Positions 1-64,000 of a DNA stretch of 64,000 bases are shown piece after piece. The position numbers and the translations under genes were made by a program. Source of the stretch: Podarcis erhardii (lineage: Eukaryota). The DNA is taken from assembly GCA_964252035.1 (NCBI GenBank), contig OZ176212.1; one strand, written 5' to 3'. The stretch's first letter is position 1, and each line of letters starts with the position of its first letter. The notes beneath the pieces are model-generated. The model was not told the origin of the DNA and did not search any database. It saw only the letters and a list, made by a program, of their open reading frames with translations.

Positions 1-63
1 TATACCTATACCTATACCTATAACCTATACCTATAACCTATACCTATACCTATACCTATACCT

Positions 64-113
<50 letters not shown>
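1..113. repeat. Hexamer microsatellite (TATACC)n grading into (CATACC)n
   Basis: Directly visible tandem hexamers; may extend beyond the window start. Confidence 0.95.
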
Positions 114-115
<2 letters not shown>

Positions 116-129
116 ACACACACCCTCTG

Positions 130-600
130 TTTTTCAGACAGGCCTTTCATACCTGAGATTCTTTACCAACCAGCTTTCCATTGATATACCTGCCATTTTT
201 AAATGGTTTCCTCTGGTTTTCAGGTATTATACCGCCTTGGGATATTTTAGCGGAATTGTGATGTTTTTGACAGAATTTTACAGACTGGAATAAAGTGGAC
301 CTGGAAAGTGCAATCTCCTACCATATTCACCTGTAGCCCTGCCATCCTCCCCCTTTTCTACCCATTAACCGAAGACCCAAACTGTTCTCAGATATTAACT
401 TTTGTAGTAAAAAAGTCCAAATAACATGTTTCCATTTTTCCATTGTCATTCATCCATTTTTTTGGGGGGTGGGTCGGGGGGGACCTCGTTGTTACCTACT
501 ACATAGTTGGATACAATATTATTGCTACCACAAACGATGTTGGGGTTTTTATGCTTGCAAAATGCAAAAATGGTTTAGTTGGATAATATTGTATTGGAGA
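130..600 (-). mobile_element. Possible degenerate L1/Tx1-like LINE ORF2 fragment
   Basis: Minus-strand translation gives broken, stop-riddled stretches loosely resembling the L1-clade ORF2 C-terminus. Weak, by-eye similarity only. Confidence 0.3.
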
Positions 601-1747
601 AACATAAGGAAACTCTTTCAAATGGAATCTGTCAATAGTCACCCTGGAATCTAAGGCATGGTTATAGGACTGAGGCGACCATTTGAGCACCTGCCACTTA
701 AAATCTAATTCAATTAAAATTAATAAAAAGTAACTTTAGACTTTGATATTTACATGTTTGCTGTTGCACATTGACTTACCCTGTCTTATCACAAAATTTC
801 ACTCTATGGGCTTGCAGCCATCTATCTCAGTATGCATTTAGCAGGTCTGTAAGGGCTAGGAGGATGCTGTGTCGGGCTTCTGCCTCCTCTTCTATATTTA
901 TCACATTCAGGAGACCTACCAAAGTACTAAATTTAATCTGGTCCAATAAACAACATGCTTACCTGCTCTTTCTAAAATGTTATCGCTGTTTTTCTGGGTC
1001 GGTTAGGGCTTCTGCTGCCCTGAGATATACAGGTGAAGGGCGGTATACAAATTTTAAAAAGAATAACAATATAAAGATTCATATAGTGCCCATGTTGTGC
1101 TTAGTGTGGTTCAGAAGTTACTTTTTGCCCAGAGACATCTCAGTTGAAGAACTCCAGTTGCTGTGGACTGAAGAACTTGGGGATAAGGGTTGATTTCTCT
1201 GTCCCTGGAAGAAAAGGAGCAGATGGTTTTGTGTTTGTAATGCAAGTTGCATTGGGCAAAACTGTAAATGCAAATGGTGCTTGATTTGCTAAATCCAGTA
1301 TAGCTGCAAGTCTAAAGGTGACCTGAGTTGCAAAACCAAATTTACGGTGAAGCACCTAGTAATTTTAGGCACTCAGAATGTGACAAAGATGCTGAAAAAA
1401 ACACAGACAAGTAGAATATACTCAAACCAGTGCAGTAGTGACAAGCTCCCTGAAATCCAGAAGTAGATTTTAAAAGTCACTATCACTCCCCTTCCTTTCC
1501 CTGTATAGTAATCTATCTGAAGCCACAATAATTTGCTGACCAGGCTCATTGCAGCTGTCTTTCTGCCTTTAAAGGGAGTGTTAAATGTACAAAGCAACTG
1601 CATACAGGGTGCATTCAAGTACATCTGTAAACAAGACACACTGCTAAGTTTCACTCAGAGCAGACCCACTGCAATTAATGGACATGACTGTTAGGTCCAT
1701 TAATTGCATTGGATTTACTCTGAGTAAACTTACTAATAATAAGAATT

Positions 1748-1850
1748 TTATTATTTATACCCTGCCCATCTGACTGGCTTGCCCCAGCCACTCGGGGGGG
1801 GGGGGAGGCTTCCAGCATATATAAAAACATGAGAAAATGTTAAACAATAA
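1748..1850 (-). mobile_element. L2 LINE 3' tip
   Basis: Reverse complement of the 3' end seen on the longer L2 copies (ATTTATACCCTGCCCATCTGACTGGCTTGCCCCAGCCACTC). Confidence 0.7.
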
Positions 1851-2226
1851 AAGAACTTCCCCTATACTTGGTTGAATACTGTGTTTCTGAACTCTGTGGA
1901 GTGAACCCCACCTTAACAGTGCATTGGCCATGTGTACTTATCAGGACTTTGAATGCTGATTCAGTCATTCTGTTTTGCTTTTTTTGCTCCTGCCATGCTC
2001 TCTGCATCCCCTGAACGTTTATTTATTTGAATGTTCAGCTGTCAGTTTTATTTTTCTTAAAGAAAAGAAAGAAAAGGGAAATCCATTTTTTTAAAAAATT
2101 GCCAAACAACATGTGGAATGAGCAGAGGTGGAGGGTTTGTGACATTGCTGGGGCCAGCCAGTCAGCTCATCCCTACTGATGAAATGGTTTGTCCTTCTGG
2201 GTCCTGTGGTGGATATTCTTCTACAG

Positions 2227-2362
2227 CAGGCACAGGCAAACTCGGCCCTCCAGATGTTTTGGGACTACAATTCCCATCATCCCTGACCACTGGTCCTCTT
2301 AGCTGGGGATGATGGGAGTTGTAGTCCCAAAACATCTGGAGGGCCGAGTTTGCCTATGCCTG
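2227..2362. mobile_element. hAT (Charlie-like) MITE, fold-back
   Basis: Long inverted arms CAGGCACAGGCAAACTCGGCCC...GGGCCGAGTTTGCCTATGCCTG; perfect 8-bp TSD TTCTACAG (2219-2226 and 2363-2370). Confidence 0.9.
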
Positions 2363-3528
2363 TTCTACAGCAGCCTAACTACTGCTCAGCTAATGCACGC
2401 TTTATATGGAGCCCAGGTTAACATTCAGAAGGAATAGATGCAGTGGGCTGTGAAATATTGCGCAATGATATCAATCTTCACATATCAACACATGCCACGC
2501 TTTATTGTCCGTATGGGCAGGCAAAGATAAGCACACACAGCCTGTGCGCAGCACATTGCACTATAAGCAGTTCATATTAGAGGCACATGCACTGTTCCCA
2601 TCACATACACACAAAACAGGTTATCTCTCCATATTATCTCACATTCTCCATAAGAGTAAATAGATAATAACCAGAAGCCCATATCAAAAGAATTGGCTGA
2701 TTGAAGCATATGAATGGGTGGTATCAGTTTGCTTGCACAGTGGGACTTTCAGTTTCTTTTTGCCCCCTCCCCCAGCCCCCAAAATCTGATTCTTTAATGC
2801 CTCAGTTTTGTTACTTGCTGTAAAAAAAAGAAAGAAAGATGGTTTTAACACCCAACTGCATTTTTTCTGGTATCCTGAGCAGACTTCTCTGAAGTATTCG
2901 GTGATGTAAAAAAACATCAACCTGTGTGTGAGATACCATACACAAAGACTGCTTGTCAATGCCTTCAGCATTATCAAATGGTTATAATGTTGGGTAAAAT
3001 AGATACTCAAGCAAGCCTTGCAGTTTGTGAAAACACAATTATAGTTTTATCAATTAGGTGTGCAGTGCGTTACTCAGGGGGGTCAATGAGCTTTATAGAG
3101 GCTTGCAGAATGAATTTCTGGGTGTGTTTTATTTTTTTGGCCGAATGGATGATAGAATTTGCCAAGGACTCTTCAATCAGCCTTCTGCAAGTCGCTCCTT
3201 CTCCAGTTTGTTTTATTTGTGATTTGGTAGCAATAATACCATTGGCCTGCCCCACTTTGATAATTAATGAGATAATAATTGTATGAGTACTGCGTTGCCT
3301 TCTGACAAATAGCATCCTATGTGTGTGCACTTAACTATTTCCACTGTTAATTACAAGGCGCAAATGCTATGTTTCCGTCTCTTAGGTAGTTGAGTATATA
3401 AATGGAGCATAGCTTAACCTTATCTGTTATTCGGCCTCCAAAATGGCTTGGGGGGAAATGAACTTAAGTGCTTTACCACCCCTCCCATCTCGGCATGATA
3501 AGCTCTTAATATATGGCTCCTTTTCCAG

Positions 3529-3564
3529 CGTGTGCATGTTGTTCGGTTTGCCGCATTGTCCAAG
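3529..3564 (+). CDS. REEP1: REEP1 36-nt Cys-rich exon
   Basis: TTTTCCAG acceptor, GTGAGT donor, phase 1-1, encodes CACCSVCRIVQ. Confidence 0.82.
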
Positions 3565-6500
3565 GTGAGTACTGGATTCCTCTTCGGAAATCCATGCGCC
3601 CTTTGTGAAACCTTAGTTCCCGCTCCTTGCATTTGCTGTGCCCTAACTGGGGGTTTTATTACTGACAACCAAATATCAAATGTATGCACCTTAATGCATG
3701 TGGTTTTAATAGGTGCCCTTCACAATGAGCTGTGTGCCTTGGCGAGACTTCAGAGTGTTGTTTTTGTGTGAGCATTGTACAGAAAAATGGGATTGTTTCA
3801 TAAGGTATTTTAACACTGATGTTTAGTATGTGTTTTGCTTTAATTCCCGATGAAGGAAGGATTACTCAGATTAACAGGTGCCATCACAAAGTCATGGCTG
3901 GCTTGAATTTGGACGGTTCAATATTAGCTTTAGATTTTGCAGCCTCTTTCAAATTGATCCAGTCACAAAAATGGCCCCTGATAGCATGTGCAACATGTGC
4001 ATTAAGGCACTTGTTTGCAAAGGTTTCCAGTGTTTCAAAATCCACTGTAGGGCACAACCTTTATTGGGATGAAACAAGATGTCACAAAATAGTGAGCAAG
4101 CTTTCATCTTCTCCAGAACTCTTCCTCGGGCTGGATGTTAAACAAATTGTGTATGTAAGGAGGGAGGCTGTCTTGCTGTTAAAGTCATACATCTGCAGCT
4201 GCGTACACACAATACCTTTTAAAGCACAGTCTTCCCCTCAAAGAATTCTGGGCACCATAGTTTACTGGCACAGTGAAGGGGCCTGGATTAGGCCTGTTGG
4301 CATCAAGGATTGGAATCAATCCTCCAGTTTGAGGGGTTTCTGCTGGCTACTGTTGGCGGTGATACTGGCGCCAGTAGCTTCTAAGTAAGGAAGAAAGAAG
4401 GGAGTGATGATTCCTGTTCCAAAGTAATCATCACAATCAGCCCTGCTTCTGTTCTGCTGCAGTTCAGTTTCTGCCAAACACTGTGTTATTCATCTCGCTG
4501 TCCACTGATATAAGTTGCGTGACTTGCATGATATGTTGTGTAACTATTTACGTAACTTGCTTAACATACGTTCATTTCAATGTAAAGGAAGCACTGAAAC
4601 CGTTTAAAAACAAAACAAAAAAACACCCCAGTCTCTAGTACAGTAATGGACTGTTTGCAGACTTAAAAAGAACGATGTGAATGAATGCCAGTTGCATTTG
4701 CCTGACTGATTTCTGTTCCTGACCACAGATGAATACACAGACCACAGAAATTTCTGCTTCCTTTTTTGTTGTGGTTGGAATTCCTATTTTTCTCTGACTA
4801 CCATTTGGGTGGGCACATTGGGCGACTCCTCACTGGAGGCATTTGGCTAAGCTATGTGAGAGCTCTGTGTGTTTGAATGGAATGGGTAAGCGTGTGTTTC
4901 TTGGTGCTGGTATAAAAGTGTGGGTTTTTGTGTTTGTGTTTGTGCCTGCAAGTAGGTGGTAAATATCCTAGGCACTTGATTCCTTGAAATGAGCTAAATT
5001 GGTTGTCATAATACACATAATTTCCCTTAGTGTTCTGCTTTGCATTGATGTTGAGTTCCCTTCCATGTATCCTCTTGGTCTGCGACTTGGTTCACTGCCT
5101 TGCGTGACTTGCTTTGCATGAGTTTGAGTTCTTTGCCATGGATTCACTACCTGTTCTTTGGAATAGAAGCTCTTGGTCTCAGTGGGACCCACCTGTAAAA
5201 TGGTATCAAGGGACTTGTGCAAGCAGATGTGTAATTTGCGTGTCTATTCCTGCCCCCTCCCACTGAATGGAATAAAATCACGACACAAGACACGGAATTT
5301 AGGTTAATGGGTGAAAAATGGCCACAACTTTATTGATTACAGGTAAGAACGGTATTGGCTTTAGGCATTGGCCCTATCAGACTAACTGGTATAACCGGAA
5401 GCTGCTGGGAGGAAAAGAAAGGGGCGAGCATGGGCTTCCCTGACCTTAAATGCCCCATATTCGCCCCGCCCCCGCCGCCAGCCGATTGGCTGACCGATGC
5501 ATAATGCATAGTAATGATCCCGGGATTCCCTTGATCCCGCGGGGCTGCAGCCAGCCCCGTGAGAGTGTGAATGGGGCGTGAGACCGCAACCCCCCCCCCC
5601 TCCTGATGTCGGGAGTGGCATTAAAGAGTTTATTGCTGAGCTGCACACTTTGACATTGCTAGGCTCTGCCCCTGAAGCTCACCTGGATACTAGAATTTTG
5701 CCATCCTAGCTCTTGCTGTTTGAAACAAAATGCTAAATGCGATGGACCTTAGTCTAATTCAGCAATGCCATTATTATAAATGAGAAGCGCTGCAAAGGCT
5801 TCAAGAGGAATGATTAGATTAAATAAGGGCTGGAAAGTGAATCTGGGATTTAGCCCACATCAGTAGTGCTTTTAGGAAGAGCTGTTCCAGTGGGAAAGTA
5901 TTGGAAACCATTGCGCATTATAGCTGATGATTACTTCTGGATATAATCTGAATGAATATTCAGTTTAGGAATCCATTTTTCAGAGTTCACTTGTAGTAGA
6001 TATTAAGAAAATGGCCCAGCAATGTCCAAACGGACACCACCAGATTACAATATAAGAATGAGCAGCTATAAGCCCAATGGTAAATCTGGATCCCATCCAT
6101 TGTTGTTAAAAGCCTTTATATTTGAGACAAAACTTAGACAAGATTCATTTATGGGGAAGCAAATAGAAATATGATGACATCATTTCCAAACCTCTGTAGC
6201 CTTAAAATACGTTAGTGTTTGCTTAGTTTGTTTTGTCTAGAATCTAGTAAAGAGAAAAGATATTGTTGATAATTACATAAAAGGGTAACAGATTTTTTTA
6301 AAAAAAGCAGTACCATCTCTGTTTGTTAAGTAAACACCACTTGTTAGAAGATGCTGATCTCTACAAGGCATGAAGAGTGGTTTCATTTGCTTTCTTTGCA
6401 CAAAATACAGACACTATTTTGTTTAAAGTAATACTATTGACTGTACTGGTGACTCCTAACTTAAATGTTTTAGCTGTTTAATTAATCCTCTATATTTTCT

Positions 6501-9500
6501 ATTATACTGTAGAATGAGCTGGTGAGAAATCCTATTGATAAGGCAGTGGCTAAAATAGTAAAATTGAGCTGACTTGAATAGTTTAAAAATGAATGCTATT
6601 TGTGGCCATCTCCAAAAAAGAAAAAAAAAAGAAAAAAAGAAAAAGACTATTGAGTTCAGTTGATGATGCTATTTCTGCTGCCAAGTACTTTCTATTTACT
6701 GTTTTTTCTTTCTTTCCTTATGTAAATATTTTGGGATATGGATGTAAGTGTTACTGGTTTGCATGGCTTGGACAGACTTCCAAGTAAATAGTCATAGAGT
6801 TTGCACTGCTCAACTAAGAATTGCTTCTTTCTCACCCTTAAATTTTTTAGTAGTACTGTATATAGGTTGTTCCTAACTGTGTGCAGTGTGCCCGGAAATC
6901 CTTCTCTAATCACTGACTTTGTAGATTTTATTTTGTTCTAATAGATGGGCCTCATTTCATCAGACTGCTCTGTGCTGGCTTTTTGGCTTACCAGCAAAGT
7001 GGTTGTAGGCAAATGTCTTATGTAGTTTTCTTCTGATCAAAGCATATATTACGCTATGTGAACCAGCAATGTTTGTGTAGCAGTTGATGCTTGTTGTAGC
7101 CTAACTGAAGTGTGAAAATCTGCCTAGATTTTGTTTTTCTTGGCGACTTGAGGAGCAGAAAGCATGAGGCTTTCAAATGTGACTTACTGCTGCATAGAAA
7201 TCCAAATATAACGCCTGTTTATAGTACCTGATCCCTTTACAGACCTTTAGCTCCTTGAACTTACCTACATTCATTAGAGATTAGAGACTGGTGACATATG
7301 AAGCAAAGTAAGTCCTTCAGCCACACACAAGTGACAATCTTATATTACAGTAAATCCCTAAGAAGAGCTTTGCTGTCAAATCAAAGTTGCTACAGCAGCT
7401 TATTCTTAACAGTGGCTAGGCATATTGTTTACATGGGGTTTATTTTAATTAAAAATCATAGATAATAACTGGCCATACACCTGTCCTCCATTAATTTGCC
7501 CAAGCCCTTTTTAAAGTCACTGGCAATCTCCATAACTTAGTTTCTGCTTTGTGTGGTAAAAGAACTTTATGTCAGTTTCATGGGTGATTCTGAGATCTAG
7601 TTTTAAAGAAGGAAAAAATATACCTGTCTGCTTTCTCCACCCAATGCATAATTTAAAAAAACCTCTATCAAGACCTCACTTTAATTGCCTTTGGTTTTCT
7701 AAAGCAAAAGCCCCAAACACTTTAGCCTTTCTTCCAATAACAGTATAATTTTGGTTGCCCTCATTCACCCAATGTGCATTTCTTATACCGGTACTTGCAC
7801 TGAATCTCATTTGCAATTTATTGACGTTGGAAGTGGAATGAAATGATGTTTCCCCCTGAATTGACAAAACACACACAGCTCCATTCTTGGTTTCCTGGCA
7901 AATGTTTTCCCAGGGCTATGCTCCTTCTGTTTTCACAGCTTTTACACAGCAGAGAGCATTGGCAACCAAATTCTGCTTACCAGACTTACGATAATGCAAA
8001 TGTGCATTCAGGCAGTTTGTGGATTCATGTCCCCAAGCAATATATTGGATTCTGCTTTGTAAACAGACACTGTGGTTCATGTACATTGTGGTTTACTTGT
8101 TTATTATAAGTCTGCCTAAACCAGTTTTGTACAGCTGTGGTTGTGAAATTTGACTTGCTAGAAACTGAAATTAATGCAGAACATACAGAACATTGCTGTG
8201 TTGAAGGAAAGGAAGAGAGTGGACATTAATATTGTTCGCCTTTTAGAAATAATATGCAAATCAGATTTTATCTTTGTAATGTTTGTGTTTTTCATTGGAT
8301 TATTTAGTTGTCTATGTTGCTATATAGGCCAATTTCGTGCCAGTTCAGTGGGTCTAGGACATAACAAAGATGGGCTGATGCCAAGAAGGTTACTTGCATA
8401 TTGCCAAAAAACAGGAACAGCATCACAAAAAAGGACATTTGCATGTGTGTGTTTATATGCAAATTTAAGCAATTATTACTCGTTGTTTCAGTAGGAATGC
8501 AATGCATTCCACCATAACTGGATAAACTTGTGGCTAGGTGGTCTGTGTGTTCACTCAGTCTGCTGTTCAGCTGTTTGTTGATGGGCACATTCAAAGCCCC
8601 TGCTCTCCTTACAGCTCTTTCTAATTAAACTGGACGTAGATTAGATAGCTCTACAAATAGAGGACTGAAAAGTATGGCTCAGGGCCACCCTGGGTGTTTC
8701 TCACCTCCCTGATCAGTCTAGGGACAGTGCTTCAGTGTTTAGTTTCCTTTGGATAAGAGGAAGCGTTGGACACCTACAGCTTCTTCATAAATTTAAGGTG
8801 TCTTCACAACCGGAAGCAAGCAGATTTCTAAATAGGAAAACAGCTTGTATCTAAACTCACATCAGGTTCCTGATGAACGTAACTCCACCCTAAGTATGTA
8901 ATAACACTCAGCTTTCTCTGCATTCCCCGACTCAAATTTCAATGAAGTGTTTCTTTGTTTCCTATCAGCAGAAAGGTAACACCCTCCAAAGTTAGGAGTG
9001 AAAAGCCAATCAAGGAACATCAATGTTTCTTTGCTGAAGACTCTGACCACCCAATGGCTGTCTTCAAGACAGCCAAACTCACAGCATTATTCTCAATACC
9101 CATTGCTATGAGAGGTTAATCTTTACATTGTACGCAGAACACACTATTCAGAATTTGTTCGCGGCATCAGGAACATTTTATAACACTCTGTGTTTGGTGT
9201 TTGTCAACAGTGTTTGCCTGGACTATAATTGAGCACTGATAATTCATTTGGCATTTAGTGATGGCGTAAATATGCCCAGTGGCACTTTTTGTTCCACTAC
9301 ACTAGATTAGGCAATTATTCCTGATTAACTTTCTCAGTTCAGTAAACTATGCTCCATTTGGTTTTGTTATACAGGAACTAAAATTATTCTGATCTAGTCA
9401 TCCATATTACCCCCTTTGAAATCCACAAATAAATGAAGGCATCTAGCAGTTAAATCCTAAACATACCTGCTCAGAAGTAAGCCCACTGAGTCCAATGGAA

Positions 9501-12051
9501 CTTACTCCCAAATTAGCACAGGGTGACAGCCTAAATTCATAATAATCATGGGTGTTGCATTGAAATCTTCTTAAGCAACTCAAGCTGACAACTAAAAATT
9601 GTTCCTGGTGTGTGCCTTTTAACCCTGCTTATATTATTAACCCCGGCAAATGCATGGATGAGGCAATTGTTGGCGTTAGTCCATTAGCGGACAACCATCT
9701 CTGACCTTTCCATCTCCTCTTTCTCTTCACCATTTAGATCTTAAATGGCTGTTCTAAGTGGTTGAACTAGAGGTTGAGGCAGAGAGTGAAAGGCCACCTG
9801 AGGCAAACTGTGAACCAACGGGAGTTGTGTTCTCAGATGATGAAGAGAACGACTCATTGGATAGCACATCCAAGGCTAAAACACCTAAAAAGAAGGATCC
9901 CGTCATTGAGGTATTTTCACATTGGAAATGGGATTAAGAATACAGGGCCTGACTTCTACAAATGCTATTTTCTTTTGCGATGGAACGGTTGTTGAGGCTG
10001 GCCCTGAATCCAATAGAATTATAAAACTGCATGTAGGTCGTCTTAGGCCAAGAGTGAGGACCCTGTGGCCCTCCGGATGATGAAGAACTACAACTCCCAT
10101 CACCCCCAGAAAGCATGCTGACCGTGGCTGATGGGAGTTGGAGTCCGGTAACATATGGAGGACCACAGATTCCCCACCCCTGTCCTAGACACATCTATCC
10201 AGAACTGGAATGTGTCCTTTGAATTATGGGAGTGGAATGTCGTCACATTTAAATAGCATAGAGATGTTTTAAAAAGGTGCATATTTATTTCTCAATCTAC
10301 CAGTGTTCTAGGATTGGAAAACCTTCATTTTAAGGGAGAACCCTATTTCAAATCCACTCTCGCCACCACCAAAAGGTGTGGGAAATATCTTCTGAGCCGT
10401 GTAAGCAGCAAAGAAACTGTTCAGTGTCACATATTATAAAAGTAAAGGGACCCCTGATCATTAGGTCCAGTCGTAGCCGACTCTGGGGTTGCGGCGCTCA
10501 TCTCGCTTTACTGGCCGAGGGAGCCAGCGTACGGCTTCCGGGTCATGTGGCCAGCATGACTAACCCCTTTTGGCGAACCAGAGCAGCGCACGGAAACGCT
10601 GTTTACCTTCCCGCTGGAGCGGTACCTATTTATCTACTTGCACTTTGATGTGCTTTCAAACTGCTAGGTTGGCAGGAGCAGGGACCGAGCAACGGGAGCT
10701 CACCCCATGGCGGGGATTCAAACCGCCGACCATCTGATTGGCAAGTCCTAGGCTCTGTGGTTTAACCCACAACGCCACCCGCGTCCCGTCACATATTATG
10801 CTTGGCAGCAATTTAGCCTTCATGCACTTAGGTTTTGCCTTGCTCTTTTAGCTCCAGTCTCTGCCTGCAAGCACAGTAATAATGACGTTGGGGTCACAGA
10901 CATATAAATGGTTGAAATGTACAAGCACCTCTCTTTTTAAAAGTTCTATGTCTGACAAGCAACCTTTTTAAAAATACAGTGGTACCTTGGTTATCGAATG
11001 GCTTAGTTGCCGAACAAATCGGCTCCCAAATGCTGCAAACCCGGAAGTAAGTGTTTGCGAAGGTTTTTTGGAAGCTGAACGTCCGACGCAGCTTCTGCTT
11101 GAGTGCAATAAGCTCCTGCAGCACGCGGAAGGCGCGCCTTGGTTTTTGAACGGTTTTGGGAGTTGAACGGACTTCCAGAACGGATTAAGAACCAAGGTAC
11201 CACTGTAGCAAGCTGCAGCTGCTTCCAGGACAGGGCCTCTCATGAGGCAAAGTGAGGTGACCGCCTCAGGCCACGGGATCTAGAGGGGCAACATATCTGG
11301 CCTCCAAGGAACCCTCGCCCGCTGCAACATGCTTTCTGGAGGCCAGATCTGCCACCTTCTTGGCAGTCCCACCAGTGCCTCTTCCGCGATGGCTTCTTAG
11401 TGAATAGGAGGCACTGCTGGTGTTGCCCCACCTCAAGGGAGGAAATGGTGGTGGCTGCCCTCTGGGGTCTCTTGGGTCCATCCCCCCCACCCCCCAACAG
11501 CCTTTTTCTCCCCACTTCAACTGTTGGGTAAGGTTGATTTGATTCCCCCCGCCTAGTTCCTGATGCATATCTTCATTCCCACCTCCCCTATCCCCAATTT
11601 ATTTCTACGCTCCCCCTTCCCTTCTTCCCTGGCGCAGGAAGACAATTTTGTGGTTCGCCTCGGGTGCCTAATTGTCTTCAGTCGGCCCTGTCTGCTTCCT
11701 ATGGAAATATATAGGGGAAGCATATGCAAAAGCCACCAAGATGTTAAGAGTTCAGTTCTGTTCATGACTAGGCAGAAGTAAAAGTAGCATAGCTGCTGTT
11801 GAAGTATTATCAAGAGCAGCAAGCTTGTGGATTTGCTCTGCCCGTAATCCTTTTTAAGTGCCAGCCAAACCTTTATAAAGACTGGGGCTGAAAGAACAAG
11901 GGGGGAAAGTATAGGTGCCTAGAGCCTCAATTGTAAATGAGCACAATAGTTGATCCTGTATAAGACCCTGATTGTACACATGTTTTATTATGCTATTATA
12001 TTTGTTGGGAGCTGCCAAGAGTGGCTGGGGCAACCCAGTTAGATAGGCAGG

Positions 12052-12094
<43 letters not shown>

Positions 12095-14192
12095 TGGGCA
12101 GCTTTCATGGTTGGGGGACATGGGTGAATATGCAGTAGCCTTTTCTTGTACATTGAAGGGTTTCTTAAAAACAATTTAAAAAATCATGGAATTTCCTTCA
12201 TTTTGAAAAGGGATTCCCTCCACTAAATGAGCATTTTCAGAGAGCAGGAGAGGTAAAGGTAAAGGTAAAGGGACCCCTGACCATTAGGTCCAGTCGTGAC
12301 TGACTCTGGGGTTGCGGCGCTCATCTCGCTTTATTGGCCGAGGGAGCCGGCGTACAGCTTCTGGGTCATGTGGCCAGCATGACTAAGCCACTTCTGGCGA
12401 ACCAGAGCAGCACACAGAATTGCCGTTTACCTTCCCGCTGGAGCGGTACCTATTTATCTACTTGCACTTTGTCGTGCTTTCGAACTGCTAGGTTGGCAGG
12501 AGCTGGGACAGAGCAATGGGAGCTCACCCTGTCGCGGGGATTTGAACTGCCGACCTTCTGATCGGCAAGCCCTAGGCTCTGTGGTTTAACCCACAGCGCC
12601 ACCTGCAGGAGAGGTAGGTGACAGCAAATGTGAACTTCACTCTGGCTCTGTAATTCTTCACATTTATCCTGAAGGTGTTAAAAGAAGTTCACATACATTA
12701 TCACAATAAACATTCTATCGACCCTGTTGGTTAGGCTGTCTTCTTCTTCTTCTTCTTCTTCTTCATCATCATCATCATCATCATCATCCATGTTTTTATT
12801 ATTACATTAAGTTTGTCTAAAACGTTCGAGAGATGTGCTGTGCATACAATGTAGACCACTGTTTTCCCCATAATACCCGTTCTTCTCTTGGTTTGCAGCC
12901 TATGATAACTTACTGATGGATCTCAGAACAGAATGTGTTCACCGCCCTTTGAGGAAATGAACCAAACCATGGACTGCCACTGAAGTCACATTATGGGTTA
13001 TAAAAGTCAAATAACTACGCTGTAGGAAACGTATAGGGACGCGGGTGGTGCTGTGGGTTAAACCACAGAGTCTAGGGCTTGCCGATCAGAAGCTTGGCGG
13101 TTCGAATCTCTGCGACGGGGTGAGCTTCCGTTGCTCGGTCCCTGCTCCTCCCAACCTAGCAGTTCGAAAGCACATCAAAGTGCAAGTAGATAATTGCAGC
13201 GGAAAGGTAAACGGCGTTTCCGTGCGCTGCTCTGGTTCGCCAGAAGCGGCTTAGTCATGCTGGCCACATGACCCGGAAGCTGCACGCCGGCTCACTCGGC
13301 CAGTAAAACGAGATGAGCGCAACAACCTCAGAGTCGGCCACGACTGGACCTAATGGTCAGGGGTCTCTTTACCTTTACCTTTAGGAAACATATATACCAG
13401 GGGTCAGCAACCTTTTTCAGCCGTGGGCCGGTCCACCGTCCCTTAGACCATGTGGTGGGCCGGACTATATTTTGGAGAGAAAAAGATGAACTAATTCCTA
13501 TGCCCCACAAATAACCCAGAGATGCATTTTAAATAAAAGCACACATTCTACTCGTGTAAAAACACGCTGATTCCTGGACTGTCTGCAGGCCGGATTGAGA
13601 AGGCGATTGGGCCGCATCTGGCCCCCGGGCCTTAGGTTGCCTACCCCTGATATATACATTTTAAAGGTGGGGAATAAACACAGAGATGAATTGATCAGTA
13701 TGAATTCTCACAACTCTCCTTTATACCCAGCTCTATGTTTGTGGAGGCCGTCAGCAAAGTGCTCAGCAGTCGTTCCTCCCTACATGGGTGGGCTTACCTG
13801 GCAGCGAGGGTGAGAGCAGCAGGTGGCCATTGAGTTCCCTCAAATTCCTCTGGAGTGACACTATATATGTAGGGCATTGCGATAAATTAAAACGGTGACT
13901 CACAGACTCAGACATCAGGGCAAGTGTCAGGTGTTGGCGGGCCCTGCCTGAGAGCTTGTGGCCTTGGCAGCTGCCCAAGAGTGTCAGGAGCTGATGCCAA
14001 GCCTGGCAGTTCCCCTCCTTCCCTTTGTCTTACAGCTCAAACGGGATGCCTGCCCCCTTCCCCGCCTACTGGCTTCCGCTGCTGCAGTTTCTTCAGGGCA
14101 AATAGTTTTATTTTAGGAAGCAGGCTCCACGCAGCTTCCGTTTGGCAATCACACCTGCTGCATTACTTGCTCGTACAGCGGATCAGTTTGCA

Positions 14193-14238
<46 letters not shown>

Positions 14239-17200
14239 GAAGAAGAAGAAGAAGAAGAAACCTCATACGCAAAGTACTCAGCCTAGCCCAGCTTCATGCA
14301 GTCTCGCAGTTTAAGGGGAGTTAGAACAATAAAACAATAAATTAAAACAACAAAAAAGAGCACTGAAAGGAATTACAAAGTAAAAAGGAAGAGGGAATAA
14401 AAACAGGTGCTAAGAATTGGTTATATAGCAGAGATTTGCCTTAGAGTTGACCTTAGAGCTCTAAACCCTGCTCCAAGCACTCGGCAGCCATCTTGGTCTC
14501 TGCTCCTCATATGTTTTTGTAATACAGTGGTACCTCGGGTTAAGTACTTAATTCGTTCTGGAGGTCTGTTCTTAACCTGAAACTGTTCTTAACCTGAAGC
14601 ACCACCTTAGCTAATGGGGCCTCCTGCTGCCACTGCACCGCCTCTGCACGATTTCTGTTCTCATCCTGAAGCAAAGTTCTCAACCTGAGGTACTATTTTT
14701 GGGTTAGCAGAGTTTGTAACCTGAAGCATATGTAACCCGAGGTACCACTGTACAGTAGACGCTTGGGTTGCGAATGTAATCCATGCGGGAGGCACATTCG
14801 CAGCCCACAGCACCGCATCTGCACATGCGTGGGTCGCAATTTGGTGCTTCTGCACATGCGCAAAGTGCGATTTAGTGCATATGCGCAAGTGCCAAAACCC
14901 GGAAGTAACCCGTTCCGGTACTTCTGGGTTCGGCACGGTGCGCAACCCGAAAACACGCAACCTGAAGCATCTGCAACCCAAGGTATGACTGTATATAAGA
15001 TTTTCAGCAGACCATTGATAGGATGGCCTCTACAGCAGTGTTTCCCAACCTTGTGCCTCCAGCTGTTTTTGAACTACAACTCCCATCATCCCTGACTAGC
15101 AAGACCAGTGGCAAGGGATGATGGGAATTGTAGTCCAAAAACAGCTGAAGGCACAAGTTTGGGAAACACTGCTCTACAGTATTCTTGAATGAACCAGATG
15201 TTCATTCTCTAGTCTACTAGGGCAATGGGTGTTTCACTGTAGCCTTCTCTTTTGTCTAATTGGCTAGGTCTGCTTTTCTCAGTCATTCTAAGACGTCAGC
15301 ATTGGTTAAAGACAGTGAAAAGGTGTGAGCAGCAGTTGCGTAGCGTGGGGGGTGCAGGGGGGGCCAGCCGCACCGGGTGCAAGATCTGGGGGGGGGCGCT
15401 CGCCGCCTCCGGAGTCGCTGAAGAGCCTCGGGCGCAGGCTGTAGCAGAGCCTCATGTCTCGCGGAACCGACGAGCTGTGCGCGCGTCCGGGCTGAAGGCG
15501 TCCAGCAGGCAGCGGCTCTCAGCGCTCGCCGCGGTCCCCGCGCGTCAGGGCCGCGGAGGGCGCACCAGGCAACCCCTCCTCACAGCCCCCCCGCCGCCGC
15601 CGCTGCTGCTGCTGCAGCTGCAGCTGCTGGGCCATGTTGCATTTTCCTGCCTCTCTGCCCTCCTCCTCCTCCTCCGGGCAAGCGGCGTCGTTTGGGCGGC
15701 AGCGCCAGCGGCAACTCGCCTCAGATCACCTGACACGGACCCGCCGCCGCCGCCGTGGCTACCTTACCGTAAATACCCCAGCCCAGGCAGCAGCAAGAAG
15801 AAGCTGGCAGCGGCGGCAGGTTAGGGGTTAGGGGCGCAAATTACTTGCCTTGCCCCGGGTGCTGACAACCCATGCTACGCCGCTGGTGAGCAGCCTCCTG
15901 GTTTCTCACAAAATAAATGAGAACACTGCCCGTACATTTTGCCTCACATCCTGGGTCCCCCAAGTGCTAGCAACTTTATTTTAAATGAAAGAAAGCGGAG
16001 AATCAAGGGGTTGCGGCTTATCCAGGGAACACAGCTGCCCCTCCTTGTGAGCACTCATGATGGTGCAATGCTTCGCTAGTCTCATCTGATCTCCTACCTA
16101 ATATCAGTGAGCCACAGCAGTTGTCCCTCATGTGTGGGAAAGGGAACGGAGTGTGTTGTGTGATACCATAAAAGTGTATCTGCATAGCTGCTTGGTTCCT
16201 TCCATTTGTGGGGGGGCATTAGAAGTGATTGTGATTGTGGTGAGACTGTTGCTATGGACTTTGTAGGAGTGGCCGTGTTAGCTCTCCATTCTAGTAGTAT
16301 TATTGTAACACTTTGGCATTGTAGCTGGTGGGAAAGCCTACGATTCTAATCATGCTGGTATAAGCCCCAGCACAGCAGCAGCTAGTTGAGATTAGATCAT
16401 AGAATTTTCCTGCCATCTCATTCATGGGTAGGCAGACTAAAGCCTTCTAAATCCGGCTTGCGGATGGTCCAGGAATCAACTTGTTTGATTCCTGGTAGGA
16501 ATCAAACAAGTTGATTCCTTGTTTGATTCCTGGTAGGAATAAGTAGAATGTGTCCTTTTATTTAAAATGCATCTCTGGGTTATTTGTGGGGCCTGCCTGG
16601 TGTTTTTACATGAGTAGAATGTGTGCTTTTATTTAAAATGCATCTCTGGGTTATTTGTGGGGCATAGGAATTTGTTCTCCTTTTTTTTCCCCTCTCCAAA
16701 ATATAGTCCGGCCCCCCACAAGGTCTGAGGGACAGTGGACCGGCACCCTGCTTAAAAAGTTTGCTGACCCCTGGTCTAATTCTTGATTTGAATGCTTGCT
16801 TTCAATGCATCTTTAGTTTAATAACAGGCCTTTGCTGTGCAAATTATAACTTGCCAAAAAAAAATGTCATATCCGTAGCATGGGAAAAAATACATGCACC
16901 AGTATTTAAAATACCTCCCAAGAGCTCACAGTATGGGAGAAAATTTGTTATATGAGTTTTAAAATGATAAGATGTTGATGGACAGGTTCTGCTCTTAGTG
17001 TGGCAAACAGGTTAGTCTGATGAGCCTTTCTGAATTAATATAATGGAATATTTCTCAGAATAAAAGATTCTGATAAATGAAGCACCTAACCTAACCATTC
17101 AGTCTGCATCCAATTCTAATTAAGTAGCTGAAGACAGCATTCAAACAAATGTCATATTTTGAGCCCTAAGGAACAAAATTAATATTTTTTTTTCAGCTAC

Positions 17201-19453
17201 TCGGATATTAGTCTGTTTTCTGTTAGTGAAGATGTATACAGTTGGAGATGTCAGCAAATGCAAGGTTAAGTTGTTTCAGTAACGTATATTCTGTTGTAAT
17301 GACACTTAAGGAGGGAGTAGCTGTCACTGAAAGCAATTCTTGAACCATTGCTATGTTAGCATTGTTTCATGAAAAAGTCAGCAACCTGAAATGGAATTAG
17401 TGTATTATGATATTATGACACGGCCTCATCAGATATGGACAGAGAAGTTTCTGAGAATATATCCATGTGAAAGTACACTGGAATGGAGAGAGGAGAAGTA
17501 AGCAAGCAAATGGAAGTGGGGTGATGGTAGGAAACTACTACTTTTTGTACATTTACAGTGGTAGGTAAAGGTAAAGGGACCCCTGACCATTAGGTCCAGT
17601 CGTGGCCGACTCTGGGGTTGCGGCGCTCATCTTGCTTTACTGGCCGAGGGAGCCGGCGTACAGCTTCTGGGTCATGTGGCCAGCATGACTAAGCCGCTTC
17701 TGGCAAACCAGAGCAGCGCACGGAAATGCCGTTTACCTTCCCGCCAGAGCTGTACCTATTTATCTACTTGCACTTTTGACGTGCTTTCGAACTGCTAGGT
17801 TGGCAGGAGCAGGGACCGAGCAACGAAAGCTCACCCCGTTGCGGGGATTCGAACCGCCGACCTTCTGATTGGCAAGCCCTAGGCTCTGTGGTTTAATCAC
17901 AACGCCACCCGAGTCCCTTTTACAGTGGTACACCACTTTAAAAAATACATACTGCAGTTCTGGAAGGAAGCGAAGGCAGTCAATGGCAGGGAATTCATTT
18001 ATTTGGCCTGAGAAATCAATAACCCCAACTAGTTTACTATGGCTTTCACTCTTAAAAGCACCTGCTTATTTATCAAGTGCATGGAGATGTTCTGTATACA
18101 TGGACTGAGGTACCGGGGAGAATAAAGCAAATAGCAATAGGGGGAAAGTTCTGTGTTCCTTTCCATGTTGTGCGATGAGGCTGAGGCTCACTGTGTTGGA
18201 TTCTCTGCCAATATGGTGCTGAAAGGAGCAAATTTGTTAGATAATCAACAAGCTGTTAAGTCCACTCTCATCCTTTCTTCCTTCTGCCTTCTCCCTTCTC
18301 TCCTTCTGGGAGAGATCATTAGGGGGGTTGAAATGGGTGTTCATCAGTACGTGGATGATACCCAGCTCTACCTCTCTTTTAAATCAGAACCAGTGAAGGC
18401 GGTGAATGTTCTGTGTGAGTGTCTGGAGGCAATTGGAGGATGGATGGTGGCTAACGGATTGAGGTTGAATCCTGACAAGACAGAAGTACTGTTTTGGGGG
18501 GACGGGCAGGTGTGGGGGACTCTCTGGTCCTGAATGGGGTAACTGTGCCCCTGAAGGACCAGGTGCGCAGTCTAGGAGTCATTTTGGACTCATAGCTGTC
18601 CATGGAGGCGCAGGTCAATTCTGTGTTCAGGGCAGCTGTCTACCAGCTCCATCTGGTATGCAGGCTGAGACCCTACCTGCCCACAGACTCGCCAAAGTGG
18701 TGCATGCTCTGGTTATCTCCTGCTTGGACTACTGCAATGTGCTCTACGTGGGGCTACCTTTGAAGGTGACCCGGAAACTACAACTAATCCATAATGCGCC
18801 AGCCAGACTGGTGACTGGGAGCAGCCACCGGGACCATATAACACTGGTCCTGAAAGACCTACATTGGCTCCCAGTATGTTTATGAGCACAATTTAAAGTG
18901 TTGGTGCTGGCCTTTAAAGCCCTAAACGACCTCGGCCCAGTATACCTGAAGGAGCATCTCCACTCCCATCATTCAGCCCGGACACTGAGATCTAGCTCCG
19001 AGGGCCTTCTGGCGGTTCCCTCACTGCGAGAGGTGAGGTGACAGAGAACCCAGCAGAGGGCCTTCTCAGTAGTGGTGCCCTCCCATCAGATGTCAAGGAA
19101 ATAAACAACTATCTGACTTTTAGAAGACATCTGAAGGCAACCCTGTATCGGGAAATTTTAAATGTCTAATGTTTTACCATTTTTAATGTGCTGTAAGCTG
19201 CCCAGAGTGGTTGGGGAAACCCAGCCAGATGGGCGGGGTATAAATAATAAAAATATTACTATTATTATTACAGTGGTACCTCAGGATGCGAACGGGATCC
19301 GTTCCGGAGCCCCGTTCGCATCCTGAAGCAAACTCAACCCGTGTCTGGGCGTCACGGGTCGCATTTTGCTGCTTCTGCGCATGCGCGTGACGAAACCATG
19401 GAGCGCAACCCGAAAATACTTAACTTGAAGCACATTTATCCCAAGGTATGACT

Positions 19454-19505
<52 letters not shown>

Positions 19506-19867
19506 GTAGCTCTATGTTTATCAGCCTGACAAGATTCAATAAAGTACTCCACCTCCATCTTTTGTGATGCCTTGGATTTATACCAGCACAGAGGACATTA
19601 TTTTGGTGCTAAACATTAGAATCGTAGAGCTGTAGAATTGGAAGGGACCACGACCGTTCTGGAAGGTGGAAGCAGCCTTGCCCCTATTCTGGAGCTGAAG
19701 ATCCTCACTTGCTAAATTCCTGCACAAATTGACTTGCATCTCTGGTGGCTAAATGAATGGAAAGACTAACCAACGCTGCATTTTGTTTTCGACAGGCACC
19801 GCCTAGGAGCCTTAGACCTCGTTTCAGGAAAAAAAGTACCTCATCTTCGACCACTGAAACCATGTGA
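3529..19867 (+). CDS. REEP1: REEP1 3' part, long isoform: join(3529..3564,9759..9910,19796..19867); upstream exons lie outside the window
   Basis: AG/GT-bounded exons of 36, 152 and 72 nt splice in frame to CACCSVCRIVQ-VVELEVEAESERPPEANCEPTGVVFSDDEENDSLDSTSKAKTPKKKDPVIE-APPRSLRPRFRKKSTSSSTTETM*, matching the remembered C-terminus of the long mammalian REEP1 isoform (...FSDDEE...APPRILRSRFRKKSTSSSATETT); syntenic with MRPL35. Confidence 0.88.
5241..5655 (-). mobile_element. Probable solo LTR
   Basis: TGTC...GACA termini, near-match 5-bp flanks TTGCG/TTGCT, GC-rich core with CCAAT and GC boxes, minus-strand AATAAA near 5331. Confidence 0.5.
9759..9910 (+). CDS. REEP1: REEP1 152-nt frame-switch exon
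   Basis: AG/GT boundaries, phase 1-0, encodes the acidic FSDDEENDSLD segment. Confidence 0.85.
10049..10182. mobile_element. Degenerate hAT fold-back MITE
   Basis: ACTACAACTCCCATCA / TGATGGGAGTTG arms, right end CCACCCCTG; related to the 2227 and 15036 copies. Boundaries approximate. Confidence 0.65.
10438..10787 (+). mobile_element. Sauria SINE
   Basis: About 350 bp (GTAAAGGGACCCCTG...CCACCCGCGTCCC); 12-bp TSD GTCACATATTAT. Confidence 0.92.
10977..11205. mobile_element. Tc1/mariner (Tigger-like) MITE
   Basis: TIR CAGTGGTACCTTGGTT / AACCAAGGTACCACTG, TA flanks. Confidence 0.88.
11226..11690. mobile_element. Probable hAT (Tip100-like) non-autonomous element
   Basis: CAGG.../...CGGCCCTG ends; 7/8 flank match GCTGCTTC vs TCTGCTTC. 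Confidence 0.5.
11985..12095 (+). mobile_element. L2 3' tip with (AAT)n tail
   Basis: GGGAGCTGCCAAGAGTGGCTGGGGCAACCCAG followed by (AAT)n. Confidence 0.75.
12252..12604 (+). mobile_element. Sauria SINE
   Basis: Full-length copy; TSD GCAGGAGAGGTA; boundaries approximate. Confidence 0.92.
12738..12790. repeat. (TCT)n(TCA)n compound microsatellite
   Basis: Directly visible. Confidence 0.9.
13036..13381 (-). mobile_element. Sauria SINE
   Basis: Reverse-oriented copy; TSD TAGGAAAC(G/A)TATA. Confidence 0.92.
13398..13649. mobile_element. hAT MITE (CAGGGGT-ended family)
   Basis: TIR CAGGGGTCAGCAAC / GTTGCCTACCCCTG; perfect 8-bp TSD ATATATAC. Confidence 0.92.
14192..14258. repeat. (AAT)n(GAA)n compound microsatellite
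   Basis: Directly visible. Confidence 0.9.
14525..14750. mobile_element. Tc1/mariner MITE, most common local family
   Basis: TIR CAGTGGTACCTCGGGTTA; TA flanks. Confidence 0.92.
14753..14991. mobile_element. Tc1/mariner MITE, second family, abutting the previous one across one TA
   Basis: CAGTAGACGCTTGGGTTGCG ... GCAACCCAAGGTATGACTG, TA flanks. Confidence 0.8.
15036..15171. mobile_element. hAT fold-back MITE
   Basis: TIR CAGTGTTTCCCAA / TTGGGAAACACTG; perfect TSD CTCTACAG. Confidence 0.92.
15333..15885. mobile_element. hAT (Tip100/Arthur-like) non-autonomous element with GC/CpG-rich interior
   Basis: TIR CAGTTGCGTAGCGTGGG / CCCATGCTACGCCGCTG; perfect 8-bp TSD GTGAGCAG (15325-15332 and 15886-15893). 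Confidence 0.88.
16423..16773. mobile_element. Rearranged hAT MITE (CAGGGGT family), opposite orientation to the 13398 copy
   Basis: Reverse complement of the 13398 element with internal inverted and direct duplications. Confidence 0.82.
17564..17918 (+). mobile_element. Sauria SINE
   Basis: Full-length copy; TSD TTTACAGTGGTA. Confidence 0.92.
18308..19270 (+). mobile_element. 5'-truncated L2 LINE (RT C-terminus and 3' end), degraded
   Basis: HQYVDDTQLYLSF RT motif, LNPDKTE, HALVISCLDYCN, HITLVLKDLHWLPV in shifted frames; (TAT)n tail continues at 19455-19503 past an inserted MITE. Confidence 0.92.
19271..19454. mobile_element. Tc1/mariner MITE inserted into the L2 (TAT)n tail
   Basis: CAGTGGTACCTCAGG ... 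CCAAGGTATGACTG between TA dinucleotides. Confidence 0.82.
19796..19867 (+). CDS. REEP1: REEP1 terminal coding exon; also reads (G)TA* in a shifted frame, TAG at 19804-19806
   Basis: TTTTGTTTTCGACAG acceptor; APPRSLRPRFRKKSTSSSTTETM*. Confidence 0.9.
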   Translation, partial: APPRSLRPRFRKKSTSSSTTETM

Positions 19868-22591
19868 GCGTGATGAGCCATTAGCACCGAAATCCACGGA
19901 ATGTCTCTCTTCTGCCTTAAAAGATCTACTCCGTTAATAATGTTGGGGGGAAAACAGTGGTGAGATGGATGTGCTTTTGATATTGCACGTTATAAACATG
20001 GCCTTTCTCGCTTCCCTTTCCATTTGCTGTGGGTTCCCTGACCGTTTCTGTGGCATCGCAAAAAGCCAGAAGGCAAAAGCAACCCCCCCGGATTTCTTTG
20101 CAGAGTAGCAGTTCTTTCAGCTATGCTAGTGAGGCTGTACATTTGTAATTACTCCTTACATCAGCTTAGTTTTTAGCTCTGTGAGTGCAACCAGGAAAAT
20201 AATTATTCACCTGTTCTAAATACTTGGATCCATCCTATTTATTTTGGGCTTCATAATGTATAGAGTGGCAGGGGCCACAGATTTTTCTACCCAATCGTTC
20301 TCCATCATATCTTTATTACAAGACTGTGAATGATCTGACAAATCATGAATTCTTTTCACTGTACAGGTGTTAGACATGAGCTTAATCGCCCTCCCCGCCC
20401 CCTGTAAATTTTATTTATTGTAACTCAGATACTGTGTGTACTCCTGAAAAAATAGAGCCAGAGGATTTTAGAGAAGGAGGAACTCACAGATGCGTGCGCA
20501 CACATACACACATATACGTATTATCACAAGATATGGGAGCAGAGGCACTTTGGTTTTGACGACAGTGATTGGCTGAGGCTGACATCCTAAGCATATTTAC
20601 CCGGATGAAAGTCATGCTGAAATCAGTCAGACTTTGTAAACAGAATTAGGATTGCATTGTTAAGTATATTATGCATAAAAGAAACTAACGTTATAACCCT
20701 TGGCCAACTTAATGAACATGCCTGCAGCATGCAGCCATAATAAATGCTAGGAGGCAAACCAGAATCACATTAGCAAAGTGTGGGTTGGCCTATGTGAAAG
20801 TCAGCCATGTCTGCACATGGGATTTTAATCCTAACATTTCCCCACCAGGTATGTAGGCATTTCTTTCAGAGAAAGATAGTGGAAGACTGTAAGCAAACTC
20901 CCTCACGTAATGCAAAGATTTTGGCTGTAGTTAGCTTCTCACAGAGTTCACAATAGTCTGTAGATCCCTCAGTGTGTTTGTAATTTTAGAGAGGTACAAA
21001 ATGAGGAAACCGTACTAGGATTTGTGTATTCGTGCTTCAGATTGGTGTCTCTTGTAAGTGTTGAGCATGTAAAATCTAATTCTGTAGACAATTGTATGTG
21101 TTAATTAGAATATTTAATATTGTAGAAAATAAAAGATCTTGCCACTGAGATCAGATGGGTAGATTGCAAATGATACTACTGACCTCCTTAATGTGTAGCA
21201 GGGATTTAGGTGGCTGTGTTTCAGGTTCCAAGATTAGCACTATGAAATGTCTGTTAAATATTTTTGTTTGGGGTTTAAGAATTCATATCCTAGCCTCCCT
21301 TCATGCTTCTTAAATGCTAATTTGGAACTTCTTAATTTTTTTGAAAAGCCTTAAAAAATCCAACCATTGCATAAGCATGTATCAGCATGGTTACTGCTGT
21401 GCAAGAAAACAAAAAACAGATGCCTCCAACAGTTACCATATTTGGATCCGTTGCCATTTCAGTCAACAAATGAATAATTTAGATGGCAGCTAGAAAATAT
21501 TCAGCTGTAGCACAAAAGCTCAATTTTGGGGGAGTTCGGCTAGCATATTTGTTGAGCAGTTTTTTGAAGTCTGTATACATTCACGCACAGAATTCAAAGT
21601 TGTCTGCAACATCAGCAAAATGACATCATCTTACAAGCAGGTAACTTTTGCCAATATATACCATTATGTGTGACAGAATAAAAGAGAAAGTGGCAATTTT
21701 GTATTTAATTATGCCAAAAAGACACATTTGTAAATTTCTCCTTGTATGCTCATTCTACCTAAAGCAAACCAATGTCTATCTGACCTGCTGTTTTACTGAC
21801 AAGTATGACTGTTTTGGAGTTCCTGTTGTTTAGTGCTAAGGTGAAACTCTCTGAATTGCCTTATCTCTCAAATTAAATTCACTGTAAGAAAAAAAATAAT
21901 CACTGGTAGTTGTGCTAATCAATCAGTTGAACTGTGTTATCTGTATATAGATCAGTGAGAAACATGAATGGCTAAATAAGTGTACCACTTATGTTCCATA
22001 CATTTTTTTAATCTGCAATACAATGGAAGCAGGTTGTTCACAGCCTTGGCTGAGACATGTGCACCAAAACATATCAGCTTCTAGCATTTTGAACACTCAA
22101 GACATGTACTCTCTACCAATTTACTAGGGCTATCCATTTTATTTTCAGTAGAAGGCTCCTATATAATTTAATTTCATGTACACGTTGGGGATTAATACGC
22201 TCTACACTCTTGCTCTGGTTCTCTAGTCTTACCTCCTCGGACCAATACTGGGGGTCAGCTTTGCATAGCCAACTTTAGCTTCCACAATGCTCTGTTTCTG
22301 CCAATTTTTGTTTTTGCATTACAGATGTAAAACCATAGAACAGAGGCGGACTTTGGTACTCTTTGGTAACGGCTTCCTGCGAGAGCCCCGAATTTGGTGC
22401 CCCCAAGTGGTTCTTCTCAATTTTGTACCCACTCAGCTCATTGCCCTATGTCGGGGAACTGCCTGCATCACCCCAAATCCAGTGCTACATAGAATCATAA
22501 AGTTAGAAGGGACCCCAGGGAGAGAACAGTGGACCACACAAGGACTGTGGCTCTCCGGCACAGTACTGCTTCTGTTGCTACAATTCTAGTA

Positions 22592-22910
22592 CAGTGGTGC
22601 CTCGCAAGACGAAATTAATCCCGTTCCGTGAGGCTCTTCGTATAGCGGTTTTTTTGTCTTGCGAAGCAAGCCCATTGACAGCTTAGCGAATTAGCGCTAT
22701 TAGCTGTTTAGCGGCTTTTAGCGGATCAGCTGATAAGCGGCTTAGGGCTTAGGAAAAGGGGAAAAACCCCGCAGGAACTCGCAAGACATTTTCGTCTTGC
22801 GAAGCAAGCCCATAGGGAAATTCATTTTGCAAAGTGCCTCCAAAACGGAAAACCCTTTCGTCTAGCGGGTTTTCCGTCTTGCGAGGCGTCCGTCTTGCGG
22901 GGCACCACTG
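22592..22910. mobile_element. Tc1/mariner MITE
   Basis: TIR CAGTGGTGCCTCGCAAGACG / CGTCTTGCGGGGCACCACTG; TA flanks; internal CGTCTTGCG repeats. Confidence 0.9.
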
Positions 22911-23074
22911 TATTGTAAAACTATGGGGAGGGCTCCCAAACATGTAACTGTAAAATGTTCTTGATTGTAGGAAAATGGCCAACTTCACAAGAGAACAGGC
23001 TATTATGGCTTAGTTGCGTATGCCCACGTATCAGTACTGATCTAATTACCAAAGTTTCTCACCCTTCACCATTC

Positions 23075-23300
23075 ATGGGGATAGACCACAGCTCAATGGT
23101 TGAGCACATGCTTTGGTTCCACCTTCTACCTGCAGAAGGTTCCCGTTCCAATCCCTGGCCCCTCCAGTTTATGTTCATGCGACATACCTCTGCCACAGAC
23201 TCTGCCTGCCAGTGTAGACAGTACTGAGTCTACTCTAGTATGAGGCACAGGGTCCGACTAGATGACGCTCAGGGTCCCTTTCAACTCTACAATTCTGTGA
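23075..23300 (+). mobile_element. Degenerate tRNA-derived SINE plus CR1-type tail
   Basis: A-box-like AGCTCAATGGTTGAGCA; ends GACTAGATGACGCTCAGGGTCCCTTTCAACTCTACAATTCT. Confidence 0.55.
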
Positions 23301-23973
23301 AGTCAGACATTGGCCTATCTAGCCAATGGCTGGTGGCAGCAGGAAAAATATTTTATTTCAATGTAAATCAAAGAATTTCACCAGTCAGCTTTAAAACTAA
23401 AACACTGGGGAGAAAATGCTGAACATAAAGTTGGGATGCTCTCTAGCCAGTTGTAAACAACCTGCTACCTTCAAGCTGTACTCTGCAAGCTAATTGTACT
23501 CTTTAAGTAGCTGATACATGTACTTGTGCCTAAATGCTTGTTAATTAGTCTCTTTTGCAGTTTTGGTTTTTTTTGCGAGTACCTGCTTTGCACTTGGCAC
23601 ACTATTTGAAATTGTCAAGAGCATTGTATTTTAGAAAGTAACGCAAGTGGCCAATATCTGAGGCTGGTAACGGGGCACTTAATATTGTTTGTCTCCACTG
23701 ATCCATAGCAAAGACATGCTAGGCTAGAACGGTGAAAAATGCATTGTAAGATCACATACTACAACAGTATTCCAAAGGTCAATGTTTTGTTATAATGCTT
23801 CATATACATCTTGAAAATAAAGTCTTAAATTTTTCTTTTAAAAAAAGGAATGGGTCTTCTGTTCAAAGGAGGCGAAACTGTTATAATCACACTTCTAATA
23901 TTGTAGTATTATAATATTGTAGTGTTCTAATTTCTGTAATTGTTTATCTCCACTATATGCTATCGTTGTAATG

Positions 23974-24220
23974 CATGGGTAGGCAAACTAAGGCCCAGGG
24001 GCTAAGGCTGGCCCAATCGCCTTCTGAATCTGGCCTGTGGACGGTCTGGGAATCAGCGTGTTTTTACATGAGTAGAATGTGTCCTTTTATTTAAAATGCA
24101 TCTCTGGGTTATTTGTGGGACATAGGAATTCATTCACCCTCCCCCCAAATATAGTCCGCTGCCCCCAAGATCTGAGGGACAGTGGAACGGCCCCCTGCTG
24201 AAAAAGTTTGCTGACCCCTG
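23974..24220. mobile_element. hAT MITE (CAGGGGT family)
   Basis: Reverse complement of the 13398 element; 7/8 TSD TTGTAATG / TTGTAAGG. Confidence 0.88.
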
Positions 24221-25226
24221 TTGTAAGGGGAATCTTAATAGATTAACAAACTGATGGTCTACTACTGCGACAGTGTGAGATTTTGGTTCCCCACCTCAAG
24301 CCAACAAGGTTCACTGAGTGATTCTGCACCAGTCATTCTCTCTCAACCTAGCCTATTCCATTTGTTGTTGTAGGGAGAGAAAAATCATGTGTGTTAAATG
24401 TGCCTTGTGAATAATTGCAAGGAAACTTGAGGAAATGGCTGGGATTTGTTTGTCTTGATGGAAAGAAGGAAGACTTCATTAATCAGTAAGAGCCTCAAGT
24501 TCGTAAGATGACGGAAGATTTCTACTGTGGTAGATAAACCTAGTATCTTGAATGATTCTGATACATCATTTGAAACAGGTATCAAGTACATACATTCACA
24601 CATTTTTATGTGTGTGTCTATTTGTGTTCTCACATATAAATAAATCAACAATTAAACAGAAAATTATAATATGAGACAACCATCAGTAGTGGAAGTTTCA
24701 TCATCATCATTTCCAAGACTGCCCAAGGACTTATAGCATCTCTCTTGTCATTTAAAAGTAGTAATTCCTGCAAAGCTGAAATTTGTTATAAGCCAGCCAT
24801 TAATTACTCATCAAAGATTTTGTCAGCTTGCCTTCTTTAAGACAATCCATGTGCTAAAATTCTGCACTTCTATTCAGCGGAAAGAATAAATGGACCGTGG
24901 CTGAGCAAGACTAAATGCTTATTTTATACAGTCCCAAGATTTAAAACCGTAGCTATAACTATTTAAAACAGTTTTGAGGCATATAATTTATATTCCACAA
25001 TCAAGGAAAGTATATTTATACATTCTGCAGCTATTAGCCTTTGCTAATAAAACAAAAGAATTATACAATCAATCTTTAGAGTAATCAGATCAATGGTTTA
25101 TTTTGCACCAGTAATTTAACATAAACTGTTCATTTGCTTGTTAGACAGATGTATGGAAAAGCAATCAACCTGAACCATTAATATTTGGACTGGCATACAA
25201 AGATCTGCAGGTGTGCATTTGACAAT

Positions 25227-25415
25227 TTATAACTTCAAGTTTGTACGATCATGGTATTTTTGGTAGGGGTCATCAATGTACCAGTTTCTTCTTTTCCAGA
25301 AGGAAGATGTCATTTTATCAAGGAGCTTAGACTGTGTTTTATTGCAGAACACATGTTCCCTCAAGCGCCTCCTCCGCCTATAATTTTTTTTCCACAGCCG
25401 TTTCTTGTAACCAGC
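25227..25415 (-). CDS. MRPL35: MRPL35 exon 4
   Basis: [10 protein letters not shown]...DRTNLKL*; AG acceptor at 25416-25417. Confidence 0.96.
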
Positions 25416-28400
25416 CTGTCATCAAAGAGTAAAAGATTTAATTCTTCAAACGTATGAATGGCTATCCACAAAATAAATACATAATCATCACGCAAGTAGA
25501 TTTTCATATAGCCTGTTTTGTCCTTCATTTTTTAATTCTTGCACATTTCCAAGCTACAATTAGAAAAGCAACATCTTTCCCGCACACCGGCATATCATGC
25601 TGTCAAGACAATATCATTCAATGAAGAAAATATTACCCTTCTCCTTAGCCAAAGGCCACAGTGCAATCTGAGAAATCTGTGAATCACAGGTTTTACAGTT
25701 TTCCTTTTTCCTTTTCGCAAGCCGAATTTGATGAGGGTCCTTACTTGCTGATGAAGGATACTTGGGAGCAGTGGTGTTACACTGAAATTTGTATGAAATC
25801 AAGAAAATAGAAAGTTAGATCTAATAGCTGTGACCTGTTTAATTTAGCATTTGACTAATCAGTGTCTCAATAGCACAGAAACCTTAATCCCAAAATCCTT
25901 GAAAGACAAAAACTAAACATCTCAGCAATGCTCCATGAATAGCAGAAGTCACAAAAATGTTCAAATATCTCCTTAAAATTATTTCTGTTATACAAGAATT
26001 CAAACTAGTGCACCGTGGATGAAGAGGACGCTCACCTCCAAAGTATGTTTGTATGATCACACCACAATATTGTTGTTGCTCCCATTAATTCCCACCCTGA
26101 CCTTACCAAAGTGGCAGACTTTGGTACCCTGTGCAAAGCCAAAATTTGCCCACTTCTCTGTGATCAAACCCAATTCTATCCCATGTTCCTTGAACAGTAG
26201 AAATGGGGGAAACGGCATTATATATGGGAGGTGGGAGCATGCATCCCCATAACGGCTCTAGCATGCTCATAGGGGAGAAGGAACTGGGATCTTACTTTGT
26301 TAATACTAACACTAAGCCTCATCAATACCTGCTTCAGAATGCAAATTTGGTGCACTAATACATGCCTACCAACGGGCCAGTGCTACCCCCATAATTAGCT
26401 TCTGGCACAAATAACAATCCAATGAGTAAATAGGAGGGAAAAGAAGAAAGAAAATGGACTAATGCATCCTTGTTTATGTGGCTTTGGCAGCTGCAGTATA
26501 AACAATATTGGAAAATGTACTTTTCCCAAGCTCCAGAAAGCAGAAATGAAGGTGGCGGGGGGGGGGGGGGAGAGGCATCCTGGGGAAACAGCATTAGCCC
26601 TACCCCAAACGACTGAGGAACTGCAGTCACAAGCTTAGCAACCACCAGGGCCTCTTAGGTAGGAGGTTTGAAGACTTGCAAGTACACTTAGAACTCGTAA
26701 GGGAAAAATATTTTTTCTTTAGTGTGTTGTAGTTTCATGCGAATTACTAGTCCCAAACTGAATCAAGCTCAGAGGAATCACCTCTAACTACTGTTGATAT
26801 TTTGACATCTTAGCCAAAGTACGCATATAACCTAATACGTTGTTAAACACACCAGCAATACACTAGGAATCCTCTTACTACTACAGTGGTACCTCTGGTT
26901 ACATACTTAATTCGTTCCGGAGGTCCGTTCTTAACCTGAGACTGTTCTTAACCTGAGGTACCACTTTAGCTAATGGGGCCTCCCGCTGCTGCTGCGCTGT
27001 CGCCGCGCGATTTCTGTTCTCATCCTGAAGCAAAGTTCTTAACCCGAGGTACTTTTTTCTGGGTTAGTAGAGTTTGTAACCTGAAGTGTATGTAACCAGA
27101 GGTACCACTGTATTAGTAAGGAAAGTGGGGCAATAGGGACCTTTCCCAACATTTTACACTATTATCATGCCTATATAATGGAACACATGGTGCTTTTATG
27201 AACAATCAAGCAAATATTAGCTCCAGCTCAAAATCTGTAAAAATCTAAATTTCAACAGTGAAGCGGGGACAACATGCAGGATACAGTTACACATACTTTG
27301 ACTTTTTTATGGTTGGGGACCAGGTAGAAGAGTTTAAAACAAAATCTTTATGGAGGATAATTTTGTTAAATTGTGTCTACCTGTTCAATATTGAGACTGA
27401 ATGCCCATAAGACCCACTTCCAATGGAGAGAAGAGGTTTTCTGGTGGAGATTGTTGATATCTTCTTGTGGCTGATGTGAAGTGAAGACAACCAAGAAATT
27501 GGGCGGATGCTGTAAGAACTATTACTGGCCAAAGGGACCAAAGGGCAGAACGATCTTAAAACCCCTAGAGAAATAAGAGAAAACATTATGAAAAGCAAGC
27601 AAACCATGTATCAAGAAATGGAACCAGGGACTGCCTTCATCTGGCTTCTCCCTGTTCTGGACTTCTCACAGTGAGTGTTGACTATTATGAGACTGATAGA
27701 GGCAGGTGAAGACCCATCTCAGAGCTTACCAGCTTAATTTTCCTCTCACCATGAGAGAGCAGGAGGCAGGCAAAGATTACCTCAGAAGTCAGACCTCACA
27801 GCCTGCTTCTACTACCCTGCCGCCCTAGAAGATTGTCTAGGGCAATCTTGGGTCCCCAGATGTTGGGCTACAACTCCCATCATTCTTAGACAGCATGGTC
27901 GGGGATGATGTAGGTGGCAGTTCAATAACATCTGGGGAGTTCAATAACATCTGGGGACCCAAGATTGAGAAAGGATGGTCTGGGGCTGTCACCTGTCCTG
28001 TGGAAAGGATCCCAGTGGCTTTTAATTGCTCATTGTGGGGTTTTTCTTTAATGTAGTTTAATGTTTCTTATAAATTGCCTTGGAAGGATTAGAATCACAG
28101 AAGGCAGACTATAAATAAATTGATGAAAATAATAATAAAAAATATACTGGTATATTGGGGGTGAAGAGTCAATGTGGAAGGGCAATCAACCAAATGAGTG
28201 TGTGCTAATAGGACTTTATTATTTAAATAATAATAAACCCACTACAAGACTTCATCAGGTCAATGCCCGTTTTCTTTTGTAATCGTTAATAATATGACTT
28301 AAAGTTGGTGAGATTTCTTGCTTACAGCATTTCACATTAAGCGAACTGCTATGATTAGTCAAAGGACTATCACTCAGACACAAGGAAAGTGATGGTCAAT

Positions 28401-29608
28401 TTCCAAAAGCAGCATTGTATCGCAATTATCCTGCAAGATTTCATCACAACCCCCATTCCTGCTTGAAACAGAAGCAACCTTAAGATGAAAGTCTTCAGGT
28501 CCTACTTTTATTCCTGCTCATCATTTTAACCTGCTTCAGCCTCTACTGGGAGCCAATGCTATTATACCTAGGGCCTCCGTTTCTTTTTCTTTCTTTCTTT
28601 TTGCAATAGCTAGTTTAGGGTGATCTCGATTCTAGTGACAGCCAGCCTTTCTTCCAAATTTGGACCCGTGGAGGTAGCTCCAAAATCGGTTGGCAATTGT
28701 GTGGTCCGAGCAGGGTCAAACCAGCAAGTCCCCCATACCACCCTTTAAAGCCCTAAATGGCCTCGGTCCAGTATACCTGAAGGAGCGTCTCCACTCCCAT
28801 CGTTCTGCCCGGACACTGAGGTCCAGCTCTGAGGGCCTTCTGGCTGTGAGAAGCCAAGTTACAGGGGACCATGCAGAGGGCCTTCTCGGTGGTGGCACCC
28901 GCCCTGTGGAACGCCCTCCCACCAGATGTCAAAGAGAAAAACAACTACAGTTGTTTGGTACAGTGGTACCTCGGGTTAAGTACTTAATTCGTTCCGGAGG
29001 TCCGTTCTTAACCTAAAACTGTTCTTAACCTGAAGCACCACTTTAGCTAATGGGTCCTCCTGCTGCTGCCGCACCGCCGGAGTACGATTTCTGTTCTCAT
29101 CCTGAAGCAAAGTACTTAACCTGAGGTACTATTTCTGGGTTAGCGGAGTCTGTAACCTGAAGCGTATGTAACCCGAGGTACCACTGTACCAGACTTTTAG
29201 AAGACATCTGAAGGCAGCCCTGTTTAGGGAAGCTCTTAATGTTTAATAGGTTATTGTACTTTAATATTCTGTTGGAAGCCGCTCAGAGTGGCTGGGGAAA
29301 CCCAGCCAGATGGGCGGGGTATAAATAATAATAATAATAATAATTATTATTATTATTATTTCCTAACCAGGAGCTCCAAGTCCCACCGCCAAGCATCACC
29401 TGCAACAAAATAAATAATCCGAATAATCAAATAGGGCCAACGATTTATTATAGGCTCTCTCTCTCTTCCTGCGTGTTCCTCGCTCGGTGCTAAAGCGAGG
29501 CAACCGTTAAACGACGCCCCCCCCCCTCGTGCGACCCTCAGTCAACGTTGCTTCCCCCGCCCCCCATCACTGACCTGGGAGCCTCCGCGCCGCAGCGAGC
29601 GCCGCCAT
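25227..29608 (-). CDS. MRPL35: Mitochondrial ribosomal protein L35 (bL35m), complete: complement(join(25227..25415,25637..25781,27381..27564,29575..29608)), 183 aa
   Basis: Exons of 34+184+145+189 = 552 nt with GT-AG boundaries; contains [37 protein letters not shown]...[40 protein letters not shown]. Confidence 0.97.
25637..25781 (-). CDS. MRPL35: MRPL35 exon 3
   Basis: 145 nt; [48 protein letters not shown]. Confidence 0.96.
26884..27110. mobile_element. Tc1/mariner MITE in MRPL35 intron 2
   Basis: CAGTGGTACCTCTGGTTAC TIRs, TA flanks. Confidence 0.92.
27381..27564 (-). CDS. MRPL35: MRPL35 exon 2
   Basis: 184 nt, phase 1-2; presequence-like [14 protein letters not shown]...GHSVSILN. Confidence 0.9.
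27835..27980. mobile_element. Degenerate hAT fold-back MITE
   Basis: AATCTTGGGTCCCCAGATG / CATCTGGGGACCCAAGATT inverted arms; boundaries approximate. Confidence 0.6.
28743..29362 (+). mobile_element. 5'-truncated L2 LINE interrupted by a MITE
   Basis: Same family as the 18308 copy; (AAT)/(TAT) tail. Confidence 0.88.
28961..29186. mobile_element. Tc1/mariner MITE nested in L2
   Basis: CAGTGGTACCTCGGGTTA TIRs, TA flanks. Confidence 0.92.
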
Positions 29609-29800
29609 GTTGTCTCCTCAGCCCGCTACGGCATCCACGGAGGGTCAATGCGAAGCGGAAAGCAAAGGCGCGCGCGGAGCGCCCCGCCCCTGGCCCCGCC
29701 CCCTTCGCTGCCTCATCAAGGGAGGGTCGGCTGGATCTGCAGCTGCGCCTCTTCGCAAGCGCGCAGCTGTCGCCCGCTCAGTTCTGAAAGGCTGGCTTTT
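29500..29800 (-). promoter_or_regulatory. MRPL35 CpG-island promoter
   Basis: CpG-rich, GC boxes (GCCCCGCCCC near 29692), YY1-like ACATGGCGGC over the ATG. Confidence 0.75.
29575..29608 (-). CDS. MRPL35: MRPL35 exon 1
   Basis: AACATGGCGGCG start, [11 protein letters not shown](G), GTCAGT donor. Confidence 0.88.
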
Positions 29801-29864
29801 TGCGGTTTTAGTTTGGGAAACGATAGACCCCGAAATCGATTTTTGCGCGTGGCAAATTTGCTGC

Positions 29865-30660
29865 TTCTTTTTTTTTTTTTCTTCAAATTTTTTTTATTGG
29901 TTTTCACAACATTATAAACAAACACACACATAAGGCAAACAAACATAAATCATAGCCTTATTGAAAATTACACTTATTAACATTGTTAGGTGACTTCCTC
30001 GCGTCCCCTTGGTTGAATTTCATTGCATATCCTTTTAACGGTATTCCAAATCACAGTTTTTATAAAATTTAACTTAAACATTAACATCCTTAGATCTTCA
30101 CATTATGAAATTAAACATATTAATGCACCCCTTAACATAAATAAAATCCTAAACCAATTAAGTATCTGCGAGCTGTTGTCAATTAATTTAACTTAACATG
30201 GCAAATTTGCTTCAGTTCGGAGCTATTTTTCGTTAAGAATTAGGAAATTATTCAACCACCCCCCTTCCCTAAATATGCTCTCTGTTACTGTTTTTGAAAA
30301 TGCAATCATTTTTTTTAAAATAGGCCATTCTCACAGCATCTTCCCCTCATGAATCTGGCACGCTTAACCAAATCTGTACTGATGTTTCAGCACTGCGTTC
30401 TTCCCACATTCTTCATTGCGTTTATGGGCGAGGACCTCATCCTTTTATAGCATGTCACGTGAACAGTTTTCCTGGCCTTATTTATCTTCTTTATCTCCCG
30501 CTTGTAATACAGTTTTGCTGAATTTTTATTCTGGAATATGCAAAGTGTGTGGATTGCTAACAAAAAAAAATAAAAAAAATTGGGGGGCAGGGGTCGGGGT
30601 GGTGGTGATATATAGTTATTTGCTCTATTGTTACATGATGTGTTGTTTCCATCAATATTT
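29865..30660 (-). mobile_element. Possible L1-like LINE 3' fragment
   Basis: Plus-strand poly(T) followed by TTTTATTG (minus-strand AATAAA plus poly(A)) and AT-rich LINE-UTR-like sequence; left end clear, right end uncertain. Confidence 0.4.
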
Positions 30661-30816
30661 CCAGTAACTGCTACTGACTCAAAAGCGACAAATATCTGTA
30701 CTGCTGAAGGTTGGCATCTGTCTTGGGAGTCAAGGAAGAGTGCACCTGGCGGGGGCGGGGGCGGGAATCAATCAGTTGGAGAATTACAGTGCCTGCTGTG
30801 GCGGTAGCAGCCGATA

Positions 30817-31166
30817 AAAGGTAAAGGGACCCCTGACCATTAGGTCCAGTCGTGGCCGACGCTGGGGTTGCGGCACTCATCTCGCTTTACTGGCCGAGGG
30901 AGCCGGCGTACAGCTTCCGGGTCATGTGGCCAGTATGACTAAGCCGCTTCTGGCGAACCAGAGCAGCACACGGAAATGCCGTTTACCTTCCCGCCGGAGT
31001 GGTACCTATTTATCTACTTGCACTTTGACGTGCTTTTGAACTGCTAGGTTGGCAGGAGCAGGGACCGAGTAATGGGAGCTCACCCCGTCACGGGGATTCG
31101 AACCGCCAACCTTCTGAATGGCAAGTCCTAGGCTCTGTGGTTTAACCCACAGCACCACCCGTGTTC
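30817..31166 (+). mobile_element. Sauria SINE
   Basis: Full-length copy; 13-bp TSD GTAGCAGCCGATA. Confidence 0.93.
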
Positions 31167-31203
31167 GTAGCAGCCGATAGGGGAGAGATATATTTTCTTG
31201 CAG

Positions 31204-31534
31204 AGACGTGGGTGGCGCCGTGGTCTAAACCACAGAGCCTAGGGGTTGCCGATCGGAAGGTCCGCTGTTCGAATCCCTGCAACGGGGTGAGCTCCCATTC
31301 TTTGGTTCCTGCTCCTGCCCACCTAGCATTTCGAAAGCATGTCAAGTGCAAGTAGATAAATAGGTAGCGCTCCGGCAGGAAGGTAAACGGCGTTTCCGGG
31401 CGCTGCTCTGATTCGCCAGAAGTGGCTTAGTCATGCTGGCCACATGACCCGGAAGCTCCCTCAGCCAATAAAGTGAGATGAGCGCCGCAACCCCAGAGTC
31501 AGCCACGACTGGACCTAATGGTCCCTTTACCTTT
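31204..31534 (-). mobile_element. Sauria SINE, inverted relative to its neighbour
   Basis: Reverse-complement copy with small internal deletions; TSD not clear. Confidence 0.9.
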
Positions 31535-31661
31535 ATACATTTTATGAAATACAAGAAATACAAATTTGTTGTGAGATGGGGCAACTTTTCCCCACACTGT
31601 GTCTGGGCTGGCGATTTGATGTTTATGTATTTATGTATTTGATGTTTATGTATTTGATGTT

Positions 31662-32027
31662 TGAAATATACTCAGAGTCGCAAAGTGATTTCATGCTCTT
31701 TATTCAGCTCATAGTGGTGAGGAGGAATGAATGCCCCCTCAAAGTATCTGCTTTATATACATTATTTACACAATGGGCTGCACATGATTGGCTAATTCCA
31801 GGATTCTACTGTAGGCCAATCAGGTTGTGGATTCACTTCTATCTGGAGCATGATTGGGTGGTTCCTGCTAACCAATCATACTGCTGCATTGTTCTAGGAC
31901 CAATCAGACTGCTGCATTCTGAATCCTATTGTTCTAGGACCAATCAGACTGCTGCCTTTTGGAGCCTATTGTTCTAGGACCAATCAGACTGCTGCAGTTT
32001 GGATCCTATTCAACTCAGTACATAACA
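31662..32027 (-). repeat. 3' LTR, 366 bp
   Basis: No differences from 36231-36596 by eye; follows the PPT. Confidence 0.97.
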
Positions 32028-32040
32028 CCCCTCCCCTCTA
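32028..32040 (-). other. Polypurine tract overlapping the ORF stop codon
   Basis: Minus strand TAGAGGGGAGGGG directly before the 3' LTR TG. Confidence 0.92.
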
Positions 32041-35000
32041 AGTTCCAGTCCTGCCCGGAAGGTCGCATTCATAGTCCTCAAGGTACGCCGGTGGCCTACG
32101 TGTGCGTTGCGGCCTGGGGTGTTCCCTGGTTCGGGGTTCAGGTTCTGGCTCGTGTTCCAAGGATGGGGCTGTTTGGTCTGGCGCAACCGGCTCGCTCAGT
32201 CGTGGTTCTGGTTCCGGTGTCCTTTCGGCCTCGCGGGTCCTCTCTGTATTTACTGATTCTGCCTCTCCTGCTTGCCCCTGCTGCTCTATGGGCCTCACTG
32301 CCCCACTGTTCCCTTGGGACTCCTCTGACCTGTCCTCCTCCTCCTGGTTTTCTCCCGGGAATCGTCGCCGTATCTGGTCGCAGTGGCGGCGCCAGCATTG
32401 CCCCCCATCTGTTAGCACCTCGTACGACACGGGGCCCGTGACCCTGGTGACTGTGGCAGGTACCCATGCAGGGCCTGCCCCAAAATTCTTTGCGTACACT
32501 GGGTCCTGGGCCTCGAAGGTCCGGGGGTTCCTGCCTTCCCCCACCACTACCTCATCCTGAGCTCTATCGGGGTGAAGGCGGTCCAATCTGATTGCAAGGC
32601 GCCGACCCATTAGTAGTTCAGCGGGGCTCCGGCCAGTCGTTGAGCTGGGGGTGCTGTGCTGTGCTAGAAGGAATGTGGCAAGGCGGTACTCCCAATCCCC
32701 TTGCGTCATGCGGCGAAGGGTGTCCTTGGTGGTCCGCACCATGCGTTCTGCTTGGCCATTGGTGGCAGGGTGGAATGGCGCCGAACGGATGTGGCGGATG
32801 GCGTTCTGCACTGTGAAGGTTTGAAATTCTCCTGATGTAAATGCAGTCCCGTTGTCTGAGACGAGAGTGTCAGGGAGCCCGTGGGTTGCAAACAGCCTGC
32901 GTAGTACCCGGATGGCTGCGGACGTAGAAGTGGACGGTACCAGTGCGACTTCCAGCCATTTGGTGTAGGAGTCCACCACTATGAAGAATGTTTTCCCCTG
33001 AAAGGGGCCAGCGAAGTCCACATGCAGGCGTGACCATGGTGCTCGGGCGGACTCCCAGGACTGGACTGGGGCCCTTGGGGGATCTGGGCGGGATTCCTGG
33101 CAGGCCTGGCAGTGTTTGACCCAGGCCTCTATCTCTCCGTCGATCCCCGGCCACCACACATAACTCCTGGCAAGGGCCTTCATTCTTACTACCCCTGGGT
33201 GTGTCTCGTGTAGGGCTGTGAGGACCCTTTTGCGGAGGGGCTGGGGAACAACGACCCTGCTTCCCCATAACAGGCACCCCTTGTGGGCTGACAGTTCATG
33301 TTTGCGGGTTGTGTAGCCGGCGAATTCTGGCCCGGGGGTGCGGCTGGGCCATCCCCTCCACACCCAGTCCAGGACCCGGGAGATGACCCTATCTTTCTTG
33401 GAATGGTGTGCAACTTCTTGTGCCTGAATGGGGCGGTCAGGAAGCAGCTCCAGGCTCATAACCTCTTGTGCAGGTGCTGGGTCGGGGCCTGTTTCCGGTA
33501 GTGGTAGCCTGCTGAGGGCGTCTGCATGGCCCATCGCCTTTCCAGGGCGGTGAATCAGTGCATACTGGTAGCTGGCAAGGAAAATTGACCACCTGAGGAC
33601 GCGAGGAGACAGCACTTGGGGGGTCTGCTTTTCGGGGGCAAACAAGCCAAGCAACGGCTTGTGGTCAGTCACCACGGTGAAGGGCCGCCCGTACAAGAAA
33701 TCATGGAATTTTTTTACTCCCTTCACGATTGCCAGACCCTCCTTGTCGATTTGCGAGTAGTTCCGCTCGGTTTCGTTGAGTGTCTGGGAAAAGTATGCTA
33801 CCGGTACCTCTCTTCCATCCGGGAGTTGGTGTCCCAGGACAGCGCCGATGCCATAGGGCGAGGCGTCGCATGCTAGCACCACCGGCAGCCTCTCGTCGAA
33901 GTGTGCCAAGACCGAGTTTGAGACAAGCAAGTCCTTGACTGCCTGGAATGCGGCCTCCTGGCGCTGGCCCCACACCCAAGGGGCCCGCTTGTCCAGGAGT
34001 CTGTGTAGGGGCTCCGCTACCGCCGCCTTGTGGGGAAGGAAGGAATGGTAAAAGTTCAATAATCCCAAGAAGGCCTGAAGTTCAGTCTTGTTCTTGGGCG
34101 CTGGGGCATCACAAATGGCCCGTACCTTGTCCCCAGTCGGGTGAACCCCTTCTGCATCCACCATAAATCCCAGAAAGTCCACTTGAGACACTCCTAGTAG
34201 ACATTTTTCCCGCTTCACCTTGAGACCCGCCATCTGGAAACGGTGCAGAACAGTGCGGAGGCGGTCCTCAAACTCCTCTGGTGTGGGCCCGGCAATCAAC
34301 ACATCATCAAAGAAGGGGGTGACACCAGGAATCCCTTTAAGGAGAGAGTCCATTAGATTCTGGAATATGCCTGGTGCCACGCTGACCCCGAATTGCAGCC
34401 GCTTTACCCTGAACGCTCCTCTGTGCGTCACAATTGTCTGTGCCTCTGCTGTGGCCTCATCTACTGGCAGCTGTTGATATGCTTGGGCCAAGTCCAGCTT
34501 GCCAAAAATTTTCGACCCAGCCAGGGTGGCAAGGACATGGCTGACCACTGGCACTGGGTATGCATGGGCCATGAGGGCCTTGTTTATGGTACATTTGTAG
34601 TCTGCGCAGATGCGGACCGAACCATTAGGCTTGACGGGTGTGACGATTGGGGTTTCCCAGGGGGCATTAGGCACCGGCTCCAGCACTCCTTGCTCCACGA
34701 GTCGGTCCAATTCCTCGTCTATACGGGGTTTCAGGGCGAATGGGACCCGGCGGGCCTTGAGCCTGACTGGTCGTACTGCGGGGTCAAGCTGTAGAGCAAT
34801 GGGGGGGCCCGTATACTGTCCCAATTTCCCATCGAAAACCCCCGGAAACTCCTTGCATATGGCGTCCACGTCCACTTGTAAGCTCATGTGGTTCACCCCG
34901 GTGATGGCTAGTCCCAGTGGTCCAAACCATGCCAACCCCAGTAAGCTAATGTAGGGGCCCTTGACCACAAGCAAGTCCAGTTGCCGCGTCCGCCCTCGGT

Positions 35001-36105
35001 ATTGCACCCTGAAGGTCCCCACCCCCATTGTGGGGACCTTACGTTTCTGGAAGTCCCGGAGGGTGAATGGGGCCGGCCTGAGTTTGGGACCCCCAGTAGG
35101 ACACAGTTTCCTTAAGGTCCTTGCCGAGATTATGGATAGAGTTGAACCCGTGTCAAGCTCCATGCGGCATGGGGCCCCCTCTATCTGTACCTCTACATAA
35201 ATTTTCTCTACGTTGGGGTGGGGCAACTGGTATACCTGGAAGTCTGTGAGCTCCGTCGAGTTGCCTTGGTGCGTTGGGCCCCGGGACCTGGGGCTCTTGG
35301 ATTGGTCATCTGATGCCTGGCTTTGGGTGGGCCGAGCCCGACACACCCAGGCGATGTGTCCCAATTTTCTGCACTGCCTGCACTCTGCGTTGCGGAAACG
35401 GCAGGTCCTCCTCTCGTGACTTTCTCCACAGCTTGCGCAGTTCCCTCCTTCTCGTCGAGGCAGCTGTGGTATGTGGGCTGCTTGAGTGCGCTGCTGTACT
35501 CGGTGCACCTCCTCCCTGTCGGATCCCGAGTCGTTGGTGAGGTCTTCGTGGTGGACCCTCGGTTGGGACGGCTGGCTCAGCCGTGCCTCTTGCGTCGACC
35601 TCTCAGCAGCTTCCGTTGCCAGGGCCTCCTCCAGAGCGACCTGGAACGTTAGGTTCTTCTTAGCGTAGAGGCGTCGTTGCAGCTTCTCATCCTTCAGGCC
35701 ACCGACGAGGCGGTCACGAAGCATGTTCTCCAGCTCTGAGAAGTTGCAGAACCGGGCAGCTTGGCGGAGAGAGGTCACAAACCCAGTTATGGTTTCCCCA
35801 GGGGCTTGCCGCTTTGCGTAGAAGGCATTTCGACGAGCCACCACTGAGGGCTGTGGCGAAAAGTGCCCCTTCAGCTGTTCCATTATTGTTTTGTATGGAA
35901 CAGTAGCGACGTCTTCAGGCGCAAGGAGAGCCCGGGCGATTTCAAATGTCTCCTCTCCGCAGACGCTGAAGAATATTGCCCTCTTCTTGGCGTCTTCTTC
36001 ATCGGTGACCCCTTTGGCTTCTAGGAGGAAGGTGAAACGGGAGGCGTACGCTTCCCAGTCTCCAGATTCTGGGTTGAATGGCGAGAAGCTGCTGTCAGTT
36101 GCCAT
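32038..36105 (-). CDS. Gag-Pol polyprotein, 1355 aa
   Basis: Two zinc knuckles (CASCGESHERRTC, CRQCRKLGHIAWVC), protease LDTGS, RT (LDLAQAYQQL, FGVSVAPGIFQ, FFDD), RNase H (CDASPYG, TDHKPL, ADALSRL), integrase HHCC and D-D-E (LHVDF, SDNG, AERMV), SH3-like C-terminal domain; no stops or frameshifts. Confidence 0.98.
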   Translation of the reverse strand: MATDSSFSPFNPESGDWEAYASRFTFLLEAKGVTDEEDAKKRAIFFSVCGEETFEIARALLAPEDVATVPYKTIMEQLKGHFSPQPSVVARRNAFYAKRQAPGETITGFVTSLRQAARFCNFSELENMLRDRLVGGLKDEKLQRRLYAKKNLTFQVALEEALATEAAERSTQEARLSQPSQPRVHHEDLTNDSGSDREEVHRVQQRTQAAHIPQLPRREGGNCASCGESHERRTCRFRNAECRQCRKLGHIAWVCRARPTQSQASDDQSKSPRSRGPTHQGNSTELTDFQVYQLPHPNVEKIYVEVQIEGAPCRMELDTGSTLSIISARTLRKLCPTGGPKLRPAPFTLRDFQKRKVPTMGVGTFRVQYRGRTRQLDLLVVKGPYISLLGLAWFGPLGLAITGVNHMSLQVDVDAICKEFPGVFDGKLGQYTGPPIALQLDPAVRPVRLKARRVPFALKPRIDEELDRLVEQGVLEPVPNAPWETPIVTPVKPNGSVRICADYKCTINKALMAHAYPVPVVSHVLATLAGSKIFGKLDLAQAYQQLPVDEATAEAQTIVTHRGAFRVKRLQFGVSVAPGIFQNLMDSLLKGIPGVTPFFDDVLIAGPTPEEFEDRLRTVLHRFQMAGLKVKREKCLLGVSQVDFLGFMVDAEGVHPTGDKVRAICDAPAPKNKTELQAFLGLLNFYHSFLPHKAAVAEPLHRLLDKRAPWVWGQRQEAAFQAVKDLLVSNSVLAHFDERLPVVLACDASPYGIGAVLGHQLPDGREVPVAYFSQTLNETERNYSQIDKEGLAIVKGVKKFHDFLYGRPFTVVTDHKPLLGLFAPEKQTPQVLSPRVLRWSIFLASYQYALIHRPGKAMGHADALSRLPLPETGPDPAPAQEVMSLELLPDRPIQAQEVAHHSKKDRVISRVLDWVWRGWPSRTPGPEFAGYTTRKHELSAHKGCLLWGSRVVVPQPLRKRVLTALHETHPGVVRMKALARSYVWWPGIDGEIEAWVKHCQACQESRPDPPRAPVQSWESARAPWSRLHVDFAGPFQGKTFFIVVDSYTKWLEVALVPSTSTSAAIRVLRRLFATHGLPDTLVSDNGTAFTSGEFQTFTVQNAIRHIRSAPFHPATNGQAERMVRTTKDTLRRMTQGDWEYRLATFLLAQHSTPSSTTGRSPAELLMGRRLAIRLDRLHPDRAQDEVVVGEGRNPRTFEAQDPVYAKNFGAGPAWVPATVTRVTGPVSYEVLTDGGQCWRRHCDQIRRRFPGENQEEEDRSEESQGNSGAVRPIEQQGQAGEAESVNTERTREAERTPEPEPRLSEPVAPDQTAPSLEHEPEPEPRTREHPRPQRTRRPPAYLEDYECDLPGRTGT

Positions 36106-36211
36106 TCTGAGTTCCTTGTGTCCCGGAGCTGAAGCCTGGATACACGGTGCGAGGCAGCGGTGCGGCAGGTGGCGGTGCTGCGGTGCTGTGTGTGGCAGTC
36201 AGCTCAGCGGG

Positions 36212-36229
36212 ATCCCACCTTCGTCGCCA
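36212..36229 (-). other. Primer-binding site, tRNA-Ser(GCT)-type
   Basis: Minus strand TGGCGACGAAGGTGGGAT, 1 nt inside the 5' LTR; complementary to the remembered vertebrate tRNA-Ser(GCT) 3' end ...ATCCCAYCYTCGTCG-CCA. Confidence 0.85.
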
Positions 36230-36230
36230 G

Positions 36231-36596
36231 TGAAATATACTCAGAGTCGCAAAGTGATTTCATGCTCTTTATTCAGCTCATAGTGGTGAGGAGGAATGAA
36301 TGCCCCCTCAAAGTATCTGCTTTATATACATTATTTACACAATGGGCTGCACATGATTGGCTAATTCCAGGATTCTACTGTAGGCCAATCAGGTTGTGGA
36401 TTCACTTCTATCTGGAGCATGATTGGGTGGTTCCTGCTAACCAATCATACTGCTGCATTGTTCTAGGACCAATCAGACTGCTGCATTCTGAATCCTATTG
36501 TTCTAGGACCAATCAGACTGCTGCCTTTTGGAGCCTATTGTTCTAGGACCAATCAGACTGCTGCAGTTTGGATCCTATTCAACTCAGTACATAACA
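36231..36596 (-). repeat. 5' LTR, 366 bp
   Basis: Minus-strand TATA (TATATAAA, ~36321-36328), AATAAA (36268-36273), three 40-bp tandem units, seven CCAAT/ATTGG. Confidence 0.97.
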
Positions 36597-36649
36597 ATGT
36601 TATACCGCTCGATTGCAGAAAAACACACACCCTCAAAGGGCACTTCACT

Positions 36650-36768
36650 AGTTGCAAAGTTGGAAAAAGACCACAAGGGACATCTATAGCTCAAACCCTG
36701 CAATGCAGCAATCGAACCCACGACCCTGATATTAAGATTCCCATGCTCTACCGACTGAGCTATCAAGC
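36650..36768 (-). mobile_element. tRNA-Lys-derived SINE with CR1-like tail, degenerate
   Basis: TAGCTCAGTCGGTAGAGCATGGGAATCTTAATATCAGGGTCGTGGGTTCGA closely follows tRNA-Lys(CTT), then CTGCATTGCAGGG...TTCCAACT in place of an acceptor stem. Confidence 0.75.
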
Positions 36769-36929
36769 GTCTTTCTTAAAATACTGGCAAACTTCCCCAT
36801 AACCAGCAGCCACCGCCCCAGTCCAGCAGCAGGAGAAAGAACACAGCCTCTTTTTCCTAAGGACCCAGAAACACACAGACAACGAAAGGCTGCGCCTACT
36901 CTATATTTGTTGCTCTATATGCTGCCTAG

Positions 36930-37800
36930 GTAGGCGGGCTGACGGCGGCTCGCCTTCCGATTGGCCGCCGCGGCACAGAAGCGCTCGCTCGCTCGCTCGC
37001 TCGCTCGCGCACCGCCCGCCCCCTCCGTCCGGATTGGCGAGCCGCAAGCCCCGCCTCTTCAGGCGCTCGGCCTCAGAGCGATTGCGCGCAAAGCGGGGAG
37101 GGGCGGAGACAAGACGCGCATGCGCGCAAGCACGCACGCAGCGTAAGGCCCGAGGCTCGCTTTGCCGCCGCTTTCCGTCGAGCGCCTCCCTCAGCGAACC
37201 GGCGTCATGCTGCGGGCCTGTCACCGCGCGGGGAGCACAGCGGCTCAGGTGAGGGGAAGCAGAAAGGCGTGAGGGGGGGGGCGGGAACGAACGGGCGGCG
37301 GGAGCCTCCTCGCGCGCGTGACGGAGGCGAAGGGCGCCCGTGAGCCCGCGCCTGGCCCGTGAGGAGGAGGGAAGACCCGCGAAGGAGCCCATTGGCTGCC
37401 CATATTGGGGGTGGGGGAGCAGCCGGGGGCGTCGGCAGCCGGGACGACTCGCGTGGTTTGTCTTCTTTTCATGAATAAATCCAAGACTACATTTCCCATC
37501 ATGCACTGCGGGACGCTTGGGTCTGGTCTCTATATTTCTATCCGTATCTCTAGCTAGATACGTGGCTGCAAGTCTAACCGGGGCTTTGGTAGTTCTTCAT
37601 TGCCTCAGAGGCGGGCGGAAGAGAGCGAAACCGGAGTCCAAGACACGCTCGTGAGAACGCGTGCTCGCGTGCAGAGGCGGTGCTGTGGATGGGCGCTCCC
37701 AGTTGCCGTAGGGTCGCCACCGGAGAGAGGGCTGCTGGGTCTTGTAGGCTCCTTGGATGTCACCTCTAAACCCAGAAACAGGGCCTCCACGGGTTTCCCT
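36930..37800 (+). promoter_or_regulatory. IMMT CpG-island promoter and first intron
   Basis: CpG-dense; ATTGG boxes near 36960 and 37032, GC box near 37100, NRF1 palindrome GCGCATGCGC at 37116-37125, ZNF143/SBS-type GACTACATTTCCCATCATGCA at 37485-37505. Confidence 0.82.
37207..37248 (+). CDS. IMMT: IMMT exon 1
   Basis: [20 protein letters not shown] donor. Confidence 0.92.
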
Positions 37801-40800
37801 CACTACTTCTTGGGGTTTTCACGTGAAGCAGCGAACTGGCTTCCAGAGGTGTGTCCTTTGGCAAGCAGCGCTGATCCATTATTTTTTTTTAAAGCCGGCA
37901 AGTCCCTTCTCATAGCTGGTAGAAGGACATGACCTTGCTTTAATTATTCTGTGTCCTAAAGATTACACCGTTTAATATCTGCGGCGAAAAGTGTGCTGGA
38001 AAGTCTGCTTCCTCATACATATTAAGCAGGCTTTGGTGGCAGAAAACATTATGCAATTTCTCTTTGTTTTGCAGGCCACAGTGTCAAAAAGAGATTCTAG
38101 GGCTGCGCCTGGTTGCAGAGCAAGGCCTGGCTGCCCCACCTTCTTCTGTCATTATCCATTTAGAGATCTTGAAACTACTATTCTAATTAACTAGTAACAG
38201 TTTTGGAAAGTGTAGTGGCTTTGGAGCTTCATACTTGCTGGGTTTTTCTTCAAAGCTTAAAATTATTTTTTTGCAATCAGGTATACCTACCATTTCTATC
38301 ATGGAACTCAAGGTGGCTTTCAATGATAAAATATACAATGCAAACAGCCCGTGTTTATCATTTAAGAAGCAGCATCCAAAAATGCCTGTTGAAACAAAGT
38401 CTTGCTGGAAAGCATGCAGCAGTTGGGCCAGATAAACTTCTGTCAGGGTAGGTTCTAGATTCTGGACAGCATAACGGCAAAACAAAACAAAAACCCAAAA
38501 TTTTCTTGTGCACACACACCACATTTCTAATGTTTGTGGGGGACTCAGAGCAGGGTCTCAGAGGTAGATCTTAATGCCTGGGGAGTTTCCTTTCTGATGG
38601 GTTATTATTGAAATAAACTGGTCCTAGACTTATGCCTTCTAAAGTTAACAATGATAATTGCACTTTGAATTGAGGCCGGAGACAAATTGGTAACCAGTAA
38701 AGATGACACTGGATCATTATAATATCACACACACACACACACATTTTCTGCGGTAATGTGAATTCAGAGCACCTTATAAGCTTTAAGATAATGGCGAACA
38801 ATAAAACAGTGTACCTGTATTAAAAGGGGAAAAACACATGAAAAAAATGCATCCAAAAGAACAGCTTAAAGTGGTAGTGAAAAAAGACACAATAGCATAC
38901 TTAAAACTTTCCAAGATGTAAGCCCTGCTGAATATAGTGTCATTAACTGCTGAGTAAACATATGTAGGATTATGCCGATGAAGACCTTGCCATAAGAACA
39001 CCCACTGAAATCAGCCCTGTTTTTAACATTCTAAAAATGGACAATGTGGTGTTCCATCAAGCAGTCGGGGTGCCACAATTGAAGAGCCCCACTTGCTCGC
39101 TTATTCCTGCCCACTGAATTCTGGTCTTTAGATTAGTGGAGCAAGAGCTTTGGTGGGTGTTCTTAAAGTGTTCTTTTTGTGAATCCTGTTAGAAAAGGAA
39201 CTCAAAGATGAAGTTGGAATGAAGCCCCAGATTGCTTATTGCAGAGTTGTTCTTTTTTATTTATTTAGAAAGAAGGCAAAAAGGGAAATTCAAAGAGACA
39301 GCTGTGAAAATATCTGGGACTGTGACCAAAGCTGTAATCTTATATGCGCTTAATAGCAGTGAGCCCCATTCAGCATAATGGGTCGTACGTCTGAATAAAT
39401 ATGCATAGGATTGTACTGTAAAACATAGCCAGTTTAGACATACTTTGGTGTAACTCATGTTAAATGTTAGTGGGACTTCTGTAAATGTGCATGTGGCTGC
39501 ATATGTCATTTTGTTGAATTTTCTGATCTTCTCTAGAAAGTACTCAAAATATGTTTTTAAACACTGTAAGTAACTTTCATATGTTTTGCTCTTGCTGTTC
39601 AATTACAAGCTAATCTTACCATCTGGTCTATAATCATTTGTACAGTTCAGCAGAGAGAGAAGTTCAGGCCTGTGCACTATAAAGTTGCATATAACTGAAT
39701 GAATTGTAAAGTGAGATTATTGCATTTCTGTATTCTAGGTTTCTGGGGCACCCTTGGGGTACATTGGGCTGGAAAATACAAGCTATTAAACAACAGAGCT
39801 TAGCGTGCAGAGTAAAAGCCTTCACGCAAATTGACCAAATACTTTATTGTGTGACTATTTTGAAGCCATCAAAGTCTCACAACTATATGCCAATTATGAC
39901 CTTTTGAGCGTGGGTGTTCAAATTCTGGATGCCAATCTGTCTGGCATTTTCAAAATTATGTTTTCAATTGATGGAAACTCCTGAGCTAGGGTGTGTCATG
40001 GAACACAGACTTCCAGAGTTTTCTATTTCCTAACTTCACATATGGTTTTAATGAAGGTTTTGGGCATCTGTTCTTCCTGTGGAAAATCAGAGTTATGCCA
40101 ACACTTGTAAAGCAATATTACAATACTGTGGGGATTTTTTTTTTATTAAAAAAAAGGTTTTTCCACAGAAAGATATTTGCTTGTTAGTGGCAAACCTTTT
40201 TAGATATATTAAAAATGATTGCCAGAATATCAGGGGCATGTGTGAATATTCTATATAACATTGCAGCAGCTCAGTGAAGGGAATTCTAATTTCAGTAAGT
40301 TGTTGCAGTTTTTAGCTAATTAAGTTTTAAAACTAACCTGTGTCTGACTGAATTTAATATTGCTATTAATATTTAGATGCCAATATTTACAACCCACAAT
40401 CCTGCAAGCTTTTTGTGTGTGTATCGATTTAGGTTCTGTAAACTGATTCCAATATTGTTCAGAGTGACTCAATTTATCAATCGTTTTGAAAGAGATCTCT
40501 TGAAAAGAGATAATGTTATATCATGATTGCAAGACTTCTTCTCAATAGTAAATATGGTTCATAAGCTTTTTAAGATCGTGAAATGAGGGATAAAATGTAA
40601 TCTGCTTTGTATAATTTTCAGTTAGCGTGTCTGGATCTGAGGTTACAGTATTTCATGATCTTGCAATGGAGTTAGTTAGATAAATACACTATTCAGTTTG
40701 TTTAAGTGTATTAATGCAACTGTATCAGTAGTCACTTGCTTGGTTACCTGTGGCAAATAAAAATGGCTTCCAGATGACCAGACAAGGTAGTTTTATTAAA

Positions 40801-43800
40801 TAACAAGAACATTAATGGTTGGTGTTCCTTCAGAGTGGGCCACAATTTTCTGTATGGGTATGTGTTGGCAGAAGGGATAATGAGATAATGTTATTTGCAA
40901 GTCTCCTCTTAACAAAAAGCAAAGCCGCAGCAACAGAACAATGATTCTGTGATTCTTTTTGAGCTACGTGGAATGGGCTTGAATGGAGCCATTGTTAATC
41001 ACAAGTTTCTTTTTTTCCCTTTAGACTTGTCTGTGTGGCAGAAGTTCAGTCCGTCCATTACGTCTGGGTCGTGGATATGCTACATCTGGAGAATCTGGGT
41101 AGGTAGATTCATCATCTTTTTAAAAAAAATTAAATCCTCAGTGGGGTATTCCTTTTGCTAGATAAACCAGTGCCTAGCAAAGCATTTTTTGTTCATTGAG
41201 TCAAAAAAGTGAACAATAAATAAAGTGTGAGACTGTCTTTTGCCACAAGTTCGTGCCCCCTCCACATAGATCAGCCAAGGCCATTCTGCACATCATGTCA
41301 CCAGCTGGTGTAGATGTGTGAAAGGAATTTATGTGTGGTGGCTAGATTGTGGAGCTGTGTGGCTTCTGCCCTAATGGGGCTTTGACAGCGCCTGAATACT
41401 ATACCATTATTACTTTAATTACATTTATTTATATCCTGTTCTTCCTCCCAAAGGAGCCCAAGGTGTTAGAGAAAGCCCTTGGGCTTATTAAATGTACAAG
41501 GCTAAACATTTTATTTATTTATTCAATTTATATACCACCCTTTATCAAAGGATCTCTGGGTGGTGTAATGGAATAGAAACTGTAATAGGATCTTCATCTT
41601 ATTTACAACTGTCCTGTCTATCTAAGTGTCTTGTATTAAATCCCTTTCTGCATATCCTGCTTCAGCCTCCTTAATTAAAGGGCCGACATTATTTTAATTG
41701 GCTTAGAAAGTATTAGACAGCTGTAGCTCTAGGTACTGAACATCTGTAATCCTTGATGCTTTCTGACTTGTACTATAATTTTATTGTTGTATATCAGCAT
41801 GGATTTTCTTTTTAAACAGTGTCTCTGCAGGCAAAATCATAGGAGCCAGTGTTTTGTTTGTTGGTGGAGGAGTAGGCGGAACTATTTTATATGCTAAGTA
41901 TGATCCACGCTTCCGAGAAAATGTAGAGAAGACCATCCCTTATTCCAGCAACGTCTTTGACATGGTACTGGGTCCTTCTTTTAGTATTCCAACACCAAAG
42001 AAGCCAGTAAGTTTCTATCCTTGCTTTAATAACACACCTGTCATTTTTCCAATTCTTAAGTTGTGCTTTAGATTTTGCACACTTAATGCCACTGAGAAAT
42101 CTAATTGATTAAAAAGCTGGATATCCTATTCACTGTTCTCAGGCTTCATAACAGTGATTCAACTGCTGGGGTCAGCGTTCTTGTTGTAAGCTTTTCATGG
42201 GTGTACTAAAAGAGGCTGTGATTTAATGGGTTATGAAGATATACTGCCATCTTACTTAAAATGTATGCTGTTTAAAGCTGCGTTTGCACACTTCTATTCC
42301 TGATTCTTTTACTCCTATCAAAATATGTTGGTTAACTGCCACACTTTTATAGCATTATACACCTTTTCATTGGGATAAACTGGTCCTCGAATTGTCAGAT
42401 TCCAGTTCTGAGAGAGTGCTTGCTTATTAGTTTCAGAGAAGACAGGTGCCTTCAGTTCCCCTTGTAGTCTCGTGTTGACAATGAGCGCCCTTTGTGAGTG
42501 CCTTCACATGTGCACACGACCTTTCAGTGTGTTGACATGCTGCGCATTGAAAGAGATAATCTAGCCTTGGGATATGCTGTCACTTTGAAATGTTGTTTCT
42601 CTTCTGCTTTTCTTACACTGCCCCAAACTGCTTCTTCCATCTTGTGCAGGGTGGGATTGATGGGAGTTGTAATTCTGCAAGATCTGGAAGGCCACAAGTT
42701 ATCCACCCCAGTCTAGGAGTTTTGCATAATTAAGTGGTATATCTGTCTTACATGCATTCTTCATAGTATGCAATTCACTGAGATTTCCCCCCCTACTCAC
42801 AGATACAGTCGGGTCCATTGAAAATCTCCTCTGTAACAGAGGTAATGAAAGAATCTAAACAGCCTGCTGCCAAAATTGCAAAGAGTAAAACAGAGGAACC
42901 CTCAGCTGCTAGTGAGAAAAAAGAAGGTAAGATATGATACCTTATAAAAATATGCAGGAGGGGGCTGAGTTGTTTATGAGCAATTTATGATTTGGAACTT
43001 GAAACTACAGTCATACCTTGGAAGTCAAACGGAATCCGTTTCGGAAGTCCGTTTAACTTCCAAAACGTTTGAAAACCAAAGTGCAGCTTCTGATTGGCTG
43101 CAGGATTAAAGAATGTTCCTTTGCAACCTTTCCTTCCAAAAACTCACATACAGTTGCAAAATTCTGCGTTGTGTTCATATGGTGCAGAAAGCATGGCAAT
43201 CTAAATTACTAAATTTTATATCTCACCCTTCCGCCGAAAGAAGCCAAGAAGGCAAACATCTGCAATAAAAATACAATTTAAAAAAAACCATGTAAAACAT
43301 TGTAAAAGCATTAAAAACTTCTAAAAACACAATGAAACATGTAACCAAATCATCAATCTAGATAAGCACATTGAAAAAAAAAACGTTTTCAGCAGGCGGT
43401 TCTTCTTGACACCTGTATTAAATAATTCATCCGTCTACAGTATTGACTCAGTATAGAAAATGAGGCCTGTACTGGTGTAAAGACTCCCATATCACCACCA
43501 TCCATTTATGGAACAATTGAGAGAGATATAAGCCAGTTAATTTGGACATTCACTTTTAATTTATGCCCAGCTGATCTGTTTATAGCCTGGTGAGATTGAC
43601 ATGTGCTTGGCAAAATTGGAAGGGTTGTGGTCAGCATGGCATTTATCTTCATTTGAGGTGGGAATGCCCCCAGGTAGAAAGATTTCGCGATGAGATACTA
43701 AAGAGATCAGGATTGTAACTGGACAAACAACTGTTGAAACAGGAAAAAGAATGTTTTTTCATTGTTTTATCTGTGGGTGGGTGATTATAGTACTTACAGA

Positions 43801-46800
43801 TTTGATATTCATACCTGTCGCAGCCAGACTTGTGATAACATAACTGTGGAAGTGAAATAGAACCCCTACTGTAGTTCTTGGGTATAGTGAACTTTGGAAA
43901 ATAGACACTGGGAAGCTTAGACATCAAATCCACATGTCTGAAGGGCAAGTAGAATGGGATGTCTTTTTTGCAGAATGAAGTTTTTTATTTTTCATGCTAA
44001 TAAGCCTGATAGTACAAGGATGATATCAGCACTACATGACTCATTTTGGAAAAGTAATTAATGATTGGGGTGTCCAGGAAGGCACGATCATCTCACGTTG
44101 TTTGCATATTCCATCAGACCTCTGTCTGATGAATACGACACTGATGGTTTCCCTTTTCTATATTATACAATTTATGCACTGGCAGAGAATATTATGTTCC
44201 TTTGGCTGTCATATAGTTCTTGCTGTTGTTTTTTGTTCATTGGTGTTGCCGTTTGACTCATGCAAACAATTGTGGTTCTGAATAAAGTTTTTCAAAAACC
44301 TCAAGAAAGAAGAGTAAGGACCAAATAAAAGCAGTAAAAGAGGCTCAGAATCTTCAAATTATTTCATTTTTTCAAAAGTTACTCCATTCAGATGGTATGT
44401 CAATTTATAAAAAATTTGTCATGGTTTTAATTTATGTTTGCATGTGGATAATTACAGCATGTTCAGAAGCGGCTCAGATAATTTCAGCAACAGGTGAAGC
44501 TGTTTCCGTTCCAGCTCCAGGCATGCAGGAGACAGAACAGAGCAAAAGTCATGCGCCTCTTGAAGGAAAACACAAACCTCCTGACCTAGGTATTGTTTGG
44601 TTCTTTTTGCAAACTCCTGGCCTCTTTACTTTTGAAATTCTGAAAGAAAAGAACTTTGCAAAACTAGAGTTACATTCTGATGAATCCCTTTGTTTGTTCC
44701 ATTGTTCCCTCTGTGGCCGTATCAAATTTTAATCAAGATACATGAAGGAAAAGAGAATATATTTGTAAGTGATGATAGAATTCACCAGCGGTCAACACAT
44801 TTTGACTGGCTTCAATAGCTTAGCCAGAATCTCTGTTATAAGGACCTTCCTCCTGCCCTTCAAACAATCTTAATACAGTACATGTTTCTCTGGAAGAAAG
44901 CCATTTTTCTTTGCCCAATAAAGCTTACTCCCAGGTCAGGAAGTGACTGTAGAGTTGAAACCACAGGTGGCTTCCTCATGCTGTAACTCCATGGGATATT
45001 GAAGACAGTTTCTTCTCAGGTCCATATCTTGGAGATGGGAACAGGCAATCATTTTGGCCATTAACTAACCAAGGTGTCCTCAGCATCTTGGCTGCCCACA
45101 ACAGTCAGGTCCAGTTTGCCTTCTGGGGCCAGAGGAAAACGCACCACCAAAATGGGCTGTCTCAGCATACTCCTCTACCTTGAAGTGGGCAGGGGTTTTC
45201 TCTTTTGTTTCACTAAGCCCTTCAAAGTTCTGAATTGGTGCAGAGATGACCCCAGTTTGAAGCAAGAGAGGAAGGCTGGGGCTCTTTGTATTACACTTGT
45301 CAGAAGGCAAACAGAAATATGGAACATGGGTGGTTACGTTATAGTGTTAAGTTCTTGCTGATTTCTGAATGTAATGTCCTGGCCGAGCACATTGTCACCT
45401 TGCTGAATTTATTATTGCTACCGTATTTTTCGCTCTGTAAGATGCACCAGACCATAAGACGCACCTAGTTTTTGGAGGAAGAAAACAAAAAAAATTCCAG
45501 AATCCCAGAAGCCAGAACAGCAAGCGGGATTGCAGCGCAGCGATCCTGCTTGCTGTCCTGGCTTATGGGATAGCTGCGCGCAGCCTCTCCCGGGCAGGAG
45601 GATGAAGGCTCCCCCAAGAGCCACGCTCCCTTTAAAGAGTGCACGGAGCATGTGTGCGGTTCTTGGAGGCTTTTCCTCCACGCGGCTCTTTAAAGGGAGT
45701 GCTGAGCAGAGCCTCCCGTCTGCATTTGCTCCATAAGACACACACAACATTTCTCCTTACTTTTTAGGAGGGGAAAAGTGCATCTTACAGAGCGAAAAAT
45801 ACGGTAGGTGGATTGGTTTAATCATGGAGCATGACCAGCTCCATGAGATCAGTTTGTTGGCAAAATACACTTCTAGAACACTGACGTCTCGCCTGTTTCT
45901 TAACAGGGAAATAGCTGCCTTGTGAATAAACTTCTATCAATCTTGGTTTTCAGTGTTTTATTAAAATGTAAACCTTTATACCTAGGTGAAAAACGTGTAA
46001 AAGAGAGGCCAGCTGATGAGGTTGCAGCTCGTCTTGCAAAGCAAGATAAAGAGGAACAAGCGAAGGTTTCTGGTATGTAGGCAAACAGTATACCGTGGCA
46101 GTTTCAAGTTCGGCTTGCTTTTCAGCTGCAAGAGTAGCTGTGTATAAAGGTGGCTAGTTTTTTGAAGCTGAAAGCTGTTTTCATAAAATTTCACTTTGCC
46201 CTGTCAGCTTCGTCTTGGCATGAAAATGATCTACCTAGGGAAGGGTATACTTTGCCCACATTTTCAGAAAAATCCTATGAAGAATGTCTGGGTTGCAGTA
46301 GTTTAAGCAATTTGCTTTGGAGCGGAAGCATCTCTAACCATTCTTCTGCCCTCCCGGAATGTAACTGCAACTTATTTTGGTGTATAGATTTACAAATTAT
46401 TCAATTCCTGCCCTTAACTGCTATGTCATGTAAGCAGTGGAACCTGTTTTACAGTTTCACACCTTACATTCACTCGCAGCTTAGGCTCCGTGCAGTAATG
46501 CTTTCCCTCAGGTCTTTCAGTTGAAAGCCAATCAAAGCAAAAAATGTCTTCAATTGTTTCTGGAAAGTGCAGATAGTGGGCACATGTCATATCTCAACAG
46601 GAATGCTGTTCCACAGAATAGGAGCAGCTGCACTGAAAGCTCTTCTCCAAATTGCTGTAGAGTGGGTTTATCATATTTTTGGAACTTGTAGGAGACGTTC
46701 TCCTGCAGACTGCAATGACCTGGGTATACAGGAATAACCTGGTCTCTTAAGTAACCTAGTCCTTAGCTGTACATGGTTATATGTGTGGCTCAGGACCATA

Positions 46801-49800
46801 CAGTGGAACCTCGGTTCCCGAACGCCTCCATTGTCATACGTTTTGGTTCTCAAACACCAAAAAACCCAGAAGTAAATGCTTCCGTTTTCAAATGCTTTTC
46901 GGAACCTGAACATGCAATGCAGGTTCTGCTGAGTGCAAGAACCTCTTGCAACCAATGAGAAGCCACGCTTCATTTTTCGAACATTTCAGAAGCCAAGTGG
47001 TCTTCCCAAACAGATTTTGTTTGGGAACTGAGGTCCCACTGTAATACATAAACTACCTTTCCCATATGAACCAACCCAGATCCTGTGATCATAATCTCAG
47101 CCCCTTCTTCATGGGCCTGCTCCATGAGAGGTCTGGAGGGTGGCAACCTGTGAATGGGCCTTTCCTGTGCTGGCTCCCCATTCGTACAATGCTGTCGCCA
47201 GGGAGCATTACATTGTTTCATTACATATCTTTAGGCGCTAGGCAGAAATGTTCCTCTATAACTATGCCTTTGTCTGATTAAAAAATCTGTGGCCTTTTTC
47301 AAAGTGTGGGAGTTTGTTTCTTTAATTTTGATTCTGCATTTTTATGCTGTAAGCTGCCCTGTGATCTTCAGATGAAGGGTTGTATATAGATTTAATCAAG
47401 AAAATACAGTAAATTATATGTTAGCTCCAGCATCTTGAACTTGGCTTAGTAGCAGATTGGGCAGTCAATGCAAATGCACAAACGGGGGATAGTTTGCCCC
47501 CCGAAGCAGCCTAGCTGCCATAATCTGAGCCAGCGGCGTGGACCAGACGCCTATGGGAAGAAGGAAATATAAAACCGTGCTATGCAAGGTGAGAAGTGGA
47601 CAAGCCAAATTGTTTTACTTCTTCTCTCACCAGCTCTTGCAGCGACCTTGGAAAGTGCTTTGAATGGCACTGCTCGTGCAACCGTGCATGCGATTACACT
47701 CCAGGAGGCTGCCGTGCAGGCTGTCAATCTTCATGCCCAGAAGTTAAGAGAGGCTATGGATAATTCTGAGGTGTGTGTGTGTGTGTTTGCTTAATTACTT
47801 TAATTACTGCGTTTTTTCCAATGGGGCCTCCCCCCCAGAAATGGGTTGTAATCCAAAAAAATTGGGTTGTAATTAAAAAAAGGGACACACACTTCCGGGT
47901 TTGACGTGGTTGTAATCCAAAATGGTTGTAATCCAAAACGGTTGTAATCCAAAGTGGTTGCAAAACAAGGTACCACTGTACTTTGGTTTCTTCAACTATA
48001 TCTGAGAAGGTGACTCTCATGATACCTGGAAATTTTTACTCACTGATGGATGGATGGAGTTACTTGTTTCTGTATATACTGCTTCATCAGAGCATGATGT
48101 AGGTCTGATCTTCCTTTTCTGCTGCTTGTGTTACATCGTGCAGACTTATTTTCTGCTTGTGTAGAGAAACGTTTGTAAAAATACATGTTGCACAACAAAT
48201 TTGATGGCAAACTATAATCATTTTCCATGTTCTTTGTAAACGTGTAGAATTTATCAGATGAGGAGGCATCTGATAGATTTTTGGCAGTTTGTGTAAGTGT
48301 GTGCTGATTTCTAACAAGCAGTTAGAAACCTGAGAAATTGAGGCTGATTGTGCATTTTGCTAGGTTCCAAGTGATAAAAAGGCGACTCAGTGGAGGACGT
48401 TGGAGGAAGCATTGAAGGATCGCAGAAGAGCTGTAGATGAAGCTGCTGACGTCCTTTTAAAAGCCAAGTAAGATTTCTTAGCTTCAGCAGGAATCCGGTA
48501 GAAAGCAAACAATGGGATTTTATGAAATTAAGAAGATAAAAATAATAATAAAATGTTTAAATGTGACTAATAGAGCCTAATATGGGGCTATGCACGTAAA
48601 ATAGCTTTTTATGCAGACATCAAGCTTGATGTTCAGTGGTTAGGAATGGTAGGCTCAGCCCTCACCCCAAAAGCACTCCCAAACATGCCATGGACTGACA
48701 GATTTTATATTTCACGTTTTTCTTTTAACAGACAGTGAATATTAATATAGCTAATTGGTGGCTTCTGATTCTGTTTAGAGAAGAATTGGAGAAAACGAAG
48801 GAAGTGATTGATGGTGCCAAGAAGTCTCAGATTCCTGGGGCCAAGCCTCACATCCAAGCTGCAGAAGAGAACCTTCGTCATATGATTGTTGATCTGGACA
48901 ATGTCGTCAAAAAGGTAAACTTTGGCCAAATTAGCTTTAATGATTTCCAATTGAATGCTTATGAATATCCAGTTGGATGCTTATGAATATGATTTCCAGT
49001 TGGATATTTATTCACATTATGAATATAACAGAGCACTTGAGTACTTGTGAGATTGTCTTTGGGATATCAGAGCATCTGAGAACTAACCCCATCTTCTAAA
49101 CTGTTGTATTTGAACCATAAGGAAGTAGAGAGTGGCGAAAAAGTCTTATGACTTTTTTACGTTGGCAGAATCTGTGATATGAGTTGTACAGGGCTTGAGG
49201 CATGATAGTCATTGGGTAGAGCCAGTGCTCCCCCCCCCCTAAAAAAATGTTTGTGGTACTCTCATTTTCCTACTCATGTTGAAATACTGCCCCTCAATGA
49301 GGCCAAACTTAGATTCACAAAATGTTTAGGGGTATGTGTCCTCCCAGAAAAAAATCACTGGGTACAGCACATAAAGGCACAGTTATACTCAGAGAGAGAT
49401 GGCACTATGCTGATTTTTCTTGGCCTCAAGCCTAAGATTCAGGGAACCTTTTTGTGTACAGGCAACCTCTCATTTATGCATGTTCAATATGTGCGCAACT
49501 GCACATACGTATTGCGCCGAATTTGGAAGCGACCCCGAAAGGGGCGTGGTGGGGGCAGAACAGGGTGTTTGCAGAATTTCTCAATTATATTTCATATATA
49601 CGCAATTTCACTTGAATGTGTGGTGCCTTGGAATTTAACTTCTGGGTAAATTGGGAGTTACCTGTATTTGCTCAGCTCTTTGTCACTCTCCTTAAGATAT
49701 TTCAAAATCAATGTTGTAGGCTGTGGTTTTTACGGCTGCTTGCTAATGAAGTATTAGTGACCACTTGTGATCAGGCACAGTAGCTCTCAGTGCATGTGTC

Positions 49801-52800
49801 TCTTAAGCTTCTGGAAACAGGAGAGACTACATCTCTTTTTAGAACTGCTCTTTGTGATTTAACTTAGTAAGCTTGTTCAGGTAATCTGTTTATTAAGCTG
49901 AGAACAGCACAAGCCTTTTGCCTGTGCATGGAGCCGCTTTGCTCCTTCCTCTGCACCAAACAAGTAGGAAGCCTCTAATTAACTGTAACCCCCCCATTCA
50001 CCCAAATTGGAAAAACCATGGTTACCAACTTTGGAAGAAGCTAATAGTAAACCTTAGTTGAATATCCTGGCTTGTTCAGAAGCCAGTAATCATTGTTTCC
50101 TGGATCGGATGAAATGGAAAAATGTGGCTAATTTTGAGTTTCCTGGTTTTTTCACTGCCAAATATATGCAGGCAAGACTTGTGCCAATTTTGCTTTAGCT
50201 GCTCTTATTTTGTAACTTTAAAAAAATGTGTTTTGGTTCTGATTTTTGTAATGTACCAAACAGAGTAAAAATGTTTAAACTAATGAACCAGTTAGTGGCT
50301 ATGCAGTATTTTAATGTCCCTGTTCCTTATCTCCTCTGTCTTTAAGAGGGATAAAATGTCTGCCTGTATAGGCTTTCTGTTGAAATGTGATTCCTCTTCC
50401 TTCCTTTTATTAGATTCCATATGCAATGCAAATGTAGTTGTCCTAGTTTAGGTCTTTCAAGTTAAAAAAATATCAAATATTTTGTTTCCGCTCTGAACAT
50501 TAAGTACATTCAGATGAGTATATTGTATAAAAGCCCTTGCAAGTACTCCTCCCTGCTTTAACTACATGCTTTTACAATTAGACCTTTGCCCTAATTTCCA
50601 GCTGTGTATGTAATGCAGTGACTTCTGGTGTCTGTAAAGAGTGGTTAATGAATTTGAATGAGTATTAGACTATTACAGTGGTACCTCAGGTTAAGTACTT
50701 AATTCGTTCTGGAGGTCCGTTCTTAACCTGAAACTGTTCTTAACCTGAAGCACCACTTTAGCTAATGGGGCCTCCCGCTGCGCCGCCGTCATGCAATTTC
50801 TTTTCTTATCCTGAAGCAAAGTTCTTAACCCGAGGTACTATTTCTCGGTTAGTGGAGTCTGTAACCACAAGCGTCTGTAACCCAAGGTACCACTGTATTT
50901 CATTTTTAATCTTCATTATCTTGCCAGCTAGAAATATTTGCAGTGCCTGCCTTAAGAATTTTTTCCTTTTCTCTATTTATTCCTTAGGTTCAAGCAGCCC
51001 AGTCAGAAGCTAAAATAGTAACTCAGTACCATGAACTTGTAACCAAAGCAAGAGAAGAATTTCAGAAAGAGCTTGATAGCGTTACTCCAGAAGTTCAGTC
51101 TGGTTGGAAGGGACTAAGTAAGTAATATGTTTAGTTGTGGTCCTGACCATCTCTACTGGTACGCCAAAGTTTAGAGCACTAAATAAAACTTTCATTGATT
51201 TCCCAATTTGGCCCAGGAGCCCATTCCTCACAAAACACACCTAACATAATATGTGATGTCAGGTGTGGGGGCAGGTACAGACATTTACAAAGGAACAATT
51301 AGGAACTTAAAGGGAGCTCTTGATTGTTCCTTTGCAAGCAGGGCTCTCTTGTCACTTTGATCAACTATATTATAGTGGTCCTTGTTTGGGAACTTACGGG
51401 TTTGGTGCACAGTCACACATAAATTGGGCATGGCTAAAACGTTTGCTGCCTTATATATTTGAGCTTTTAATAAGCAGAGGGGGTTGGGGTCAAAAATTAA
51501 AATGGGGAAAAGCTAAAAGCATTTAAAAACCATAAATTAGAAGTAAAAGAAAAAGTGTGTTCGTTAACCAAGATAAAGTCTGATTGTTTTACAGAAAAAA
51601 CAAGAGAGGCGGGATATGTACATTTCCTTAATAAATAGAACACATTTCTGTTGGAACAGTAGTTATGAGAGTTTGTTTCCTTCACTCTGCTCTCATCTAA
51701 GTATTTAATAGAAAGAGAGTAAAGGAATAACAGATAATCAATGGCTGAATAACACATTTGAAGGGATTGTGTGCCTGTGCTCTCAGTTTATCTGAATTGG
51801 GACACTAAGTTGTACCTCCTCAGAAGGGAGTATAATAATATTTTCAAGGTGGGTATCAGCATGCACACTCTAGCACTGTTCGCACTTTTTAAAAGTGCAT
51901 GAAATCTGGGCTTTTTGAGTTTGGTGGGGTCTGATAAAGCTTTTCTGAAGGACAGAAGACCTTGGGGGCGGGGGAAACACCAGGCGCCCTTCGCCCTCTC
52001 CAATTAATGGCTGTAATTAACTTAGATTATTGTAAGCCTCCACACTTCAGCATGGCCCAAATGGTTTTATGAAATGAGCAATTCCATGCTGTACTTTCAA
52101 GTATACTCTTTATTAATGATTGAATTGTCTGCTTGCATCTGTGCTCTTCCACTCCTGCATGCTTCTAACGGCTCGTTGATCTGCTTCTGTGGACATGCTT
52201 TAATTTTTCCAAACCTTCCATTTTCTCTTGCAGAGATAACTGATATCGGTGAGTTCTTTTCTCATTTCTGCTTTCTGTATACGCTGTGTGCCTTGTGCAT
52301 TTCTTCTTGGGAATGGGATGGCAAGTACATGTATCCAGGTTGCTTCAATTGTTTGGCTTTTTACTTCTAAGAGTAACTAGAGGCTCTAGTTTGGTGTGTT
52401 ACTAAAAAGAAGATGATCTGTTTTGACAGTCACAAGGCTGTGAGTGTAGATAATCATCAGTGCACCTCTAGTTATATGTGATGGTGGCCTGAGTAAAAAC
52501 ATATCCTTAAGCTGTCTGCAGATGACTGTTTTACAGATGGCTGGAATGTAGGACTGAACGTAAAAAACGGTCACTGTTAGACCTATGCCACCAACCTTCA
52601 TTCCCTTTGAGAAAATCTACTATAGCAGAAGAGTCAGCTATTAAAGCCCCAAAACATCTGTTTCTGCTTACACCAACCCCTCTGTAGACTAGGCAAATTG
52701 ACCAGTGGGGAGCATGTTGCAGTAAATACCCATCTTGTATATCATGCATGTACATACTACACAAATACTATGCATTGGGTGGTTCATGCTTCTCAACGTT

Positions 52801-55800
52801 AAGTTATAGCTGACATTGGAGAGAGGCTTGCTTAGGATAAACTAGATACTTGTGTGCTGTAAGAACCTCCAATATCAAACCAGTTTTAACATGACTGTGT
52901 TTGCCAGCAGACTTCATCCTTTATTTTCATCCCAAAATATTTGCTGCAGTATTCTTTTCAGCTATTCCAGTGTTTCATTTGGCTCTTTGAGAAATGAAAG
53001 TACAGTGCACAAATTTACTTCTTAACATCATTTTAACGGTAGTTGGTTGACTCCATGAGACCGTTTAGAAATCCCTCATTTAAGCTCCCTCCACTAATGC
53101 AATTTTTGTCCTTTCTTTTTCACATGAACCCACAAAGTATATGCTATTTTTGTTTTGTTTTGTTTTTTGTTTTGTTTTGCTTGAGATGATCTTTGGGTAA
53201 GAAAGTACACTTGTAAAGTATATTTTTGCTTTTATTTGGTTAGGTCAGTGGGCATCACCTTTTTCCTCCTTTCATTTAATACTAGTCCCAGGCCCCAAAA
53301 GCTATCCTGAAATTTTAGACTCAACACAGATGACGTCCTGCTTCTAGGTATAAGAACTATAATGAGAGAAGCTTAATTTGGTGAACATTTTCTTTGAAAA
53401 GCACAGAAACCCCTCTTGGGTTTCCGACCTGGTAGCTTTCTTTTGAATGAACAGCATTATCCCGTGTTCTGAACCAAGGGGAATATGCAGTCATATTTGA
53501 CCAATCACATCAGTTTAAAATATTGTCTATTACCTGTTTTGCTCATGCAGATAATTAGATTATAAAGGTCTGGTGTCCTTTTTACAGTCTGCTGTATCTT
53601 AACTGTCTTCTCTCTTCAGCTGGCAAGCTGACAACAGACGACTTGAACTCTCTCATTGCTCATGCTCACCGACGTATAGACCAACTCAACAAGGAGCTGG
53701 TGGAGTTGAGAGTCCGAGAACAGCAGCACATTGAGACAGCCCTAGAAAAGCAGAAACTGGAAGATAAAAAAGCTTTTGAGTCAGCGGTGGCAAAGGCACT
53801 AGAACGTCATAAGAGTGAAATCCAAACTGAACAGGAAAAGAAGGTAAGCACTGTTCTTATTTTCCAGTCTTGTCGCGAGCATTCTCTGGGCCTGTATGCA
53901 TGCAGCTGCACACACAATGTTTTTAGTCGTTTGAAAGGGAAGAACACAGAACGTTAATTCTGCTGAGTAATATGAGCAGATGTCCGTACAGCTTTGTACA
54001 CTCTGGATCTGGTTCTCAATAGGTTTTTAGTACATTCAGTTACTCGGTTGCGCTGCCCAGGGACCCACCTTAGACACAAGATCCATCTACCAGCAGACAC
54101 AGTCAAGGGAAGCATTTGGACCAATTAATAAGTGGAGCTGGCTGCAGCAACCAAGACAGCTAAGCAGTTGCTGTGATGCGGGTTGTTCAGAAATAAGGTG
54201 CAGATCCTGGCAAATTTATGGGAAAAGGCCATTCTCTGTGCATCATCAAACCAGTATGACCATGCACCCATCTAAAAACTTTTTAACTGTCTTCTTCGGT
54301 CACTAATAAGTCTTGTAAAAATCCCGAAAAAGTTGCTCCTTTAAGAAAATAATGTACCTGCATTTTATTGTAAAAGAAGGAAACATAAGAAAGTGTTCAA
54401 CAAGTTTTCTTGTTTTCTTGTATGCACTCCCTTTAACCTCCCCAGCGTATTTGCAGTGAGACACCTTTTTTCGCTTTTGTGACTTTTTCAATTAGACTTC
54501 GGAGGACAGATTCATTTTAAGCCTGTTTTGCTTTCAAAAGCACTCTTAGCTCTTTTTAAAGATGGAAAAGGCAGTCAGAAATTTCAAAATGGTTGTTGTA
54601 GCGACAAGTTCAGCAATGTATTAGTTCACGTGACACAGCACTGTTTACCAGGGTTTTGTAGATCTCTTAGGGGATAGGTCCCATTTCTTAGATAAAATTG
54701 CTCTTTGTCCAGTGGCTCAGGTGTGGGTATTTTCCCTGTAAGATCAGCTAATTACATTGGCCCCAATAGGCTACAAAGTGGTGACTGCTAGTGACTTTTT
54801 GGCAGGTTGAAGAAGCCAGAGAAGTAATGGAGACTGAAATGAGGACTCAGCTCCGCCGGCAGGCTGCTGCACATGCTGATCATTTGAGAGATGTGCTCAA
54901 AATCCAAGAGCAAGAACTCAAGCTGCAATTTGACCAGGTGGGATTTGTGATATGATTGTGAAGGGTCCGTTGGCTTTGAGTGTAGCGTTTTGCTTCACTA
55001 TAGTCTCAAAAGACTTGCCTTTTTAATGTATTTTCAATGCATTTTTAATCTTTTGTTGGAAGCTGCCCAGAGTGATTGGGGAAACCCAGCCAGATGGGTG
55101 GGGTATAAAGATTAAATTGTTGTTGTTGTTGTTGTTGTTGCTGTTGCTGTTGCTGTTGTTGTTGTTATTGCCTTCTTAAAATCTTGATCCCAGCCATGAT
55201 AATGCAGAAGTGCCATTGATCTAAGCTGAAGTTGTTTCTATGTAAGTGCTTAAGATTGTGCATTTGTAGATTTATTTCCGCTGACCTCAGCAAACACATT
55301 ATTTAATTCCAAGTATATGTGGGACAATATGTTTTATTACATACTCGATGACCTAAATCCGATTCTAGGCACAAAGGTGGCAATAATTCTTTGTTGTAGT
55401 GTGGCTTTTTCTTTTCTCTCAAATAGGCACTAAAAATCTGACATCTTTAGAAATGGTTCTTAAGAAGATGATGGCTGGTGTAGCAGCATTCGAAGCTCCC
55501 AGGCGTGTTTTGCGACAGGGAATTTCATTAATGTGAGCAGTTTCTGAGCTCTGGGCACAGTAGTGCACTTAAAATTTTAGAAAACTGCCACTGAGGACCT
55601 TTTTCTGAAGACTGGAGAAGGGACCCGCATAAGAATATTAAGGGGGTGGGCAGTAGAAGTATATATTTTTTTGCAGTCTTACAATGAGAACTAGACGATG
55701 CGAAAAATGAACATACGATTTTAGCTGCAGTTCATTCATTTTCAGCTTTGTATTGTTATAAAAAAGTGCACCTAGACACTCCATTGTGGCGCCCATAACC

Positions 55801-58800
55801 TAGGTTTAAGGTGCTGTTTAGCTCCTAGCTTTCATATCTCAATTTCTAACATTGTGGTGTACTCACCTTGGGAAGATGATAGTGTTCATGAAATCTTATT
55901 TTGATACTGTGTTTGGTTTCAGGACTTGTCGGAAAAACTCAGTGAACAAGAAATGCAGTATAAACGCCTTACTCAGGAACAGCTTGACAATTTCACTCTG
56001 GACATCAACACAGCCTATGCCAGGCTGAGAGGAATTGAGCAGGCCGTTGAAAGTGAGTATGGGAAATCTGACAGGAGTGTTGCTGTCTGGCTAATTTCGT
56101 TTTCTGATTGAGTAACCCTGGTCTAGGGACGCCGATCAGAAGGTCACCGGTTCGAATCCCCAAGACGGGGTGAGCTCCCGTTGCTCAGTCCCTGCTCCTG
56201 CCAACCTAGCAGTTCGAAAGCACGTCAAAGTGCAAGTAGATAAATAGGTACCACTCCGGCGGGAAGGTAAACGGCATTTCTGTGTGCTGCTCTGGTTCGC
56301 CAGAAGCGGCTTAGTCATACTGGCCACATGACCCGGAAGCTGTACGCCGGCTCCCTTGGCCAGTAAAGCGAGATGAGCGCCGCAACCCCAGAGTCGGCCA
56401 CGACTGGACCTAATGGTCAGGGGTCCCTTTATCTTTACCTTTAACCCTGATCTATCATACTAGCTCCAAGCATGCCAAAGCCCTGGAACCTGGATGGTTG
56501 GTTGGAATGGTGAGAGGCAGTCCCTGTAGCTGATCCCTTTGTTGTACACAAAGAGGCAGATGCAACCGCTTGCACTGATTGTGGGAACAAATTGTGATCT
56601 CCCTCTGCTTCATGTGCAGCTCTCTGCTGCTGATGGTATTCAACTACAGTGGTACCTCAGGTTAAGAACTTAATTTGTTCTGGAGGTCCGTTCTTAACCT
56701 GAAACTGTTCTTAACCTGAAGCACCACCTTAGCTAATGGGGCTGCCATGCAATTTCTTTTTTTATCCTGAAGCAAAGTTCTTAACCCGAGGTACTATTTC
56801 TGGGTTAGCGGAGTCTGTAACCTGAAGCGTGTGTAACCTGAAGTGCATGTAACCCGAGGCATGGTAGTACCATTTAATTATTTAATTCAGAATATATACA
56901 GTGGTACCTTGTGTTACATATGCTTCAGGTTACAGACGATGAGAACAGAAATCATGCGGCGGTGCAGCAGCAGGAGGCCCCCATTAGCTAAAGTGGTACC
57001 TCAGGTTGAGAACAGTTTCAGGTTAAGAATGGACCTCCAGAACGAATTTTACTGAATACACCACTGACCTTATTGGACCTAACTTGCTAATTTCAGAGGG
57101 TCTGCTCCACACCAAAATTCTGGCATGACCCTTTGTGAATTGGGAGCGGGCTGAAGGACTTTGCAACGATGTGATACACTCAAGCTGAAAATGCTAGACC
57201 TGGATAACTCTGGTTCTTTTTCATCGTATGTGATGTATTTAGGGGAGGCCTCAAGAGTTACCGTATTTTTTGCCCTATAGGGCGCACCGGCCCATAGGGC
57301 ACACCTAGTTTTTTTTTTGGGGGGGGGAAATAAAGAAAAAAATTTATTTCCCCCCCAGGCGCGGGGCTGGGGAAGCCCGAGCTTCCCCCGACCTCAGCCC
57401 CCAGAACAGGGTGCTATCCGCAAGCCTGGGGCGACCGGCGGGAACTCCCACGGGCTCCCAAGGCTTGTGGATAGCTTCCTGAAGCCTGGAGAGTGAGAGA
57501 GGGTCGGTGCGCACCGACCCCTCTCGCTCTCCAGGCTTCAGCGAAAGCCTGCATTCGCCCCATAGGACGCACACACATTTCCACTTCATTTTTGGAGGGG
57601 GAAAAGTGCGTCCTATAGGGCGAAAAATACGGTAATCTCCAGCCACTAAAGAGAGAATTGCCAGGCGAAATCAGCAAAGGCTCAGGCACACTTTCCTCCT
57701 CTTCTCTATGACAGAATGTGGTGGGAAGGTGCTTCCCTTCTGCAGATAACATCCATAGGCCTTGGAAAGGCCAGATCTCAATAGATGCTTTGCTTGCTCC
57801 TGCAGGCTGCCAAAGGACCAGTCTGCACAGCAGGATTTGCCAGCCTGGTTCCCCCAGGCTTTGGACTAGAAATCCCAACAGCCACAGACAGGTTGGCGGA
57901 GCCTGCTATACATAAACAGCTTTAAGCAAGCTGAGGCCCACCTTAATTTGAGAGCTGGTGCAGCGCATGGGATATGAAATTTGACTTGTGATGTCACTGG
58001 CTCAGGTGTATCCTGTTGCAAGCCATCATTCTGTCCGAGCCATGCACTGAAGTACAGTGGTACCTCGGGTTACATACGCTTCAGGTTACATACTCCGCTA
58101 ACCCAGAAATAGTGCTTCAGGTTAAGAACTTTGCTTCAGGATGAGAACAGAAATTGTGCTCCGGTGGTGTGGCGGCAGCGGGAGGCCCCATTAGCTAAAG
58201 TGGTGCTTCAGGTTAAGAACGGACCTCCAGAACGAATTAAGTACTTAACCCGAGGTACCACTGTACTGATCTCACCCTACAAAGTTACTTCTGTTGGGGT
58301 TCTTGAGCTAATGTATGAGCCACTTAATCACTGTTTAAAAGTGGACTTTCTGTTAAGCCACTGTGGGATTTTATGTTACAGGCCATGCTGTTGCTGAGGA
58401 GGAAGCCAGGAAGGCCCATCAGCTGTGGCTTTCGGTTGAAGCTCTGAAGCAAAGTATGAAAACTGCTTCTGGAGACAGCCCCACCGAGCCCCTGGAGAGT
58501 GCAGTAGAAGCCATCCAGGCCAGCTGTTCTGACAACACGTTCACCCAGGCCTTAACAGCTGCGCTTCCGCGGGAATCGCTCAGTCGAGGAGTGTACACGG
58601 AAGAGGCACTAAGGGCACGCTTCCACACTGTCCAAAAGCTGGCGAAGAGGGTGGCCTTGATAGACGAAACGAGAAACAGCTTGTATCAATACTTCCTCTC
58701 TTACCTTCAATCGCTTCTCCTCATGCACCCTCAGCAGCTGAAGCCGCCTTCTGAGCTAGGCCCCGAAGACCTGGACACATTTAAGTTGCTCTCTTATGCA

Positions 58801-58989
58801 TCCTATTGCATTGAACATGGAGACCTGGAGCTGGCAGCTAAGTTTGTCAATCAGTTGAAAGGGGAATCCAGGAGAGTGGCTCAGGACTGGCTGAATGAAG
58901 CTCGGATGACGCTAGAGGCAAAACAAGTGGTGGATATCCTGACTGCCTATGCCACTGCTGTGGGTTTAGGAACAACTCAGGTGGACTGA
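37207..58989 (+). CDS. IMMT: MICOS subunit MIC60/mitofilin, complete: join(37207..37248,41025..41098,41820..42006,42803..42926,44458..44589,45986..46072,47634..47770,48364..48467,48779..48914,50988..51117,52234..52248,53620..53843,54806..54937,55923..56052,58382..58989), 753 aa
   Basis: 15 GT-AG exons total 2262 nt with consistent phases; MLRAC presequence, TM segment [15 protein letters not shown], coiled coils, LBS and mitofilin domain ([26 protein letters not shown]). Confidence 0.98.
41025..41098 (+). CDS. IMMT: IMMT exon 2
   Basis: 74 nt, [24 protein letters not shown](G). Confidence 0.93.
41820..42006 (+). CDS. IMMT: IMMT exon 3 (TM segment)
   Basis: [28 protein letters not shown]...PKKP. 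Confidence 0.96.
42803..42926 (+). CDS. IMMT: IMMT exon 4
   Basis: [21 protein letters not shown]... Confidence 0.95.
43008..43105. mobile_element. Truncated Tc1/mariner MITE
   Basis: TA|CAGTCATACCTTGG left end only. Confidence 0.6.
44458..44589 (+). CDS. IMMT: IMMT exon 5
   Basis: [18 protein letters not shown]... Confidence 0.92.
45421..45804. mobile_element. pogo/Tigger-like MITE (CCGTATTTT ends)
   Basis: TIR CCGTATTTTTCGCTCTGTAAGATGCAC / GTGCATCTTACAGAGCGAAAAATACGG; TA flanks. Confidence 0.9.
45986..46072 (+). CDS. IMMT: IMMT exon 6
   Basis: [22 protein letters not shown]. Confidence 0.93.
46801..47041. mobile_element. Tc1/mariner MITE
   Basis: CAGTGGAACCTCGGTTCCC / GGGAACTGAGGTCCCACTG, TA flanks. 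Confidence 0.85.
47634..47770 (+). CDS. IMMT: IMMT exon 7
   Basis: 137 nt, ends AMDNSE. Confidence 0.95.
47805..47978. mobile_element. Partial Tc1/mariner MITE (right end)
   Basis: Ends CAAGGTACCACTG|TA with subterminal GGTTGTAATCCAAA repeats. Confidence 0.7.
48364..48467 (+). CDS. IMMT: IMMT exon 8
   Basis: 104 nt, [30 protein letters not shown](K). Confidence 0.96.
48779..48914 (+). CDS. IMMT: IMMT exon 9
   Basis: 136 nt, ends [11 protein letters not shown]. Confidence 0.96.
49223..49360. mobile_element. Short hAT MITE
   Basis: CAGTG...CACTG ends; 7/8 TSD GGTAGAGC / GGTACAGC. Confidence 0.75.
50676..50895. mobile_element. Tc1/mariner MITE
   Basis: CAGTGGTACCTC TIRs, TA flanks. Confidence 0.92.
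50988..51117 (+). CDS. IMMT: IMMT exon 10
   Basis: 130 nt, [18 protein letters not shown]...GWKGL. Confidence 0.96.
52234..52248 (+). CDS. IMMT: IMMT 15-nt microexon (exon 11)
   Basis: TTTTCTCTTGCAG|AGATAACTGATATCG|GTGAGT; gives GL-KITDI-AGKL, aligning to remembered human GM-SVSDL-ADKL. Confidence 0.85.
53620..53843 (+). CDS. IMMT: IMMT exon 12
   Basis: 224 nt, [18 protein letters not shown]...EQEKK. Confidence 0.97.
54806..54937 (+). CDS. IMMT: IMMT exon 13
   Basis: 132 nt, [21 protein letters not shown]. Confidence 0.97.
55020..55170 (+). mobile_element. L2 3' tip followed by (GTT)n/(GCTGTT)n microsatellite
   Basis: TGTTGGAAGCTGCCCAGAGTGATTGGGGAAACCCAGCCAGATGGG then the repeat. Confidence 0.75.
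55923..56052 (+). CDS. IMMT: IMMT exon 14
   Basis: 130 nt, [20 protein letters not shown]. Confidence 0.97.
56126..56442 (-). mobile_element. Sauria SINE with a deletion near its 3' end
   Basis: TSD AACCCTG(G/A)TCTA. Confidence 0.92.
56647..57050. mobile_element. Two adjacent incomplete Tc1/mariner MITEs (starts 56647 and 56899)
   Basis: Two TA|CAGTGGTACC left ends in opposite internal orientations; right ends degraded. Confidence 0.8.
57261..57632. mobile_element. pogo/Tigger-like MITE (CCGTATTTT ends)
   Basis: CCGTATTTTTTGCCCTATAGG / CCTATAGGGCGAAAAATACGG, TA flanks; related to the 45421 element. Confidence 0.9.
58055..58263. mobile_element. Tc1/mariner MITE
   Basis: CAGTGGTACCTCGGGTTA TIRs, TA flanks. 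Confidence 0.92.
58382..58989 (+). CDS. IMMT: IMMT exon 15 (mitofilin domain)
   Basis: [21 protein letters not shown]...[10 protein letters not shown]. Confidence 0.98.
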
Positions 58990-59340
58990 TGCAGATGAGC
59001 TATGCAAGGCTACCGTGTCTTCAGAACCACACAAATGCAAGATTCGTTAACAGTGCCGGGGAGGAAACCAAAGGATTAGATCTAGGAGGTTTGGAAACCG
59101 TACCAGAGTTGTGATGTCACTTGGCAAGACGTGGTGTTCTGTCTCTAGTTTTCTTCTCACTTAGCACCGGTTGCATTTGTATCTCCCCTCCCCCCCCCCT
59201 CAGCCATTTATCATGTCTGGAATGTTTTTTTGCAACTTGCATAACAAAATTTTAAGTTTCCAGGTAACTGATCAGGCTTGTGAGCCAACCAAAATAATGT
59301 TTATAACCTCTATTACTGATTCACCCACTTGGTGCACTTA

Positions 59341-59346
59341 AATAAA
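59341..59346 (+). terminator. Likely IMMT polyadenylation signal
   Basis: AATAAA about 350 nt after the stop codon. Confidence 0.6.
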
Positions 59347-60830
59347 TGGTGTTAAACCCACCAACTTGCTTTTCCTCCCATTTCTGCTTAGATAAGTAGT
59401 ATCCTGAAAGAAAATAGTTGCTCTTAGGATGTTTACTGGGTTGGTCTTCTCCTTATAACCCTAATAAGATGGAATGTGATAATGGGACTGTGAATTCTCA
59501 GGGGGTGCAAGAAATGTCAACTTCTGGACAAAGTACTGCGAATAGATACTTTGAAGTGTGTAGTCAATCCTTGTTGAAAGGATTAAGATTCCTGATAAGG
59601 TCAGCAACTTTTGATTTCTTTTCTACCTAATGTAAATATTGCTCTTGGATAACTTGTCAGATACATCTTTTAAGGGTAGCATGCCAGAGCATGGTGCAAA
59701 TGATGCTCTTGAGCACCTCCCCAATAAGGAAAGGTTACATTTGAGGCTCTTTTTTTGTTTAAACAGGCATGATAGAGGTTATACTGGGTGTAGAAAAAAT
59801 ACAGTTGACTTGCAGAGTACACAGGGGTTACACTCCAGGAACTGTGTATAACCAAAATCACATAGTCAAAGCAACCCTGGAACTGCCCCCATGTGAGCAT
59901 CTCTACATTTTTGAAGCTGATGCACTGAGCAGACCTCATCCCCCAAGATCTTGCTTACTGGGCGCTGGGAGACTCCTTTGAGATCCCAGTGCTTTTGCAC
60001 CTTGCAAGTGTTTACTTTGTGCGATTTCAGCTGGTGGCTGGCCACCAAGCTTGTAAAGATCATGCAAGTTAAATGCACATAAGTTGCAAGTCGACTAGTT
60101 TATTTTTACCCCACCCTCTTCATCTTATGAAGCTGAACGGTGGGAAATTGAGAACACGTGTACTATTTCACACAGCACATAAGTTATCAAATTCGACAGA
60201 TTCATTAAGGATAAGGCTATTAATGGCTATGCACTACCTCCTTTAGCAGAGACCACATGCCTCTGAAATCCAGTTCTTGGAACACGCAAGCAGGGAGGTG
60301 CTCCTTGTCTTGTTTGTGACTTTCCATAAGCAACAGACTGGCCACCGAAAAATTGGAATTAGATTTGGTCAGATGCCGCACGATTCTTCAGCATGGCCCA
60401 GGAGCTATCCCCTTCCCAACAATGGCCAGGGCCTGCAGGGAGATGCTTCATGAATTGAACATTAGAACGTAGGGGCTGGAAAAACACCGAGGGACACTCC
60501 CCCTCCCCCCCCCAAAAAAAGGGACAGAGAAAGAACAAGGGGGAAATACTAGAATAATAGTAGTGGAAAAGGCAGGGGAAATAGCAAATTAAAACCAGAG
60601 CACAAGTCAGATCAAAGACAGCAACATTCACATCTCCTTTGGGCAGGCGACTAAAGAAGCAGGAGGAAGCCTATACAGATTTCCAAGACTGTGTCCCCAC
60701 CTTGAGTAAACTGGAGCACAAAACCCTGGATGTCTCGTACACCAGCCTGAGAATCCCCACCAGGAACACATTGCTGCATATTCTGTCAAGATCATAATCA
60801 CAAACAGGAAGCAAGAAAACTGTATTACGC

Positions 60831-60836
60831 TTTATT
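60831..60836 (-). terminator. Likely PTCD3 polyadenylation signal
   Basis: Minus-strand AATAAA about 290 nt after the stop codon. Confidence 0.5.
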
Positions 60837-61121
60837 TTTAACCATTTTTGTGGAGGCAATGGAATTACTGTCTTTTTGCTCTGCTCCTCTGTTGCAGGTA
60901 GGAAATTCTAGCTTTCCAGAGTGAGGTGACATGCGAAGGGGACAAGTCTCTCCAACACAGGACATGCCTGAGTACAGATGCCCAGTACAGATTAGTCAGC
61001 AATCAGGACAGTGAATGTAAAACTAGCAACCAGGCAAATCCAGTATAGCCATTTTGACTGCCACATGCCAGATCAGAGGCATCCCATGTTCAGGAAAGAG
61101 AAAGAGGTCCCTTCCTGGCAT

Positions 61122-61560
61122 CTATTCACCATCACTGTTGTCACTGCTTTCTGCTGTCATATCAGCCAGAGCTTTCCTGTAAGGAAAAAAGTACAGAGCT
61201 CAGAGATAAAATTGTTAAGTGGGTATTATAAAGCCCCATCAAATTACTAGCACAACCCTCCTGTTGCTGGCAGAGCCGTGTCTGATTAAAAACGGTTAGA
61301 GGCAGGAGCAATATAAGAGGCAGTTGGGAGTGAAGACTGGACATTGCTTTGAACTCAAAAGTGTTCATCCACGGTTCACCCATTTCCCGAAGCTCACCTT
61401 TGCTCTTCAGAGAGCTGAAATTCTTCCAGAGCTCTCCTGGCAAGCTTTGAAGTTGATTGCAAGCTGAAGTCTGCAGCAAACTTTACCAGGTCAAGGGCCT
61501 GACTTGGCTCTTTGCTTTGCTTAATGCAATTCAAGACTTCATCCATCACCAAATCACTGC

Positions 61561-61600
<40 letters not shown>

Positions 61601-63206
61601 CATGGATGCTCCAATGGTATTCATGGTAAGGCTGCATTTAACACGCTATTCTATTCCCAGAACAACAATCTTAACTAGTGGGGGCGGGGAATAAAAATTT
61701 CACAATTGTTTCTGACCCAGGGACTTTAGCCAAGTTTCTTTCATTTACCGTATTTCTTGACATATTTATATGCAAGTGTGGGTGGCGATGTGGGTTAAAC
61801 CACTGAGCCTGGGGCTTGCTGATCAGAAGGTTAGCGGTTCGAATCTCTGCGACGGGGTGAGCTCCCGTTGCTCGGTCCCTGCTCCTGCCAACCTAGCAGT
61901 TCGAAAGCACACCAAAAAGTGCAAGTAGATAAATAGGTACCACTCTGGCGGGAAGGTAAACGGCGTTTCCATGCGCTGCTCTGGTTCGCCAGAAGCGGCT
62001 TAGTCATGCTGGCCACATGACCCGGAAGCTGTACGCCGGCTCCCTCGGCCAATAAAGCGAGATGAGCACCGCAACCCCAGAGTCGGCCACGACTGGACCT
62101 AATGGTCAGGGGTCCCTTTACCTTTACCATTTGCTACCAATACCAAATGTACCCCTTTGCTGTCACCCCTAAGACAAGCTAAGCCCCATATGCAAGCAGA
62201 GGTTTGGTCAATCCAACCAACCAAAACGATACCTTCCTTTCTTAAGAAGCTCTGTATGAAAGCTGGGACAAAGATTATACAGCAGATCTGCTGGCAGGAA
62301 CTCCCAGCTTGAGCTACGCTACCCTTGCATGAAAAGCTCGCTCATACAGTGCTAAGACATTCTAGCTTCAGCGCTCAGATGTTTTGGACTATACTACTGG
62401 CTGGAGCTAATGGGAGCTGGTAGTCCGGCAGGACTTGAAGGCACCAGATTTAGAGAAAGCCAAGATCAAGGCTACAAAAACTCCTAGGCATGAGGAAGTG
62501 GCTGTGGTTGTGGTTGTGGTTAGAAAAGCAGCAACAGTACATAATGGAATTTAGTTCTTGGTGCAGAAAGTTTTGGGACAGGAGTCTACTCCAGCTTTCA
62601 CTCCCCTATGTACAGGGATTCTTAAATTCTTTTACAGTTAAGTACTGGAAAGGAGAGCTCACCAAACGTGCACTGTTTCAGATCCAAATATGTCTCTGCA
62701 AAGCATTCAAGATGCAAAAATCTCTGCCTATCAGGTTTCAAGGTATTTAGGGGCAGATGGTAAGCAAGGTGCAACACACAATTCTTCATACTCTAAAGTA
62801 GACATGTCAATTGCTGTTTTCACTTTCAGTTTGCACCACAAGCATACCAGGCAGTCAACGTAACACAAGCAACGTGTAAAGAAATAAGGAAATGTGATGT
62901 GCAGCAGCTGCAAACACCTCATTATAGTATGCTTGTGAACATAACCCAAGTCAGGAGAGCCCTTGATGTGGAGTTTGTCCTCCACATGTGGCGGAGCCCA
63001 GCAAAAAGGACCATTCTGAGTTGTGGAAAGCGTTAACTAAGAGATAAAAGGGGCTGGGGTTTTTAATGAAAGGGAAGAAGAGGAACAGATTTAAAGTATC
63101 CCCTATCTCTTTTATACGGTAAACAATAGTAGCATTGGGGCATTTGGGCAGTAGATGAGCTTACCTGGGAATTCGATTCTGTTTCTTAAACAGCTGCAGC
63201 ATATTC
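61122..63206 (-). CDS. PTCD3: PTCD3 (mS39) 3' end: complement(join(61122..61176,61398..61556,63165..63206)); rest of gene lies beyond the window
   Basis: In-frame exons (W)NMLQLFKKQNRIP(S)-DLVMDEVLNCIKQSKEPSQALDLVKFAADFSLQSTSKLARRALEEFQLSEEQ(R)-KALADMTAESSDNSDGE*, similar to the remembered human C-terminus; syntenic tail-to-tail with IMMT. Confidence 0.9.
61563..61596. repeat. (GA)17 microsatellite at a PTCD3 splice acceptor
   Basis: Directly visible; forms the minus-strand polypyrimidine tract. Confidence 0.92.
61777..62128 (-). mobile_element. Sauria SINE
   Basis: Reverse-oriented full-length copy in a PTCD3 intron. Confidence 0.92.
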
Positions 63207-63598
63207 CTATTTGGAGAGAAAAGTTCTGAATTGCACTGATTTTTTTTATTTTTAAAAAAGTTCTGTTCTTAATCAAGGAGGGGATATGAACTGTTTCAGT
63301 CCTTAGATCAGACTTAACCCATTTCTCATCAACCCCTTCTGCAAAAAATGCATTCGGTCAAAAAGGAACTATGCCTGTGAAACACAAGCTCTGAACCTAG
63401 GAAGGTACTAATGCCCTTTTCAATTGTACACATCTTGAATTTAGCACTCAAGTCAAAAGAATGCAAAAGTCATGTTACTTAAAGTAAACATGATGCACTG
63501 AAGGTCCCTTCAATGTATCAGTATTGAATCACATGGGTGGCTATGGCTTTCCCAAAATGGCCTAATATGTGTAAATAAACCATATGTATGTCATAAAG

Positions 63599-63962
63599 GG
63601 GACACGGGTGGCGCTGTGGGTAAAACCTCAGCGCCTAGGACTTGCCGATCGTATGGTCGGCGGTTCGAATCCCCGCGGCGGGGTGAGCTCCTGTCGTTCG
63701 GTCCCAGCTCCTGCCCATCTAGCAGTTCGAAAGCACCCCTAAGTGCAAGTAGATAAATAGGGACCGCTTTATAGCGGGAAGGTAAACGGCGTTTCCGTGT
63801 GCTGTGCTGGTGCTGGCTCGCCGGAGCAGCTTCGTCACGCTGGCCACGTGACCCGGAAGTGTCTGCGGACAGCGCTGGCTCCCAGCCTCTAGAGTGAGAT
63901 GAGCGCACAACCCTAGAGTCTGTCAAGACTGGCCCATATGGGCAGGGGTACCTTTACCTTTT
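63599..63962 (-). mobile_element. Sauria SINE, different subfamily
   Basis: Diagnostic head GGTACCCCTGCCCATATGGGCCAGTC; TSD TATG(T/A)CATAAAG. Confidence 0.9.
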
Positions 63963-64000
63963 TATGACATAAAGACACTGCAGTCCCCACTGCGCCTAAT

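What the first reader, a model, noticed from the sequence alone, without database searches (positions are those of the whole stretch)
31662..36596. Intact, apparently very young Mag-like Gypsy retrotransposon
Seen: two 366-bp LTRs with no differences by eye, a perfect ATGTT TSD, an 18-nt tRNA-Ser-type PBS, a PPT and a 1355-aa ORF with all catalytic domains and no disabling mutations. Established: LTRs are identical at insertion. Inferred: this is a recent, possibly polymorphic insertion of an active and perhaps uncatalogued lizard family.
Basis: partly seen in the sequence, partly recalled or inferred. Interest (0 to 1): 0.75.

Follow-up and report, generated by a model that had tools for sequence, protein, structure and literature searches.

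The report
Intact young Gypsy retrotransposon, wall lizard
This is a complete, recently inserted copy of an ordinary Gypsy-type jumping gene. Its family is shared by wall lizards and their relatives, and this copy sits between the promoters of two mitochondrial housekeeping genes. It is real and well preserved, but it is a common kind of thing in lizard genomes.

Summary
Every structural claim holds. There are two 366-bp LTRs with 366/366 identity, an ATGTT target-site duplication, a tRNA-like PBS, a purine tract and one uninterrupted 1355-aa gag-pol ORF. The ORF carries two zinc knuckles, protease, RT, RNase H and integrase, and all catalytic residues that could be aligned to Ty3 (RT, RNase H, integrase) are kept. 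The element is on the minus strand.

It is a Ty3/Gypsy element without chromodomain or env. Mag-lineage membership fits several indirect features but could not be tested against reference sequences.

The family is already in public protein sets as gene models called "K02A2.6-like". Partial Podarcis raffonei models are 98.5% identical. Zootoca vivipara models are 89–94% identical to this copy and 98–99.8% identical to each other. So this is a lacertid-wide family that was recently active.

Zero LTR differences bound the age only to under about 1.6–8 My, depending on the assumed rate.

The copy lies between the divergent MRPL35 and IMMT promoters, 611 bp upstream of the IMMT ATG. Other first-reader notes list further young Gypsy insertions elsewhere in this genome.

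Verdict: a new member of a known kind, of modest interest.

The parts
31657..31661 (.). Left copy of the 5-bp target-site duplication, ATGTT
   Evidence: lies at the end of a TGTTTATGTATT-like simple repeat (31620-31661)
31662..32027 (-). 3' LTR in the element's sense, 366 bp, TG...CA. Carries AATAAA at 31699-31704 and TATA at 31754-31759.
   Evidence: 366/366 identical to the other LTR
32028..32039 (-). Polypurine tract AGAGGGGAGGGG. It abuts the 3' LTR and overlaps the stop codon.
32038..36105 (-). Single gag-pol ORF, 1355 aa plus stop, with no frameshift or internal stop
35341..35439 (-). Nucleocapsid with two zinc knuckles: C223-X2-C-X3-H-X4-C235 and C242-X2-C-X4-H-X4-C255
   Evidence: positions from the alignment
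34924..35196 (-). Aspartic protease (aa 304-394, DTG motif)
   Evidence: gag-asp_proteas / Asp_protease_2, below the Pfam cut-off
34162..34623 (-). Reverse transcriptase core (aa 495-648). FFDD aligns to the YLDD of Ty3.
33568..33972 (-). RNase H (aa 712-846)
32041..33249 (-). Integrase: HHCC zinc finger (aa 953-1007), DDE core (1023-1113), GPY/F-like module, and a variable acidic/proline-rich tail
32071..32115 (-). Basic motif near the C-terminus, RPQRTRRPPAYLEDY. It is conserved (RRSQRxRRxPxYLxD[YF]) in squamate relatives that are only about 60% identical overall.
36212..36229 (-). Primer-binding site TGGCGACGAAGGTGGGAT, one base after the 5' LTR
   Evidence: the tRNA-Ser assignment is from memory only
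36231..36596 (-). 5' LTR in the element's sense, 366 bp. It has 7 CCAAT/ATTGG boxes, 3 of them in a 40-bp tandem repeat (about 36457-36579), TATATAAA at 36323-36328, AATAAA at 36268-36273, and only one CpG.
36597..36601 (.). Right copy of the target-site duplication, ATGTT
37207..37248 (+). Context: coding part of IMMT/MIC60 exon 1 ([14 protein letters not shown] plus GT donor) inside a CpG island at about 36900-37450. The ATG is 611 bp from the element.
   Evidence: Mitofilin Pfam hit further downstream
29575..29608 (-). Context: coding part of MRPL35 exon 1 ([11 protein letters not shown] plus GT donor) inside a CpG island at about 29300-29900. The later exons are at 25598-25798 and 25230-25418.

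Best explanation
This is a full-length, coding-intact Ty3/Gypsy LTR retrotransposon on the minus strand. It has no chromodomain and no env, and most probably belongs to the Mag lineage. It comes from a family shared by lacertid lizards, and it inserted recently into the roughly 2.5-kb spacer between the divergently transcribed MRPL35 and IMMT genes of what is probably a Podarcis genome.

Inferred mechanism, the standard LTR-retrotransposon cycle (not shown here):
1. Transcription starts about 25-30 nt downstream of the TATATAAA box in U3 of the 5' LTR, under a U3 that holds seven CCAAT (NF-Y-type) boxes.
2. The transcript is polyadenylated after the AATAAA of the 3' LTR.
3. The single gag-pol ORF is translated without a frameshift and cut by its own protease.
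4. Minus-strand DNA synthesis is primed by a tRNA (Ser-type) at the PBS, and plus-strand synthesis from the purine tract.
5. The integrase makes a 5-bp staggered cut, which gives the ATGTT duplication.

Shown: the complete anatomy, the intact catalytic motifs, the identical LTRs, and recently amplified relatives in other lacertids.

Inferred: that this copy, or the family in this genome, is still mobile.
For: Identical 366-bp LTRs with identity ending exactly at the TG/CA ends. A 5-bp TSD. PBS and PPT in the right places. A 1355-aa ORF with PR-RT-RH-IN order. Alignment to Ty3 Gag-Pol 7q5b at E=1.6e-87, with the RT, RNase H and integrase catalytic residues kept; the protease DTG motif is present in the translation. 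Internal CpG o/e is 0.62 against 0.43 for the rest of the window, so there is little decay.

Family: the best hit is Zootoca XP_060126817.1 (90% identity, 1356 aa, cluster of 133). P. raffonei partial models are 98.4-98.6% identical. Zootoca copies are 98-99.8% identical to each other. The copy falls in a lacertid clade with 100 support, inside a squamate clade and far from chromodomain-bearing elements.

Mag-lineage features:
- Two CCHC arrays (PMC2577118).
- About 4.9 kb, one ORF, Ser PBS and 5-bp TSD, as in the Culex Mag families (PMC3286476).
- The 'K02A2.6-like' label is linked to the Mag C-clade and Steamer-like elements (PMC8905726; PMC9210306).
- The LTR 5' end TGTTATGT fits the Mag A and Mag C motifs (PMC3601003).
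Against: No reads or other genomic copies from this genome could be examined, so copy number, polymorphism and expression are unknown. Zero LTR differences over 366 bp allow an age of up to several million years. Mag membership was not tested against named reference sequences. The LTR 3' end (ATATTTCA) fits the published Mag C motif AYANAACA only in part, and the LTR is longer than the 139-304 bp listed for the Culex Mag elements. The tRNA-Ser assignment of the PBS rests on memory.
Confidence: 0.88

Rival explanations
1. This is an older, fixed insertion. Its LTRs look identical because of gene conversion between them, or simply because 366 bp is too short to have picked up a difference. On this reading it is not 'very young' and not polymorphic.
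For: The 95% age bound from 0/366 differences is 1.6-8 My, depending on the assumed rate. Nothing here tests polymorphism.
Against: A 4068-nt ORF with no disabling change, a perfect TSD, and a high retained CpG content (o/e 0.62 against 0.43 in the host) all point the same way as the LTRs. Gene conversion would not protect the ORF.
Confidence: 0.2
2. This is an assembly artefact. The element was placed here, or its LTRs were homogenised, by assembly or polishing of a multi-copy repeat.
For: The family is multi-copy in related genomes, and no reads could be laid on the junctions.
Against: An exact 5-bp TSD flanks exact TG...CA ends. Removing the element and one TSD copy leaves a clean, continuous target. 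There are no N runs in the window. A misplaced repeat would not create a TSD.
Confidence: 0.04
3. It is a Gypsy element of some lineage other than Mag: an unnamed vertebrate or nematode-related clade that merely shares Mag-like features.
For: No named Mag, SURL, Jule or Steamer sequence could be put in the tree. The squamate clade groups with Trichuris and Trichinella elements and is separate from the fish 'K02A2.6-like' clade. The LTR 3' end does not fit the Mag C motif well.
Against: Two CCHC arrays, the Ser-type PBS, the 5-bp TSD, the size and the single ORF all match published Mag-lineage descriptions. The K02A2.6-like label is tied to the Mag C-clade in the literature. There is no chromodomain, no env, no CHCC gag motif and no IN-before-RT order, so the other named clades are excluded.
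Confidence: 0.15

Closest known systems
Lacertid 'uncharacterized protein K02A2.6-like' gene models (e.g. Zootoca vivipara XP_060126817.1; Podarcis raffonei XP_053257964.1 and XP_053239995.1)
   Same: The same retrotransposon family. The proteins are 1356 against 1355 aa with the same domain order. Identity is 90% overall to Zootoca and 98.5% over about 630 aa to P. raffonei.
   Different: Those are automatic host-gene annotations, not described as transposons. This exact protein is not in the collection. Gag and the C-terminal tail diverge much more than RT, RNase H and integrase do.
Mag lineage of Ty3/Gypsy: Mag of Bombyx mori, SURL, Jule of Xiphophorus, Steamer of Mya arenaria (Mag C-clade)
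   Same: About 5 kb with short LTRs. Gag-pol with PR-RT-RH-IN order and no env or chromodomain. Two CCHC arrays, a Ser-type PBS and a 5-bp TSD. The LTR starts TGTTATGT.
   Different: No direct phylogenetic test was possible. The LTR is longer (366 bp), partly because of a 3x40-bp repeat. The 3' LTR end fits the Mag C motif only in part. In my tree the fish K02A2.6-like elements are not the nearest relatives of the squamate clade.
Ty3 of Saccharomyces cerevisiae (structures 7q5b and 4ol8)
   Same: RT, RNase H and integrase are homologous (E=1.6e-87) and all catalytic residues align. Ty3 also makes a 5-bp TSD (from memory).
   Different: Ty3 has separate gag and pol frames joined by a frameshift and targets Pol III start sites (from memory). 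This element has one ORF and lies between two Pol II CpG-island promoters. ARAGORN found no tRNA gene in the window.

Membership tests
Ty3/Gypsy (Metaviridae) LTR retrotransposon | Domain order PR-RT-RNase H-IN in pol | tested here: met
   Pfam positions 304-394, 495-648, 712-846 and 953-1113; collinear alignment to Ty3 Gag-Pol
Ty3/Gypsy (Metaviridae) LTR retrotransposon | Direct LTRs with TG...CA ends, a TSD, a PBS after the 5' LTR and a PPT before the 3' LTR | tested here: met
Mag lineage (clades A/B/C) | RT-RH-IN phylogeny groups the element with Mag, SURL, Jule or Steamer reference sequences | not testable with these tools
   No named reference sequence could be obtained. A second word search seeded with P0044 returned only unnamed and fish 'K02A2.6-like' proteins. 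The only link is through the literature: the K02A2.6-like annotation is tied to the C-clade.
Mag lineage (clades A/B/C) | Nucleocapsid with two CCHC arrays (Llorens 2008, PMC2577118) | tested here: met
   C223..C235 (CX2CX3HX4C) and C242..C255 (CX2CX4HX4C)
Mag lineage (clades A/B/C) | About 4.5-5.3 kb, 1-2 ORFs, PBS for tRNA-Ser or tRNA-Leu, mostly 5-bp TSD (Culex Mag families, PMC3286476) | tested here: inconclusive
   Met: 4935 bp, one ORF, 5-bp TSD. Not verified: the PBS tRNA identity, which is 17/18 to vertebrate tRNA-Ser-GCU from my memory only. The LTR, at 366 bp, is longer than the listed 139-304 bp.
Mag lineage (clades A/B/C) | [quoted passage not shown] | tested here: inconclusive
   The 5' end TGTTATGT fits both motifs. 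The 3' end ATATTTCA fits only at A-Y-A-N and the final CA.
Chromoviruses | Chromodomain at the integrase C-terminus | tested here: not met
   No PF00385 hit. The tail is acidic and proline-rich. Chromodomain-bearing hits form a separate clade with 100 support.
Errantiviruses / endogenous retroviruses | A third (env) ORF | tested here: not met
   The internal region is 4203 bp, and the gag-pol ORF fills 4068 bp of it. The ORF ends inside the PPT.

The most novel reading that the evidence does not exclude
The squamate 'K02A2.6-like' Gypsy lineage that includes this active lacertid family did not descend vertically from the fish Mag elements. Instead it entered squamates, or left them, by horizontal transfer involving trichinellid parasitic nematodes. 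In the trees, Trichuris and Trichinella elements are the nearest outgroups of the squamate clade, while the fish elements fall elsewhere.
Probability: 0.1. Interest if true: 0.6.

Novelty: new member of a known kind. Interest (0 to 1): 0.27.

Why it matters
It adds a well-preserved example to the known picture that squamate genomes keep many LTR-retrotransposon families alive. It also shows that dozens of 'K02A2.6-like' gene models in lacertid annotations are copies of one Gypsy family.

The local interest is its position. A promoter-bearing LTR with seven CCAAT boxes sits 0.6 kb upstream of the IMMT start codon and 2 kb upstream of the MRPL35 start codon. If the insertion is polymorphic, it would be a natural test of how a new LTR affects a bidirectional housekeeping promoter region.

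None of this changes what is known about how such elements work.

Tried and rejected
There is therefore no test of polymorphism, copy number or expression.
No DNA of related copies could be fetched, so I could not compare LTRs across species or check the orthologous empty site.
- Named Mag, SURL, Jule or Steamer proteins: not recovered by either word search. The papers of Bowen & McDonald 1999, Michaille 1990 and Arriagada 2014 are not held.
- tRNA gene next to the insertion (Ty3-like targeting): rejected. ARAGORN found none in the window, and Rfam found no tRNA hit in 28000-39000. The tRNA-like stretch at about 36690-36770 is probably a SINE head. Rfam gave only one chance-level hit.
- Gag family: only a sub-threshold PNMA hit (E=0.044).
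- Env, chromodomain, frameshift: none.
- The first tree run with the mixture model timed out. FastTree and LG+G4 quick trees were used instead.
- The exhaustive representative search, structure prediction and complex prediction were not used, because the protein is not open to doubt.
Full report
**Observation.** The direct-repeat search found two 300+-nt copies 4569 bp apart. Aligning 31642-32047 with 36211-36616 showed that every one of the 366 positions from TG (31662 / 36231) to CA (32027 / 36596) is identical. The flanks are unrelated. ATGTT stands immediately outside both ends, at 31657-61 and 36597-601. The left copy is the end of a TGTTTATGTATT-like simple repeat that follows SINE-like repeats at 30817-31560. 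No further LTR copy is in the window.

The only long ORF is on the minus strand: 32038-36105, 1355 aa, with no interruption. So the element's sense strand is the minus strand. The right LTR is its 5' LTR and the left LTR is its 3' LTR.

In sense orientation the 5' LTR is followed by one base and then TGGCGACGAAGGTGGGAT (36229-36212). The 3' LTR is preceded by AGAGGGGAGGGG (32039-32028), which overlaps the TAG stop. The assignment of the PBS to tRNA-Ser rests on my recollection of the vertebrate tRNA-Ser-GCU 3' end (17 of 18 matches). I could not verify it with a tool.

**Coding capacity.** Pfam finds, in order:
- an aspartic protease (aa 304-394, weak hit);
- RVT_1 (aa 495-648);
- RNase H (aa 712-846);
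- the integrase H2C2 finger (aa 953-1007);
- the integrase core (aa 1023-1113).

Against solved structures the best match is the Ty3 Gag-Pol of the intasome structure 7q5b (E=1.6e-87, aa 439-1167), followed by Ty3 RT/RNase H 4ol8. The printed alignment shows FFDD opposite the YLDD of Ty3. The RNase H acidic residues, the integrase HHCC and the D, D, E residues are all in place.

Gag has two zinc knuckles (aa 223-235 and 242-255) and only a sub-threshold PNMA-like hit. There is no room for env: 4068 of the 4203 internal bases are gag-pol. There is no chromodomain.

The integrase tail is a variable acidic, proline-rich stretch. It ends in a basic motif, RPQRTRRPPAYLEDY. This motif is conserved as RRSQRxRRxPxYLxD[YF] in squamate relatives that are otherwise only about 60% identical, and it is recognisable in some invertebrate relatives. 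Its role (a nuclear localisation signal or a tethering peptide) is a guess.

**LTR anatomy (sense strand).**
- U3 holds seven CCAAT/ATTGG boxes with the extended CCAATCA form. Three of them lie in a 40-bp tandem triplication.
- TATATAAA is at LTR positions 267-274 (window 36321-36328).
- AATAAA is at LTR positions 324-329 (window 36268-36273).
- By inference, R is about 50 nt and U5 is very short.
- The LTR contains a single CpG. The internal region has 223 CpGs (o/e 0.62, GC 59%), against o/e 0.43 and GC 43% for the rest of the window.

**Family and host.** The word search returned squamate proteins named 'uncharacterized protein K02A2.6-like'. The best hit is Zootoca vivipara XP_060126817.1 (90% identity, 1356 aa), which represents a 90% cluster of 133 members from Zootoca and Podarcis raffonei. 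This exact protein is not in the collection.

Pairwise BLASTP shows:
- two partial P. raffonei models are 98.4-98.6% identical to the window protein over about 630 aa, and 99.4% identical to each other;
- nine Zootoca models are 98-99.8% identical to each other and 89-94% identical to the window protein.

So the family is shared by lacertids and has amplified recently and separately in at least Zootoca, and probably in Podarcis.

The genome is most likely a Podarcis.

**Lineage.** In a FastTree tree of 62 proteins and an IQ-TREE (LG+G4, SH-aLRT) tree of 42:
- the window protein sits in a lacertid clade (support 100);
- that clade lies inside a squamate clade of lizards, geckos and snakes;
- the successive outgroups are Trichuris suis, Trichinella and a moth;
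- the fish 'K02A2.6-like' proteins (Acipenser, Fundulus, Pygocentrus, Tachysurus) fall in a different clade with unnamed metagenome proteins and ticks;
- all of these are separated, with support 100, from the chromodomain-bearing elements used as outgroup.

I could not obtain any named Mag, SURL, Jule or Steamer sequence, so membership in the Mag lineage is not tested directly. The indirect evidence is consistent:
- Mag elements usually have two CCHC arrays (PMC2577118).
- The Mag families of Culex are 4.5-5.3 kb, have one or two ORFs, mostly a tRNA-Ser PBS and mostly 5-bp TSDs, whereas the Mdg1 and Mdg3 families have 4-bp TSDs (PMC3286476).
- The 'K02A2.6-like' label has been tied to Steamer-like elements of the Mag C-clade (PMC8905726; PMC9210306).
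- The LTR 5' end TGTTATGT fits the published Mag A and Mag C motifs, but the 3' end fits only in part (PMC3601003).

I put Mag-lineage membership at about 0.8.

**Age.** With 2 x 366 sites and no difference, the likelihood gives a median of 0.4-1.9 My and a 95% upper bound of 1.6-8 My. This holds for assumed neutral rates of 2.5e-9 to 0.5e-9 per site per year (the rates are my assumptions). The intact 4-kb ORF, the perfect TSD and the retained CpGs point the same way and tighten the bound somewhat. The insertion is therefore young, but the data do not show that it is 'very' young or polymorphic.

**Context.** The element lies between two CpG islands.
- Right island (about 36900-37450): holds IMMT/MIC60 exon 1 (ATG at 37207, [16 protein letters not shown] donor). 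A Mitofilin C-terminal exon lies at 58363-58989.
- Left island (about 29300-29900): holds MRPL35 exon 1 on the minus strand (ATG at 29608, [13 protein letters not shown] donor). The last two coding exons are at 25598-25798 and 25230-25418.

The 5' LTR end is 611 bp from the IMMT ATG, and the element points away from IMMT. The 3' LTR is about 2 kb upstream of the MRPL35 ATG and in the same orientation as MRPL35. So read-out transcripts towards MRPL35 are conceivable, but this is an inference and was not tested. ARAGORN found no tRNA gene in the window, and Rfam found no tRNA hit in 28000-39000 around the element.

**What could not be done.**
I did not resend trimmed letters.

Consequently there are no reads, no other genomic copies, no orthologous-site test and no expression data.

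**Verdict.** This is a real, intact, young Gypsy element of a lacertid-wide family that was recently active. It is most probably of the Mag lineage, and it sits in a bidirectional housekeeping promoter region. This is a new member of a known kind. Other first-reader notes report further young Gypsy insertions elsewhere in the same genome, which fits the known richness of active retrotransposons in squamates and lowers the surprise.

Noticed in passing
window 58363-58989 (+): The C-terminal ~200 aa of IMMT/MIC60 (Pfam Mitofilin positions 427-614) are encoded in one stop-free stretch, preceded by an acceptor-like ttacag. As I recall, the human gene splits these residues over several exons. This may be loss of 3' introns in this lineage, or a retrocopy fragment inside the gene.
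   Followed up: no
proteins P0035 (Trichuris suis) and P0059 (Trichinella) against the squamate clade; trees: Elements of trichinellid parasitic nematodes (46-48% identity) are the nearest outgroups of the whole squamate 'K02A2.6-like' clade, closer than the fish elements (about 40%). This is a possible horizontal-transfer lead, but taxon sampling was limited to word-sharing hits.
   Followed up: partly
window 32071-32115 (-), aa 1331-1345: A basic motif near the C-terminus of the integrase, RRSQRxRRxPxYLxD[YF], is conserved across squamate relatives although the ~100 aa before it are not alignable. A similar basic motif is seen in a tick element and in an unnamed ENA element. Its function is unknown (nuclear import or a tether?).
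   Followed up: partly
window 36231-36596 and 31662-32027: The LTR has only one CpG in 366 bp (o/e 0.06), although it carries seven CCAAT boxes and a TATA box. The coding region has 223 CpGs.
   Followed up: no
window 10437-13400, 17560-17870, 30817-31560, 56086-56450, 61773-62131, 63599-63768: There are many copies, in both orientations, of a 150-320-bp interspersed repeat at 85-96% identity (SINE-like). The Gypsy element inserted at the simple-repeat tail of one of them.
   Followed up: no
window 36680-36775 (-): A tRNA-like stretch (GATAGCTCAGTCGGTAGAGCA...GGTTCGATT) lies about 100 bp from the insertion. Neither ARAGORN nor Rfam calls it a tRNA. It is probably the head of a tRNA-derived SINE.
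   Followed up: yes
window 18153-18533 (+): A short ORF with a weak RVT_1 hit (E=1.8e-5), probably a fragment of another retroelement.
   Followed up: no
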